Shown: positions 1 through 64,000 of the stretch, one piece after another
How positions within the stretch are numbered: the first letter of the stretch is position 1
Layout of the letters: each line of letters begins with the position of its first letter
Origin: Eledone cirrhosa
Taxonomy: Eukaryota
DNA length: 64,000 nt
Direction of reading: 5' to 3'
Assembly (NCBI GenBank): GCA_964016885.1
Contig: OZ024742.1
Location: 322,958,001-323,022,000 of the forward strand
Position numbers and translations under genes: made by a program
The notes under the pieces: generated by a model
What the model was told of the DNA's origin: nothing
Databases searched by the model: none
The model's input: the letters and a program-made list of their open reading frames with translations, nothing else

Positions 1-919
1 TGATGTGTTGTTATTGTGCATCACATGGTAGCTATTTTAAGTGACCTCACTCGCTCTGAGGTGGGGCTTGCAGTGTCCAGTTAAGTTGGCACCAGTTTGC
101 TGTTAGCAGTTGTCATGGCAACACTTAAATCCAAATCATTTCTGGTCCAAAGCAAATCCAAATCATTTCTGGTCCAAAGCATTTTGGATAAAGGATTCTT
201 AACCTGTATTTCATTTGTGATCAAATGTATTTTACTGAGAGGAAAGAACAGAATTGTATTTCAAACTCTTGTCTTTGTTATCTTGAAGTACACAAATACA
301 GGCAGTTAGACTTGTAGAGAGGTGGTGCAACACTTGTGAGACATACAGCTAGACAGTAATTTTGGCTGATAATCTGTAAAATGACAATCACCATCCATAT
401 CGTCATCATCACTGTTTAATGTCTATTTTCCATGCATGCAGAAGTTAGACAGACAGCTGTCATGTTATGAGACTAGACAGGTCAGACGATCACGCCTTGT
501 TCATACCATCTACCTTGGGCTTGATTTTTTTTTATGGCTGGATATCCTTCCTAAGGCCAACCACCTTATAGTGTGAGCTGGGAACGTTTTTCATGGTACC
601 ACCTTACAGTGTGAGCGGGGAACTTTTTTCATGGTACCAGCTCTACTACTTTACAGGGTGGATTGGTTGTTTTTGTCATAACACTGCCTTATGGAAGAGA
701 ACTGAGTGCTGTAAATGAGATTTACGTCTCACACCTATACAATTTTAACAAGGTTGCTTTTCATAGGAGGTTTCTTGGGTGTTTTAATGATCCAGGCCTC
801 AGGCCTATCAAGAAAAGCAGCATGGTGGGAAGACAGACTGACAGTAACTTTAGTGGTGGAGAAAATGTCAATTTTTGTTATATATTCTTATCAAGTTGTG
901 TTCTATCTTTGTTTTGTAG

Positions 920-1047
920 ATACTGCCACTTTGGTGTTTAACAACAAGGCAAAAGCTCTGAGAGAAATGAAGAAATACAAAGATGCCAGGTTCAAATCTT
1001 TCCAGACATATCAGGAAGCTGATGAGTTTACTAAATTAAATTTATCT
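920..1047 (+). CDS. ANKLE2: ANKLE2 exon (Caulimovirus/RNase H1-N-like segment)
   Basis: tttgtag|A...TCT|gtgagt; encodes TATLVFNNKAKALREMKKYKDARFKSFQTYQEADEF. Confidence 0.85.
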
Positions 1048-4000
1048 GTGAGTAGTTTCTATTTCTTCGTTTTTTTTTCTTGTGGTCCTTTCTATACCAC
1101 AATGATGGAGGAGCCTCTATACCAGCGATTCCCAAACATTTTTTACTTATGGCACACTTTAAAACTAATAAAAATATTTTGGTACACTTTGTATCTAAAT
1201 TTGAAAATGTATTCAATAGATATATTTATACATATAAGCATAGCATAAAGTAGAAATGTAGATAATTTATCAATGAGAAACATATGCTTGGTGTGTCTGG
1301 GCAATGTTTCCTTTGATATAACTTAGTTTCCCCACTTTGACAGTTATATATGAACTTTATCACAAAAATTCAACTTGTATTTTTCACATTTTGAAATAAA
1401 ATTTTGCTCTTTCAGGGTGAATCAGTATGTCAAGGTGTATAATTTAGGAACCATTGTTCTACATTGTCACTCAACCTACTAGAAATAGTAGCCAAATCTG
1501 CATCAAATTTACTCCACTGCCTCAAAACAAAAGTTGTAGGGGAAGACATAATGGACAATGTAGTCCTAGATATACAATATAGATTGATTATAAATGGTGG
1601 TCAATACATCGATCTCCATTGTTCAATCGATCCTCTGAAACGATCGTAAAACAATGAATTAACTCTCTACCTACACCTGACTCTGTAACGCAGACTGATT
1701 TTCTTCGAGGATATCTTAGGCCGTGATCACCTACCACAAGAACTACTAGTCACACTGCTGATTCTCGTCGCAACTATCCTTCCTAGGATACTTTGAGTTC
1801 TAATGTTATTAGCTCCACCACAACCAGTGCTCATTCAGTTTAATGTTTGAGTTGTGTATCAGTTGCCCCTTTTCCCATGGAAATTAAAAATGAAAACTGA
1901 GCATAAAACTACTGGATTTCAAAGCCTCTATTCAAAATATATGGTAAATCTTGTATATAAATTAAAGGTGTGACTTATCTACTGGTGTGGCATACAAGTG
2001 AATATAGATCCCTTCCAATACCAAACTCCTTGAAACTAGCCTTGGTTCTACAATACAAAGTTGTTATTTTAAAGTGTTTATTATTATTATAGTAAAATAT
2101 ATGATCACATGTCAGTCACTTTGTGATTGTCTGGGAAGTGGTAATGTGAGCGTGTGTGTGCATTAATATCTTCCTGTCTATCTTTCTATCTACCTATCTA
2201 TCTATTTCCATTTAGCTAGCTGTCTACCTACCTTTCTATTTGTTTACCTACTTGCCTATTTATCTGTCTGTCTCTCTATCTATAGCCATCTATTTATGTT
2301 TATTTACCAATGTATCTATCTTCAGACAAGAACAAAGCATGAATCCCAATAGCAGTTCAAAAATAGATAGATAAAACAAAGTAATTTACTGGATATATGT
2401 TTGATGGAAGAAAATTATTGTAATTGATTTAAATGTAAAATGAAATATTGTGATGGTTGAAGTGACAAGAGGGAGAAGGTCAAGGAAAACTCAAGAATTC
2501 AAACATCTTTACATAGAACATTGTAATTGAGGAATTATCAAATTAGATTTTTTTTTTTTACTGTAAAGCCTGTCATTTTTGGGGTACTAAGCTAGTAAAT
2601 ACATAAAAACTTTCATCATAGTTTTATAAAAGAACTTTTATGTTATACTTCAAACACCAGCTTAATGAGAAAATTAGATTACTAAATCCCTTCAAATTCT
2701 TGATTATTTTCAAAATTGAATGAAAATTAAAGACTGTGTCCTTTTTTTATAGAAATATTAGACCCATGCCATCAATAATGACAATAGAAATGAACATATT
2801 TTGGAGGCCAAGATTGGTATGCCATATATACCAGGGTTACCAGGTATATAAACAATCATACAAACAAGGAAATTTGTTTTGATAAATTAATGGTTTGCAT
2901 AAGAGAAACCCTACACTTTATGTTGACTGTAGGGTTTCTCTTATGCAAACCATTAATGAAGAAAATCAGTCTATGTTACAGAGTCAGGTGTAGGTAGAGA
3001 GTTAGTTCATTGTTTTACACATGAAAGTGATTAAAGATAAAAATGAATTTGAATGATTTATTTCTACTTTGTAATTACATAAATATTCTGTATCATTACC
3101 ATCATCACCTTTTTGTATCTATTTTCCTACTTCCTTCTCTTCAGTTCACCATTGAGGACTTTTCAGCCATGAAGGCAACAGGGTTACTTGAAAAGGGAAA
3201 TTACAGGATACCACGTATGATAGAGCTGCTGAAAATGAAGGAACTCATTGAAACAGGTCAATTAAAAAATTTCAAACAGCTCATTACCTGCAACCCTTAC
3301 TACTTGGTCAGCAGTGGGGACACTCCCCCTCTTTTACACGTAAGTATCACCCCACTGTTACTTCAGCTCATTCATCTCTTTTGAATTAACCCTTTTTAAG
3401 CACATGGCCTAGTGGTTAGGATGTTGGACTCACAATCCTAATGTTGTGGATTCAATTCCTGGAGCCGGCGGCACAATGGGTTTTTAAGCATAAACGGCAT
3501 TTCATGTTGCTTTTCATGATAGGATTGGGTCCATATCAAGAAACTTCCTATGAGATGCAACCTCATAAGAAGCCAGCTAAACTTGTATAGGTGTGAGCAG
3601 TAAATTTAATTCAATTTTCATTTCAACTCTGGTTCTATGAAACAAATTTTTCTGTTCAAGTGTTTCTATTTCAATTAAAACCTTCCAGGATTATTTGATA
3701 TAAGAACCATATATATACTGTGTATACATAAACAGTGCAATATACTATATATTGAATCATCATCACCGTCTTATGTCCGTTCTTCCACGCTAGCATGAGT
3801 TAGGCGGGTTGTCTTGTTGTGGGCAGTAGCCGGTCGGCTGACCATGTCTTGCTCATACGGGAAGTGATTCTGGCTTGATTTCTACAGCTGGATGCCCTTC
3901 CTAACACCAACCTCATTTACAGTGAGTGCTGGATGCTTTTTTTTCCGTGGCGCCTACACATCCACTTTACAGTGTGGGCTGGGTGCTTTTTTTTTGCCGT

Positions 4001-7000
4001 GGCACCTCCACGACCACTTTGCAGTGGAGGGGGTGGGGACATATTGTCTATATGCTTCAGCTTCGGCTTGTACCCGTGGGGGTCGGGTCTTCTGTATTAC
4101 TGCATGATGCCAGAGATCACGGTCGGGTGTCATCATCTTTGAGAGGTGTAATTGGTTAAGGTCAGCTTTTATCACCTCGTCCCAGGTCTTCTTGGGTCTC
4201 CTCTCCTGCACACAGCATTTGATTCCTCTTATGCTCAATCTCTCTCTCAATTCGTTTATGCTTTGCCATTTTGTATATTACTATTACATATCCATCGGAG
4301 CATGCAGGCTTCGTTTTTTTCTAATCTACGCAAGTCTTCTGCAGACAGCGCCCAGTTACCATGTAACATTGCTGTTCGTATACATGCATCATACAGTCTG
4401 CCCTTCATTTTGAGGGAAAAGCCTTTTGCAGTTAGCAGTAGCTCCCTGAACTTCCATCCCGTTCTTACCCTAGTTATTGTACTCCGAATACCCACCTCCG
4501 CTGTTAATTCGGTCACCTAGGTAGCAGAAGCTGTCTACTGTTTCTACAGAGCCCTCCCACAGTTTGGTGGTGCTTGTTTCCTGTGGCTGTTTGCTGCTTG
4601 CTGTCCCAGCGCAGCTGCTACATGTGAAGCCTACATTCTTAGTTAAACTTCCTGAGATCCCACTACATCTCTTGTGTACCCATTGTTTGCATTTGGGGCA
4701 GAGGATGGAGTTCCTACCTACACCTTTCCTACATACTGAGCAGGGCCATTTCCCTGAGGGGATCTGGGTTTTGTTTTCTCGTCTACTTACAAGGACCTTA
4801 GTCTTTGTCAGGTTGACTTTGAGACCCCTTCTTTCTATTCCCTGCTTCCATGTTTGGAATTTCTTCTCTAGTTCTACCATAGATTCAGCTATAAGTGCGA
4901 GGTCATCTGCATACAGGAGTTCCCATGGGCATCCGGTCTTAAACTCCTCCGTTATTGCCTGCAAAACTATGATGAACAGGAGAGGGCTAAGAACAGAGCC
5001 TTGGTGGACACCAACCTGTATGCTAAATTCCTCGCTATAGTCATTGCTAATCCTAACTTTGCTGACTGCTCCCCTATACATGGCTTGTACAGCTTTCACA
5101 AGCCATTCATCTACTCCTAGTTTTCTAAGAGCCCACCAGATTATAGCAGGCGGAACTCTGTCAAAGGCTTTCTCGAGATCGACGAATGCCAGGTAGAGCG
5201 GTTTACTTTTAGCTAGGTACTTTTACTGCCTCGCAAGGAAGAAGGCATCAGTGGTGTCTTTTCCTGGCACAAATCCAAATTGCATCTCATCTAGTTTCAC
5301 CCGGTCCCTAATCAACTGTGCTGTAACTCTTTCTGTTATTTTCATGACCTGGTCCATCAGCTTTATACCTCTATAGTTTCCTCTATCTAGTGCATCACCT
5401 TTACCCTTGTAGCAGTTGACAATGATGCTGCTGCACCAATCCTTTGGTATGACACCTTCTAGTATTACCTGGTTAACAATACGTGTGGTTATGGTGTGAC
5501 CTACCGACCCAGATGCCTTCAGCATCTCAGCAGCTATACCCGATGGACCGGTTGCCTTCCCCGTCTTCATATCTTTGATTGCCTTACTTACTTACTTACT
5601 TACTATGCTGCTGCTGACTTGTACTGCTGGCCCCTCTATAGGGTCTCTTCTTCCCATGCATTCTCCTCATTTAGTAATCTTTCATAATGGCTCTTCCACG
5701 CATCTTTCTTCTCAGCACTTGTGAGGGCAAGCTTACCTTTAACATTCCGGACACACTTCTCTCCAATGACATCACAATTCTCTCTGACACACTGCCTCGC
5801 AATCTTGAACACCTCCTGTTTCTGGTCCTCACGTTGCAAGACATGCTTGAATTTTCTATCCTCCCATTACATTCCAGCTAAGTATACTTGTCGCTTAGCT
5901 TCCCTCCTGGTTTCTATGTAACGTACCCTGCTTCCCCCGTTCTTCCAGTCTTCCCATGCCTGTCTCTTAGCCTTAACTGCCTCATCTACCTTATTGTTCC
6001 ACCACCAGGTCACTCTCCTCCTGCCTGTGGTCTTACTCCAACCATAGATCTCATCCGTCGCCTTGCAATATATGCGTTCAAAAAGTATCCAACCTTTGGG
6101 CATAAAAAAAATAATTTTGTACATTTCACAAATTTTATTTAATCACCTTCAAAATACTCCCCTTATAAGTTCACATACTTCTCCCAGTGGTTCTGCTACT
6201 GCTGGTAATGCCTCTGGAATGCTATGGAGCTTCACCGTTGCTTTCCTTATAATTTCCTTGTGCAACTCGAATCGCTTCCCTTTTTAGCGTGGTTTTCAGA
6301 TTAGGAAAGAGCCAGAAATCACACGGTGCCAAGTCAGGAGAGTAGGGAACCTGTCAAAGTAGTAGTATGTTGTTCTTGACCAGGAAAGGTTGGGTTATGT
6401 GGTCAGAATGAGTGCGCGCATTGTTGTGGTGAAATTGCCAATTCTTCGCTGACCACATGCTTGGCCGATTTCAACGTTCAGCATCACAAAGGCAACGTAT
6501 AACCTTCAGGTATTATTCCTTATTGATTGTTTGACCTTGTGGTGCATATTCATGATGCACAATACCATGGGAGTCAAAGAAACAGGTCAGCATTACCTTT
6601 ACATTGCTGCAATACAGTCATGCTTTTTTGCGCCTTGTGATGACGGATACTTCCATTGGGAGGACAGGAACTTGGTTTCTCGGTCATAACACGTCTCATC
6701 AACAGTGAAGTCTGGGTCGTGTTTTGCGCAGTCCAGCATGTCCTGATAGATTTCTGTGCGGAGTTGCTTCTGCTACTCTGCCAACACCTTGGGGCCAATT
6801 TTGCCAACACTCTCCGCCTGCACAAATCCTCCATTAAAATAGTATGTACTGATTCTATGCTTATTCCTACTTTGTGAGTAATTTCTTGGATTGTTACATG
6901 ACTATTCGCCTAACCTCAATTGGATCCTCGTTTAAGCTTGTGGATGGCCTGCATGTCCAATTCTTTATTATTTTCAAAATCACTTGAAAATTATAAGCAG

Positions 7001-7387
7001 TGGTTGTCATTGAAAATATAGTAACAAAAGGATTAAAAAACACATTATTTCATGGAGCCCCTCAATTTTTTCACAGAACCCACTTTGGGAAACACTGATC
7101 TTGACAAATTCCACCAATTGTAATTTATGATGAAAAGAATTGCTGAAGCCTGCTTCTCTCCATTTCAGGTGGGTGCCCGTTACAACGCTTTTCATATCGC
7201 CGCCAAATTGAATAAACCTGAGGTGATAAAAATAATCTTTGACGTCATCCAGGAACCGACTTTCTTTTGCAGATTGTATGGCATCAGCGATGACATTGTA
7301 TGTGATAGGGCTGAACGTCTGATAGACTTCTACCTCAACACACCTGACAAAGGGGTTTGTATAGTCTCCTCTTACCTCTTTACACAC

Positions 7388-7431
<44 letters not shown>

Positions 7432-10400
7432 TACTTCTCAGAGACCCGGGTCACATTCCTCCCTTTGCAATCCCAGGTTTCCCCAATTCTTTCCCATTTC
7501 GAATTGTCATCTAATAATTTTTCACCTGAGCACCAACTATATTATCATGAGTAATCTTTTACAACTTCAATAATTATATAGTCCAGTGATTCTGAGAGAC
7601 CCAGGTCACACACCACACTTTACAATCCTAGGTTACCTCAGTTCCTTCCTATTTTGAATTATCATCTCATAAGCTATTACCCAAGCCTCAACTATATCAA
7701 CACGAGCAAGCCTTTCAAACTTCAATAATTGTATAATTTCAATGTTAAGTCTGAAGCAGCATTTTTTTTTTTTTGTAATGAATTGTTAATTTGTGATTTC
7801 CTTTATAGCTGAGTATATTGGTATTTCATTTGACATATACACAATATAAACTATACTTTCCGAGTGTGAATTCCTCCCCTGGGAGCCAAGTAACTCAAGT
7901 TTCAGAATGTGTATGCCAAGACTATGAGAGTTCTCTCCTTTGCCTGCTTCTCACCACCTAAATACCCAGAAAGGAAAATTTGGTCTTGAAATTGCAAGAA
8001 CAGTCTCTGTTAATTGAAATTGTTCCCAGTCGCAATAGTCAAACTGCGAGGCTTTATATGTGTGACTATATATATACATACATACATATATCATCATCAT
8101 CATCATCATCATCGTTTAACGTCCATGTTCCACGCTTGCATGGGTTTGGACGGGAGTTTTCCCACTCGATGCAAGAGTGGTTGTCTTGCTCGCATAGGAC
8201 TGTCTGGCGGGTTTTCTACAGTTGGATGCCCTTCCTAACACCAACCACATCTACAGTGTGGGGCTGGGAGGTTTTTACCGTGTTGCCTACACGGCCACAT
8301 TTACAGCGTGGACTGTGTGTTTTTTTTGTCGTGACACCTACACGATCTCATTTGTTTCGGCCTGGATTTTGTGGCACCAACATAGCTTTACATTGAAAGG
8401 GGCGGTGTGGATGGGGTAGGGGTGGTGGGACGGGGGTGTATTTTGTTAGAGATGCCTACTGACTGTAGTAGATTTTACTTTGTATTTAGGTAAGGCGGGT
8501 CTTCTCTATTACTGAGTACCGCCAAAGGTCTCGGTCCAGTGACATTGTCTTGGAGAGGTGTAAGTGTGTGAGGTCGGAATTTATCAGCTCGTCCCAGGTT
8601 TTTCTGGGTCTGCCTACTCCGTGGCTACCGTCTATCTTTATTGCCCTGCACTTTGCTATACAGCTGTCGTCTTTCATGCGCATCACGTGACCATACCAAC
8701 GTAGCCTTCTCTCGAGTAAACAACATCTGATCCCTCTGATTTCTAAATTTTTTTCCTTAGTTCGCGTATATTACTATTACACATCCAGCGGAGCATGCAA
8801 GCTTCGTTCCTCTCTAGTCTGCGTATATCCTCTGCACACAAAGCCCAGGTCTCACTGCCATGCAACATTGCTGTTCGTATGCAGGCATCATACAACCTGC
8901 CTTTCACTTTTAGGGAGAACCCTTTAGCGGCTAATAGTGGTATAAGCTCTCTGAACTTTTTCCAACCAGTTCTGACTCTAGCTACTGTACTTTCAGAGCA
9001 CCCTCCCCCACTGCTGATTTTGTCACCCAGGTAACGGAAGCTGTCCACTATTTCTATAGAACCCTCTGCGCAGTTGAAAGAGCTAGTATTTTGTGGGCAC
9101 TTGCTGCTACTTATTGCACCAGAGCACCGGCCACATGTAAAATCTGTGTTCTTAGTTAGCTTACCTGTGATCCCACTACATCTTTTATGCACCCATACTT
9201 TGCATTTGGGACATAAAATGGAGTTTCTACCTACGCCTTTCCTACACACTGAGCATGGCCAGTTCCCGGAAGGGACCGGCGCCTTATTTTCTTTCCTACA
9301 AACTAGAACTTTAGTCTTAGCCAGGTTAATTTTAAGGCCTTTTGATTCTAGGCCGTGCTTCCGTGTTTGGAATTTCTTCTCTAGCTCGGCCATTGATTCA
9401 GCTATGAGCGTTAGATCATCTGCATATAGGAGTTCCCATGGGCAGCCGGTCTTGAACTCCTCTGTTAAAGCCTGAAGGGCAATAATAAATAGTAGGGGGC
9501 TAAGGACGGAGCCCTGATGAACACCAACTTTTACGCTAAACTCTTCACTATATTCGTTGTTAATTCTAACCTTGCTCACTGTTTCTTTATACATGGCTTG
9601 TATTGCTCTCACAAGCCATTCGTCAACACCTAGTTTTCTAAGAGCCCACCAGATAATGGAACGGGGGAGTCTGTCGAAGGCTTTCTCCAAGTCGACAAAG
9701 GCTAAGTATAGGGGTTTAATTTTAGCTAGGTACTTCTCCTGTAGTTGTCGTACAATGAAAAGAGCGTCTGTGGTACTTTTGCCTGACACAAACCCGAACT
9801 GCATTTCATCTAGATCGATTCTCTCTCTGATTAGTTGCACTATTACTTTTTCCGTGACCTTCATGACCTGGACGATTAATTTAATGCCTCTATAGTTACT
9901 CCTATCTAGGGCGTCTCCTTTACCCTTGTAACAGTTAATGATGATGCTGCTACGCCAGTCCTTCGGAACAACCCCATTCTGTATGACTTGGTTGACTATC
10001 CGGGTGACCATGGTGTGTCCCACTGTACCAGAGGCTTTCAGCATCTCAGCAACTATTTCCGAAGGCCCGGCCGCCTTACCCGTCTTCATATCTTTGATTG
10101 CCTTACTTATTATACTACCTTCAACTAACACTGCTGGTCCCTCTATTGGATCGATCTGGGAGAGACTATCCTTCTCCCATTTATTCTCCTCATTTAGTAG
10201 CCTCTCGTAGTGACACTTCCAAGCGACCTTCTTATCAGGGTCAGTGATGGCGAGTACGCCATCATCATTTAGTACACACTTCTCCCCAATAATATCACGG
10301 TTTTCCTTGACACATTGCCTAGCAATCCTGAACACCTCACGTTTTTGGTCCTCGCGTTGTAGAACATGCTTGAACTTTCTTTCCTCTGCTTCCCTTCTTG

Positions 10401-13400
10401 CGAAGTACACTTGTCTCCTAGCTTCCCTCCTGGCCACTTGATAGTCTTCTCTACTTCCCCCATCCCGCCATACTTTCCAAGCCTGCTTTTTGGCCTTGAT
10501 CGACTCCTCCACCTTACTGTTCCACCACCATGTTACTCTCCTCCTGCCTATAGGCCTGCTCTGCCCACAGACTTCGTCTGCCGCCATCAGCAGGTTTGCT
10601 TTCAGGAATTCCCACTGTCCCTCTATATTGTCCGACTCTAAATGCTCTTCCTTACTGTCGAAAGCATCAAGTAATATGCTTTGAAATTTATTTTTGGCTG
10701 TGGGGTCCTTTAGCTTCCATATTTTTCTCCTGAGGATGGTCCTCTTCTGCTGTCGAGTACGTCTCGTCCTGACTATGAGGTCGCTAATTATCAGTCTATG
10801 TTGGGAGGTGCATTCTTCATGGGGGAGGGATTTAGTGTTTACAACAGTCACTCTGTCACGTCTTCTAGTAAGGATATAATCTACCTGGCTGGTATGTTCC
10901 CCTGATCTGTAGGTGATCAAGTGATTGTCTCGTTTTTTGAAGTTAGTGTTACAGATTGTTAGGTTATTTGCGTCACAGAATTCCAGGATTCTGGAGCCTT
11001 CCTCATTTCTAGTACCAAACCCATAGCCTCCATGGATTTCATTATAGCCGTCACAATGTTGTCCAACGTGACCATTTAGGTCGCCAGCAATAATTATATA
11101 GTCACTATCGGTTATTTGGAAGGTAGTGAGCATCAGTGTCTCATAGAAAGTGTCTTTTATAGCGCCAGGCAGTCCGGATTGGGGTGCGTACGCAGATATT
11201 ATCGTCACAGTAGTTCTATTTAGAACAAGTCTTATTTTAATTATTCTGTCGTTTACTCTATTTACGTCTATTATCTTATCCACCCATTTTTCTGCTAACA
11301 TGATTCCTACCCCACCCAGCCCGTTGTCATTTCCCACCCAGAAAAGCTTATAGCATCGTTTTTTACCCACAATGAATCTAGCAGACCCGCCCCTCCACCT
11401 GGTCTCTTGGATGCAGCAGACATCAACCTCCTTACGTTTGAGCGGCCTTTTAAGGTCCCTACATTCATGGTACCAACTCTGAAGTTTTGGATTGCATTTG
11501 GTGGGTGAGGTTGATGGGGTTGGGGTTATGTTGGCCATCCGCGGCCGCAACAAAGAGGGTGGGGCTTTGCCCTTTCGTCCGGCAGCATGAGGTGAATTTG
11601 TCGTTATCTTTTGCATTGTCTTCGGGTGTCCAGATTCTTCTGACTCTCCAGAAATTTCCTAGTTCATCCATCATATCGAAAAAGCAACCAGAAGTGCTAG
11701 CATAGGTCGTTTACTTGTGATTGGTCCAAATAATAGGGTGGAGAGTGGGGGCGGGAGAGAGGGGTATGGGGTAGTTTGCGAGGAGCAGAATTATTTTTAG
11801 AACAACGGTGAGACAGAACAGAATTATAGAAAGCCAATTTTGAATACGATTTTTTTGATTCTGGGGGATTGTAAGATATATAGATGAATGAACCGAATGT
11901 GGAGAGTTGAGAAGAAAATGAAATATTTACGTTACATTTCGTAGAAGAAAACTGAACAAGCGACCATCAATAATAGGAGACAAATTCTGGGTTTAGTCCC
12001 CTGTAACAAGGCTTATTTATATTGGGTTGGCAAGGAGTGAGGGGGAGTGTGAGAGCAGCGTATATGATAGTGAGGGTGAGAGGCGATTTCAGCAGGCCGA
12101 GAGAGATGCCAATCCCTAAATTTAACCTGGCATAATTTTTTTTCGGCCAAAATGGTTGCGGGAATATTATTTAGAATTATAGAAAGACAAACAATTATGA
12201 ACATGATTTTTTGATTTTGGGGGCTTGTAAGATATATAGATGCGAGGAGCAGAATTATTTTTAGATATATATGTTTTAACATTTCTTTCACTGCAGGCCT
12301 GTGAAACACCACTTCATTTTGCCTGCAAGGCTGGCTCCAAAGCTGTTATTGAAGTCCTTGTGAACCACCCGTTGACCAAATTAGATGCAGTAAATAAATT
12401 TAACAAAACTCCACTTGAGGTAAGTCTAATATTATTATGGTATCATTTTTATTCATATTTCTTTACAGTAAGTTGTGTGTGTGTGTGTGGTATGTGTGTA
12501 TATATGGAGTAACAGATTATGACCGAAAGAAGAGGAAACACAAAAGAGGACAGATAGTCATTGAGGAAGTCACAGAATGTGTGACAAAAGAACTAAGGAA
12601 TAACTAGTAATAAAGTGAAAATCATATAGTGTATGTATGTTTCTTTTTTTGGCAATACTGACAACATGACCATCCCCGAATATAACTATATATATATATA
12701 TATACATATATATATTACAGCCCACACTGTAAACGTGGTTGGTGTTAGGAAGAGCATCCAGCCCTAGAAAGACAACCAATCTTGCCTCAGTGGGACAATT
12801 CCCATCTAAACCCATGCTAGCGTGGAAGATAGGCGTTAAACGATGATGATGATGATATATCATCATCACTATTTAATGTCCATTTTTCCACATTAGCATG
12901 GGTTAGACAAATTGTCCCATTGTGAGACAAGCCAAATCAGATGACCATGTCTTGCTCATATATATATTATATATTTTATATATATATGTATAATATAGAC
13001 GGTAGCCACGGAATAGGCAGACCTAGAAAAACCTGGGATGAGCTGATAAACTCCGACCTCACACACTTACACCTCTCCAAGACAATGTCACTGGACCGAG
13101 ACCTTTGGCGGTACTCAGTAACAGAGAAGACCCGCCTTGCCAGTAGGCATCTCTAACAAAATACACCCCGTCCCGCCATCACCCCCACCCCATCCACACC
13201 ACCCCGTTCTATGTAAAGTTATGTTGGTGCCGCGCCATCCAGGCCGAAACAAATGAGATCGTGTAGGTGTCACGACAAAAAAACACACAGTCCACGCTGT
13301 AATGTGGCCGTGTAGGCAACACGGTAAAAACCTCCCAGACCCACACTGTAAATGTGGTTGGTGTTAGGAAGGGCATCCAACTGTAGAAAACCTGCCAGAC

Positions 13401-16400
13401 AGTCCTATGCGAGCAAGACAATCACTCTTGCCTCAAGTGGGACTACCCCCGTCCAAACCCATGCAAGCGTGGAACACGGACGTTAAACGTTGATGATGAT
13501 GATGATATATTGAAATAGAAGCTTTATCATAACATTGATTAAATATTATAGTCTAATAATGGGGCGTATTATTTAGTCAATGTTATGACAAAGCTTCTAT
13601 TTCAATTCCAAACTTCACTCACCGCGTTCCAAACATACTTCTATATATTTTATATATCATCATTTTTATATCTGTTTTTCCATGTTTGCATGGGTTGGAA
13701 GGTTCTTTCTCAGCATGGCACATCTCAGGGATTCGAGGTCAGTTCTCACAACCTCTGCCCAGGTCTTTCTTTGTCTACCTCTACTGTGGCTTCCTTCCAC
13801 TGGGATTTCCTGATACTTCTTCACCCAGCGATCATTGTCCATCCACAGCACATGTCCATACCAATGTAGTCTTCTCTCTTGGATTCCTCTTAAACCCAGC
13901 TTCTCCCTCAACTCGTCCAAGCTCTGCCTTTCTCTCACACTAACATTGCACATCCAACAGAGCATGGTTGCTTTATTTCTCTCCAGTTTGCGCATGTGTA
14001 GTCTGTAAGAAAGTTTGATTGTGTTTTTGTTGAAGATGCTGTGGTAACAATGGTGTGTGCGGGGGCGGGATATTTATTGAGAAGTTTGAAGCATGTTCTT
14101 GGAATATATGCTCGTTAGCAGACAGGGTGAGATATACGGAGGGAGTATTCTTTGCCATGCCAAATTTTTAGTTATGTTGCTTGAGTGGTTTGAGTATCAT
14201 TGTGTGTAATGTAGGTTTTCATTGGGTTTCTGGAAGGGGTAGTGAAATTGGTACAGCTGATGAACGTCTGTAAGCTGACCTTAAATCCTAATTCCCGGAA
14301 GAACTTGAGATGTTTGCGAACCCAGTCCGTACTAGTGGGATTGTATCTCGTAAGAGTTACAAGCTCGTCATCTCTATACAGGCCCCCTATGAGAGCAGGA
14401 AACCTTTCAGGTCTGTAACCTCCGCCAAGTCGGTTGCTCCCATACTAACATCAAAGGGTGAGTCTTGGGCCCTTTTTATCCAGGTGGAGTTTTCAAAAAG
14501 AGGATGGTCTTCCTAGCGGGAAGAATTATGTCAATTTCCTGATCACTAATAGGTGGTATTTCAGGCGTAATCTATTGCGGCCTCCAAGAGTGGTTTTGTT
14601 ATTGAGCTGTAGTAATTCTTGATGTCGAACTGGATAAACTTAGTATTTGCTTTGTCGGTGATATATGGAACTAGAAGATGATTTCTTGAGTACTATTCCA
14701 TACGCTGAGCCTTATATGGAACCAGAAGATGATTTCTTGAGTACTATTCCATACGCTGAGCCTTGCTTGTTGTTTAACCTTGGGTATAATTTTATCCAGG
14801 ATCCTTTTACTTATCCTCCCTATGTCTCACTTTATAAGCCAGATGGTAAGTTTGTGATTGAAGTCTGGTTTATGGTCTTTGGGGTTGAAATAAGGAATGC
14901 ATAAATCGAGAGGTTCAGTTTGATCTAAATTACTGAGGCTGGAAGTGATGTTGCATCCCTCCACATTTATCTCCTGGATCATACAAGGATCTGACTTTCT
15001 ATAGGTGGAGGTCAAGCTGTTCTTTATCAGGGAATTGTAAGTACCTGGATTGGCAAAATATAAATTGCAAAAGACAAACAGAAATAACAGAGAATGTGAC
15101 ACAGTACAATGAAGAAATGTATTATTAGTTGTACGCGCGATATAGTAGAAAAAGAGTCTTAACATTTCAGATGTTAGTCCTCCATACGGAAATAGAATGA
15201 GAAATTAAAGAAGAAATAGAAGGAATGAGAAGAGGAGCAGTGGCAGAAACAAAAAAAAAACAGGTCCATTATGTTGATGGCATTTTGTGTAAGACAATCT
15301 TGTTTTAAAAGGTGGTGATCGAGAGTATCTATCTGAAAGAGGAAAAAAAACGTTTTGTATATAGAGTTGTACATGTGTATGTATGTTTGTTATACGTCCA
15401 AATGAAGCTAAGAGGATGTGTGTGTGTGTATATATAAGTATAAGAGTTTGTGTGTATATAAGGGTGTGTGTGTTTTTGTTGGTCTTTATAAGCTGTAAGA
15501 GTGTGTTTCTTCAGGAGTACAAAAATTAGAGACAGGATCACAAAGGATAGATACAGAAAATAGTAGGTAGTCTGTACTAAAAAATCGAAAATAATGAGAG
15601 CAGAGAAGACAAACCGTTAGGTAGTCTGGGTAACGATTTTGGAATGCAAAGTGAAATGTGTGTATTAATGTTGATATTATGTGAGTGTGTATGTGTGTGT
15701 TTAAACGTGTATATTTTTAAAAAGTTTATAGTGTAAAGTATCAATGTTTGTGTGTGTTATGCATATATCCATGTGGTGTGTGGTTGTGAATTTTTATTTG
15801 TGAGTGAATGTAAGTTTGAATGTGTGTTTATTTTGTGTGTGTGTGGATTATCTGGCAGTGTTTGAGTATGTCCATGAGATGGGTGGATTTGTAAGTGCGA
15901 GTGTATGATTAAATTTTAATGTGTGTATGTTGAAGTTTATATTGTGTACATGTAAAGAATCTAACTATGATTTGTATGTAAGAGTGTATGTTTTAATGAG
16001 TTTGTGACATAGGATAGAGGAAGTATGTTTAGTGTGTGTTAGAGAGTATATGGCAGAGCAGATTATAGGGTGGTGGTGTTAGAGCTAAAGCTGCATGTAT
16101 GTCAGTGGGGTCTGGAACAGAGGCGAGATCGAGGAAATAAGTTGCGGCTGCAGACAATATATATATGTACACACACATACATATGTATGTATGTGTGTCA
16201 GGTCACTCTTGAGTACTACTGGTAACGGTAACCCAGTACAACCTGTTGCATGGTCAGGTCGTTGGCGACTAAACCGGGAACTCCACCAAGTTTACTTGGT
16301 GAGGAGGGTTATTTTGGACACCCTGCTGGACAAAAAACAAAACCTGACAAAGGGCGGAAGAACTTATAAGAGTCAAACAGCCATCCAAAAATGTGTAAAT

Positions 16401-19400
16401 ATGTGTATACATATATACATGTGTATACTTGTATGCAAATGTATATATATATGCGTGGGGACATAGAAATAATCAGGCTGGATACTCGATCACGCGGTTA
16501 AACCTCTGGGAGTGAAGGACCCCTAGCATGTGTCAGAGCATTCTTCTAGGAGAAGGCAACTCAGGAAACTGGGATAACTCCAACATAAAACCTGCAGTTC
16601 AGTAGTTACCGATGATGTTAATCTTTTCTTCTTTTCGGGTTATAGTTACTGTCTCTCAGAGTGGGATTGGCTCGGTGCACAGTCTTTCCTCACTTTAAAA
16701 AGAATCTTCACACACAAGCATTGCACGGTAGCATTAATTAATAATGGGGTCGATAAAATAAAGTACCAGTAATGCACTGGGTAATTGCTGGCCTTGTGCC
16801 TAAAGTGGAAACAATTAATTAATAATTAATAATTATTAATAATGTTATATTGTGCAATGGCCATACTCGATAACGAGGGGACAGCCATCATATATATGGG
16901 TAGATATACACATGTGTACACTCATCATCATGATCATTTTATGTCTAGTTTCCATGCTGACAAATGATAGACAGGTTATCACAGTCTGAGACTCTACTGG
17001 TTAGGTGACCATGTGTTGTTCATACATCCCAAATTTTGATATAGATTCTATGGCTGGCTGCCATTCCTAATGCCAACCACTTTATAGAGTGTACTTGGTG
17101 CATCTTTTGTGGCACCTGCAGTACAAATTCACACAGTGTATCATCATCATCATCATTTTACGTCCACTTTTCCCTGCTTGCAAGGGTGGGATGGGATGGG
17201 TCCTATTCAGCACAGCATCTCTCCACTTGTCACGGTCCTTCGTCATCTGCTCCATGAGTTTCAGCGATCTGAGGTCTACTCTCACCACCTCTGCCCATGT
17301 TTTTCGTGGTCTTCCTCTACTGCGTCTTCCTTCTACTGGGATTTCTTGACACTTCTTTACCCAGCTGTCATCCTCTATGCGCATCACATGTCCATACCAA
17401 CGCAGTCTCTTCTCCCGCACACTACAATTTATCCCTCTCAGACACAGTTTCTCTCTCAACACATCCATGCTCGGTCGTTCACGCACATTGACATTGCACA
17501 TCCAACGGAGTATGCTTGCTTCATTTCTCTCCAGCCATCACATATCCTCTGCAGTTGCTGCCCGTGTCTCTACCAGGCAGCATCGCGCATCTCACACAGG
17601 CATCGTATAACCGTCCTTTCGTACGCAGAAACCCTTCTTTGTCAACAGAGGAAGCAGCTCCCTAAACTTCTTCCAACCCGTCCTTATTCTAGATACTGCC
17701 ATGCTAATCTGATCACCTAGGTACCAGAAGCTATCGACCACTTCTATAGAACCTACTAATTTGACCCTTTCTCTAATCAGTTGCGCTAATATTCTCTCTG
17801 CCACTTTCATAACCTGATCCATCAGCTTTATGCCCCTATAATTGCTCCCCTCCAGAGCATCCCCTTTACCTTTGTAGCAATTTATGAGAATACTGCTGCA
17901 CCAGTCTTTGGGTATGACACCACCATATATAGCTTGATTGATGATGCGTGCAACCAGTTTAGTGCCTACTTGTCCTGATGCCTTCAGCATCTCAGCCTTA
18001 CAATTTTCCTTAATTGCCTCTTGGATCCTATATTCGTTAATCTCAATAGCTGGTCCCTCTGTCGGGTCTACTGGGGATAATTTCTCTCTCTCCCATTCGT
18101 TCTCCACATTCATCAGTCTCTCATAATAACATTTCCAGGCCTCCTTTTTTTGATCATTCGTGAGACTAAGTACACCGGCATCATTCCGGACACACTTATC
18201 TCCAACAACATCCTGATTTGAAGTTTGCAAATGGTTAGTGCACTTGCATCACAAAATTCAAGAAGCCTCACTGCTTCTTCATTTCTTGAGCCATAACCGT
18301 GCCCACCATGTACCCCAGTGTATCCATCCTTGAGCTGTTCAACATGACCATTGAAGTCCCCTGCTAGAATAACGATGTCTCAATCCTCTGTCATTGTGGC
18401 TGTCTGTAAAAGTTGTTCGTAAAAGCAGTCTTTCTCTTCTTTACCTAGGTCTGCCTGGGGACCATAGGCAGAGATGACTGTCAGTACTCTCTTGCCTACA
18501 ACTAACCTAAGTTTAATTATTCTATTACTAACTCTAACTACCTCTATTGTCTTATTGATCCATCTCTCAGCCAGTAAAATGCCCACCCCACCTAACCCAT
18601 CATCATTACTCACCCAGAAAAGCTTATAGCTAAGATGTTTGCCTGCAATTAGTCTTGCAGAGGCACCTCTCCATTGCACCTCTTGCACACAGCATACATC
18701 CACATGCCTTCTCTCCAGCATCTCCACTATCTCTCCAGATCTACCTGTTAGAATGCCAACTTTGAGGTGTGACATCTTCATATTCTTGTTCTTGTTCCTG
18801 TTATGCGATTGCTTGATGACGGTCAGGGGGTTCTCGCACATGGCCACACCAGCCACCCCACTACCGTGCGCAGCCCTAACATGGTTAGTTTACGCAGTTG
18901 TTGCGATTCTCATTTTATTGAGGCACCAACACTACCACTTTAGAGAGTGTAATGGATGTGTTTTATTGTGGCTCCATAGTAATCTATATTTTAAGAGTGT
19001 TTATGTTTACCATTTCATTGCAGTTGCTCCCAGAATCTATGAGTCCTACTGTAAAAAAACAAATCGCAGCATTGTTCTCTGGTGATTATATATATTCTTT
19101 TAAGTTATTACACGAAAAGCAACATCAGTTTGAAGCATTTGTAGATTCATCATAACCACCATTATATTGTTGCTAAGATCTGACAAGGAAGCATTTATGA
19201 AGTTGCTTGATCTGTTAGAAATGACAGTCAAATCTTGAAATTTAGAAACTGAGGTCCTTCAAATAAATCCATCAGTGTACAGGGCAGTTTCTTTCTGAAC
19301 TCATATGATCACACCTGTGACCCTATAATTTGCAATGATAGGCAATTTACCTAGAGAACAGGCTTGCTAAATACATACTGATTAAGTGTTCAGGGGGTCT

Positions 19401-22400
19401 AATCAGCTCAGCAAACTGTTCTCTCTAATGTTGACCTTACAATAGACTAAAGATGTTGGATCAGAACCAAGCATATGAATGGTCAGGATTGTATTTTCTC
19501 AATCCTGTGAAACTTCAAATAATGCAGTTCTGAGTCAAATTGTTAATACAAAAAGATATACTATACAAACACTTCAAAACATACCAAGTTCTCTTTTCTT
19601 TCATTTGTATGCCTATCTATAGGGAACAGTGAATTGGCAGAATTGTTCTAGCTCTGTGGATTCAAATATTGCCCCTGAACACCAGAAAAGGGGTGTCATA
19701 TTAGCTAAGAGTTGCAACCAATATATGGTTTAAAGACCATCTCCCTTTCTTAAAATGTCATCATCACTGTTTAATGTCTGGATTAAGTGGGCTGTAATGT
19801 TGTGAGGCTTGATCAATCAGGGTACCATGTCATGCTCATACATTGTTTTTTTAGCTTGACTTCTATGGCTGGAAATCCTTAATGCCAACCACTTTACAGT
19901 GTATACTAGGAATGTTTCTCATTGCTCCGGCACTAGCTGCATTACAGGGGTAGAACTACAACTTCATTGTTAGATCAATATTTGTAAAGACACAATAGCT
20001 TAGTAGATAATGTATAGGATTTACAGTTATGGGATAATCAGTTCACATACACTGTAGGTATTTAGGTAGGTTTCTTTGGGGCAAGACACTTTATTCCTCA
20101 CCCAGAATTTATTTGGGGAAAAGGGGAAACAGATAGCAAAATATCTGAGAAATGTGACCAGATTAACATATTTTAGGGATTTTTTTTAACCTACTTTTAT
20201 ATTTACCTGAACATTAAACTTCACCCTACTATGAAGGAGCCTCTACATGGTAATTTGATTTGCTAGAAATAAGTGACATCGCTATCAAATCATACTTAAT
20301 TATCATTAAAAGAAAGGAAGGACTCAATTATATGTATAAATTTTTTTAATGTTTTTGTCTCCCCTCAGAACGCTGTTATTTGCCTTTATATGGAGATGAA
20401 GATAATATGAGCCCACCTCGGGTAGGATTGCCCTGCAGTCCTATGTATACTTGTGATGTCTTCAGTCCACCTTTCTCTCAAGTGCCTTCAGTTAACTCTC
20501 CAGAGGGGTCACCACTCAGCTCACATATATTACCCAGTGTTGTCAAAGCATATGCTGGGCCAATGTCACCTGAACAGGTAAACTTCATCAGTTTTATCCT
20601 TGCTTTCTTCTTGCCCTTACTCCCCTCTTATCTTTTTGCTTTTTATCTCCACCTATCCTTTTCTCCAACTATTGCACACATTTAAGTTGTGAGCTCAACC
20701 CATGCCAAGATGTTTATTATGTAAACAGATAATGGACCTGAAATAACTGTATCTTAAACTATTGGCTGTGAGCTCTATATAATTATGTCTAGTTGTTGTT
20801 AAGTTAACTCTCATTGAACTTGACCTAAGAGCCATAAAGTAGTCCGTTGAACATTTAGGTATGATGTTTGTTTGCATTGTCTTTATGTCTGCTTTTCCAT
20901 GATGGCGTGGGTTGGACAAGACTTTTTGAGGCAGTTTTTCTATAACCAAATACCCTTCCTGATGCTAGCTCCTACTTTATTTTTAAGTTTGATATATATG
21001 TTCATCCTCACCAGTCTGGTTAGATAGGGACAAGAACAAATCTCACAACTTGCTTTAACCCTTTAACATTTACATTACTCTCTATTTACTATTGCACTTT
21101 CACGGTAAACACTTTATCTCATAATTATCTCACATAATATCGAATCTACAAGATTTTGCTATTATTTAGTTTGAGAATGATACCTTAACATAAGCATGAA
21201 CAGCCAGTTAAGGCTGGTTTGAACAGAAAGAGGTGAGAGAATTTTAGCCAGATATGGCCTGTTTAAATGCTAAAGGATTAAACAGTATTGATATGAAAGC
21301 ACACGCATATGTATATTTATAACTGTCTCTCTGTCTTTATCAGGCTAATGATTTCAGAAAGAACTGGAAACCATCTCGAGATAAAGACATTCTTGATGAT
21401 ACAAGATCTGACCAGGAGAAAGGATATGAACGATTAGGACGGTAACTGACTTCTTTTAACCACTTACACCTACCATCTCACTCTTTCCCTTTCCCACACT
21501 CACTCTCACCCTCTCTCACTTATAGAATCAGGTACCATGGTGAGGGTACAAATATCAGAGATCATACCTAGCTCTGTTGCTCAGATGAATTACTATTATT
21601 TTCATCATCACCATCACCAAAACTGATATCATTTAAGCAGTGGATTGGCAGAATCATCAGAGCATCAGAAGAAATGCTCTGTAGTGTTTGTTCTTGCAGC
21701 TTTACATTCTGAGTTCAAATCCTGCCATGGTCAACTTTGCCCTTCATGCTTCCAGAGTTGATAAAATAAAGTAATAGTCAAGTACAGGGATTGGTTTAAT
21801 CAAATTTCCCTTCCTAACCAAACTACTGGCCTTGTGTCTGAATTATAAGCAATTATTATTCTCATCAACATCCTTTCATATCCATTTTACATGGGTTAGA
21901 TGGCTCTTTTTCAACACAGCATCCCTCTACTTGCGTTCTTTCATCATCTCTCCAATGAGGCTCAACAAGTTGAGATCAGCTCTCAACATTTTTGAGCAAA
22001 ACTTCATTAGTCTTTCTCTACTACATTTTCCTTCCACTGGGATTCTTTGGCACATTTTCACCTAACAGTCATCATACATATGCTCCCTGAAATTTTTCTG
22101 TCCTGTTCTTATTCTAGCTACTATACTTTCAGAACAACCTCCTTCACTGCTAATTAGGTCACCTGGATAACAGAAGCTATCAACTACTTTTAAAAGTTTA
22201 TTTTACTGATATTCTTGCATATCTTAATCACACAACCATGTCTGCACATATACAAGAATTTTACATTGTTATCTTCTTCCATCCCCTTTAACATACTGGC
22301 ATTAGTTGGACTGGTCATCACAATCCAAGTTAGTCCTTATGTGAAATGACTGCCCTCCTAAACAGGTTGTGGACCACACATTCCATTTTTAGCATAGTCT

Positions 22401-25400
22401 CTACAGTTGGATGTCTTTTCTAACAATATCCAATTTACAGTACATTGGCTTCAATTTATTGTGCAATATGTTTTGTCTCTTATCCAGAGTTTTTTAATAT
22501 CTAGATTCATTTTTATGCCATCCTGCCTCTCCCTGCTACTGTTAATATAGTAGATTGCTTTTATCCAGAACACATCAATATTTGTTTCTTTCCATTTTTT
22601 TTATATTGATGAATGAGACCCATCTTTGTTCCATCCTGTTTCCCCATAATGATCTGCTCTTCTCCAAAAAACACTTCTTGTCTCTTTCCATTGTCTCTTA
22701 TTCAGTTTTATTATTCTATTATCATTTTGTTTGCTAAATTGTATTTTTCTGATAATTAAATTATTTTTATTGTTTAATTATTTGTTTATTTTTTTCTCCT
22801 TTCTTTGTCTTTCTGCAGACAACTTGCTCAGAAATACAAATTGGGATGGCGAGAATATTGGAATTTTTTGGGTGTCTACACGGATATTTCTAAATCCGAA
22901 GGTCTTGAGAAACTAGAGAACTATCTCCAGAACCAGTTCTTAAGATTTAATGTCCATCACAGCCTGGAGTCTCTTCAAATAACTGACAGCATTACTTCGG
23001 CCAAAACTATTGAGTCACTAAAAACACTCAAGAACGTGTTCGCAGTTGACACCAACAAAAACCTGTCTGGATATAACCAGACATCAATACCCAACGACAC
23101 TGATGTACAGCAACAACAGCAGCAGCAGCAAAATACAAGTGAGGAATCAGTACAAGATCTGGACCAAAATAATTCAGTGGTGTCTGATAAAGAGGAAGAA
23201 GAGCAAGGAAAAGAGACCCAATCTAGCAAGATATTCAACACGCTCAAGCACTTTAAGCATTTCAAAAAGCAAACAAATATGCCAAAGGACATCAATGATA
23301 TCATGGACCAACTTGCCAAAGAGTTTGGTACGAAACTCGTGATTGTTGGCAACAACCAGGAACAGGATAGTCTTTTATCCAGTAATACATCATGGATGGA
23401 CAATGTCGATACGAAAGACGACCACCATCATTCTGTGTTCACCACACTGATAAACTTTAGTGATGTATACAACACTGTCCTAGATAATCAACCCCTCTCT
23501 ATATCTCTAATAAAACCTGAAACCTCCTCCTTATTGCCAATGTCACCAAGTAAAGATAACTTGACCCTGCCCATTGATACCGTCCTTTTAAATATTTCCT
23601 CACCAAGTGGTCTCAACTTAGCAGTCCCAGCCAAACCAGCTAGATCACCACCAAAGTCTAGAACTAACTTACAAATATATATTAATGGGTAAGTTACATT
23701 ACTGCTTCATATCTCTCTCTCTCTACCTATCTATCTATCCATTTATCTGCCTCTCTCTCTCAAGTGTACTTTTCATATCTGTCTCTTGTCTCTTTTTTCT
23801 TGTGTACCTTTAGTAGAGTCCACTCTGTTGCAAGCATTTGTACCAGCACTCCAGTTTGAGGATACCCACCCCTCTCCCTTCCACCAGCCTCGGAGACACT
23901 GAAAACGGTCATAAGCATTGCCCTCTCTCTGACTAAGCAGTAAAAAAAATTCTGTATCTAAAACTACATTATCTAAAGTACTCTGCTTTTTCATTAGATG
24001 GTAAGATGTAATTTGAGGTAAATTTGGTTGTTATTTCTAACAGGTTGAATGACAAGAATCATCACCATTTAACATCCATTTTTCCATGTTAGCATGGGTT
24101 AGACGGGTTGTCCCGTTGTGAGACAAGTCAGATCAGATGACTGTCTCTTGCTCATACAGAACCAAATGTTAAACTGAAATGTTTAAATGTTTTCTGTTTA
24201 CAGGACTGAACCAAGCAAGCTTGACTTAGATGTCTACCGGTGTATTAAAGACACAGACCTAGACTCCCGGACATATCCTTACATAAACAAGTGGTATCAG
24301 AAAGTGAAGTCATTCACAGCTGATGAACAACAAACGTAAGCTCCACCTCATGTCTCTCACATCATCATTATCATCATCTTGCTTGTTTCAAGCCAGTCAT
24401 CATCTCCATAACCATTGTCATTAATATTGTATCTTTACGGTGGTGGATTGGCAGTATTGGTAGAGCGTTGGACACTATGCTTTGCGGCTTAGAGTTACGG
24501 CCCTTTACGTTCTGGGTTCAAATTCTGCTCATGTTAGCTTTGCTTTTCATCCTTACAGGGTCAATAAAATAAAGTACCAGTAATGCACTGGTGTCAATTT
24601 AATCGATTTTCCCCTTCCCTTCAAATTGCTGGCCATGTGCCAAATATAGACACAATTATTATTATTCTGTCTGATGTGCTAACACTACTGCCATGCTGTT
24701 GATAATGATAATGATGATTGTTCCTAACATAGGCACAAGGCCAGACATTTTTAGAAGGAAAGGGTTAGTTAATTTAATTTACCCAAATTTTTAACTATCA
24801 TTAAAACACTGAAAATACCTCCATGAGATGTAACCTCATAGAAGGCCAGCTAAACCTACATAAGTATGAGCTGTAACAACCATAACACTTTACTAGTACT
24901 TTATTTTACTAACCCTTAAAGTTGATCTTGACAGGATTTAACTCTTTTGTGATCCTATTTCTAATGAAATGCACTCTATTAATGAAGAGTTTTAATTTAA
25001 AATGGGTAGATTTGTTTCACTGAAGAGCCGGCTTTGACCAGATTGGTATCAAAAGGGTTAAACTTGAAATGTAAAGAGCCATAACTAAATACTGCAAGGC
25101 ATTTTGTTCAATGCTCTAATGATTCTGCTAACCCATCATCCCGTTGTTAATGATGATGAGTGCCACTCAGAGATAAAAAAATCAGACAATGAATTGCAGA
25201 GGAGGATGGAAATAGAGCCAGTGGTGAATATCATAGAGAGAAATGGAATGAGATGGTTGGGTCGTGTGTTGAGTAAGGGTGATTGAAATAGAGCCAGTGA
25301 TGAATGTTGTGAAGAGAAATGGAATGAGATGGTTAAGTCATGTGTTGAGGAAGGAAGAAAGTGATTGGGTGAGAGTGGTGATGGGAATGAATGTGAAAAG

Positions 25401-25772
25401 AAGTAGAGGAAGGAGAAGATCAAGAAAGATGAAGCTAAATATGGTGGAGGAGGAAATGAATGCCAAAGGGTTGGTAAGGAGGTGGATACAGACAATAAAG
25501 TAAAATGGAGAAGCTTTTCATGGGTCTTGCAAAGCTAATCCCTGCTTTAACAGAGAAAATGGCCTTAAAATACTAGTTGATGATAGTGGTGGTGGGTATT
25601 TTCATAATTCTGTTAAGTTTTTTTTTTTCCTTTTTATTTCAACAGGTGGCGAAGTCCTGCCAAATCTTTCTCCTCCATCAGAAATCAAGGGCCACCATCA
25701 AGTCCTCCATGTTCACATAACCAACTAGGAAGTAGCAGCAGGAAGACCCTCTTTGGTTCTCCGAATCCCTGA
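920..25772 (+). CDS. ANKLE2: Ankyrin repeat and LEM domain-containing protein 2, 5'-partial, 10 coding exons: 920-1047, 3145-3339, 7169-7354, 12297-12419, 19024-19081, 20369-20577, 21344-21441, 22819-23688, 24204-24335, 25646-25772
   Basis: All exons have AG/GT boundaries and compatible phases, giving about 707 codons to TGA at 25770-25772. Motifs appear in ANKLE2 order: ARFKSF..EAxEF, NPYYLVSSGDTPPLLH, GARYNAFHIAA, YLNTPDKG, ETPLHFACK, AYAGPMSPEQA, DQEKGYERLGR, WREYWNFLG, EPSKLDLDVY, YPYINKW, WRSP. Confidence 0.93.
2886..2957. repeat. Near-perfect hairpin/palindrome
   Basis: attaatggtttgcataagagaaaccctaca...tgtagggtttctcttatgcaaaccattaat, about 30-bp arms. Confidence 0.9.
3145..3339 (+). 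CDS. ANKLE2: ANKLE2 exon
   Basis: cttcag|TTC...CAC|gtaagt, 195 nt, contains NPYYLVSSGDTPPLLH. Confidence 0.9.
3757..6065 (-). mobile_element. RTE-clade LINE, 5'-truncated and frameshifted
   Basis: Minus ORFs with GVHQGSVLSP, LLYADDL, QFGFVPGK and a PHD-like Cys cluster; (CAT)n on + marks the 3' tail. Confidence 0.9.
6067..6920 (-). mobile_element. Mariner-family transposon remnant
   Basis: TIR-like gttcaaaaagtatcc; minus strand encodes EDLCRRRVLAKLAPR (WVPR-type region) and a terminal GEYFEGD*. Confidence 0.75.
7169..7354 (+). CDS. ANKLE2: ANKLE2 exon (ankyrin region)
   Basis: tttcag|GTG...GGG|gtttgt, 186 nt, VGARYNAFHIAAK...YLNTPDKG. Confidence 0.9.
7429..7735. repeat. Diverged tandem duplication, about 155 bp x2
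   Basis: cagt..tct.agagaccc.ggtcaca...aacttcaataatt.tata at 7429 and again at 7584. Confidence 0.75.
8090..12264 (-). mobile_element. Near full-length RTE LINE (APE endonuclease + RT + PHD-like finger), mildly disrupted
   Basis: ORF 8743-11616 with CCIQETRW, SAYAPQ, GDLNGHVG, SQHRL, FVDLEKAFD, QGSVLSP, YADD; C-terminus continues in 8486-8686 after a frameshift; small deletion after TMNVGTLKGR; (GAT)n tail; 5' limit approximate. Confidence 0.93.
12297..12419 (+). CDS. ANKLE2: ANKLE2 exon (ankyrin repeat)
   Basis: ctgcag|GCC...GAG|gtaagt, 123 nt, ACETPLHFACKAGSKAVIEVLVNHP...NKFNKTPLE. Confidence 0.92.
12996..13505 (+). mobile_element. RTE LINE 3' end, inverted relative to 8090-8636
   Basis: IDGSHGIGRPRKTWDELINSDLTHLHLSKTMSLDRDLWRYSV, nearly identical to ORF 8486-8686, followed by the same 3' UTR and (GAT)n. 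Confidence 0.9.
13655..13995 (-). mobile_element. RTE LINE 3' fragment
   Basis: RRLHWYGHV...GRQRKTWAEVV. Confidence 0.8.
14000..15060 (-). mobile_element. Penelope-like RT remnant with an internal 51-bp tandem duplication (about 14663-14764)
   Basis: Minus strand reads KFIQFDIKNYYSSIT, FDVSMGATDLAEV and LYRDD. Confidence 0.7.
17139..18870 (-). mobile_element. RTE LINE with internal deletions
   Basis: APE motifs (CCVQEV, SAYGPQ), RT-proximal YRGIKLMD, C-terminal RLRWYGHV, (GAT)n tail. Confidence 0.88.
19024..19081 (+). CDS. ANKLE2: ANKLE2 small exon
   Basis: ttgcag|TTG...TCT G|gtgatt; its phase links the neighbouring exons. Confidence 0.75.
20369..20577 (+). CDS. ANKLE2: ANKLE2 exon
   Basis: cctcag|AA...CAG|gtaaac; RCYLPLY...KAYAGPMSPEQ. 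Confidence 0.9.
21056..21281. mobile_element. piggyBac-type MITE (second copy, inverted, at 38660-38872)
   Basis: TTAA-CCCTTT...AAAGGA-TTAA ends; internal sequence shared with the 38660 copy. Confidence 0.65.
21344..21441 (+). CDS. ANKLE2: ANKLE2 exon
   Basis: tatcag|GCT...CG|gtaact; ANDFRKNWK...DQEKGYERLGR. Confidence 0.9.
22819..23688 (+). CDS. ANKLE2: ANKLE2 large exon
   Basis: ctgcag|A...GG|gtaagt; WREYWNFLG, GLEKLENYL, then a long low-complexity linker with polyQ. Confidence 0.9.
24204..24335 (+). CDS. ANKLE2: ANKLE2 exon
   Basis: ttacag|G...AC|gtaagc; TEPSKLDLDVYRCI...YPYINKWYQKV. Confidence 0.9.
24438..24665 (+). mobile_element. tRNA-head SINE with Nin/Deu-type core (representative; related copies near 21637, 26655, 35085, 35390, 39345, 41380, 46972, 51478)
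   Basis: A/B-box-like head (ggttcaaat), core ctttgc.tttcatcctt...ggtc.ataaaataaagtacc, (ATT)n tail. Confidence 0.8.
25646..25772 (+). CDS. ANKLE2: ANKLE2 terminal coding exon
   Basis: caacag|G TGG CGA AGT CCT (WRSP)...TGA. Confidence 0.85.
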
Positions 25773-27660
25773 AACAAGAACATCTTCAACAACACAAATT
25801 ACTCTATTAAAATGGCTTCTTCTCAAGTTTTATTTTTTTTTTTTTTTTTTATTTTATTTTATAGTTCTTGTTGAAAATTTTAAAATTTATTTTTGTAAAA
25901 TATTGATCCAGGTTTCTTAGACTGATAGCAATTGATAAAATAAGTACCAGACTGAAATTTGAATAAAAGTCTTAAGCAAAGGTTTGTGTGGGTAGATATG
26001 ATCAACTAAAAAGCCAATCATAAAGAAAGTGATGCTCCAGTATGACCACAGTCCAATGGCTGAAATTATAGGAGAATGTAAATTGCTTTGCATGTATGTT
26101 TGTATGTGTGTGTGTAATAAAATGTTTTTTTTAAAAAGACATGGTACAGGCATAGCTGTGTGGTTAAGGAGTTTGTTTTGTAACCACATGGGTTCATGTT
26201 CAATCCCATGGTATGACACCATTGGCAAGTGTCTTCTTACTAAAGACTCTGGTTGACCAATGTCATGTGAATGAAATTTGGTCAATGGAAACCTATCGTA
26301 TATATGTGTGTGTTTCTGTTTCTGTCTCGTAACTTAACTGTTCAATAAAGAGATTAATAGAATAAACACCAAACTTAAAAAATAAGTTCTAGAGTTGATA
26401 TAATCGACTAAGTCTCTTTAAGGTGGTGCCCCAGCATGGCCAGTCTATTGACTAAAACCAGTAAAAGTGTATAAGGCTGTTTCTCCCCTAGATTATTAGA
26501 AGCTGATTAAGAATTAACAAGAAAAAAGGAAGACTAATTAATTAGTTAATCCCTAAAAAACACAACCAAAAATTTCACATTGCCAAATATATTATGAGAC
26601 TGTACAAATGATTTTTCTGTTTTGTTGTTGCTATTTTTTAATGTTTTTTTTTGGTGAATTGACAGAGCTGTTAGAGTGTTGGATTAAATGCCTCTGTATT
26701 TTTTACAATTCTCTGTGCTCTGTGTTCAATTCCCACTGAGGTCAACTTCTTTGCTATTCATCATTTCAGGGTCAATAAATAAGGTACCAGTCCAGCAGTT
26801 CTGGGTATTCTAAGTTGAAATCCTGCCAGCTGTGACTGGCAGATAGTTTATCAGCAATGGAAAGACTAATCAATAGTGAAAGCACGTGACCTAGTGGTTA
26901 GGGTGTTTGTTGAACAGATGGTGTGGGGTCAATTCCTTAACTAGGTGACGTATTGTGTTTTTGAGCAAGATATTTATGAAAACATCCAGGAAGCCTCATA
27001 TGAAATACAACCCCATATGAGGCCAGCTAAACCTACATAGCTGCAAATTTTATTTTTCATTTCATTTCAATGGAAACATATTTTTCTTTGGTTCAATCTG
27101 ATAATCGGCTCCCCTTCTTTATAGATACTGAGTTTATTGATACTTGAGTTGCGACCAGCAGATAGTTTGTCAGCAATTGAAAGACTAATGGAAATATTGT
27201 TTACTTGGCCTGATCTGATGATCAGCTCATTTCTTTTTTTCTTTCTTTTGCTGTTGTTGTTATTTTTTAATCCAAGCATCAATTGTGCTTTCAAGACACT
27301 GTGATAAGAGTATGAGATAAACCAAACAAGTGGTTTTTTTTTTCTTTTTAATTATTCTTTTATGCTTTTATAAACTACTGTACAGATTTCTAACATTATG
27401 ATGTAATGCTTTTTGTAAGTTTTTTTTTGTTATTTGGCCTCTTAAAATAATGTACAAAGCTTATTATATGTGTGTACGTGTGTCTATGTATATCTGTATG
27501 TTTGGATGTGTATAAATATGTGTATATTTGTATGTGTGAAATGTATGTACTATATATGTATATGTCTGTATATAAAATATAGTACTTTTCCTAAACGTAC
27601 AGAATATCTCTATTTTATATTTTAAATATTTATTTGGATAAATTTCTTTTTTTAAAAGAA

Positions 27661-28146
27661 ACTAGCAGAATGGCCCGGCGTTGCTCGGCATTTGCTCTAG
27701 GGTTCTTATATATTTGATATATATTTATCCTTATCGAGCCTCGTGAAATAAATACGTTTGTTTATATTTTGTTATTGTGTATGCAAAAATATCTACACGA
27801 ATATATAATTATATATATATATTAAAATAACAGATTAAAGTTTAAGCAAAGAATCGCTGCTTTCACCCTTAACGGGATCTTCTGAAACTAAAAAAATCAA
27901 TCTGCGAACGCAGAAGTAAATATTTCGAAAAACGTTACACACACACCATCATAATGTTTTAATGCAGACTGTCAGACATACAGACAGATATTATAAGGGC
28001 ACAGCATTATATCTATGTATCTATCTAAAAAGAAAGACTAAGAGAGAGAGAGATCGCTTTTTCGCCTAATGCGGTCCCTAGGGCATTGACACACACACAC
28101 ACGCACACAAACAGACAGACATCCTCAGTTTTATATATATATAGAT
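27661..28146 (+). mobile_element. Non-autonomous Helitron/Helentron-like (DINE-like) element; related copy 28581-29490
   Basis: 5' ACTAGCAGAATGGCCCGGCGTTGCTCGG; 3' acagacagac...TTTATATATATAGAT. Confidence 0.6.
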
Positions 28147-29559
28147 AAGTCATTATTTTTTTTCATTTACTACACAACCCCAACCCACCAAATTTTAATT
28201 CTTTCATATTAAAAATAGAAGACGACGAAAAATGTGTTTGCGTATTTTTTTTATATATAATTTTCCACTACACGTGGGTTTTTATCAAATTGCTTTGAAC
28301 CATCTATGTTTCTATAATACATAGCTGTTTGTTTTAAAGTATTCATTTTTAAATTTCAACCTTCCATTAATTTTTAAGAAAACTGTGCATCACCCTACCC
28401 CATCCTCCCATTTCTCTCCACTGTGTCGGTGACACAACAAAAAGCACTCAGTCTACACTGTAAAGTGATCGTGTAGGAGACACGGTCTCTTGACCTATCC
28501 TGCATCAAATGGAACAAAACTGTCTAACCCATGCTAGTGTGGAAGATGGATGTTAAACGATGATGATGATTATATATATTACTAGCAGCAGGACCCAGCG
28601 TTGCATGGGGTAGGAAACGTGAAATAGCAACACGCATATGCAAAGATTGAGGAATATAGCTCTGTACTTTTTGAATTCCCTTATTCTCAGGGAATGATTG
28701 AGGAGCGACGTAGTCAATTGTGAAAACCAAGTAGGGATATTGAGATGACGAAATCAGCGTGGCAATGCAGCTGCAGCAGAAGGGGGTCATAGTGCAATTA
28801 GCAGAAACGCTAGGCGGCACTTGTTGCACTGCGTTTACACAACAACAAAAGGGGTCAGCACAGAATTAGCACAACCACTGTTCGGCGTACTTGCGCAGGG
28901 CATTCATACTGCGGTGTAGGTGCAACAAAAGGGGTCTTAATAGAAGTAGCACAGACGTGAGTTTTACAGTGTCAATAACACGGCAACGTACACAGGGCCC
29001 GGATTTTGCATGATGAAAGCACGAAGCGTCAACAGAGCACCGACAAAAATTTTAAGGTCCACCTCATTTCCTCAATCCCCCGAAAATGGTCCTGCTTTAA
29101 AGTAAGTAAGTGTTGTGTCCTCTGTTAAATAAACCAAATTTTTAACGAAATATTATACGTTACTTACAATGTTTAAGTAGTGTTTATATTGAAAATGAAA
29201 ATGGCATGTAATGCCCAATGCTATTTCGTAAATTTCCTAGAAACCATTAATCTAATCGGAATTTGTTTTTGTCCACAGCAATGTGAGGGAACTAACTAAT
29301 GTGTGTTTCAAATTTCAAGGAAATCGGCTGGATTATCTTTAAGGTACGACTCAAAATGCCTTTAAAATGTGGTTTTTCGCCTAATGCAGGCCCATTGCAC
29401 TTCAAGAAATATAAGTAACACGTGTAAAGTTTGAAAAAAATTGGTCGAGTACTTCTTGAGTTTTAGGGATTTAGACAGACGAACATCCTCTAAATCTATG
29501 CTAGTGTGAAAGATAGACGTTAAACGGTGATGATTATATATATATATATGAGAAATTAT

Positions 29560-30130
29560 GAATAAGAGCCATCAGATGCTGTTTACTCGAGAGAAGACTA
29601 CGTTGGTATGGTCACATGATTTGCATGAAAGACGACAGCTGTATAAAAAAGTGCAGGGCGATCAAAATAGATGGAAGCTTCGGAGTAGGCAGACCCAGAA
29701 AAACCTGGGACGATTTGATAAATTCCAACCTTACACACTTACACCTCCAGGATAATGTCACTGGACCGAGATCTTTGGCACAACGCAATAATACAGAAGA
29801 CCCGCTTTGCCTAAGTACAAAGCGAAACCTACAGTCAGTAGACACCTAACCAAAAAACACCCCCATCCCGCTACCCCTACCCCACAACATCCAGTCCTAA
29901 ATAAATGGGGTCGTGTAGGTGTCACAACAAAAAAAAACACACAGTCCACACTGTAATGTGGCCGTATAGGTAACAGTAAAAACCTCCCCTCCACACTAAA
30001 CGTGGTTGGTGATAGGAAGGGCATCCAACCGTAGAAAACCTGCAAGACAACCAATCTTGCCTCACGTGGGACAATTCCCGTCTAAACCCATGCTAGCGTG
30101 GAAGATAGACGTTAAACGATGATGATGATA
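29560..30130 (+). mobile_element. RTE LINE 3' fragment
   Basis: DDSCIKKCRAIKIDGSFGVGRPRKTWDDL, 3' UTR and (GAT)n. Confidence 0.85.
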
Positions 30131-30208
30131 TATATAAAAGTTTATCCCGGGTTCAATCTGGGGTAACCACAATTAAGGTACTCAATACATAGCAGAGTAT
30201 AAATATTT

Positions 30209-30301
30209 AATATAGAAATGGCTTCTACAGGACTAGAAATGTTTCATTCAGATTTCCTCCAAATGAAACAGTTCTAGTCCTGTAGAAGCCATTTCTATAT
30301 T
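30209..30301. repeat. Near-perfect hairpin
   Basis: aatatagaaatggcttctacaggactagaa.tgtttcatt...aatgaaaca.ttctagtcctgtagaagccatttctatatt. Confidence 0.9.
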
Positions 30302-33300
30302 TAAAAAAAAATATATATATATGTATGGCTTAGTGGTTAGAGCATTGGCCTTGCAATCGAAAGGTTGTGAGTTCAATTCTCAGACCGGGTGATGTGTTGT
30401 TTCCTTGAGCAAGACACTTTATTTCACATTGCTCCAGTTTACTCAGCTGTAGAAATGAGATGATAGGGATTCGGGTCCCTATCATTCCACTGCAAAGTGG
30501 TCGTGGAGGTGCCACGGCAAAAAAGCACCCAGCCCACACTGTAAAGTGGATGTGTAGGCACCACGGAAAAAAAGCACCCAGCACTCACTGTAAATGAGGT
30601 TGGTGTTAGGAAGGGCATCCAGCTGTAGAAATCAAGCCAGAATCAGTTCCCGTCCCACCCTTGCAAGCAGGGAAAAGCGGATGTAAAATGAAATGATGAA
30701 AATTATGAATGATGATACACACACAGAATGGGCTTGCTTACAATTTCTGTCTAACAAATTAAATCAGAAGACCTTGCTCAGTCTAAGGACTGGTAAACAC
30801 CTACCTGCACATTGAATTCCTCACTAAACCCATTATCTATTCTCATTCTGCTGTCAGCACCCCTGTACTCTGCTCTCTCAGGTCACTCATCTACACCTAG
30901 TTTTCTTAAGGACCACCAGACAACAAATCATGACACACTGTCAAAGCCTTTTCCTGATCAATAAAACTTGTATAGCTAGGAACTTTGATTATGATTGTCT
31001 CACTAAGAAGACATTTGCTGGTATTTGAACCATGTACAAATCCAAACTACATCTCATCAAATTTGTATCTGTTTCTAATTACTCTATATACTTCAATATA
31101 AGCAGTGGAATATGTGACCAAAAAAATCAATGGTAAAATGGTGGGGGCGGCTTATATTCGGTGTCAATATTTTCAAATTCTTCATAAATAAGGTGTTAAA
31201 ATATCTGGAGTGATTATTTCTCAATGAAACACATTTACTACATTTTCATGACTTTTATTTATTTAGAATTTTCTCATGCTATTTTTTATTTTCTATACTC
31301 TAAACAACACTTAAAACATTTTATACATCAAAATATTGAAACTTTGCAAATATGTTTTCCACTCTTGAAAATTTCAAAACTGCACCATGTGTTGACTAGC
31401 CTTGGTTTATAAATGGGATTTGGATTTTTGCCCAGTTCTCACACAAAGTGAAGGGTGTCGGCTTATATTCAAGTATATATTCATAGTAGTTGTGCTAACA
31501 TTCTTTCTGTTACTTGATGTATGAACTGTTGTTTAAATTATGCTCCAAACATCAGTTTAATAAGGAAAAAGTTATTTTACTAAATTCCTCCAAATTCTTA
31601 ATAATTTTCAAAATGATTTGAAAATTATAAGCAGTGTATTTTATAAGAAATATAATGAAAGGATGAGCCTTTCATTAAAAATATGTTAACAAAAGGGTTA
31701 AGCTTATGGCTGAACTGAAAAAGCAAGCCTGAAGAAGAATAAAGATATAGTGTTTGACTGTGAGCTGCAAGTTTAGCCAGATACCCCTGTTGTGTCAAAG
31801 ATATATTATATTTTATGAAAGGGTGACAAGTATGACTTTTCTGAAAACAGCTTCCTTAATAAATGGCACTCATTTGGGAGGAATTGTATGAAGAGTATGA
31901 AATTCACCATTGCTTTTCTATGCTGGGTTGAATGGGTTGTTACAAGCCAAGTCGGTACTTATTTAGAGCTACTGTTTTCTTTGGTGGGTCGGGGGTTCAT
32001 ATTTCGTTCAGATATATTCCATTTTAGCAGGATTTTTACAGCTGCATGTCCTTCCTAACACTAATTACTCTACAGAGTGTGTTAAATCATGGTGCCAACA
32101 TGAGAGATTGTCTTGCCCTTGACATAACTGAAGAGTCTTCTCTACTGATGAAGACTCAATTATCAATACTCCTAAAATTGTAGGTAACCACAGTGAAGAG
32201 TATTATCTTAAGCTATTCATGTCTCTTACAAACCTGATCTAAGTGAGAGCTTGTATATCTTCTCCATTCAAAGTAGCAACACAAGTTTTTTTCAATGATG
32301 ACCTGAGCTTGGAGAAATGGGAGAAACCATCTGTAAGTTAAATTTGAGTTACAGATATGTATGAGTTTATTTATACAGAAGACCCTTGGTGAACACTGGC
32401 TTTGCTAAAACAGCATACCAATTTTATAAGAACATGAATAAATCAACTTATTTAACATATGTAACAACTCCTTAAAGTTCTCAGCCAGGATGTTGGCAAG
32501 GGCTTTATATATAAGTGATTACAATAAAAAGATATTTCAGCCCACTCTCAATGACCAGAATATATATTTCTTTTTTAAAAAAAGTGCAGTAATGAATTGG
32601 AGCTCTGAGGGTTAATGATTGCATTTTTTTAATGGATTTATTATTAGCACAAAAAAAAAAAAAAAAAAGTTATTTGTAAAATTATTATTTAATGGTTAAC
32701 ATCACATACAACATGAAACCACATTAGTAGGACATTTTTGAAAAGTCCAAACAGCATTATGACTGCATCACATTAAATATTAAAGTCTGTGTACTCTAAT
32801 TCTGCAAATATTTGCAAACATCTGTTCACTAGATAACACTCGTTTTTTTGATACTTTCTGCTACATCATTACAGGATAAATTGGTAATTTGTTGTCTTTT
32901 TTCTAATATAGTTTAAATTTTATTATTCAAAACGCCATATCTATATATATTTACTATCATTGCCATTTTACATCTGAGTTGCAGCATTTTGAGGTCTGCT
33001 CTCATCACTTTTACCCAGGACTTCATCTACTGCAGCTTTCTTCCACTGGGAACTCCATACACTTTTTCACCCAACAATTGTCATCTGTGTCAGAAGTCCA
33101 TACCAACCTAATCTCTCTTGCACTATATTAGTTCCCTGTTATACCCATTTTTTTTTTCTTTTTTACATGCCTTGCTGTACACGCACATTAACATCACACA
33201 TTCGTTGAAGCATTGTTGCTTTATTTCTCTCCAGTTTCTGCATATTTTCTGTGTTCACTGCTCATGTTTCACTTCCATTCAATATCGCACTTCATATACA

Positions 33301-34792
33301 GGCATCATATAGCCAGCCTTTCATTCAAAGAGAGAAATCTTTTGTAGTCATTGAACTTTGTTTATACCATCAGAACAACCTCCTCCACTGCTAATTAGGT
33401 CCTCTAAGTAATAGATGCTATCAACTACTATGAAACTTCCTGAGATTGCAAAAGTTTATTTACTACCAAACCCCCCCCCCTGTGCATCTACCACATACAA
33501 AGTCTATCTTTTCTGTTAGCCTGCATGCTACCCCACCACACCTCTTGTATACTCATGTTTTATATTGTATAGAGTTCCTACCTAATTCTTTTCTATATAT
33601 TGAGCATAGGCCCTTCCCTAAAGGGACTAGAGTCCTGCCGTTTTTCCTACTTACTGAAACTTTGAGATTTATAGTACAAATTAATGGGGGAAAGAGAGAA
33701 CACGTTCGTCACAGATTAGTAATGATAGACTTAGGTAAATTAACAAAAAGAGGACAAAGCAAAACGAAAAACAATTTTTAAGGGGAAACTTTATAAAATT
33801 ATTTTTTGAAAATAAAAGTACAAACAAGTCACAGAACTCCAGGGTCATCGGCAGTTTCGACCCCTACCAACTACTGCTGGTCCACCCGGGGTCACAGCAT
33901 CTGACACAAGCCAAAGCACTGTCCAGTGGAGTAAGAGGATAGAGACAAAACAGTAACTTATAGAAATTAGGCTATGACAAATACACATAAATTTTACGTG
34001 ATGTGTATACATATGCAATGTCATCATCCTTTAATATCCATTTCCCTACTAGAAACTGTCGGTCTTCCTTCGGGGAAATTTAGAAATGGTTACCCTTAAC
34101 AGACTTATAATCAAAGTATTCCAAACGTCACCATTCCGTCTTTCGTGTATCTCCATGATTATCAATATATCCCTTTTTTTTTAAAGACGGTACGCGTACA
34201 TTTGGCTGCTATTTCTCGGACGTCGAAAGCCCACGTAGAGATTTCCTGGTTGACTCGCTGTCTCCATACCCCTCCTCGTACTATTTTCTGTCGTTATCAA
34301 GTTACCTCCCTTGTAATAGCAATTACATAGCGAAAGAGTTAATGTTAGTGTATAATATGCACATGTTATTGATTTTCCATTCTTCTTTAAGAATAAAAAT
34401 GTCTTTATTTCAATAGTTATTTTCGTCATACAACAGTTTGGGAGGAGAGAAACTATAGTGGGTAATTCGTTTAAGTAAAAGGAGGTCCTGAGTAAAATAA
34501 ATGTTGGGAACGACTACCATCGTCTCTTGTTTTTTGTGTTACGGATAAATAATATTTTGAAAAACATTCTCGTGAATTTTTAAAATATGATCAATTCGTA
34601 AGGCGGGATAAGTTTTAGTCCTTTGATGAATTAATTTTTTTTTATTTTTTGTCAACGCAAGATCTGCGGTTTGCTCTCTTCTGAGACCAACTATAGGTTA
34701 TCTCCCCTGACACTTGACACGCAGCATCAAAACTTCATCTTTTCATACTAAAGTTGGTAAACATTGAAACTCCAGTTTCTAAAGTTACCGCA

Positions 34793-37700
34793 ATGGCCTC
34801 TCTGTGGTTGTTTGCGACGTTAACTGTAGTCGGTACTATTCTACTATCCATAAGCTTAGTTGACACCACTTCTCATCACGATAACAGGCTGTCCATTGTG
34901 GTGTTTGGTGGAAACGGTTTTATTGGTTCAGCTACTGTGTCTCGACTCTTGAAGACCAACCATTCCATCACCTTGATTAATCGCGGTAACTGGTACTGGG
35001 ACTCGGAAGCTTTGATTAAACCCTACGTTCGACATCTCAGGTATATATTTTCATCTCTATTCTATTATTATTATTATTTACGGACTGAGTTCAAATCCCG
35101 CCGAGGTTAACTTTGCCTTTCATCCTTACGGGGTCGATAAAATAAAGTACCAGTAATGTACTGGGTAATTGCTGGCCTTGTGCCAAAAGTAGAAACAATT
35201 ATTATTATTATTGGCAGTTGGCAAAATGCTGATGTTAATTTTTTTCCATCTCATTATAAAATTCGATCGAAGTCAACTTTACCTTTCACCTATTTGGAGG
35301 CGATAAAATATCATTCAAGTCCTAGAGTCGATCAAAAGACCCCCCTCCTCAGTTGATATTTTGCCTTAATTAGAAACCACTACTGTGGGGCGGTCTATTG
35401 GCAAAATAGAGCGTCGGACAAAACCGACATTTTATTTTTGAGTTCAAATACAGAAGGTGTCTACGTTCACATACATCCTTCCGGGGTCAATAAAATAAAG
35501 AACCAGTCAAGTACTGGAGACTATATAATTGATTGTCACCTCCCCACGAAAAACTGTTGGTCTTGTGTCTAGATTAGAAATTATTATACTACTATAAATA
35601 ACAATAACGAATAGGCTATAGAGCCGGTAAACCCTAAAGGGATGTAACACACATCGCTATCGTGTTTTACCAGCCTCTTCTGTTGTCTGTATCTGTTTAT
35701 GTATTTACGTGTAGATGTGTGTGTGTAACTAAAGCGTAACGTATGTGGACGACTAAATGATTTTAACTTGTTTTTTAACAAGTGATGGTGGAAAAGATTT
35801 CAAATTGTCTTAATTCGGGCCGCAACTCATGGTGTCTGACACTCTCACCGGCTACATAGCCTCTTCCTATAAATAATTACAAATTAATACGCCCAAATGT
35901 TTGGTCCCGTGTCTGATAAAATTTATTTCGTTTAATCGAATACATACCACTACCTCAACATAATTGTTTTCCTTCCTTTGTGTAAAATGTGTCGTAATCT
36001 GTGGTGTCTGTGATCAGTAGAGAAAAATAAAAATGTAAGACGAGGTTGACAAAATCTCCCTCGCTCAACGTCAAACAGGGGAAGATAACTCCAATAAGGT
36101 TAGGTGGTCGGAATGTCCAAACTATAGAAAATACAGATTAGAATGGATTTGGTCTTTAAAATCAACTGTTAGACCTCCTCGGTGAGTGTATTCTACTCAA
36201 CTATGTCCGTTTGTATATTTTTTTCTTGCAGACATACAGGAACCTTTTCAATCTGAAGAGATATGTTTGGTTAACATTTTCTTATTGAGGCTCTCAGAGT
36301 TGCATAATTCATTTTAAACAAATTTACAAATACACACGAAAAAATAACATGAATTTAGCTATTTTTTTACTCAAAGCAATGTTTGGCTAAAATTGCTTCA
36401 GTGTCCAGATCATAATAATAAATATATACAAAAATAAATGAAATGTGTCAAAGTACCGAAGAGTCACATGCAACTTCATATCCACATGTTTTGACCCCAG
36501 CTATAAGTAAACATCATGTCCTTTCTTTGACACTACAATGTAATGACTGCTATATTATGTGTCCTATATATTAAAAAAAAGTGAAAGATGATGAAAAGCA
36601 GATGCTGCTTGCTTTCCTAGTATTTCCTGTCATTCCCCTGCCTCCTTACTTCTTGCTAACGAAGTTCTTTATGTTATAGAACTACTTCTTAGCAATAAGA
36701 GGAAACTTCATCATAGTAACTTGACCTGCTAAAACCAACAGCCAAACGTTCACTCATTGTCTATATCAGTGTTTACCAAATTTATCACTGCAAAGACATT
36801 TTGGGGTTCTATGAGATAAGGTGTCTTTTAATAAACTTAAATAAAAATTTATAAAAAAAAATTTTTTTTAATAAACCAATCTCTTTAAAGCAATTGTATG
36901 TCATTTAATACAAGTATTTTAAGCCCATTTCTCTGCTAAAGTGGAAAGTAGCCTTGCAAGCTCTATCACAAGCTGTATGTTCATAATGGGGTCCTTTTTA
37001 AGACAATGTTTTTTGGCACCAGCCCTTTTAGTTGCCCCTCACAACATGCAGGAATGTGGATACACAAAGCTGTTTCATTAAATGTGATATCAAAATTAGA
37101 GTGATGGGGATTTTCTGTAAAATATAGTTATGGGTTCTGCAATTTTTAGAAAATTGTATACAAGTTCCACAACAATAAGTTTTGGAATCACTGATCTATA
37201 TCGTCAAACAGAGAGAGAGCGAGACGCCAATTATTTAGAATGTAGAGCAAGCTGGTCATATCACAACTCACCCTATATGAATACAGTCATGTAAACAAAT
37301 AAACTTTAGTGATGTCTTATGCTAAATGACTGCCTTATCTGTATTCATTTTTGCTGTAAAACAAGCATGCCTGTTATGATATAATCTCATGAATATATTA
37401 TATATGTACATTCTTTCCACATATGTAAAACCTATGTATGTATTTTTATTCATATTTCTTGTTATTTCTTTCACAGATGTGATCGTATGCAGTCCCTTTA
37501 CAAGTGTCAAGATTTAATTGACTTCTTCAGATCAAGTTCATCCATATATTTTGACACACTCATTGATTTTAGTGCTTATCATCCTTTAGCTGTCAAAGAA
37601 GCTCTGTCAATCTTTCATTCTAAAGTTGGTTTATATATATTAATCAGTACAGATTCTGTATATGACGTGTGCATAAAAAATCATACAGCACCCAGCAAAG

Positions 37701-38431
37701 AGACTGATGCTGTTCGACCAGTCGATGAAACCATGAGTGAGGATTATGCCAAAAATGACAACTACGGCCATTTGAAACTTCAGTGTGAAGAAGAACTTCA
37801 GCAACAACCTGAAGATGGGGAAATACCCTTTCTAATATACCGTCTTCCTGATGTGATTGGTGCCAGAGATAACACATACCGCTGGTGGCTTTATCAGTTG
37901 TGGATGAAACTACGTACATATCTTGAAAGGCCTGTGTCACTTCCTGCAAACCTAGTCAAACAGGAGATAAGTTTAGTTTATGTTGAAGATGTAGCTGATA
38001 TAATTGTACAGCATTTAACTAGGAGTGAAGGTATTCACAATGAAGCCTACAATTTAGCCATTGCTGAGACCCCAACACTCTATGAAGTTCTCACTGATTT
38101 GAAGAATTCCCTTAACCTAACAAATCTGGATATTTTCATTGAACCCCTGACCTCAAGTTCTGTATATCTCTTCCCATCGGTGAAGTTAGGTCCTGTTGAT
38201 GTATCCAAGGCCCAAGAAAAACTGAACTGGAAACCAACATCTTGGTTGAAGATTCTGGGGGAAATAGTAACCTTCTATGAAACTGCCATGAGAGAAGAAA
38301 GATTTGAAATTCCGAGACGGGATGTTATTCATATGATGCAAAGACATTTGACAAAACGGCCATTACAAGTTCTCACTGGACTCAAAGCAGTTTATGGCAT
38401 TAACTATCCCTTTGAAAAAGAGGAACTTTGA
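34793..38431 (+). CDS. NAD-dependent epimerase/dehydratase-like extended SDR, 400 aa, exons 34793-35040 and 37477-38431, signal peptide and C-terminal KEEL
   Basis: VVFGGNGFIG Rossmann motif, LINRG, LISTDSVY, YGHLK (YxxxK), RLPDVIG, VYVEDVA; phase-2 splice CTCAG|gt...cacag|A keeps the frame. Confidence 0.9.
36767..37193. mobile_element. hAT (Charlie-like) MITE
   Basis: CAGTGTTTACCAAA...TTTGGAATCACTG ends; 8-bp TSD gtctatat/atctatat. Confidence 0.7.
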
Positions 38432-40703
38432 TAGCAATATTAATCTTACCTAATCTATGAAATGGAAACAAAAAAATGTTGAACTTTTACCAAGTTTTCC
38501 TATCTAACCGTTTTGATACCAAACTGCCTGCAAAACCCTTAATTCTATTAAACAAAGCTATTTATTCTAAAATATTTATATCTATCTAAAAACCTTCCAT
38601 CCTAATTTTAAGTAAAATCCTTTGTTATCTTTTGAACACCAACTTAATAATGAGAAAGTTAACCCTTTAGCATTTAAACCGGCCATATCTGGCCAGAATT
38701 CTCTCACCTCTTTTTGTTCAAACTGCTGTAACCGGCCACTCACTGTGATGTTAAGGTATTGTTCTCAACATAAATAATATCAAAATCCCATAGCTTTGAT
38801 ATTATGTGAGATAAAGCCTTTATTGTGAAAATACAATAGTAAATATAGAGTAATATAAATGCTAAAGGATTAATAGTATTACTAAATCCCTGCAAATTCT
38901 TGAATATTTTCAAAATGATTTGAAAATCGTAGGCAGTGTCATTTATTAGAAATATGGTAACAAAAAGGTTAACTAAATTATTAAATGTGTATTGTTTCTT
39001 GCCAAACCTGACATGGTATTGACCTAAATTATATAGAGGAATGGTGTGGAATCCCTGCTTGCCACAAACATTTGGATGCTTACATTTTACTGGTTTTAGT
39101 GCAAATATCCAAACTGTTTTAACTTGAGCACAATCAAGACTCATACAATTTTCAATATAAAATTTACGTCATTCTATGTGAATGTACAGACACAGCACCA
39201 ACTTTAAGGCAACCGATGGTCTGACTATAATTATAAGTTGACACTTGAATTTTTCATGACTTCTGAGACCAGTTAATTCATGTTAGGAGGTTGCCATGGG
39301 GCATTCGATATCATTTTGAATATTTGCACCTTCATATAGCTGAGATGGTGTCAGAGCTGTTAGAATGTCAGATAGAATGCTTTGCAGTATTTGTTCTGGC
39401 TTTCTGTGTTCTCAGTTAAAATCCTGGTGAGGTCAACTTTACCATTCATCCTTTTGAGGTTGATAAAAAAAAGTACCAGTCCAGTTGTGCTGTTGATTTT
39501 TTCTCTATAGCTTTTTCTCATTTCCTCCCTATCACACTCTCTCCTTCTCTGGAGGGAATCAACTGCATTCAGACCTGGGGAGGGATGTGCTTTGCTAGGT
39601 ATAAAATTCCCAAAACATACTGTATGTCATTACAGCATCTCTATGACTCCACCAGGAATTATGAGTCCTTACATACATTATAATAGCTGAAAGATTGAGA
39701 GAGTATTTCTGACTTTGTAATATATTGCTATTGAATTATTATATAGTCTAGCAAAACAGATAATCAGGCACAAGTCTGGAAAATCAATGTTGTATCTGTA
39801 GTATATATAAATGTGTATGCCATTGTTTTATGCCAAATAAGGCTTGGAATTTTCACCAGTACCGACTCTATATGATCTAATGATAAAAGACAAATACTGT
39901 CCAACCATTTTATGAAACTCAGAGTAAGTATATTACCCAGATTCCCAACTATGGTCATATTGAACCAATGAGGAAACTTCTATGCATTCACTAAACCTAC
40001 CATTTTTAATAAAATGAAGGACACATTAGATGATATATCACTGATATAGCAAAAAAGACGAAATGATCTTGGATGATGGAATGACTTTAATCACAGACCT
40101 ACTCAATCAGAGCTAACCTGGGGCTAGACAATAAGAACTAGTTGAAACTAGTTGAAATTTTGGCATGGAGAAATTCAGCAACAACCTTTCTTAAGTATGG
40201 GAAATATATGTTGAATAAATGAAAAACAATTTCCCTTATTTTACTGAAATTCACATTTCTAAAATTAAAAACTTTAACCCCCTCATAACCCCATATTTAA
40301 CCGAAATGCAATCAGAACAATGTGCCTTTTATCAATTGAAATTTTTTGTGGAAACCAAGATTAAATACACACACATGTATAATATACATTGTATACAGAT
40401 TGAACCTTGAGCTGATCAGTAGCGAAATGCACGTCACCACCCAATAAATATAATGAAGGAGTAACTATTTGTCCTTGTATTATTATATTACTCTCTGTCT
40501 AGCTCTACACTTCGGTACTGACGTGAACCTAAACATCAAGTGCTCATCTGGGTGAACCTACTGTAACTTTGCGTTAGACTCCCTGGATATATATATATAT
40601 ATCAACTAGAAATTGATTGACATATATATATATCTAAAATAATCACAGGGGATATGGTGCATGTCTTTCGGACATGACACCCTTAATTTAATTTTGGATA
40701 TAT

Positions 40704-40824
40704 ATATATTAGAGAGTTGCGGACCAATGGAAGAGCTGTTGCTGTTTCGACAGCAAATTTCAGACTGGAGTTTGCTGTCGAAATGGCAAGAGCTCAGCCA
40801 TTGGGTCTCAACTCTCTAATATAT
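40704..40824. repeat. Long imperfect hairpin
   Basis: atatattagagagttg...tttcgacagcaaa...tttgctgtcgaaa...caactctctaatatat. Confidence 0.85.
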
Positions 40825-42344
40825 TTACACTCTACTATCCCAAGTATCAAATACTCTGCTGAATAATGGTGTTACTAGTTTATAACTGCTAAAATCCTGA
40901 TATATGTATATATGTGATGGTTGCAACTCAATTTCGAGTAATGCCATCGCTTGATACTTAAGCATGAGCATCACAGATGTGACTTTTTAGTTCTGCTAGG
41001 GGCTTGCTTAATCACAAAAACATGTCACATATTAAGCAATGCTGGTGCTTGAAGTTTTTTTAAGTGAGGAAAGGCTTTGCACAGAGCCAATCCCATTCTC
41101 TGAACATCAAATGTATTTGCTCAAAAAGAAGAACTGGTCTACATCATTGGATGCAAACGAAGTCACAGGTTTTATATCAGAGTAACCTCCTAAAGAGATG
41201 TCTTAATGAAGACTAGGAGTCTCTCGCTCCACAACAAAAAAAAAACTTTATTGGACTTTCCAGAATTCCTCCACCCTTTGATGGGTTTTATTTTTCATCC
41301 CACATTCTATGTAATTTTCATAAAATTAATAGTAAATAAAATAATTTTGTAAAACTTTGTTTTTGTTATTTCTTTGACAGAATTGATAGAACTTAAGAAA
41401 ATATGTTTTGTGGCATTTGTTCTGACTCTTTACATTCAAAGTTCAAATCCTGTTGATGTCAACTTTGTCTGTCATCCTTCTAAGTTGATAAAATAAAATA
41501 CCAATCAAATACTAGTGTTGGATTAATTGCCTGTCCTCTCATCCCAAATTTCTGACCTTGTGCCTAAATTAGAAACCACAGTTAAGGGTGGTGGATTGGT
41601 AGAATCGTTAGAGCTTCAGACAAAGTAACTTGCAGTATGTGGTATTTAGTTAAGACTCTTTATGTTCTAGGTTTAAATCCCATCGAGGTTAACTTTACCT
41701 TGGTCATGTGCCAGTGGGAGAAATAATTATTACTATTATGATTAGCAACAGTGTTACAGATCAGGCTTAATATTTTGTAGTTATGGTTCTAATTTTGCTG
41801 TGATCAAAATTTTACTTACTCACTTATCTAAAATCATAATCATTGTTTTTATGTCTACTTATCAATGCTGGCATGGATTCAACAATACTTTCTTGAGGCA
41901 GTTATAACCTTTATTCTAACAATTTGAAAGGATCTATTAATATTTAAATTCTCAGTTGTATGAATAACATTACAAATTATTTATAATACTTATGACAAAA
42001 AGTACCCAGCACACACCGTAAATGTGGTTGGGGTTAGGAAGGGCATCCAGCCGTAGAAAACCAGCCCCAAAACACCCAGCCCACACTGTAAAGTGCACGT
42101 GTAAAAGACACGGCAAAAAGCACCCAGCACACACTGTCATTGGGGTTGGCATTAGGAAGGGCATCCAGCCGTAGAAAACCAGCCAGAAACTCTCCTATAT
42201 AAGCAAGACACGGTCACCCGACCCAACTTGCCTCTAATTGGGATTAACCCATACTAGCATGGAAGATAGACGTTAATCGACGATGATGATGATGACAGAA
42301 TGAAAATATACACACAAAGTATATCTACAATACTTAATTACATA

Positions 42345-43540
42345 AATCATCATCATCATCATCTTATCTTTGTTTAACGTCCATTTTCCACGCTAGCATG
42401 GATTAGACGGGAGTTGTCCCACTTGAGGCAAGGTTGGTCGAGTGACCGTGTCTCGCTCGTATAGGACTATCTGGCAGGTTTTCTACGGCTGGATGGGATG
42501 CCCTTCCTAACACCAACCACATTTACAGTGTGGAACTGGGAACTTTTTACCGTGTTACCTACACAGCCACATTACAGTGTGGACTGAGTGTCTTTTTTTT
42601 CTCGTGACACCTACACGATCTCGATCTCATTATCTCATTAATTTGGACTGGATGTTGTGGTACCAACTTTACAGAGAGAGGGTGGTGTTGGTGGGAGTGG
42701 GAGGGTAGGGGTAGTGGATTGGGGTGTATATTTGGTTAAGAGGTGCCTACTGACTGTAGGTTTTGCTTTGTACATAGGCAAGGCGGGTCTTCTGTATTAC
42801 TGTGTAGTGCCAAAGATCTCGGTCCAGTGACATTGTCTTAGAGAGGTGCAAGTGTGTAAGGTCGGAATTAATCAAACGTCCCAGGTTTTTCTGGGTCTAC
42901 CTACTCTGTAACTACCATTAATTTTGATCGCCCTGCACTTTTTTATACAGCTGTCTTCTTTCATGCGCATCACGTGGCCATACCAACGTAGTCTTCTCTC
43001 AAGTAAACAACATCTGATCCCTCTTATTCCTAATTTCTCACTTAGTTCATTTATGCTTTGCTGTTCACGTATATTACTATTACACATCCAACGGAGCATG
43101 CATGCTTTGTTTCTCTCCAGTCTGCGCAGGTCTTCTGCATGTAATGCTCACATGTCTCACTGCCATGTAGCATTGCTGTTCGTATACAGGCATCATACAA
43201 TCTGCCTTTCATTTTTAGAGTGAAACCTTTTGTAGCCAACAGTGAACTTTTTCCATCCCGTTCTGACTCTGGCTACTGTACTTTCAGAACACCCTCCACC
43301 ACTGCTGATTTCGTCTCCCAGGTAATGGAAAGTGTCTACTATTTCTATAGAACCATCTGGGCAATAGAAGGAGCTAGTATCCTGTGGACACTTGCTACCT
43401 ATTGCACCTGAGCATCAGCCACATATAAAGTCTTCGTTCTTAGATAGTTTACCTGTGATCCCACTACATCTTTTATGTACCCATACTTTGCATTTGGGAC
43501 ATAAAATTGAATTTCTGCCTACTCCTTTCCTACACACTTC
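42345..43540 (-). mobile_element. RTE LINE 3' portion (an opposite-strand 3' UTR copy lies at about 41995-42295)
   Basis: PHD-like segment, KGRLYDACIRTAMLHGSET, RRLRWYGHV, (GAT)n tail. Confidence 0.88.
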
Positions 43541-43619
43541 ACATAAAAATATAAAATCAAAACATAAGAAAATATTAAGTTGACACTAAGTGTGTCAATC
43601 AGTCACCTCAAAGTCACCT

Positions 43620-44060
43620 ATAATACTTTTTGAGTCAAGCCAATACACGGGCAGTGTTACTGCGAATGATAGCAACGCTAAAGTGCTAGAACAACCAAGC
43701 ACCCTCATGGGCATCAGTGGCTACCTTGGTAAGATAAGCCACCACCAATGACAGGAACTTTGTTGTTAGAACCCCAGCTCTCCCAAATGTCTTGATCACC
43801 ACAGGCTGGAAAAGATTGTTTGTTGATAATTCCCAGTATTTTAAAATTTTATTCTTATGACGACCTGCATTCAGGTAGCAAGACTGAAATCAAGGGCCTA
43901 CCACTGCAACATTTCAATCCACTGCAAATATCGGCACCCACTCTGAGAGCAATAAAGATGTAAAGCTCATCTAGACAGAGTAGGCCACCATTGTTAGCCA
44001 CAGGTAGGGCATCAACCCAGTCAGTCTAGAATTTTGCACTCCCAGAAAGTAGGTATGACC
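43620..44060 (-). mobile_element. CRE-like non-LTR element C-terminal remnant
   Basis: Minus strand WLF*HFSVAIIRSN resembles the terminal QRLSVAIQRGN motif. Confidence 0.45.
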
Positions 44061-45466
44061 ATGAGAAATTATCAGATTGATCAAAGAGAGAGTAGAAGGT
44101 GTCTCTCGAACGTAAATTGTTTCAAACTTTCTACTTTAGTCTATCCTTCCCTGAACTGACAAACCTAGCCTCCTCCATTAAATGAAACAAAATTATTCTA
44201 GAGAAAATATATTCATATAAAAAAATATATATTTTTTAATTAAAAAACACCTTATCTTGCAGACGCATTTCGGGAAAGTCTATATTAGAGCAGACCTGCC
44301 AACCTCTAAAAACCCAAACGGGGAGTACCATGAAAAAAAGTGATCCAAAATGGGGAGATTTTACATAATGAAAGCTATACTGATTTTCACAAGAGAAGAC
44401 ATCTCCCACCCACCTCAAAGTGGGTGGGAGATCTCCCTGCCGGACGGGGAGAGTTGACAGATCTGATAGAGTAATGTTTGGAATTAAGACGTGCATGGAT
44501 TCATACGCAGTATGATTATCTATAAACATATAGAAAATTGTATATACAGCCATGCTGTGTTAGTGCTATCGCTAAGTAACACGTTGGGTAAGCTTGCACT
44601 ATATGTAAATAAGCTTTCAACAGGTTTGTATACTATTAAATTTTTAAGATGATAATGACTTCCATACGTCGGTGTCTAGGCGTGAGTGCAGGGTGACGAA
44701 AAATTACAATTCTGAAATAAATAAATACTTAACCCAACCCTAAGCCCGAAACCTAAAAAGTTGAAGTATGATCACAGCTTAAAATATTCACAGGTAAACT
44801 AAATGGAGTAAATTTATAGAACACCACATCTGATTTCAGTGGGAATTAATTACTTTGTTTTTTTTTGTGCTATCAACTAATCTGATCTCTGAACGTGGCA
44901 TAAAGGACTTTTCTCCCGGAAAATGGAGGGGAAAGGAGAACTCTAGGGTTCATCAACCATTCCTGGAGTTTTCTTTACCTTTTTTTTCTGTTATCAACGA
45001 ATCTGATCTCTAAAACAGTCGAAAGCGATAAGGTTTGTACAAAAAAGAGGAGGGAAGTGGGCGGAGACCTTCGGAGTTTCGCAGATCTACGCCCTACTCT
45101 GGCCTTTGGTAGGAAATGTTTTTTATATAGATATATATAATATATATATTTTTTTTACGCGTTATCGATGAATCTGACCTCTAAACACGCTAAGCAGTTT
45201 CGGCAGTTTTCGCCAGGGTTAGGGGATCCCATATTCGGAGATCATATTAGTTGATAACACAGGACCCCCCCCCCCCCTCGAAAAGTAATTATTTTCCCCT
45301 GAAATCGAGAAAGGGTATTCTTCTACAATAATATCCTAAATGGATGTTTATTATATATAAACATATAGCAGAGTGCCCCCCCCCCCCCCGATACACCATT
45401 CTAATAAATATTGTCTGTACAGGTAATCAACGTGTGTATACATTTTGGGGGAGGGGAGACACTTTG

Positions 45467-46852
45467 GGCGATACTTGGTTTCAATTATTAGCTCCACCCA
45501 CGACACGTCATCAGCTGCTTGATTTTTACATGGTCATTTTCTTACATGCTTCATTTTTACACGAAAAAATATTGAATTTTTAGAATAAATATTTATTAAA
45601 ATATTAACAGAGAAAATTAGATTTTTGATTTATTTTTTGAACAAAATAAATATTTATTTACAGTTTTTCACAGAAAAACTATGCTTCATTTTTACATGAA
45701 TATTTATTTAGTTTTTAACAGAAAAAATATTGCTGCGAAATACATTTTTTTAAAACACATTTACAGTTTTTAACAACAGAAAAAAAAAATTCTTTAAACA
45801 ATATATTGTTGCGATATACAGTTTAACATTTTTTTCGAAACATTTACCCTCACCAGTTGGATACGTGGCATTACGCCATCGCCACTCAAACTCCCTTAAA
45901 TACGACTGAAATAGTGGTCGGCTGGTACCATTGATGCGTTTGAGTTTTTTTTTTTTGGCATGAGACCACATGCCCTAAATATTTTGCATGTGTGTACTTG
46001 ATATGGGATCAACGAAATGCTGCGAATGATTGACAGTCAGATGTGTATAACGACTAGGCAAATTTGGTATTTGATTGTTAGCCCGCCACTCATCTGTATG
46101 GATCATAGATCCATTTGCACAGTGCCTTTCAATGAGAGGCAGCAAAGTCTCAGCAGTACGATCAGGGATTTCATGGAGAAAAATATTGCGGGGATTATTA
46201 GTATCAATTCCGCCAATGTCCTTCATGCCAGAGCCCACGAGCATATTTACGATGAAAATATTTGCTCTCATCAATTTGTACAGTTATTGGTATTCCGTTA
46301 GAATCAAGACCACCGAGTATCGCCGGATTTTGCTCAACCCATTCACTACATACATCACGCATAAAATTGAACCAGTCGGTAACGGTAGTTGCATTGTTAC
46401 AGCGAATTTGATTTGAAATAACAACATTTTCGGTGTCAAAACACCAATAGTAGATAAAATCGAGAATTTGTTGTAGATTCAAATGACTTCTAGTAAAAAA
46501 TGATCCACAACGAATCGATTGCGTAAAGTTGCATGCCTTACATTTCCATCTAAAGCCATCAATCCCGTCTATCAAAGTCACAAACGAACATAAATTATTG
46601 CAGGCAGTACAATTAACAGTATTTGAAATTAACCGGTTGCTAGCCAGAAATTCCAGAGTAGAGCGATTATTTGCGGTAATTAAATGCATTTCACGGTGTG
46701 TTAAATTCATATTTAAAGTTTCTTCTGGTAAATTAATATTCTCAACAATAAGCAGCAGCAGCAGCAGCAGCTAATGACGTATCGTGTAGTGGGTGGAGCT
46801 AATAATTGAATGTCGCTGATGATAATTTAGGACACTAAAATCAAGTATCGCC
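45467..46852 (-). mobile_element. Merlin (IS1595/ISXO2-like) DNA transposon, complete ends, pseudogenised transposase 45750-46710
   Basis: TIR GGCGATACTTG / CAAGTATCGCC plus subterminal aattattagctccaccca; 8-bp TSD acactttg/acaccttg; CxxC...CxxC, VQIDES, IHTDEW, VNHS..FVDP, YLREFEWR; one frameshift and QNI*GMW. Confidence 0.92.
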
Positions 46853-46971
46853 ACACCTTGTGTATTAGCTTGTCACAAAAAGTATTAGAGGGAGGCTACC
46901 AAATCTACTTCCTGAAATATAAAAAAGAGAAATAGATTGACTAACGTAGTCTCATAATCATATATGGGTCC

Positions 46972-47051
46972 TTTCATCCTTACGGGGTCGATAAAATAAA
47001 GTACCAATAACGCACTGAGATAATTATGGCCTTGTGCCAAAAGTAGAAATA
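46972..47051 (+). mobile_element. 5'-truncated SINE with perfect 18-bp TSD
   Basis: ataatcatatatgggtcc at 46954-46971 and 47052-47069. Confidence 0.85.
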
Positions 47052-47244
47052 ATAATCATATATGGGTCCATATACGCGTTTAAGCTGTATTTATTTATTT
47101 ATTTCATAGTAACAGTAAATATCTAATCTCTAACTTTAGATATGTTTTCATCCAAATGACAGAAGATTTATTTTACTGTTTGGATTACCAAACCAAGTGA
47201 TCTCCCTTCTTTACTTCCCTGCACCGTCCACGTGTAGAGACATA

Positions 47245-48195
47245 ATGGCGGACAAAGCTATTCCTGGTTCTTCTTCAGAGAAAAATGAAACTCCTCTCCC
47301 TTTACCCAACTACAAACGGGTTAAGAATAAGATCTTACGATCTCAAATGTTCAGGAAAATGCTCATGGAGAAAAAGAAGATCGAAATAGCCAAAAGGAAA
47401 GAGAGAAAGAACATGATAAAAAAGGGATTACCTGTTCCTCCTAAGCAAGAACCAAAAACTATTGAGAAACTACGTGTGGCCGATGAAACTCTTATCTCGC
47501 AGAAAGATGAAGAAGTCGAAATAGACGAATCTTTAGATGAAATGGCAGCCCATTTCAAACGCGAAACGATTCCCAAAATACTGATCACAACGTCTTGTCG
47601 ATCGAAACTGCGGACTTACCATTTCTGTAAAGAACTTACGACCGTCTTTCCGAATGCGACTTACTATCACCGAAGAACCATAGCCATAAAAAATATCGTG
47701 CCCCAGGCGATCGAAAAGGAGTTCACCGACATCATTATTATAAACGAGAACAACAAAAAGCCTAATGGAATGCTTCTGGTTCATCTACCCGATGGACCTA
47801 CCATCCATTTTAAAGTAAGTAACGTGAAGCTACGAAAAGAAATACCAAAATGTGATTCTTCAACCGACCACAGACCTGAGTTGATACTTAACAACTTCAA
47901 CACCCGGTTGGGACACACAGTTGGACGTATGTTCGGGGCGCTCTTTCCTCTCGACCCTCAATTTCACGGACGGCGTGTTGTTACTTTTCACAACCAAAGA
48001 GACTTCATATTTTTCAGGCACCACCGTTACGTGTTCAAAAACCAAAAACGAGTTGGACTTGCGGAACTAGGGCCCCGCTTCACCCTCAAGATGAGATCCC
48101 TACAGAAAGGGGTTTTTGATTCTCGTTACGGAGAATACGAGTGGTTCCATAAAAGACACGAAATGGAAACTAGTAGACGTAAATTCTTCTTATAA
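47245..48195 (+). CDS. RPF1: Ribosome production factor 1 (Brix domain), single-exon CDS, 316 aa
   Basis: PKTIEKLR, PKILITTS, HLPDGPT.HFK, RPELILNNFNTRLGHTVGRM, VTFHNQRDFIFFRHHRY, ELGPRFTLK, C-terminal METSRRKFFL; ATTAAA about 40 bp after the stop. Confidence 0.96.
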   Translation: MADKAIPGSSSEKNETPLPLPNYKRVKNKILRSQMFRKMLMEKKKIEIAKRKERKNMIKKGLPVPPKQEPKTIEKLRVADETLISQKDEEVEIDESLDEMAAHFKRETIPKILITTSCRSKLRTYHFCKELTTVFPNATYYHRRTIAIKNIVPQAIEKEFTDIIIINENNKKPNGMLLVHLPDGPTIHFKVSNVKLRKEIPKCDSSTDHRPELILNNFNTRLGHTVGRMFGALFPLDPQFHGRRVVTFHNQRDFIFFRHHRYVFKNQKRVGLAELGPRFTLKMRSLQKGVFDSRYGEYEWFHKRHEMETSRRKFFL

Positions 48196-51100
48196 ATGTA
48201 TTTGTAAACAATCATGTGAGAGAAAAAAAGGGTATTAAAAACAGTTATTGTGTTTATTATTATTAATGTTGCTTTCCCTAAATTTGTTCTGTTAATTGAT
48301 TAATATTTTAACTATTCTAAGTACTAAACCGCCCATGGTTCTACTATACAAAGCAGTTTTAAAATGTTTATAGTTATAAAAAAAAAACAAAAAAACCTTC
48401 CATCATAATTTGATGTAAGAATCGTTATATTCTAAATATCATTTAATAAGAGAGTTATGTTACTAAATCGCTCCAAATTCTTGATTAGCCTTTTATTATA
48501 AATATAGCAACAAAAGGGTTAAAATAAATTTTTAAAAATTAAATATAGTTTTACTATGATGTCAAATAGAATGTTTTAGTATTCAATAGATTATTTGGTC
48601 AAATTAGATAATAACTCCGAAAAACGTATACAGATTAAAATACTTAATGAGACTAAATGTAAGTTTACACAAACATACTGTTATTTGGTTAATTATGTTT
48701 CAAATCGCCTTGTATTAGTGCTATTGTAATAGTTGTATTAATGCTATTACTAACTAATACTAGCTGGTCACACTTGTGCCATATGTAAATAAGCTTTCAA
48801 AAAGAATAATAAGTTTACAAAATTTATAAGACTGCTGCTTTTATACCTCTGCATATAAGTGTAAATGAGCGTGTGCTGATGACTAGTAATGACTGAAATA
48901 CATGTATACACTGTTCTTATCCCCGATTCCCAGGTAGGAGTGACAGGATCACAGCCTAAAATATTCAGAGATTATATGTATATTTTGCAATAACATATTG
49001 TATATATATGCTCATATACACCTATATACAAAATATTTGTTAGGAACAACTTTCAAATATGTATTTATATTGTATCCTTAAGTATAGTTCAGTGGATGAG
49101 TGGAGTATTGTTCAGAGAGAGAGGAAGCCAAACAATGAATTCCAGGGGAGGATGTTGAATAGGGCCAATGATGAAGTTGTGAAGAGAAATGGAATGAGAT
49201 GGTTGGGTCATTTTGAAAATGACTGAGTGAGAGGGGTGATAGAAATAGAGCTAATGATGAAAGTTATCAAGAGAAATGGAATGAGATAGTTATGTGTTGA
49301 AGGATGAATGTGACTAAAAGGAAAGCCAGAAAAATGCAGAACGGCAAAATAAAGAAGCTTGTCATGGAGCTTAATGATTTCTAATTTAAGCACAAGGCCA
49401 GTAATTTTGGGGGAAGAAGTCATTTAAATCAACCCCAGTATTTGTCTGGTACTTTATTTTATCGACTAGAAGGATGAAAAATAAAGTTGACCTGAGAACA
49501 AATTGAAAGGATATTTTATCCAACACACTGCCTCATTGGGCTTAAGAATGAGAAAGTTAGTTACATTATTAAATCCCTCCAAATTCTTGATTATTTTCAA
49601 ATCATTAGCAGTGTATTTTATTGGAAATATAGTAAAGAAAGCGTTATCTATAATACACAACTAAAGACATGTGACTGATAAATATGAAATAGAATGAACC
49701 TCTATTAGTTTCAAGGATGAACATTTCAGTTGTTCAATGGTCCAGCCTGATTGTGAAATTAACATACAAGTGGCTGGGTATTTCACAAACACATGTACTC
49801 TTAACATAATTCTCAAGATCAACATGGTACAGTATGTGACAAAGATGGTCCTTTGACATACTGACATTTTCATATGACTTTGGTAAATGACACTTGCTCA
49901 AGATGCCACACAGTGGAATCAAAGATTGTGAAGTGAACTTCTTAACTATTCATTCACACTGTGTTTACTGGTAAGTATGGTATTGAGAGTGTAATAGTGG
50001 ATCAATGTATTGAGAAGACAAGTTACTCTATGAGAATAGAATTGTTGCTGTTACCCAACATACTTAAAATGTTGAAAGCATTGATGTAGATACATGATCC
50101 AGTTCAATAGCCAGCAAGATATATGGAAGAAAGCATATCTGTTAATTTACAATGAAGATAATATCAACACCATTTAATGTCCATTTTCCCATGCTAGCAT
50201 TTGTGAGGCAAATTAGATCTTGCTCATACAGAACTGTTTCTGGCTGGATGCCCTTCCTAATGCCAACCACATTTACAGTGTGGATTGGGTGCTTTTTGTT
50301 GTCACCAACACAACCACTTTACAATGTGGGCTGGGTGCTTTTTGTCATGACACCACAATTTAATTAACCCCTTTGATAGCAGCCTGGTAAAACCAGCTCT
50401 AGTTCTTTTTAAAAAAAACACCTATATTAAAGGGTTCCCATTTAGATTAAGATCCTCCAACATAATATTATTTAAGAACCATATGTTAGTAATTAAATCA
50501 GTATCATTATTATTTAACATCCATTTTCCATCCTAGTCTTCTTCACCCTTTAGCGAGTTTTCTATGATTGGATGTCCTCATCACAAACCACTTTACTGAG
50601 TGTACTGGTGTGTTTCATCATATCCACACAAACACTAGAGAGGTTATCAGGCCCTTGTTGCAACTGAAGAATCCTCTCATCCATTTTTGGTATCTATAGT
50701 TGGATGTCCTAACCACCAACCACATTACAGGATGTATTGGGTACATTTTTTCCTGGCACCAGCGCTAGAGAGGGTGTGTTGTGACTGAAGGGTCTTATAG
50801 AGGTGGATATAATGGGAGTGGTAGGAAGGATGATAATAGGGGATGGATGACAAGTATAGTGTCATAGGTGTATAACAGGTTTGGTGGAGTTCAAAGGAAA
50901 GGATGAGAAAGTTTGTCATGGAATTTGTTAGGGTAGTGTGATTCTAAATGTGAACAGTTACTAAGGAGTTATGACTGACTGGTGTGTAAGGGTCATAAAA
51001 AATGATCTATTATGCATGTAGTTTCAAATCTCATTGTGTAAAAAAATTTCTTTTAATTGGCCATTTCACATGCATATGTCTACCAAGGAAACTACTTTTT

Positions 51101-52599
51101 TGCATTATGTGTATGTATAAGCTCCAAGTACACACTAATGTGGTTGGCATTAGGGAGGGCATCCAACCAGTGACCATCATCATATAAGCAAGATACGCTC
51201 AACTCCTCTGCCTGGTCTCATAATGTGAATGCGTCTAATCCATGAAAACATGAAAAATAGACATTAAACTGTGTGTATGTATATATAAGAAAGATGCTTC
51301 TTATGTTCTATTTCATGTTGCTTTTCATAATAGTATTGTGGTCCCCTATCATTAAAACACCCAATAAATTTTCTATGGGATACAATCTTGTAGGAGGCTA
51401 GCTAGTTCTCTGAATTAAATCCTGTCAGTGTCCACTTTACCTTTCATTGCTTCAGGGTCACTAAAGAAAGTACCACAGGTGGTAAATTGGCAGAGTAGTT
51501 AGAATGCTTTGTAGCATTTGTTCCAGTTTTCTGTGCTTTGATTTCAAATCCGGCTGAGGTCAACTTTGCCTTTCATCCTTCCGAGATCGATAAAAATGCA
51601 TCAGTCCAGTGCTTGAGTTAATTCTTTCTCCATATCTTATTTTTACCTCTTTATTACTTTTTCCTTACTCTGGAAGAAATTGACTGTATTCAGATCTGGA
51701 GAGGAGATGGGTTCTGCTAGTTTAAAAAACAAAAATGCCCAATAATTGCTGTATGTCATAGAAATAAAATACTTGTCCACTCTTCTTCCAGCTGTCAAAC
51801 ACTTAATGTTTCAACAAAACGCTCTTACAGAGAACTCTATAACAGTTTTGGTGTATGGTGATAATGATGATAGTGGGTAGGGGTTGTGATAATGAAAACT
51901 CTCACCTAGCCATTAGATATAACATTGAACGCAAGGCCACAAATATAGGAAATGTCCACAGTTGGTTTAGACTAGAAGTTCCTAAACATCTTTTGGACTA
52001 TTGCCCTCTTTTTAGAGAATAATTTCTGCCCACTGTAAAGCTGATGAAACAGTACATAGAAAATTAAATTTTAATGGGGTTTTTTAAAGGAAATATTTAA
52101 GCATTTATTGAATAACTAAAAGTAATTTTTAAACAATTTGTATTCTTCACCAATCTGCTTTCCAATGACCACATCCCCTCTTTGCCTTCCAATGTCTCTT
52201 TTGAGTTTTCCTACATCACAGGGGTGGGGCAGTAGTACCCACTTAGGAAATCACTGCTCTATGCAGTTTCTCGACCAGCTAGAAACAGCAGCCAAATCTA
52301 TCTTATATGACATATTACCAAATCACTTAAAAAACGACATATTGGACAATGTAACTGAAGTTAAGGCTGGCTGGAAAGACAGGATGATCATGGCTAGAAT
52401 GCCATTGATCTTTAGTCTGCTGAATCAAATTTGACTTGACGACAGCAGCTGATTAAACCCTTTTCTCCCTCAGCACTCATTGCCTTCCAATATCCCTCCT
52501 GAGTTGCTCAGTGCCCCAGGAGGTTTAATCATGAACAAATTTATTTCAAATAACAATAACACTACAAATATTTAAGAAGGGAAAGGCAAGGGCTCTAGG

Positions 52600-53040
52600 A
52601 TCACAGAAGAATAGGAGGGTGATGGGCTCTAGGCTTAAGGTGCGGTGGTATTGGGGCTGTGGTCAGAAACATCAACTACAACAACCACCCCACCTCGCAG
52701 GGCTACTTCCTCAGGCGGGCTGCTGACATTGTGGAGGATCTCGGCAATACAGGGTCCAAATACACCAGAGGTCTTGACAGTGAAGAGGAAGCAGCCAGAC
52801 AATCCCTGGTATTTGTCTTCCTTTCTTCTGCATTGCGGGCCGCAGTACCGGGTTTTGTGGTCAAATCGACTAAGTTAGAGGCAAAGAACATGTCGCAATA
52901 TGTGGTGTCCTAGATGAGTGATCCACCTCCTTCGAACGGGAAGAGGGTGCTTGCCGTCTCTGTTGTAAAGAGGTATTTAATGTTACAAGCCTCAGAAATA
53001 AAGTGGCCGATGTTAGAACGTCGAATAGCAAGCTTCACAA
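52600..53040 (-). mobile_element. CRE-like non-LTR element, restriction-like endonuclease remnant
   Basis: RDGKHP..LFPFEGGGSLI*DTTYCD...PGTAARNAEERK...VKTSGVFG resembles RPDG..LVWDAT..AAxxAExxK..ETxG. Confidence 0.6.
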
Positions 53041-53059
53041 TACTTGTTCTGCTTCTCTT

Positions 53060-54541
53060 AAAACTAGCAAATAAAAACCTTCGCTAGTTTTAATCTTAAA
53101 ATTACCATTGACACTAACCTTTCCAATGTTAATTTTCTAGATATAAACCTAGATCTACCTACTACTTCTTATAAACCGTACCATAAACCTAATGAAAATT
53201 TAAAATATATAAATAAAGGCTCTTGCCATCCTCCTATAGTTTTTAAAAACCTTATTCCTAATATTAGCCATAGGATCTCCACCCTCTCTTCCTCAGAAGC
53301 TATTTTCAATAAGGCATCCTCCTACTATAATAAAGCCCTTCAAAATAGCGGATTCAGTGAACCGATTAAGTACATACCCAACAATACTAACTCCTTTAAA
53401 CATAATAATAGGAAAAGAAAAATAATCTGGTTCACCCCCCCCCCCCCCCCTACTCTTTAGCAGTTAAAACTAATGTAGGCAAAAAATTCCTAGAGCTCTT
53501 AGATAAACATTTCCCTAGAACACATAGATACTATAAGATCTTCAATAGAAACTGTGTCAAAATCAGCTACTCCTGCAGTCCCCCTATTAAATCTTATATC
53601 CTCAATAAGAAAATACCCAGAGAACATCAAAATTGCTTCTGTAGAGTCAAAAGTGAATGCCCATTACAAGGTAAATGCAACACCAAAGCCATTGTATATG
53701 CGGCTAAAGTGACAACCTACCAGCCACCAGCGAACGATATGTGGGTATGACACAAGACAAATTCAAAACGCGTTATTACTCACATGTCGCATCTTTCCGA
53801 CATCCTGAAAAAAGATTTACAACAGCTCTGGCTAGCAGAATATGGGATTTGAAAGATCAAGGTATCCAATATAAATTAGATTGGTCAATTTTGAACCAAT
53901 CTAAAGAATATGCAAGAGGAACAAGAAGATGCGCACTCTGCATAAGTGAAAAATATTGGATTTTACAGAACCTTAAATCACCAAAAACCTGCCTAAATGC
54001 AAAAACAAATTTTCACCAGTTGCCCACACATGAAATCACACTTGCTTTCCAGCTCTTACAAACTTAACTCACTTTCAGATACTTATCCTCCATAAACTCT
54101 TGTTCTTCACTTTCCTTAAATTACCCTCTTTACAGACTTCTCTTTCTGATTTACTTTTATTTTTATTTTTCACTTTACTTTTACTTCACATCCACCAGTG
54201 ACCCCCCCCCCCCCCCCCGCTTTTTGATTCACTTACCTTATATCTTCACATTTCCACACATTTCACTTCCCCATTTTCTTTCACTACCTGATAACACTTG
54301 TCACTTGCGTTTTCAACACCAGATATATTCTGTTATCTCTCAGCCGTTTTTATGTGTTTACTTCCGTATAATTTGTACTCATTTATTCATACGGCTGGTT
54401 TTTAATTTGTATCTATGCGTGTGAATATGCATGTGTTTGTATGTGTATACGAACGCATTCGTATGTGTGTGTGTGTTTATATCTGTTTTTTACATACTTA
54501 TATATGCGTGTATATGTATATATATATATATATGTATGTAT

Positions 54542-54583
<42 letters not shown>

Positions 54584-55445
54584 GCGTGCGTGCGATTAGA
54601 TATACATGTGCCTATATATGTGCTTTGTGTGTATGTATGCGCGCCTTTGTATGTATGTACGCATGTCTGTGCTTTTGTCTGTACGTATTTATATATATGT
54701 GTACGTACGAACCTATGTTTTCTATTTTTTCTAGTGTTATTTTATAATTGATAACCTTACTTTCTCTTTGATTTAAAATTTTTTTTATTCTCATATATTT
54801 TTTCATTTTTACATGTATCGACCTTCAGACTGACACTGCTTTGACTGATACACTCCCTTCCCTGTATTTATCACTCGCATGTATGTCGCGCGTGTGTCTG
54901 TGTTTATACGCGTGCTTTCATACTTGTATGTGTATATATTTCAATCCTCAATACCTGAGTCTGGATGTACGTTAACTCTATTATCTTACAATTTCTTTTT
55001 CAACATGTATTATATACGTATTTGTGGTCACACATACACTGATATGATTGCCCTCATATATGTACTTACGCACACATTTTTTCACTATACACATGCATTT
55101 GTACATACACACATATGTACATTTGTGAGTGAATATACACACATTTATACACATACCCTAACTATATTTCCTTATTTTATTTTTATATATCTCTTGCATT
55201 ACTTGTATTTATATATTTTTTTGCCCGTTAAACTTTTGCCTTTCTTGAGGAGATTTTTCAAATATTTCACTGTTTTAAATTTCCTTGTCCGACGAATGAA
55301 TGAGGACGTTTCTTGTATTCGGGAAACATCTGGTAATGAGGTAATTATATTGTATTGTTTATTATACATTAAATTTAGCTCTGGTACTTACATAGAGCAC
55401 TCTTCACTCCTATGACTCTTTCAATTTTCAACGGAAACTTCAATA

Positions 55446-55448
<3 letters not shown>
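53060..55448 (+). mobile_element. Penelope-like element, 5'-truncated (RT thumb + GIY-YIG endonuclease to about 54070, then 3' tail)
   Basis: NVNFLDINLDL, KPYHKPN, SCHPP, RKRKIIWFTPP, CFCRVKSECPLQGKC, YVGMT..FKTRY..H, CALCISEK; ends at (TA)n 55449-55518; tail extent is inferred. Confidence 0.85.
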
Positions 55449-55520
<72 letters not shown>

Positions 55521-55746
55521 ACGGTTAGCTTTCCTCTTTGTTGTTACTTGTCTCACTCGCTTTACGCGTTTTAATTGTCCTAATAACTTAATTTAGTTAT
55601 TATTGCACCAACGTGAGGTATATGATTTTTAATGCAATGAAATATCTATGATCGTTGGCAAATCACTGATGAGGGACTCATTTTATAACATGTTATCCAT
55701 GTGCAACCTGCAGTATTCTTCTCCCCATTTTTTCATATATATATAT

Positions 55747-56504
55747 ATATTAATTCAAAATATTAACAAAAATAGACATTCGTGTGATCAAGTATATTTT
55801 ATTATACATATTTCAGAGGTACTGAGCTATCTTCAACAGAACGTCCTCATCAGATAAAATAAGATGATACATGACATACCCTGACTTAGTAGATGGTTAA
55901 GATTCAGTCATGGTAGTGAATAAGATATGACAAAACTCAATATTTATATACCTTAAGATGGAACATGAAAAAATTTACATATAATACAGAGGGTGCGTGT
56001 GAGAAAGCTTAAAAATACATAATAGCAATTTACATAACTGTTAGAGATTCAAATAATTTAAATTATTGAAGAAAGAGGAAAGACAGAGAAACAGATGAGG
56101 AAAAAATATAGTTACTAGAAATATAGAAAGCAAAAGAGAATTGAGGAATAATTTTTATAGTATAAAGCATAGGGAGGGAGATTTGTATTGTCGTGGATGA
56201 ATAGGGTGTGATTAGATGATGCAAAAATATATATATCTATATAAATACATGAATATATATTTGGGCATAGCTTTGTGAAAGAGTAAACTCGAATCTTTGA
56301 ATTATCTAGAAGTATCCACCAATCTAAATATTAAATATATCTGGGTGTAATTATATGAGGGTTTAATTTCGAGTCCTTAGTTAATTAGAAATATACTAAC
56401 AATTAATTATATACACTATATATATCCAAACGTATCCGGCTGACCGTTAAATTTCGAATCATTTATGTTAGTTCAGAATAATGAATTAATCTAAAGGTAT
56501 AATA
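55747..56504 (+). repeat. Outer inverted repeat, left arm (decayed Penelope RT sequence)
   Basis: Reverse complement of 61535-62306 with few substitutions and two small indels; residual KLESLNYLEVSTNLN and ISKRI motifs. Confidence 0.93.
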
Positions 56505-56535
56505 TTTCAGGCTATAAAAGTTTATAAATATCTAT

Positions 56536-57631
56536 ACCAGATAGAAAAATGCGTACAGCAAAAAAAAAGTAATATTGTTGGAATATAAACCTTTAAAAAT
56601 ACAGGACAAGAAACTAAAATAAAACTTTAAAAGAATAGGACAAGAAACTAAGATAAAACTTTAAAAGAATAGGACAAGAAACTAAGACAAAACTTTAAAG
56701 AATTGGACAAGAAATAAAAAATTTTACAATAATATTAGTGGCAAAATTTTTATTGGTAAAAAATCGAGTTCCACATTCATAGGCTCTGGGTTCCACATTC
56801 AGAGGTCGTCGTCAGACCGGGGGGATCATTTGATCCTGGTTTGAACACCAATTGGGCCATAACCATACCCCTATTTCATCATTCGGCGACACGCCTCATG
56901 TGTCATGCATAATGTGAATGGACCCATGGGCCCATGAGCACAGATCTTGAGCAGCAGCGGACGGTCTTGTCGTCCCGCTCATCCTTGATCTTGACCAACC
57001 CGTCCATCTTCTCCTTGCATGTTGTCCTTGAGTTCAAGTCCGGCAGTCCAGATGAATGCGTGCCACAGCTTTCTGGTACAGGAAGGGGGAGCAGGAGGAC
57101 TGGAGGGATGACGGGACAGAGGGAGGGAGGACCGGTGGTTGAGGGAGGTGCCGTAGTCGGTGGTCAGAGTCGACATCTTGTCCCGGTCGTCTTCTCCATC
57201 TTCGTCTGGTGTTGCGGGACCAGAAGTGCATTCTTGGAGGAGACCTGCAGCTGCATCGGCCAATTCTTCTCGCAATGGTCATTCTGACGGAGCAGAACAG
57301 CTCAGCCAACCAACCCCAACCAGAACCAATTGCTCAGGGGCAACGCACAATGAGAGCATGACAATTATTATGCACTAATCAAGAAGATACTGGGGCATAG
57401 CACAGGAAACGAATAAAAAAATGTTGCCACTAATATTATTGTAAAATTTTTTATTTCTTGTCCAATTCTTTAAAGTTTTATCTTAGTTTCTTGTCCTATT
57501 CTTTTAAAGTTTTATCTTAGTTTCTTGTCCTATTCTTTTAAAGTTTTATTTTAGTTTCTTGTCCTCTATTTTTAAAGGTTTATATTCCAACAATATTACT
57601 TTTTTTTGCTGTACGCATTTTTCTATCTGGT
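56536..57631. mobile_element. Foldback-like cassette: about 220-bp TIRs (56536-56755 / 57412-57631) with internal ~32-bp tandem subrepeats around a GC-rich ~650-bp core
   Basis: accagatagaaaaatgcgtacagc... mirrored by ...gctgtacgcatttttctatctggt; unit aggacaagaaactaa.ataaaactttaaaagaat repeated 3-4 times in each arm. Confidence 0.85.
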
Positions 57632-57904
57632 CTACTATTTTTTAAGGCAATGCAAGCAACAACTATCTAATAATTAAATGATCATAGTGAATTACTGACA
57701 AGTGATTGACATTTTAAAGTTCTTTTGAGTATAATTGCAATCTAGTTGAGGCAACTGGCTTAATGACAAAGCTAGTAAATCATGAATGCATTTGAGATGA
57801 TTAGTGCATAATAGTGAATTGGTGAAACTTGTGCATTTCAATGGTGTTACAACAATAGATGTAAGTTATATAGTAGTAATACTTTATCATTTTAACTTTT
57901 TAGA

Positions 57905-58264
57905 ATGGACAAAAACCCATGCAAAGAAATGACTTTGACTGCAATGATTCTCTCCAATTTACTTACAAAGCAAAACGTGGTCAAATACCTTATCATCTCT
58001 GATAAAATGCCCATTGAATCACTGAAAATCGGATGCATGGAATTCCTCATAAAATGCACCTATGAATCGGAAGCCATCACATATATCAATGGATATAGGG
58101 AGTTGTTCACACTGGAAGACCATCACTTCATTTGTGACTTCATCAGTTATCTCCACGATTATCTCAGACACCCAATGTCATTAATGAGAGGTGATCCAAT
58201 GTGTGAGCATGTAACTAATCTTATAGAAGTTGTTATCGATCACCTGGCTTTTAGTGACATTTGA
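57905..58264 (+). CDS. Small protein (119 aa) resembling a stand-alone SPOP/BPM-type BACK domain
   Basis: Open ATG-TGA frame in AT-rich DNA; LSNLLTKQNVVKYLIISDKMPIESLKIGCMEFL...INGYRELF resembles SPOP [33 protein letters not shown]...SGWKSM; AATAAA at about 58341. Confidence 0.55.
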   Translation: MDKNPCKEMTLTAMILSNLLTKQNVVKYLIISDKMPIESLKIGCMEFLIKCTYESEAITYINGYRELFTLEDHHFICDFISYLHDYLRHPMSLMRGDPMCEHVTNLIEVVIDHLAFSDI

Positions 58265-58435
58265 CTGATAATGATGTATTTTTAAAAAGTATGTGTACAT
58301 TCTTGTTACTATTTTAAGGCAATGCAAGCAACAACTATTTAATAAAATTTAAATTTAAAAATGACCATTGTGCATTACTAGTATGATGACATTTTATTAA
58401 GTTACAAAATTAGTCAGTCAGCCATAGAACAAGGA

Positions 58436-59231
58436 TCAGGTTGCAAAAACATTGGCAAAAATTTGTGTCAATTTAAGATTTCCAACATTGTTCAAATGAA
58501 TCATATCTGGTTTGAAGTCAGATTTGTCAAATTTTGACCAATTTTCAATGTTGTGAAGATTGGGCAAGTTCAATTTTTGAATCATTTCTTTCATGCAGTA
58601 ATTAAACTTTTCTAAACGAGAATTTCTCTTGCCCAAGTCATTTTTATTTTCAATTACACTTTGTGGACGTGGAATGACACCACTGTAGAAAATGGGTGTA
58701 CAGTGGTGCTTTTCCGCTATTTTCTGTAGCCTTGCAAAGAGACTCTTCCCCTGTTTTTCCGGTTTTGTGCCTCGAATGGGCACTTTGTCCTTAATTTACA
58801 AATAAATGATTAATAAAAAATACTTGGGCAAAAATTATTGTATTACTTTGCACAGCTTTGTAGTGTCAACGGTGCGACGAGGATTCAGATCATTAGAGCC
58901 GACATGAACCACCAATACTTTCACAAAAGGACAACAGATAACAATGTTGGCGATTAACATTACCTGGCCCTGACGGGCCCCAGGTATACAAAATATCTAA
59001 GTATTTTTGTTGGTATGATAAGTAAATACATTTGAATTAATATTTTTATACCTTCTGGTCATTCGATTTCGCCACATTTCTAATTATGGATTTGTAAAAT
59101 CTGGCATGAATGTGAATTTGATCAGTCCAATTGCCCGATTTTAGTGAAAAGTTTTGATTCGAAATGGAAATACTCCATTTCCGTGCCATGGAAAAAATGA
59201 ATAAGCCGATCAAAAAGCCGCGAAACATCAT
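58436..59231 (-). CDS. SGNH/GDSL hydrolase-like protein, 227 aa, exons 59231-59052, 58996-58847, 58789-58436
   Basis: Two phase-0 GT-AG introns (55 and 57 bp) join an open frame with KSIIRNV (block I-like), CIPGA (II), VVHVGSND (III), YSGVIPR and DMIHLNNVG (V); hydrophobic N-terminus. Confidence 0.8.
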
Positions 59232-59269
59232 TTTTAATTAAGCGAAATTAGTGGATGCAAATCTCAGAA

Positions 59270-59706
59270 AATATTGTACACTATTTGCACCTATCGCACT
59301 ATTCGCACCTATTGGTACAAAAATATAGCGCACTATTCGCACCTATCGGTACAAAAAATCGCACGACTGTTAATAATACTAGAAGTGTAAACTATCTGTT
59401 GAATACCTGGTATATGAAGAGCAACCGATACGATCGGTCGGCGATCTGTCTTGATGAAGAATGAAGTGAAATTTTGGTCTGGTTGTTTTCATCGGTGTTT
59501 CGCAGAGATGCCGGCACGAACAAAGGTGTCAGTGACACAAAGTTGTCCGCTTGAACAAAGGTGTCGGTCCGACAAAGGTGTCAGTCAGACAGACAGTCAG
59601 ACAGTGTCACAGTCGGTGCGACAAAGCGATCGATGCGATTAAAAAAAATTTAACTCACATGTTTACCTATATTTTCGCAAACTATTGATAGATTGGTACA
59701 AAAAAT
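59270..59706. repeat. Short motif arrays upstream of the SGNH gene
   Basis: cactatt.gcacctat x3, ggtacaaaaa x3, acaaag.tgtc x4, cagtcagaca repeats. Confidence 0.7.
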
Positions 59707-59894
59707 AGTATATTGTCTAAAGTTCAAGACGATATTAGTCAGTTATACATAACATAATATAATATAATATAATAAATAAGTTACTGTTAATATTGTTAAA
59801 ATTAAGATTTTAGATCAATTATTATATTAGGATCATGTAATACATATATACTATAAATATACAAATCAAACTTCATGAATCATAAGGATAAGAA
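59707..59894 (+). repeat. Inner inverted repeat, left arm (pairs with 61026-61213)
   Basis: 188-bp reverse-complement match; covers the decayed GIY-YIG start. Confidence 0.92.
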
Positions 59895-59949
59895 CCAGAT
59901 TCAAAGTATATAAGTAAATTGTTTGCGATCATATAAGTGCCAAATAATA

Positions 59950-60700
59950 ATAAGTGCTATATAATTTAAAAATACAATAAAATTTTTAAGGATCTATATT
60001 GTAGTATAATATCATATTTAAAGTGTCTGCAAACATGAGAAAGAGAAAACATAAGATTTTCATCGACCCGAAGGTAACCCGAATTTAATTAAATTAAAAA
60101 ATAATAATCGTTATATAATTTAGAAAATATTTAACAATTATAACACTAGAATGTCCTTAAGTATCTAAAGTACTTATAAATGTAGCTAGAAGCATGATAT
60201 TAAACTAGATATTCACATTTGTCCAAATATATACAGAGTATTCTGTCCGGAACTCAAAACGATATTAATGATCCATATACATATAATAAATAATAAATAC
60301 AATCATTGTTAGTAAAGTTATAATTGAAATTTTACATCAAGTTAAGTGGAAAAAGTTTGTCGACTTGGATCGTGTGCGACGCATATACCATAAATATATA
60401 TAAATCAAACATCCTGGATCTTAAAACTAACATACTCCAAAAGAATAAATACATAAATGCATGAATGGTTTACGGTTCATTACAACTGTTAACCATATAA
60501 GCTATATATATTAAAAAAAAAAATACAAGAATCCCAATCAAATTAAATGTATCTACACAATCAAATGATATGCATATTCATCAAGAGATCATGTTAACAA
60601 TCTATATGTTTATATATTTATATAGAACCCTTAATCTAACATTAATCATATCATAAATGATTAAAAAATTATTATAAGGTTTTATAATCTGTTATAACAT
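59950..60700 (+). mobile_element. Second, diverged decayed Penelope-like copy
   Basis: Colinear patchy similarity to the reverse complement of 61026-61545 (gcaaacatgagaaag, agaatg..ttaa.tatctaaag, catttgtc.aaatatataca, aaatcaaac). Confidence 0.6.
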
Positions 60701-60748
60701 TTTATGCACTCTGTTGATAAGAGACGTCAAAAATTAGAACCTATTTAT

Positions 60749-62400
60749 TTAGTGTTTTTTCCTGACTTTTTGCGAGGCTTGGAATGTAGAGGGAGCTTTA
60801 TGAAGGCAATTTGAGAATAATTCACTTTTTTTGTTAATTAAATTTTCATAATTAGTGATTATTAATAGGGTCTCCATAGTACAGAGATTGCAGTTATGTG
60901 ATGTTGAAGAATTCAAGTAGATTCGACTATTACACAGCTTCGACCAAGAAATCGAGTATTTAAAATGTTTGTCTTTTAACGACCATATAAGTTGTGATAA
61001 AGAAGTCGAAGATTTCCTATTAGGATTCTTATCCTTATGATTCATGAAGTTTGATTTGTATATTTATAGTATATATGTATTACATGATCCTAATATAATA
61101 ATTGATCTAAAATCTTAATTTTAACAATATTAACAGTAACTTATTTATTATATTATATTATATTATGTTATGTATAACTGACTAATATCGTCTTGAACTT
61201 TAGACAATATACTCTTTGTATATATTTAGACAAATGCGTATACCTAATTTAATAATACCCTTTTTTAAGTTTAATTATAAGGCCTTTAGATATTTTAAGG
61301 CATTCTAATTGTTAATTTTAAATTTTTAAAGTTATAACTGTAATTATTTTCTAAATTATATAATGAGAATTATTATTTTAATATAACATTTTAAAAAAAT
61401 ATATAATATAAGATAATATAATTTAATATGGATTACCTTTGTGTGGATGAAAATACTAAGTCTCTTCTTTCTCATGTTTGCAAATACTTTAAATATGATT
61501 TTATAAATTAAATATGTTAGTCTTTAGATTAATTTATTATACCTTTAGATTAATTCATTATTCAATAAATGATTCGAAATTTAACGGTCAGCCGGATACG
61601 TTTGGATATATATAGTGTATATAATTAATTGTTAGTATATTTCTAATTAACTAAGGACTCGAAATTAAACCCTCATATAATTACACCCAGATATATTTAA
61701 TATTTAGATTGATGGATACTTCTAGATAATTCAAAGATTCGAGTTTACTCTTTCACAAAGCTATGCCCAAATGTATATTCATGTATTTATATAGATATAT
61801 ATATTTTTGCATCATCTAATCACACCCTATTCATCCACGACAATACAAATCTCCCTCCCTATGCTTTATACTATAAAAATTATTCCTCCTTGTCTCTCTA
61901 TCCCTGATCAATTCTCTTTTGCTTTCTATACTTCTAGTAACTATATTTTTTCCTTATCTGTTTCTCTGTCTTTCTTCTTTTTTCAATAATTTAAATTATT
62001 TGAATCTCTAACAGTTATGTAAATTGCTATTATGTATTTTTAAGCTTTCTCACACGCACCCTCTGTATTTTATGTAAATTTTTTCATGTCTCAATCTTAA
62101 GGTATATAAATATTGAGTTTTGTCATATCTTATTCACTACCATGTCTGAATCTTAACCATCTACTAAGTCAGGGTATGTCATGCATCATCTTATTTTATC
62201 TGATGAGGACGTACTGTTGAAGATAGCTCAGTACCTCTGAAATATGTATAATAAAATATACTTGATCACACGAATGTCTATTTTTGTTAATATTTTGAAT
62301 TAATATTAATAACTCCGGAAAACCAATCTTGTTGAGTGCTTGCAATCTATTGTAAAACTCATTCTTTGATTTATTCATTGAACCTTGTTTAACCTTTAAT
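60749..62400 (-). mobile_element. Heavily decayed Penelope-like element (RT + GIY-YIG); includes the right arms of both inverted repeats
   Basis: ORF 60749-61045 STSLSQLIWSLKDK..ISWSKL..CNLCTMET..LINKKSELFSNCLHK is a typical PLE endonuclease C-terminus; upstream RT motifs are degenerate; ends near (TA)n. Confidence 0.75.
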
Positions 62401-63430
62401 ATATATATATGTCAATCTCTCAGCCTACCGATTTCTATCTACCTTTGTCTTTCAGTTCTTGTTTTTCAGTTTGTTCTGTTGCATAACGACTGAAGTTGAT
62501 ATTTAAATTGTCGGAATACGTGCTGTTTCTATTCCGCCCACCACCTCTACTGTCTCATTATTCCACTCTCCCATCCTCTGGCTATTGTCTGATCAACAGC
62601 CACTTTAAACACTGACTAAACAACAATGAAATCACGAACATAGCCATCAACTTTCATAACGCCATTACCACCATCGCCATCACAACTACCAACGACAACA
62701 ACCTTCATGTCAAGATATCCCTAGCCCTAGAGTCTCTACGTAGTCGCTGAAATCACGCACAAGCATCTTCCTAGGAGCATCCAACAATTGTGTGTTTAAC
62801 TCATAATTTGCTAAGGCGGTGTAATGAGTCGTAGTTACAGCTCACATCTATGAATGTTTTAGCTGGCTTTCTACGATGAGGTTTCTTTGGTATTTTAATA
62901 CTAGGGGCACTAGTTCTACCATGCATCTTTCTCAACAACACAACCTGCAGAAATCGAACCCACAACCTATCCACTAGACCACGTGCTTTCACGGTGCAAT
63001 GAGAAAAGAACGAAAGAGGCGGGGAGACCTGTTTAGAGACTCTAGTTTAATGGGGCCCTGAATCATGTCATATCATAGCTACGGTAACTCCCAGATCAGC
63101 AAATAATCACGCCTGACTATTAATTATTATACTTCTTATTGTATAACTTTGCAACACACACGTCAAATTATGTGCTTTATTATACCACTTATATACTGTA
63201 ATGTAGTGATAAGCTTTATAATCTCTAACGTGGAAATTCCGTTTCACTCACTAATTCAGAATTAGTGGCCATGCGTGGAAAACATGGTACATGAAAATAT
63301 TTAATACAATTTTTTGTTAGTGATTTTATTTTAAAAAATGCCAAACCTTTCACAAAATACTTACAAAAGAAGAAATAAAAATGTTCCTTAAAACTTTTTC
63401 TTTTCCCTTATACAAAGTATTTATCTAGTG

Positions 63431-63597
63431 CAGTGGTTCCCAAAGTGGGTTCTGCAAAGGAGTGTCTGGGGTTCCGTGAAAAAAGGTAGAGGACTATATT
63501 TATATTACGACCATATAACAGTATTAGACTTTGGAGTTCCCCCAAAAGTTTCAAAACCAAAAAGGGTTCCGCGTTTAAAAAAGTTTGGGAAACCCTG
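63431..63597. mobile_element. hAT (Charlie-like) MITE
   Basis: CAGTGGTTCCCAAA...TTTGGGAAACCCTG; TSD-like atctagtg/atccagtt. Confidence 0.7.
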
Positions 63598-64000
63598 ATC
63601 CAGTTGATATGATTTGTAAAAGAAACAAATGAATAGGGATGTATCAGAGAGAAAAATACAAGATGATGTGTCTATCCCTTGTGGCAAATAAAGAAATATA
63701 TCTAAATTACACTTGACAACAAGTTTCATTTTTTTAGCAAGCCAACACACTCACGGCATTTCCACAGGTAATTGACTATCAGCTCCAAAAAAGCAATGCG
63801 TGTATTACTTTGATCTCTGAGTTTACTGATATTGCCTGTCATTAAAGACTCTTAGCTCTGACCATTTGATTAAAATGGTAGCAATATGTATTTTAACAGT
63901 GCCATCAAAGACTCGAAACAGGCTTCTTTAAGAATGCGTCTAAACACTTTGTTCTTTTTCTACATAAAATAATTCGTAAAATACAAATATAAAAAAAAAT

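Follow-up and report, generated by a model that had tools for sequence, protein, structure and literature searches.

The 6.65-kb structure found between two (TA)n tracts in the 64-kb window (the whole stretch of DNA analysed) is probably a local, one-off chimera, rather than a member of a standing family of composite elements. A decayed Penelope-like nest carries at this place two recent local inverted duplicates, A/A' and B/B'. The 3.17-kb piece between A and B belongs to a different young family, which continues to the right past the segment hosted here, and probably also to the left. Since its cargo is only part of another element, itself young and multi-copy, the spot is probably a patchwork; at least three sources contributed to the interior. 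The features are the following.

55736-55749: (TA)7 tract, left end
55747-56504, minus strand: arm A, outward-pointing PLE 3'/pLTR-type segment with predicted hammerhead, inverted copy of A' (sequence alignment, motif descriptor)
55795-55861, minus: predicted minimal type-I hammerhead motif of arm A (core 55853, stem I 8 bp, stem II with one extra mismatch)
56505-56532: 28-bp spacer at the A/insert junction, origin not matched
56533-59706: insert, piece from the interior of another family, young and multi-copy
56533-56751, plus: IR1 left arm, holding 3.9 34-bp repeats
56758-57416: GC-rich core between the IR1 arms (53% GC, versus 23% in the flanking arm)
57417-57634, minus: IR1 right arm, holding 3.9 34-bp repeats
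57633-57721, plus: direct repeat DR1, upstream of the BACK-like ORF
57861-57903, plus: candidate GT-AG intron of 43 nt, placed by sequence within the BACK-like gene's 5' leader
57905-58264, plus: putative BTB-C-terminal/BACK-like ORF, open, 119 aa (ESM Atlas)
58307-58403, plus: direct repeat DR2, lying where the two convergent genes end; AATAAA present on either strand
58436-59189, minus: putative SGNH/GDSL-like esterase gene, three exons (59189-59052, 58996-58847, 58789-58436)
59240-59706: right part of the insert, rich in short repeats
59707-59894, plus: B, exact inverted copy of B'
59962-60450, plus: D, older, diverged paralogue of C'+B' (65% over 490 columns)
60749-61063, minus: PLE GIY-YIG C-terminal coding remnant, overlapping B' (tblastx, score against null)
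61026-61213, minus: B'
61214-61534, minus: C', remnant of a PLE linker (321 bp) that the left copy lacks; an RKKR-like motif was read by eye at 61472
61535-62306, plus: arm A', segment with predicted hammerhead, sense opposite to the GIY-YIG remnant (alignment, motif descriptor)
62192-62258, plus: predicted minimal type-I hammerhead motif of arm A' (core 62200, stem I 8 bp, stem II 9/10 pairs)
62307-62398, minus: 92-bp extension, right end only
62400-62409: (TA)5 tract, right end

The PLE origin of the scaffold is supported by the GIY-YIG end, the outward hammerheads and the (TA)n flanks. The 60749-61063 region scores 109 as a GIY-YIG C-terminus of PLE type, versus a null of 28.5, and matches the GIY-YIG region of a neighbouring PLE (tblastx, E=1e-6; motifs recognised by eye), with no match in Pfam. 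The hammerhead descriptor hits the 64 kb twice, once per outer arm and facing outward in both, versus one match in 30 shuffles (0.03). Rfam returned no hammerhead hit. A first-pass annotation had assigned both sets of arms to one RT/GIY-YIG sequence. Support for this extends to B', which runs in frame into the PLE GIY-YIG C-terminus on the minus strand; in A', RT/EN similarity on the minus strand is not significant (z at most 0.6) and the predicted hammerhead lies on the opposite strand. The 92-bp extension is possibly the RT-thumb remnant of an element interrupted by A', as it gives a thumb-like RT signal (z=4.2, 0/60 shuffles) which is borderline, being the best of 30 tests.

The inverted repeats noted earlier were all recovered. 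The ~760-bp outer arms are 94.6% identical over 780 columns (BLAST), and differ, by eye, by 12 substitutions (~1.6%) and a few indels, one of ~21 bp. As had been stated, (TA)n is present at both ends, although the right arm stops 92 bp before its tract. No third copy of the arm A segment occurs within the 64-kb window. No unique-sequence TSD surrounds the 6.65-kb structure, the only flanking duplication being the (TA) microsatellite, of possibly 12 nt. The second pair is identical at 188/188 positions, and at 59807 B and B' share an allele rare in the X1 contigs (3328.5 of 3351.7 depth units differ). B and B' are thus local copies, because of their identity and of a shared allele lacking support in ~99% of X1 depth. 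The ~300 bp reported missing from the middle of the plus-strand copy correspond to the 321 bp of C', in place of which the left copy has the 28-bp spacer and the insert, reported as ~3.2 kb and measuring 3174 bp. Similarity of the spacer to neighbouring sequences is not significant (p 0.09-0.47).

The third pair, IR1, is 97.7% identical over 219 bp (BLAST), its earlier limits (56536-56755 for the left arm) being off by at most 4 bp. It is part of the cargo family and has no relation to the PLE arms; according to contig-depth arithmetic, its left arm has probably been cut ~31 bp short of the family arm. In the GC-rich core no reading frame was recognised as protein. DR1 and DR2 share a 34-bp core 97% identical. 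The cut at 59706-59708 shows imperfect 5/6 microhomology to the C'/B' boundary. The motif descriptor found no hammerhead inside the insert, and no transposase was found. PolB, integrase and capsid genes are missing from the 3.17-kb insert, the donor reaching beyond the copy in the window. No viral-contig relatives were found.

Sequence features support a cargo made of a putative intron-bearing, TE-type esterase gene and a BACK-like ORF, arranged convergently. The BACK-only gene had been reported as open, and so it is. The 119-aa product scores 0.91 to BTB/BACK clusters in the ESM Atlas (recognition 2385), and 9/10 of the best family matches fall in one family or clan; no sequence homologues and no Pfam domain were found, and the structure model is low (pLDDT 40). 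The SGNH gene, also described as open, is so once a 55-nt and a 57-nt GT-AG intron are spliced out, and not as an unspliced frame. Translation from the ATG at 59189 yields 213 aa. SGNH hydrolases are defined by blocks I (GDS), II (G), III (GxN) and V (DxxH). The predicted protein features a serine in YKS near residue 34, PGA at 51, GSND at 79 and DMIH at 191, block I being atypical for YKS in place of GDS. Exon 3 matches PF14606 below the Pfam cut-off (E=0.0035), and exon 2 has a single, weak PDB match (E=0.31) to 4C1B, an 'ORF1-encoded protein' from ZfL2-1. The AlphaFold pLDDT is 47. The gene is co-oriented with arm A and has kept its introns.

How the parts came together may be outlined as follows. 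The right-hand locus would have been copied in inverted orientation as A(-C)-B, the cargo replacing C. By one route, a PLE reverse transcriptase would start at the hammerhead end in (TA)n, switch template by jumping to the cargo transcript, introns being kept, and close on B by microhomology. By the other, the same arrangement would result from DNA repair synthesis from an ectopic copy. Template switching and repair synthesis are inseparable here and about equally probable. PLEs are described in PMC8557442 and PMC3846280 as targeting (TA)n, joining at microhomologies and retaining introns, and as leaving tails on one side and inverted copies truncated at the 5' end. Divergence per copy of the arms (0.8%) is close to the distance of the insert from its family (0.9%), hence one event or two close events fit.

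Some observations sit uneasily with a local chimera. Both outer ends adjoin (TA)n and a 12-nt duplication is possible, as for a single PLE-made insertion. Moreover, A matches A' at both apparent ends of A, and the insert starts at most 28 bp from the inner end; a simple duplication explains these coincident ends by chance only. The absence of a bridge across the window's own insert/B junction among the contigs listed is a further point of this kind.

The structure had originally been proposed to be a gene-carrying non-autonomous mobile unit, with mobilisation by PLEs as one option. A recurring unit of this kind, copied as one RNA with the hammerhead end as cis signal, could correspond to the whole 6.65 kb, or to the insert plus A (4 kb, 5'-truncated at 59706). 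We regard it as unlikely. RT-mediated capture survives as one of the two likely mechanisms. Outward hammerheads in both arms, (TA)n at both ends with an extension at one, and the co-orientation of the intron-retaining SGNH gene with A all agree with a recurring unit, and a precedent is described for A. vaga (PMC3846280). Public contig sets, X1, X4, X5 and X6 among them, were compared with the window. Single-contig depth, which does not equal copy number, falls from the A to the B side in X1 (2009, ~1250, ~570) and in X4 (40.5, 12.6, ~4), as 5' truncation would produce.

Against a recurring unit, the insert family continues past 59708 into non-B sequence among the contigs listed. In X4 record 14, 317 of 542 letters match 59399-59708, and among the loose ends listed for X1 one contig leaves 94 letters behind 59708. 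The usual upstream neighbour of B is C-like, as seen in 6 of the X1 contigs listed. On the left side, coverage in the X4 bin 57616-57758 points to a contig of depth ~35 that leaves at 57665, into sequence that nothing in the window closely resembles (4 mismatches in 20 at best). Adding the 56.2 that continue as in the window gives ~91; since this is close to the arm total of 89.3 (core 40.5), most X4 left arms, ~35 of ~40 depth units, seem to lead to non-A sequence, by depth arithmetic in one low-depth run. Among the pieces listed, the insert family is multi-copy, carries three species labels, and is ~1% from the window, differing at 14/1656 (X1), 23/2537 (X4), 20/2312 (X5) and 12/1104 (X6) positions. 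The five listed Penelope pieces differ at 54/626 positions in all, or ~9% (hand-summed; singly 8/141, 11/109, 10/149, 18/180 and 7/47), so that insert and PLE parts are about tenfold apart in distance from family contigs. A direct inner pLTR copy, a hammerhead inside the insert and a unique-sequence TSD are lacking as well. The listings comprise 21 loose ends, with 80 more, and 32 pieces, with 1227 more, and contigs drop rare variants, so a minority of copies with the exact arrangement of the window would escape detection.

Three unrelated origins would be a still less probable account. According to it, a discrete ~770-bp hammerhead element inserted twice, independently, B and B' were homogenised by conversion between inverted Penelope paralogues, and the cargo element inserted ordinarily and was trimmed by later deletions. 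A' does resemble an opposite-strand insertion between the thumb-like and RKKR-like motifs, which are spaced 80 versus 60 nt once A' is removed, and A is exactly that segment. At the A/A' rate ~3 differences would be expected between B and B', and none is seen (P ~0.05). Other family copies also have B-like sequence running into 59895 and beyond (record 15 in X4 and, in X1, the variants at 59906 and 59909). This account requires, however, that the element be present twice at a distance of 5 kb and nowhere else in the 64 kb, the copy order is the one predicted by a single inverted duplication, and the thumb match is borderline.

A foldback DNA transposon using dead retroelement sequence as long TIRs, also suggested at first, is very improbable. 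The 760-bp inverted arms do enclose unrelated cargo, but they are unequal in extent, with 92 extra bp on the right, and end in retroelement-type 3' ends with hammerheads. Matched terminal tips with a fixed TSD were not found, the duplication being microsatellite-only, nor was a transposase, and IR1, the sole TIR-like pair that has tandem subrepeats, lies inside the cargo family. An assembly artefact is equally improbable: B and B' are identical, and neither the stretch nor the insert/B junction is spanned by any of the contigs listed, but a fold-back read should give identical, adjacent arms, whereas 12 substitutions and several indels separate A from A' and the IR1 arms are ~2% apart, and 30/30 depth bins are covered by real X1 contigs.

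Within the local chimera favoured here, the donor of the cargo is the point worth pursuing: its family is young and homogeneous, and its accessory genes are compact and split by introns. The combination of TE-type esterase, BACK-only gene and GC-rich core in paired arms has no match in the collections searched, and neither have its proteins, while copies are near-identical in three species labels. Breakpoints 57774 (X5, X6) and 58043 (X4) join the same partner end, which starts with an initiator-like motif. This would fit an inverted copy, variably truncated at its 5' end, attached to a 5' start that stays fixed. Coverage falling in one direction, and two breakpoints sharing one partner end with initiator-like start, hint at a Penelope/Terminon-like donor. 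On a speculative reading, the cargo may be the 3' part of a retroelement of this type outside bdelloids, large, active until recently and so far undescribed, ~99% identical across at least three species labels, whose intron-containing accessory genes would be the TE-type esterase and a BACK-only possible Cullin-3 decoy. The window copy would then be an RT-made chimera of donor RNA with a hammerhead PLE end. If true, Terminon-like cargo carriage extends to another animal group, and horizontal spread and RT template jumping become tractable to test.

The locus illustrates in detail how nested palindromes arise in PLE nests within microsatellites and how such nests acquire intron-bearing foreign sequence, an already known kind of event. 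Capture of intron-bearing genes framed by pLTRs is known from bdelloids (PMC3846280). In Adineta vaga, Penelope trans-mobilises intron-containing genes, and an NRPS gene lies between Pen3a pLTRs (PMC3846280). Similarly, PLE terminal repeats at this locus enclose non-PLE coding sequence that has retained its introns, but the cargo was cut from another repeat family, and there is no unique TSD. Canonical EN+ Penelope insertions with inverted pLTR and tail, as described in PMC8557442 and PMC4209133, share with the locus outward hammerhead-bearing inverted ends, (TA)n, a GIY-YIG remnant, a one-sided extension and a minimal type-I hammerhead whose helix III is short. Their tail is 30-40 bp, whereas the extension here is 92 bp and possibly antisense to its arm; a direct inner pLTR is missing, the interior is a patchwork, and stem II closes on G-U instead of the conserved G-C. 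Terminons/Athena elements (PMC6431247) similarly feature a GDSL/SGNH esterase accessory ORF, 5'-polar sequence loss and a hammerhead at the nearby end. In them the 3' hammerhead is followed by reverse-complement telomeric repeats; no hammerhead so linked was seen at either arm end here, both arms running out into (TA)n and AT-rich sequence. The insert also differs in having no RT gene, an interstitial site and convergent genes, and the Terminon review (PMC6431247) does not mention a BACK/BTB ORF. The LINE ORF1 esterase (PDB 4C1B), to which the match is weak, has the same CxPGA...VHVGxND pattern; unlike it, the gene found here is stand-alone, split by introns and atypical in block I.

All three inverted pairs of the first-pass annotation were recovered by self-comparison of the window, and the locus (55747-62400) can be traced to three sequence sources. 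Its main features are as follows.

Features of the composite locus
55747-56504 and 61535-62306, inverted: outer arms A and A', 12 substitutions and a few indels (~1.6%)
56505-56532: spacer of 28 bp
56533-59706: insert (cargo) of 3174 bp
56533-56751 and 57417-57634, inverted: IR1, the pair inside the insert, 97.7%; 3.9 x 34-bp subrepeats in each arm
57905-58264, +: BACK-like ORF, recognised by language-model likeness to BTB/BACK proteins only
59707-59894 and 61026-61213, inverted: second pair B and B', 188/188 identical
61214-61534, -: C', linker remnant of a Penelope-like element (PLE)

B and B' are evidently identical locally. The left copy lacks, as had been claimed, the middle segment: C' (321 bp) has no counterpart (C) there, and the spacer and insert are found instead. 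The (TA)n reported at both ends was found as well, the whole locus being bounded by (TA)7 and (TA)5, two of the 17 such tracts within the window. Three further features go beyond the first-pass annotation: a segment D, a direct repeat and a GC-rich core. D (59962-60450) aligns to C'B' at 65% over 490 columns and is its older paralogue. The apparent similarity of the spacer, or of 59895-59961, to an arm end was not significant. The BACK-like ORF is flanked by a direct repeat, and IR1 encloses a GC-rich core. This core (56758-57416, 659 bp, 53% GC) lies between arms of 23% GC and holds several open frames of 70-124 aa, none recognised; a GC-core frame was not recognised in the ESM Atlas either (score 0.77). 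Outside the locus, the 217-bp segment 55520-55736, flanked by (TA)35 and (TA)7, carries a heptamer resembling a hammerhead core, the second core motif being absent, and is possibly another PLE end. A Brix-domain gene (PF04427, E=2e-5) has its last exon at 48001-48195 (+), consistent with the earlier RPF1 label.

The minus strand at 60749-61063 encodes a PLE GIY-YIG C-terminus, which B' enters in frame; in comparison with the PLE nearby (53.1-54.1 kb), tblastx gave E=1e-6 and the score was 109 (null 28.5). A separate, better-preserved 5'-truncated copy, 53068-55517 (+), served as local reference for PLE comparisons. It features RT thumb, RKRK linker and GIY-YIG, is frameshifted, has a long 3' region and a (TA)35 end, and shows by eye, near 55290, a degenerate motif like a hammerhead. 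The 64 kb hold two matches to a minimal type-I hammerhead descriptor, one at 62200 (+) and one at 55853 (-); 30 shuffled windows gave one match. Rfam returned no hammerhead, only microsatellite-driven miRNA hits and weak others, and MFE folding did not recover the fold (z 0.13 and -1.73), so that the motif is a descriptor-based prediction. Metazoan PLE hammerheads, in passages of a published account (PMC4209133), have a short helix III and an 8-bp stem I; the arm motifs share both features, and differ by a G-U closing pair. The matches and this architecture together argue that A and A' are outward-pointing PLE ends. Cephalopod PLE families are reportedly covered in supplementary file S1 of Craig et al., which might help to place the arms in a family.

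The sense of A' is opposite to that of the GIY-YIG remnant. The 92 bp past A' resemble, on the minus strand, an RT thumb (z=4.2, 0/60 shuffles, best of 30 tests). Once A' is removed in silico, the thumb-like motif lies 80 nt from an RKKR-like motif, a spacing that is 60 nt in the PLE nearby. A' may thus have inserted, on the opposite strand, into an older PLE copy. The idea, conceived by eye, that the A' plus strand encodes a GIY-YIG end found no significant similarity, and the resemblance of this strand to the RT end (z=3.2, one of 30 tests) was treated as chance. The tract 60475-60550 (+) (score 51, null 29; 0/200 shuffles, one of 70 tests) is a possible third PLE linker remnant.

Two open cargo genes had been described. 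The BACK-like ORF is open as claimed; the SGNH-like esterase gene (-) opens, over 213 aa, only once two predicted GT-AG introns of 55 and 57 nt are removed. By language-model features the former scored 0.91 to BTB/BACK, with 9/10 best family hits in one family or clan; sequence relatives were found in 0/2 candidates and in none of 1.84 billion representatives, and PDB gave no matches. The SGNH-like gene features PGA, GSND and DMIH in SGNH order, with GDS replaced by YKS. Its exon 3 matched PF14606 at E=0.0035, below the Pfam cut-off, had no relatives among 160 longer candidates or the single near one, and had weak unrelated PDB matches only; the sole PDB match of exon 2 was an ORF1 protein (4C1B, E=0.31). 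PHROGs and NCBIfam searches similarly yielded weak, unrelated matches. Neither protein matched viral contigs, and DNA motifs were absent from viral (two motifs) and metagenome contigs (two motifs). AlphaFold gave poor models from the single sequences (pLDDT 40 for the BACK-like ORF, 47 for the SGNH-like product). Six listed coding differences between family and window comprise four synonymous, two missense and no stops. The SGNH-like gene is presumably spliced and active; no splice joints were seen in the runs, which are contigs of unknown type with no RNA run listed.

The insert belongs to a separate multi-copy family, the donor. The interval 56752-59706 is present wholly or partly in 11 of the 15 listed runs. 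Contigs of four runs from two studies were aligned on 56758-61025: X1 and X4 (organism A), X5 (B) and X6 (C); P1 may include the source sample, and organisms D-H (shares 0.05-0.15) were left out. The comparison covers the matches listed, beyond which are 80 further loose ends and 1227 further pieces; none of the pieces listed spans the whole stretch. Among those listed, the distance of insert pieces from the window is 0.85 (X1), 0.91 (X4), 0.87 (X5) and 1.09% (X6), sums that omit X5 record 23 (interval of record 22) and X6 records 26-27 (47 bp, 0 differences); five listed Penelope pieces differ at 54/626 positions (8.6%). The insert is evidently younger than the Penelope scaffold. At 20 listed variant sites of the insert, drawn from the best-supported half of 80 rows, organism B has the X1 letter at 16/16 covered sites and C at 11/11. 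For most of the insert sites listed, X1 lacks the window allele; contigs drop rare variants, however, and contig depth is not copy number. In X5, nine Penelope bins have depth 0-0.65 and the insert is covered, five of the nine being also at 0 in X4, and absent cover is not evidence. The IR1 arm 57417-57634 is far commoner than the rest of the insert (bin depth 38525 in X1, 665 in X5). Diverged relatives of this arm in organism B retain a downstream DR-like motif, which suggests a wider family of such modules.

On the right side, the family continues past 59708 into other sequence (an X1 loose end; X4 record 14, 317/542 letters), the letters upstream of B are C-like in six X1 contigs among those listed, and microhomology at the insert-B junction is imperfect (5-of-6). 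The right junction of the window copy is evidently non-standard. On the left, depth arithmetic in X4 implies a contig of depth ~35 departing at 57665. Together with 56.2 continuing as in the window this makes ~91, a figure near the arm total (89.3, with a core of 40.5), so that, indirectly and in this one run, most left arms seem to extend ~31 bp further and then to lead into non-A sequence. In X1 and X4 alike, depth declines stepwise from the side of A to that of B. Breakpoints at 57774 (X5, X6) and 58043 (X4, depth 44.6 to 12.6) are joined to a common partner end, a sequence absent from the window, where no fit over 20 positions has fewer than 6 mismatches, and likewise from viral and metagenome contigs.

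The likeliest reading of the composite is a PLE-nest chimera, an event of a known kind, and probably a one-off, whether made by RT template jumping or by DNA repair synthesis. The right-hand segment would have been copied, in reverse orientation, beside (TA)7, and C would have been replaced by a cargo fragment at about the same time, as 0.8% per arm against 0.9% for the insert suggests. RT template jumping would account for the outer end at the hammerhead 3' end, the switch at the inner end of A, the co-orientation of the esterase and intron retention; DNA repair synthesis would explain why the order is A-C-B and why C is lost. The structure first observed stands, and its interpretation as a gene-carrying mobile unit is supported in part. 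A recurring PLE-mobilised unit is unlikely. Independent origins of the parts are a weaker and quite improbable explanation. Weaker still are a foldback DNA element, the only flanking duplication lying within microsatellite, and a mis-assembly, both very improbable. The main lead from the locus is the donor family rather than the chimeric composite. It is unlikely, though possible, that the donor is a giant cargo-bearing PLE-type element. Titles and listings of the literature yielded no description of the family, a weak negative.

Penelope is among the abundant coleoid repeats in passages of PMC8967140, which feature no family like the donor. PLEs are described, in parts of PMC8557442, as having units flanked by inverted 5'-truncated copies, a tail on one side and insertion targeted to (TA)n. 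Terminons, as portrayed in sections of PMC6431247, carry GDSL esterases, are 5'-truncated and end in telomeric repeats; the locus differs from them in this last respect. In Adineta vaga, cargo framed by PLEs retains introns, truncated copies are flanked by inverted pLTRs and joins show microhomology (sections of PMC3846280), and the locus works likewise.

Follow-up and report, generated by a model that had tools for sequence, protein, structure and literature searches.

Unrelated mobile elements have repeatedly acquired SGNH esterases, and why they do so is an open question. The locus described here raises it again in an unusual form: what is a stand-alone, apparently spliced esterase gene with miniature introns doing between the long inverted repeats of a unit with no reverse transcriptase (RT) of its own? 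The window analysed is a 64,000-nt stretch of DNA, in which an initial annotation had joined three open blocks of the minus strand into one protein. The answer depends on whether the gene model holds, on what the protein resembles and on what carries it.

The model of 227 codons, interrupted by phase-0 GT-AG gaps of 55 and 57 nt, held in all its coordinates (Table 1). None of the three exons contains an internal stop, and the predicted spliced product presents YKSII at residues 46-50, PGA at 65-67, HVGSND at 91-96 and PDMIH at 204-208. The two gaps have a GC content of 0.18 versus 0.36-0.45 in the exons, and AATAAA-type signals lie downstream of the frame at 58398 and 58343. When all ATG-to-stop chains with at most two short introns were ranked over both strands of the 6.6-kb unit, this model came first. 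Dinucleotide shuffles of 57635-59700 were used as a null in which any GT-AG gap of 45-75 nt was permitted, this lax version superseding a stricter one with an intron GC filter (mean 13 codons). None of the 500 shuffles reached 227 codons (mean 112, maximum 218), and the motif order was recovered neither in the 500 shuffles nor in the 27 other 2-kb tiles of the window. DNA contigs of four sequencing runs span the two predicted introns with no joint at either, an observation uninformative on splicing; we infer that the two gaps would be removed from the RNA. The initial annotation had also contrasted these gaps with much larger host introns, and the single host intron checked, by eye (35041-37476, about 2.4 kb), is indeed far larger. 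From its sequence features, the 227-codon frame is likely to be a spliced, transposon-type SGNH esterase gene.

Table 1. Features of the esterase gene and of the unit that carries it (positions in the window).
Feature	Position	Strand	Details
Esterase exon 1	59231-59052	-	60 codons, residues 1-60; signal-peptide-like start, Arg44, Ser48
Esterase exon 2	58996-58847	-	50 codons, residues 61-110; Gly66, His91, Asn95
Esterase exon 3	58789-58436	-	117 codons + stop, residues 111-227; Ser146, Asp205, His208
Predicted intron 1	58997-59051	-	55 nt, GT-AG, phase 0
Predicted intron 2	58790-58846	-	57 nt, GT-AG, phase 0, two in-frame stops
Whole unit	55747-62306	.	6,560 bp, long inverted repeats at both ends
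Left terminal inverted repeat	55747-56504	-	758 bp, candidate pseudo-LTR, abuts (TA)n run
Right terminal inverted repeat	61535-62306	+	772 bp, candidate pseudo-LTR
Candidate target-site duplication	55747-55754 (+) / 62303-62310		8 bp, weak; the inverted repeat itself accounts for half of it
Type I hammerhead-like fold, left, outward	55795-55861	-	descriptor match 55853; stems of 8 bp (I) and 5 bp (II)
Type I hammerhead-like fold, right, outward	62192-62258	+	helix I 8 bp, CUGAUGA core, GAAA
Internal inverted repeat a	56533-56751	+	219 bp, four 34-bp tandem units; 98.2% to a'
Internal inverted repeat a'	57417-57634	-	
GC-rich spacer, likely captured DNA	56752-57416	.	665 bp; GC 0.53 vs 0.18-0.40 elsewhere
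Older direct repeat 1	57633-57721	+	partner 58307-58403; 75% with gaps
BTB/POZ-like ORF, convergent with esterase	57905-58264	+	119 codons; language-model features only
Upstream region, candidate internal promoter (inferred)	59281-59604	.	9-, 17- and 34-bp short tandem motifs
Internal inverted repeat b	59703-59894	+	partner 61026-61217, 191/192 identical (99.5%)
Older inverted pair	60005-60424 / 61035-61505		65%

Profile and structure searches point in the same direction. Pfam Lipase_GDSL_3 matched exon 3 (E 0.0038), and a read-through of exons 2-3 across the 57-nt frame-preserving gap matched GDSL_3 (E 0.0099) and GDSL_2 (E 0.018). The Pfam check proposed with the model returned the GDSL_2 and GDSL_3 families from the sequences scanned (exon 3 and exons 2-3), but always below the curated cut-offs, at 16.0-18.0 bits against gathering scores of 32.9 (GDSL_2) and 27 (GDSL_3). 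The single PDB match of exon 2 among 177,635 sequences was the ZfL2-1 ORF1 LINE esterase 4c1b (E 0.29), which also ranked second of the six PDB matches of the exons 2-3 read-through (E 0.35) and was aligned there at blocks II, III and V; exon 1 gave unrelated matches or none. Gly66 and Asn95 align with G165 and N195, the oxyanion-hole residues of 4c1b in blocks II and III, with a spacing of 29 versus 30 in ZfL2-1, and His91, four residues before Asn95, aligns with the transposon-specific His191. Block V carries D-x-x-H (Asp205, His208) in a part of the 4c1b alignment that is a low-scoring second stretch. The interval between Asn95 and Asp205 is 110 residues long versus 84 in ZfL2-1, 26 more, and the predicted pI is 10.0 versus 10.8. 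Ser146, which lies outside the printed alignments, is a candidate for the transposon-specific Ser228 from its S-G motif. ZfL2-1 is described as having the triad S143/D279/H282, the oxyanion hole G165/N195 and a pI of 10.8, H191 and S228 being specific to transposon esterases; its turnover is slow and it binds acidic lipids (PMC3905857).

Close relatives of the protein were not found in the libraries searched. Exon 3 had no homolog among 1.84 billion representatives, nor among the 49 candidates of a longer search; the read-through of exons 2-3 had none among 31 candidates, exon 2 none among the three of its longer search, and the viral contigs contained no relative. One metagenome match (1 of 166 stretches) was rejected, since it hit an unrelated bacterial gene by chance. 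No conserved animal homolog appeared in 1.84 or 5.8 billion proteins, libraries that may include few such genomes. By its motifs the protein would resemble a transposon esterase, with profile scores under the family cut-offs. The motifs, the alignment to 4c1b and the sub-threshold GDSL matches support the original proposal of an SGNH-type, transposon-like esterase with tiny introns in a mobile element.

Block I departs from the known enzymes. Its serine had been described as kept, which is right for Ser48 but leaves out a second candidate at position 44, which is Arg in this copy only. The G-D pair is absent in both registers, and S-F-Y-K replaces the usual G-D before Ser48. Ser48 stands 18 residues from Gly66 and is followed by Ile, like I144 of ZfL2-1. 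We take its surroundings, Y-K-S-I-I-R-N-V, to be the better match to block I. Position 44 is Ser at full depth in the contigs of runs X1 and X4; it is separated from Gly66 by 22 residues, exactly the ZfL2-1 spacing, and is preceded by a strand-like I-H-I-H-A. Because other copies have Ser where this one has Arg44, there are two candidate nucleophiles. Ser48 is the likely one and Ser44 a possible but clearly weaker choice; were it Ser44, the present copy would be catalytically dead. In either register, the loss of G-D needs more substitutions than recent decay supplies.

The N-terminus is hydrophobic, as first described, with a core of 9-11 residues (11-residue mean 2.5, best 19-residue hydropathy 1.33). 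This stretch is too short for a membrane helix but signal-peptide-like by eye, and the suggested membrane targeting is possible.

The gene lies within a unit whose terminal inverted repeats are 98.4% identical (738 matches, 12 mismatches, 3 gaps). A (TA)n run is found at the left end of the unit and another 92 nt beyond the right end; the end being nearly a palindrome, TA, AT and TTAA duplications are all readable there. Neither a direct upstream pseudo-LTR copy nor a clear 30-40-bp tail was seen at the unit ends. No ORF for an RT, endonuclease or transposase was found in the unit, whose longest unspliced frame has at most 124 codons. The older direct repeat flanks the BTB-like ORF, its partner overlapping the 3' region of the esterase. 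This ORF scored 0.89-0.91 to BTB clusters in the Atlas, with nine of the 10 best family matches in one clan and a recognition value of 2385; Pfam and PDB searches with it were negative and its predicted fold had a pLDDT of 39.8, and its BTB identity is a lead only. A possible GT-AG intron of 42-43 nt (57861-57903, plus strand) is located just 5' of its ATG, so the ORF may have an upstream exon. No family was matched by the GC-rich spacer, by the frames upstream or by a broken frame at 60870-61040; the last, on the plus strand, has 56 codons with one stop and reads as a broken helical exon. Frames of 71 codons (62196-62411, minus strand) and 74 codons (55633-55857, plus strand) cross the outer ends inward, probably by chance. 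The CpG observed/expected ratio is 1.38 at 59232-59702 versus 0.48 in host sequence at 20-50 kb, which is what one would expect of an unmethylated promoter or of a recent insertion.

Each terminal repeat contains a hammerhead-like fold about 50 nt inside the outer end of the unit. In the right fold, helix II has 9 bp with a single mismatch, loop III measures 6 nt and the site is AUA; in the left one, helix II is weakened by one change. The two terminal repeats were the only places in the 64 kb where the descriptor matched. Shuffles of the unit passed it 7 times in 3,000 at its loosest setting, once in 3,000 at the medium one and never in 3,000 at the observed stem lengths. In combining a long helix II with a helix III that is short and self-complementary, these folds agree with the hammerheads described for animal Penelope-like elements (PLEs), which also have a conserved G10.1-C11.1 pair (PMC4209133); here the pair 10.1-11.1 is G-U in both copies in place of the conserved G-C, and a C-to-T change before a G would explain it. 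Self-cleavage by the predicted folds is no more than a possibility, because Rfam returned no hammerhead at gathering score (and only chance matches by E-value), the bare core pattern occurs at chance level in the sequence (7 seen versus 5.3 expected) and the hammerhead fold, at -5.6 versus -10.7 kcal/mol for the minimum-energy fold, is not the lowest in energy.

The reading we favour, and hold to be on balance probable, is that of a non-autonomous Penelope-like retroelement, mobilised in trans with its introns retained. Its cargo would be a transposon-type esterase standing on its own, in which the nucleophile loop is remodelled and a signal peptide may be present. The carrier has inverted terminal repeats, 758 and 772 bp long, and both contain a hammerhead topology of type I. 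PLEs are described as often inserting with an inverted pseudo-LTR at one end, as preferring AT-rich or (TA)n targets, as having hammerheads in their pseudo-LTRs and captured spacers, as retaining introns and as able to move intron-containing genes in trans (PMC3846280, PMC8557442, PMC11167929), and esterases are reported in a Neptune PLE (PMC3905857) and in Terminons (PMC6431247, PMC5408684). The template would be an RNA that covers the unit and is either unspliced or antisense; the RT/GIY-YIG protein from an autonomous PLE would recognise it by the terminal repeat and reverse-transcribe it at an AT-rich site, this repeat acting as the cis signal and both RT and endonuclease being borrowed. 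The inverted copy at the terminus and the inverted duplications inside the unit would arise by template switching, which would also have captured the GC-rich spacer and the BTB-like ORF. A separate spliced mRNA would start at an internal promoter and encode a basic esterase with Gly66, Asn95, Asp205 and His208 which, by analogy with ZfL2-1, might hydrolyse lipid esters slowly and bind acidic membranes, with its short hydrophobic N-terminus as a possible routing signal.

Other assignments of the carrier were tried and rejected. A LINE ORF1p of the CR1/L2/RTEX type does not fit, with 37 residues before the domain and no ORF above 124 codons, and a Helitron/Helentron with a texim-like esterase does not either, no Rep/helicase coding region having been found in the unit or its flanks. 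A relationship between the unit end and the neighbouring Penelope remnant was discarded since 116 of 500 shuffles scored as well, and because of this dissimilarity no partner element is named for the unit. The tiny introns had been taken to indicate a mobile or a viral genome. The inverted-repeat unit and the multi-copy contigs argue for the former, whereas neither hallmark genes nor viral-contig relatives were found for the latter.

The same gene could travel in a non-autonomous cut-and-paste DNA transposon of the foldback or Pack type, with 760-bp terminal inverted repeats (TIRs) and a hammerhead relic within them. This is unlikely in our view, given that the hammerheads lie about 50 nt from each outer end and face outward, as in pseudo-LTRs, and that no transposase remnant was found in the unit; the unit termini are also not known to match a superfamily signature (CAG, CAC, GG, AG). 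On the other side, the TIRs are long, near-perfect and present at both ends, TA or TTAA duplications are readable there, movement at the DNA level would retain introns without special pleading, and the loose ends of the contigs described below fit internally deleted copies.

Ten of the 14 runs listed contain part of the stretch, and contigs of four runs were compared over 57640-59700, leaving out X5 (share 0.53) and X7, X9 and X10 (small shares). Run X1 yielded 79 contigs over this interval, 54 of them at 99% identity or more, 20 at 95-99% and five lower. Compared with the X1 majority, the present copy differs at 13 of 2,061 sites (about 0.6%), plus two small indels outside the coding blocks. 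Word depth is 550-1,310 for the main X1 contigs and 7.5 and 30.6 for others, a pattern that suggests a repeat family and gives no copy number. A minority variant class is present in X1, and 16 loose ends are listed across the four runs. A stepwise left-to-right fall of depth in X1 and X4, of the kind 5' truncation of a minus-strand retroelement would leave, was not counted, contig depth being unable to rank parts. Partial low-depth contigs labelled as two further organisms (C and E) are about 99% identical; they could stem from close relatives, from mislabelling or from traces, and we make no claim of horizontal transfer.

The gene had been proposed to be still intact inside decayed flanks. 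This part of the proposal fails: the flanks are young inverted repeats, 98% identical, and since the copy is only about 0.6% away from its relatives, the intactness of the frame needs no selection. The copy is intact mainly through youth. The 11 exon variants listed comprise three synonymous changes, eight that are not and no stop, the random expectation being 20% synonymous, and no listed variant falls at a splice site, as expected at this divergence. The young copies show no sign of selection and their variants look neutral. The search for paralogs suggested at the outset found near-identical copies and older diverged relatives in public DNA contigs, with no sign of selection among the young copies (3 of 11 variants synonymous). 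Among the older relatives, three 30-nt loose ends of more diverged contigs were read by hand, and each continues the frame through ten codons with no stop; one diverged loose end is 3 nt shorter and keeps S-G-N-x-x-D, and one keeps the hydrophobic residues 176, 179 and 180 after F172-N173. These open frames are a hint only of older coding constraint, the chance of open frames alone being about 1/9. Deeper and more diverged X4 contigs match codons 2-27 (59153-59226) at about 85% and at less than 80% thereafter; they represent older subfamilies of the same gene or of its 5' region. Contigs of X4 (after 58043) and of X6 (after 57774) leave the unit for one common sequence that is absent from the window, so other family members have a different internal make-up.

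Part of this evidence can be turned against a functional protein. The esterase might be the accessory-ORF relic of a larger autonomous element, Terminon-like or Helentron/texim-like, with a broken loop, a protein that is non-catalytic or never made, and a frame still open because the master copy was recent. G-D is missing before either Ser, the variants look neutral, a T-rich run directly before codon 48 resembles, by eye, a decayed splice acceptor, and the junctions to sequence absent from the window point to larger or different relatives; catalytically dead GDSL derivatives in transposable elements are moreover described (PMC5408684). Going from G-D to Y-K or H-A nevertheless takes several changes, beyond what a divergence of 0.6% offers, while Gly66, His91, Asn95, Asp205 and His208 are all in place and, as read by hand, the frame stays open in the diverged contigs to either side of block I and around residue 173. 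We regard a relic as rather improbable.

Doubtful, and a little more so, is a helper-type Penelope satellite, RT-less and kept for a spliced, signal-peptide-bearing esterase with a new nucleophile loop (perhaps together with a BTB adaptor) that would carry the element RNA across membranes and let the family spread between cells and, recently, species; such spread would be compatible with near-identical contigs under three different organism labels. That the esterase is a domesticated or captured host gene, possibly secreted and passively amplified by the repeat, is very unlikely. Its signal-peptide-like start, introns and poly(A)-like signals could belong to such a gene, and texim genes and the Adineta NRPS offer precedents, but the closest solved match is a retrotransposon esterase including its specific His, no conserved animal homolog emerged from the 1.84 or 5.8 billion proteins (where such genomes are perhaps few) and the introns are far below the host intron checked. 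That the unit is a piece of an endogenous DNA virus or of a Polinton-like element, as the compact convergent genes, small introns, long TIRs and top Atlas match of the BTB-like ORF (a small cluster, half viral by 2 records) might recall, is extremely improbable, with relatives absent from the viral contigs searched (one weak PHROG match of unknown function, E 0.031), no polymerase, capsid, integrase or ATPase ORF found in the unit, and hammerheads in its ends.

Several components of the Penelope-like reading have known counterparts. The protein is like ZfL2-1 (4c1b) and the CR1, RTEX and Neptune1_Ren esterases in blocks II, III and V, in the transposon-specific His and in being basic, and its domain of about 190 residues compares with 156-210 in Table S1 of the same source (PMC3905857). 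In contrast to the ZfL2-1 class, it is encoded by a stand-alone three-exon gene without coiled coil, arginine-rich region or RT ORF, it lacks the G-D of block I, and it has about 26 extra residues between Asn and Asp and a short hydrophobic N-terminus. The NRPS/pLTR captures mobilised by Penelope in Adineta vaga are similar in having an intron-containing gene between terminal repeats with no RT inside, an inverted end repeat, an AT-rich 8-bp duplication candidate and a captured spacer; that case is described as a one-off copy of a host gene with pLTRs of about 200 bp, two of them direct and one inverted (PMC3846280), whereas here there are two inverted ends of about 760 bp, the cargo is of transposon type and the signs point to many copies that are nearly identical. 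Terminons (Athena PLEs) share the terminal hammerhead and a GDSL/SGNH accessory ORF, but are described as 40-kb, RT-encoding and telomere-attached (PMC6431247, PMC5408684), while the unit here is 6.6 kb, RT-less and interstitial, and no telomeric repeats were seen by eye in its end sequences. MRC1/Chlamys (PMC8557442) and animal retrozymes (bioRxiv 10.64898/2026.07.22.740005) are likewise RT-less and PLE-dependent, and retrozymes bear hammerheads; the accessible parts of these sources describe no protein cargo, and retrozymes are short tandem arrays. Fish texim genes associated with Helitrons are also multicopy, intron-containing, transposon-linked SGNH genes, but with up to 15 exons, a canonical S-G-N-H and an adjacent Helitron coding region (PMC4021074), none of which is found here.

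Esterases of LINEs and PLEs, intron-containing esterases linked to Helitrons, gene movement by PLEs and RT-less PLE derivatives are therefore already known. A literature search that missed most of the subscription literature and Repbase turned up no description of a multi-copy unit that lacks an RT, ends in hammerheads and contains a spliced esterase gene standing alone. If the Penelope-like reading is true, the unit documents recent, multi-copy, Penelope-type movement in trans of an intron-containing gene, of which the published cases, as far as those sources go, are isolated. The ZfL2-1 esterase is reported to be active yet dispensable in cell culture, and a role in membrane crossing is so far a proposal (PMC3905857). 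In the young RT-less unit described here, the esterase appears as a spliced gene of its own, separated from both RT and coiled coil, and its expression, targeting, activity and selection can therefore be tested separately. Repeat classifiers take such units for DNA transposons, and catalogues based on ORFs miss their genes.

The unit has varied neighbours in the window. A decayed element at 53068-55400 (plus strand), which we take to be Penelope-like from its RT/GIY-YIG motifs, retains a frameshifted RT C-terminus, GIY-YIG-like frames and a microsatellite-rich tail, with a degenerate hammerhead-like core near 55300; Pfam gave no match for its frames. Several LINE copies, probably of RTE type and including one whose frame has 971 codons, occur together with the remnant of a probable ISXO2/Merlin-like transposase at 4470-11658, 17082-18889 and 45975-46770 (minus strand); the LINEs resemble those of octopus genomes. 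Host genes are represented on the plus strand by ankyrin/RNase H1 N-terminal exons at 715-23692, which we assume to be ANKLE2-like, by an NAD-dependent epimerase with a 2.4-kb intron at 34718-38431 and by an intronless Brix-domain gene at 47140-48195.
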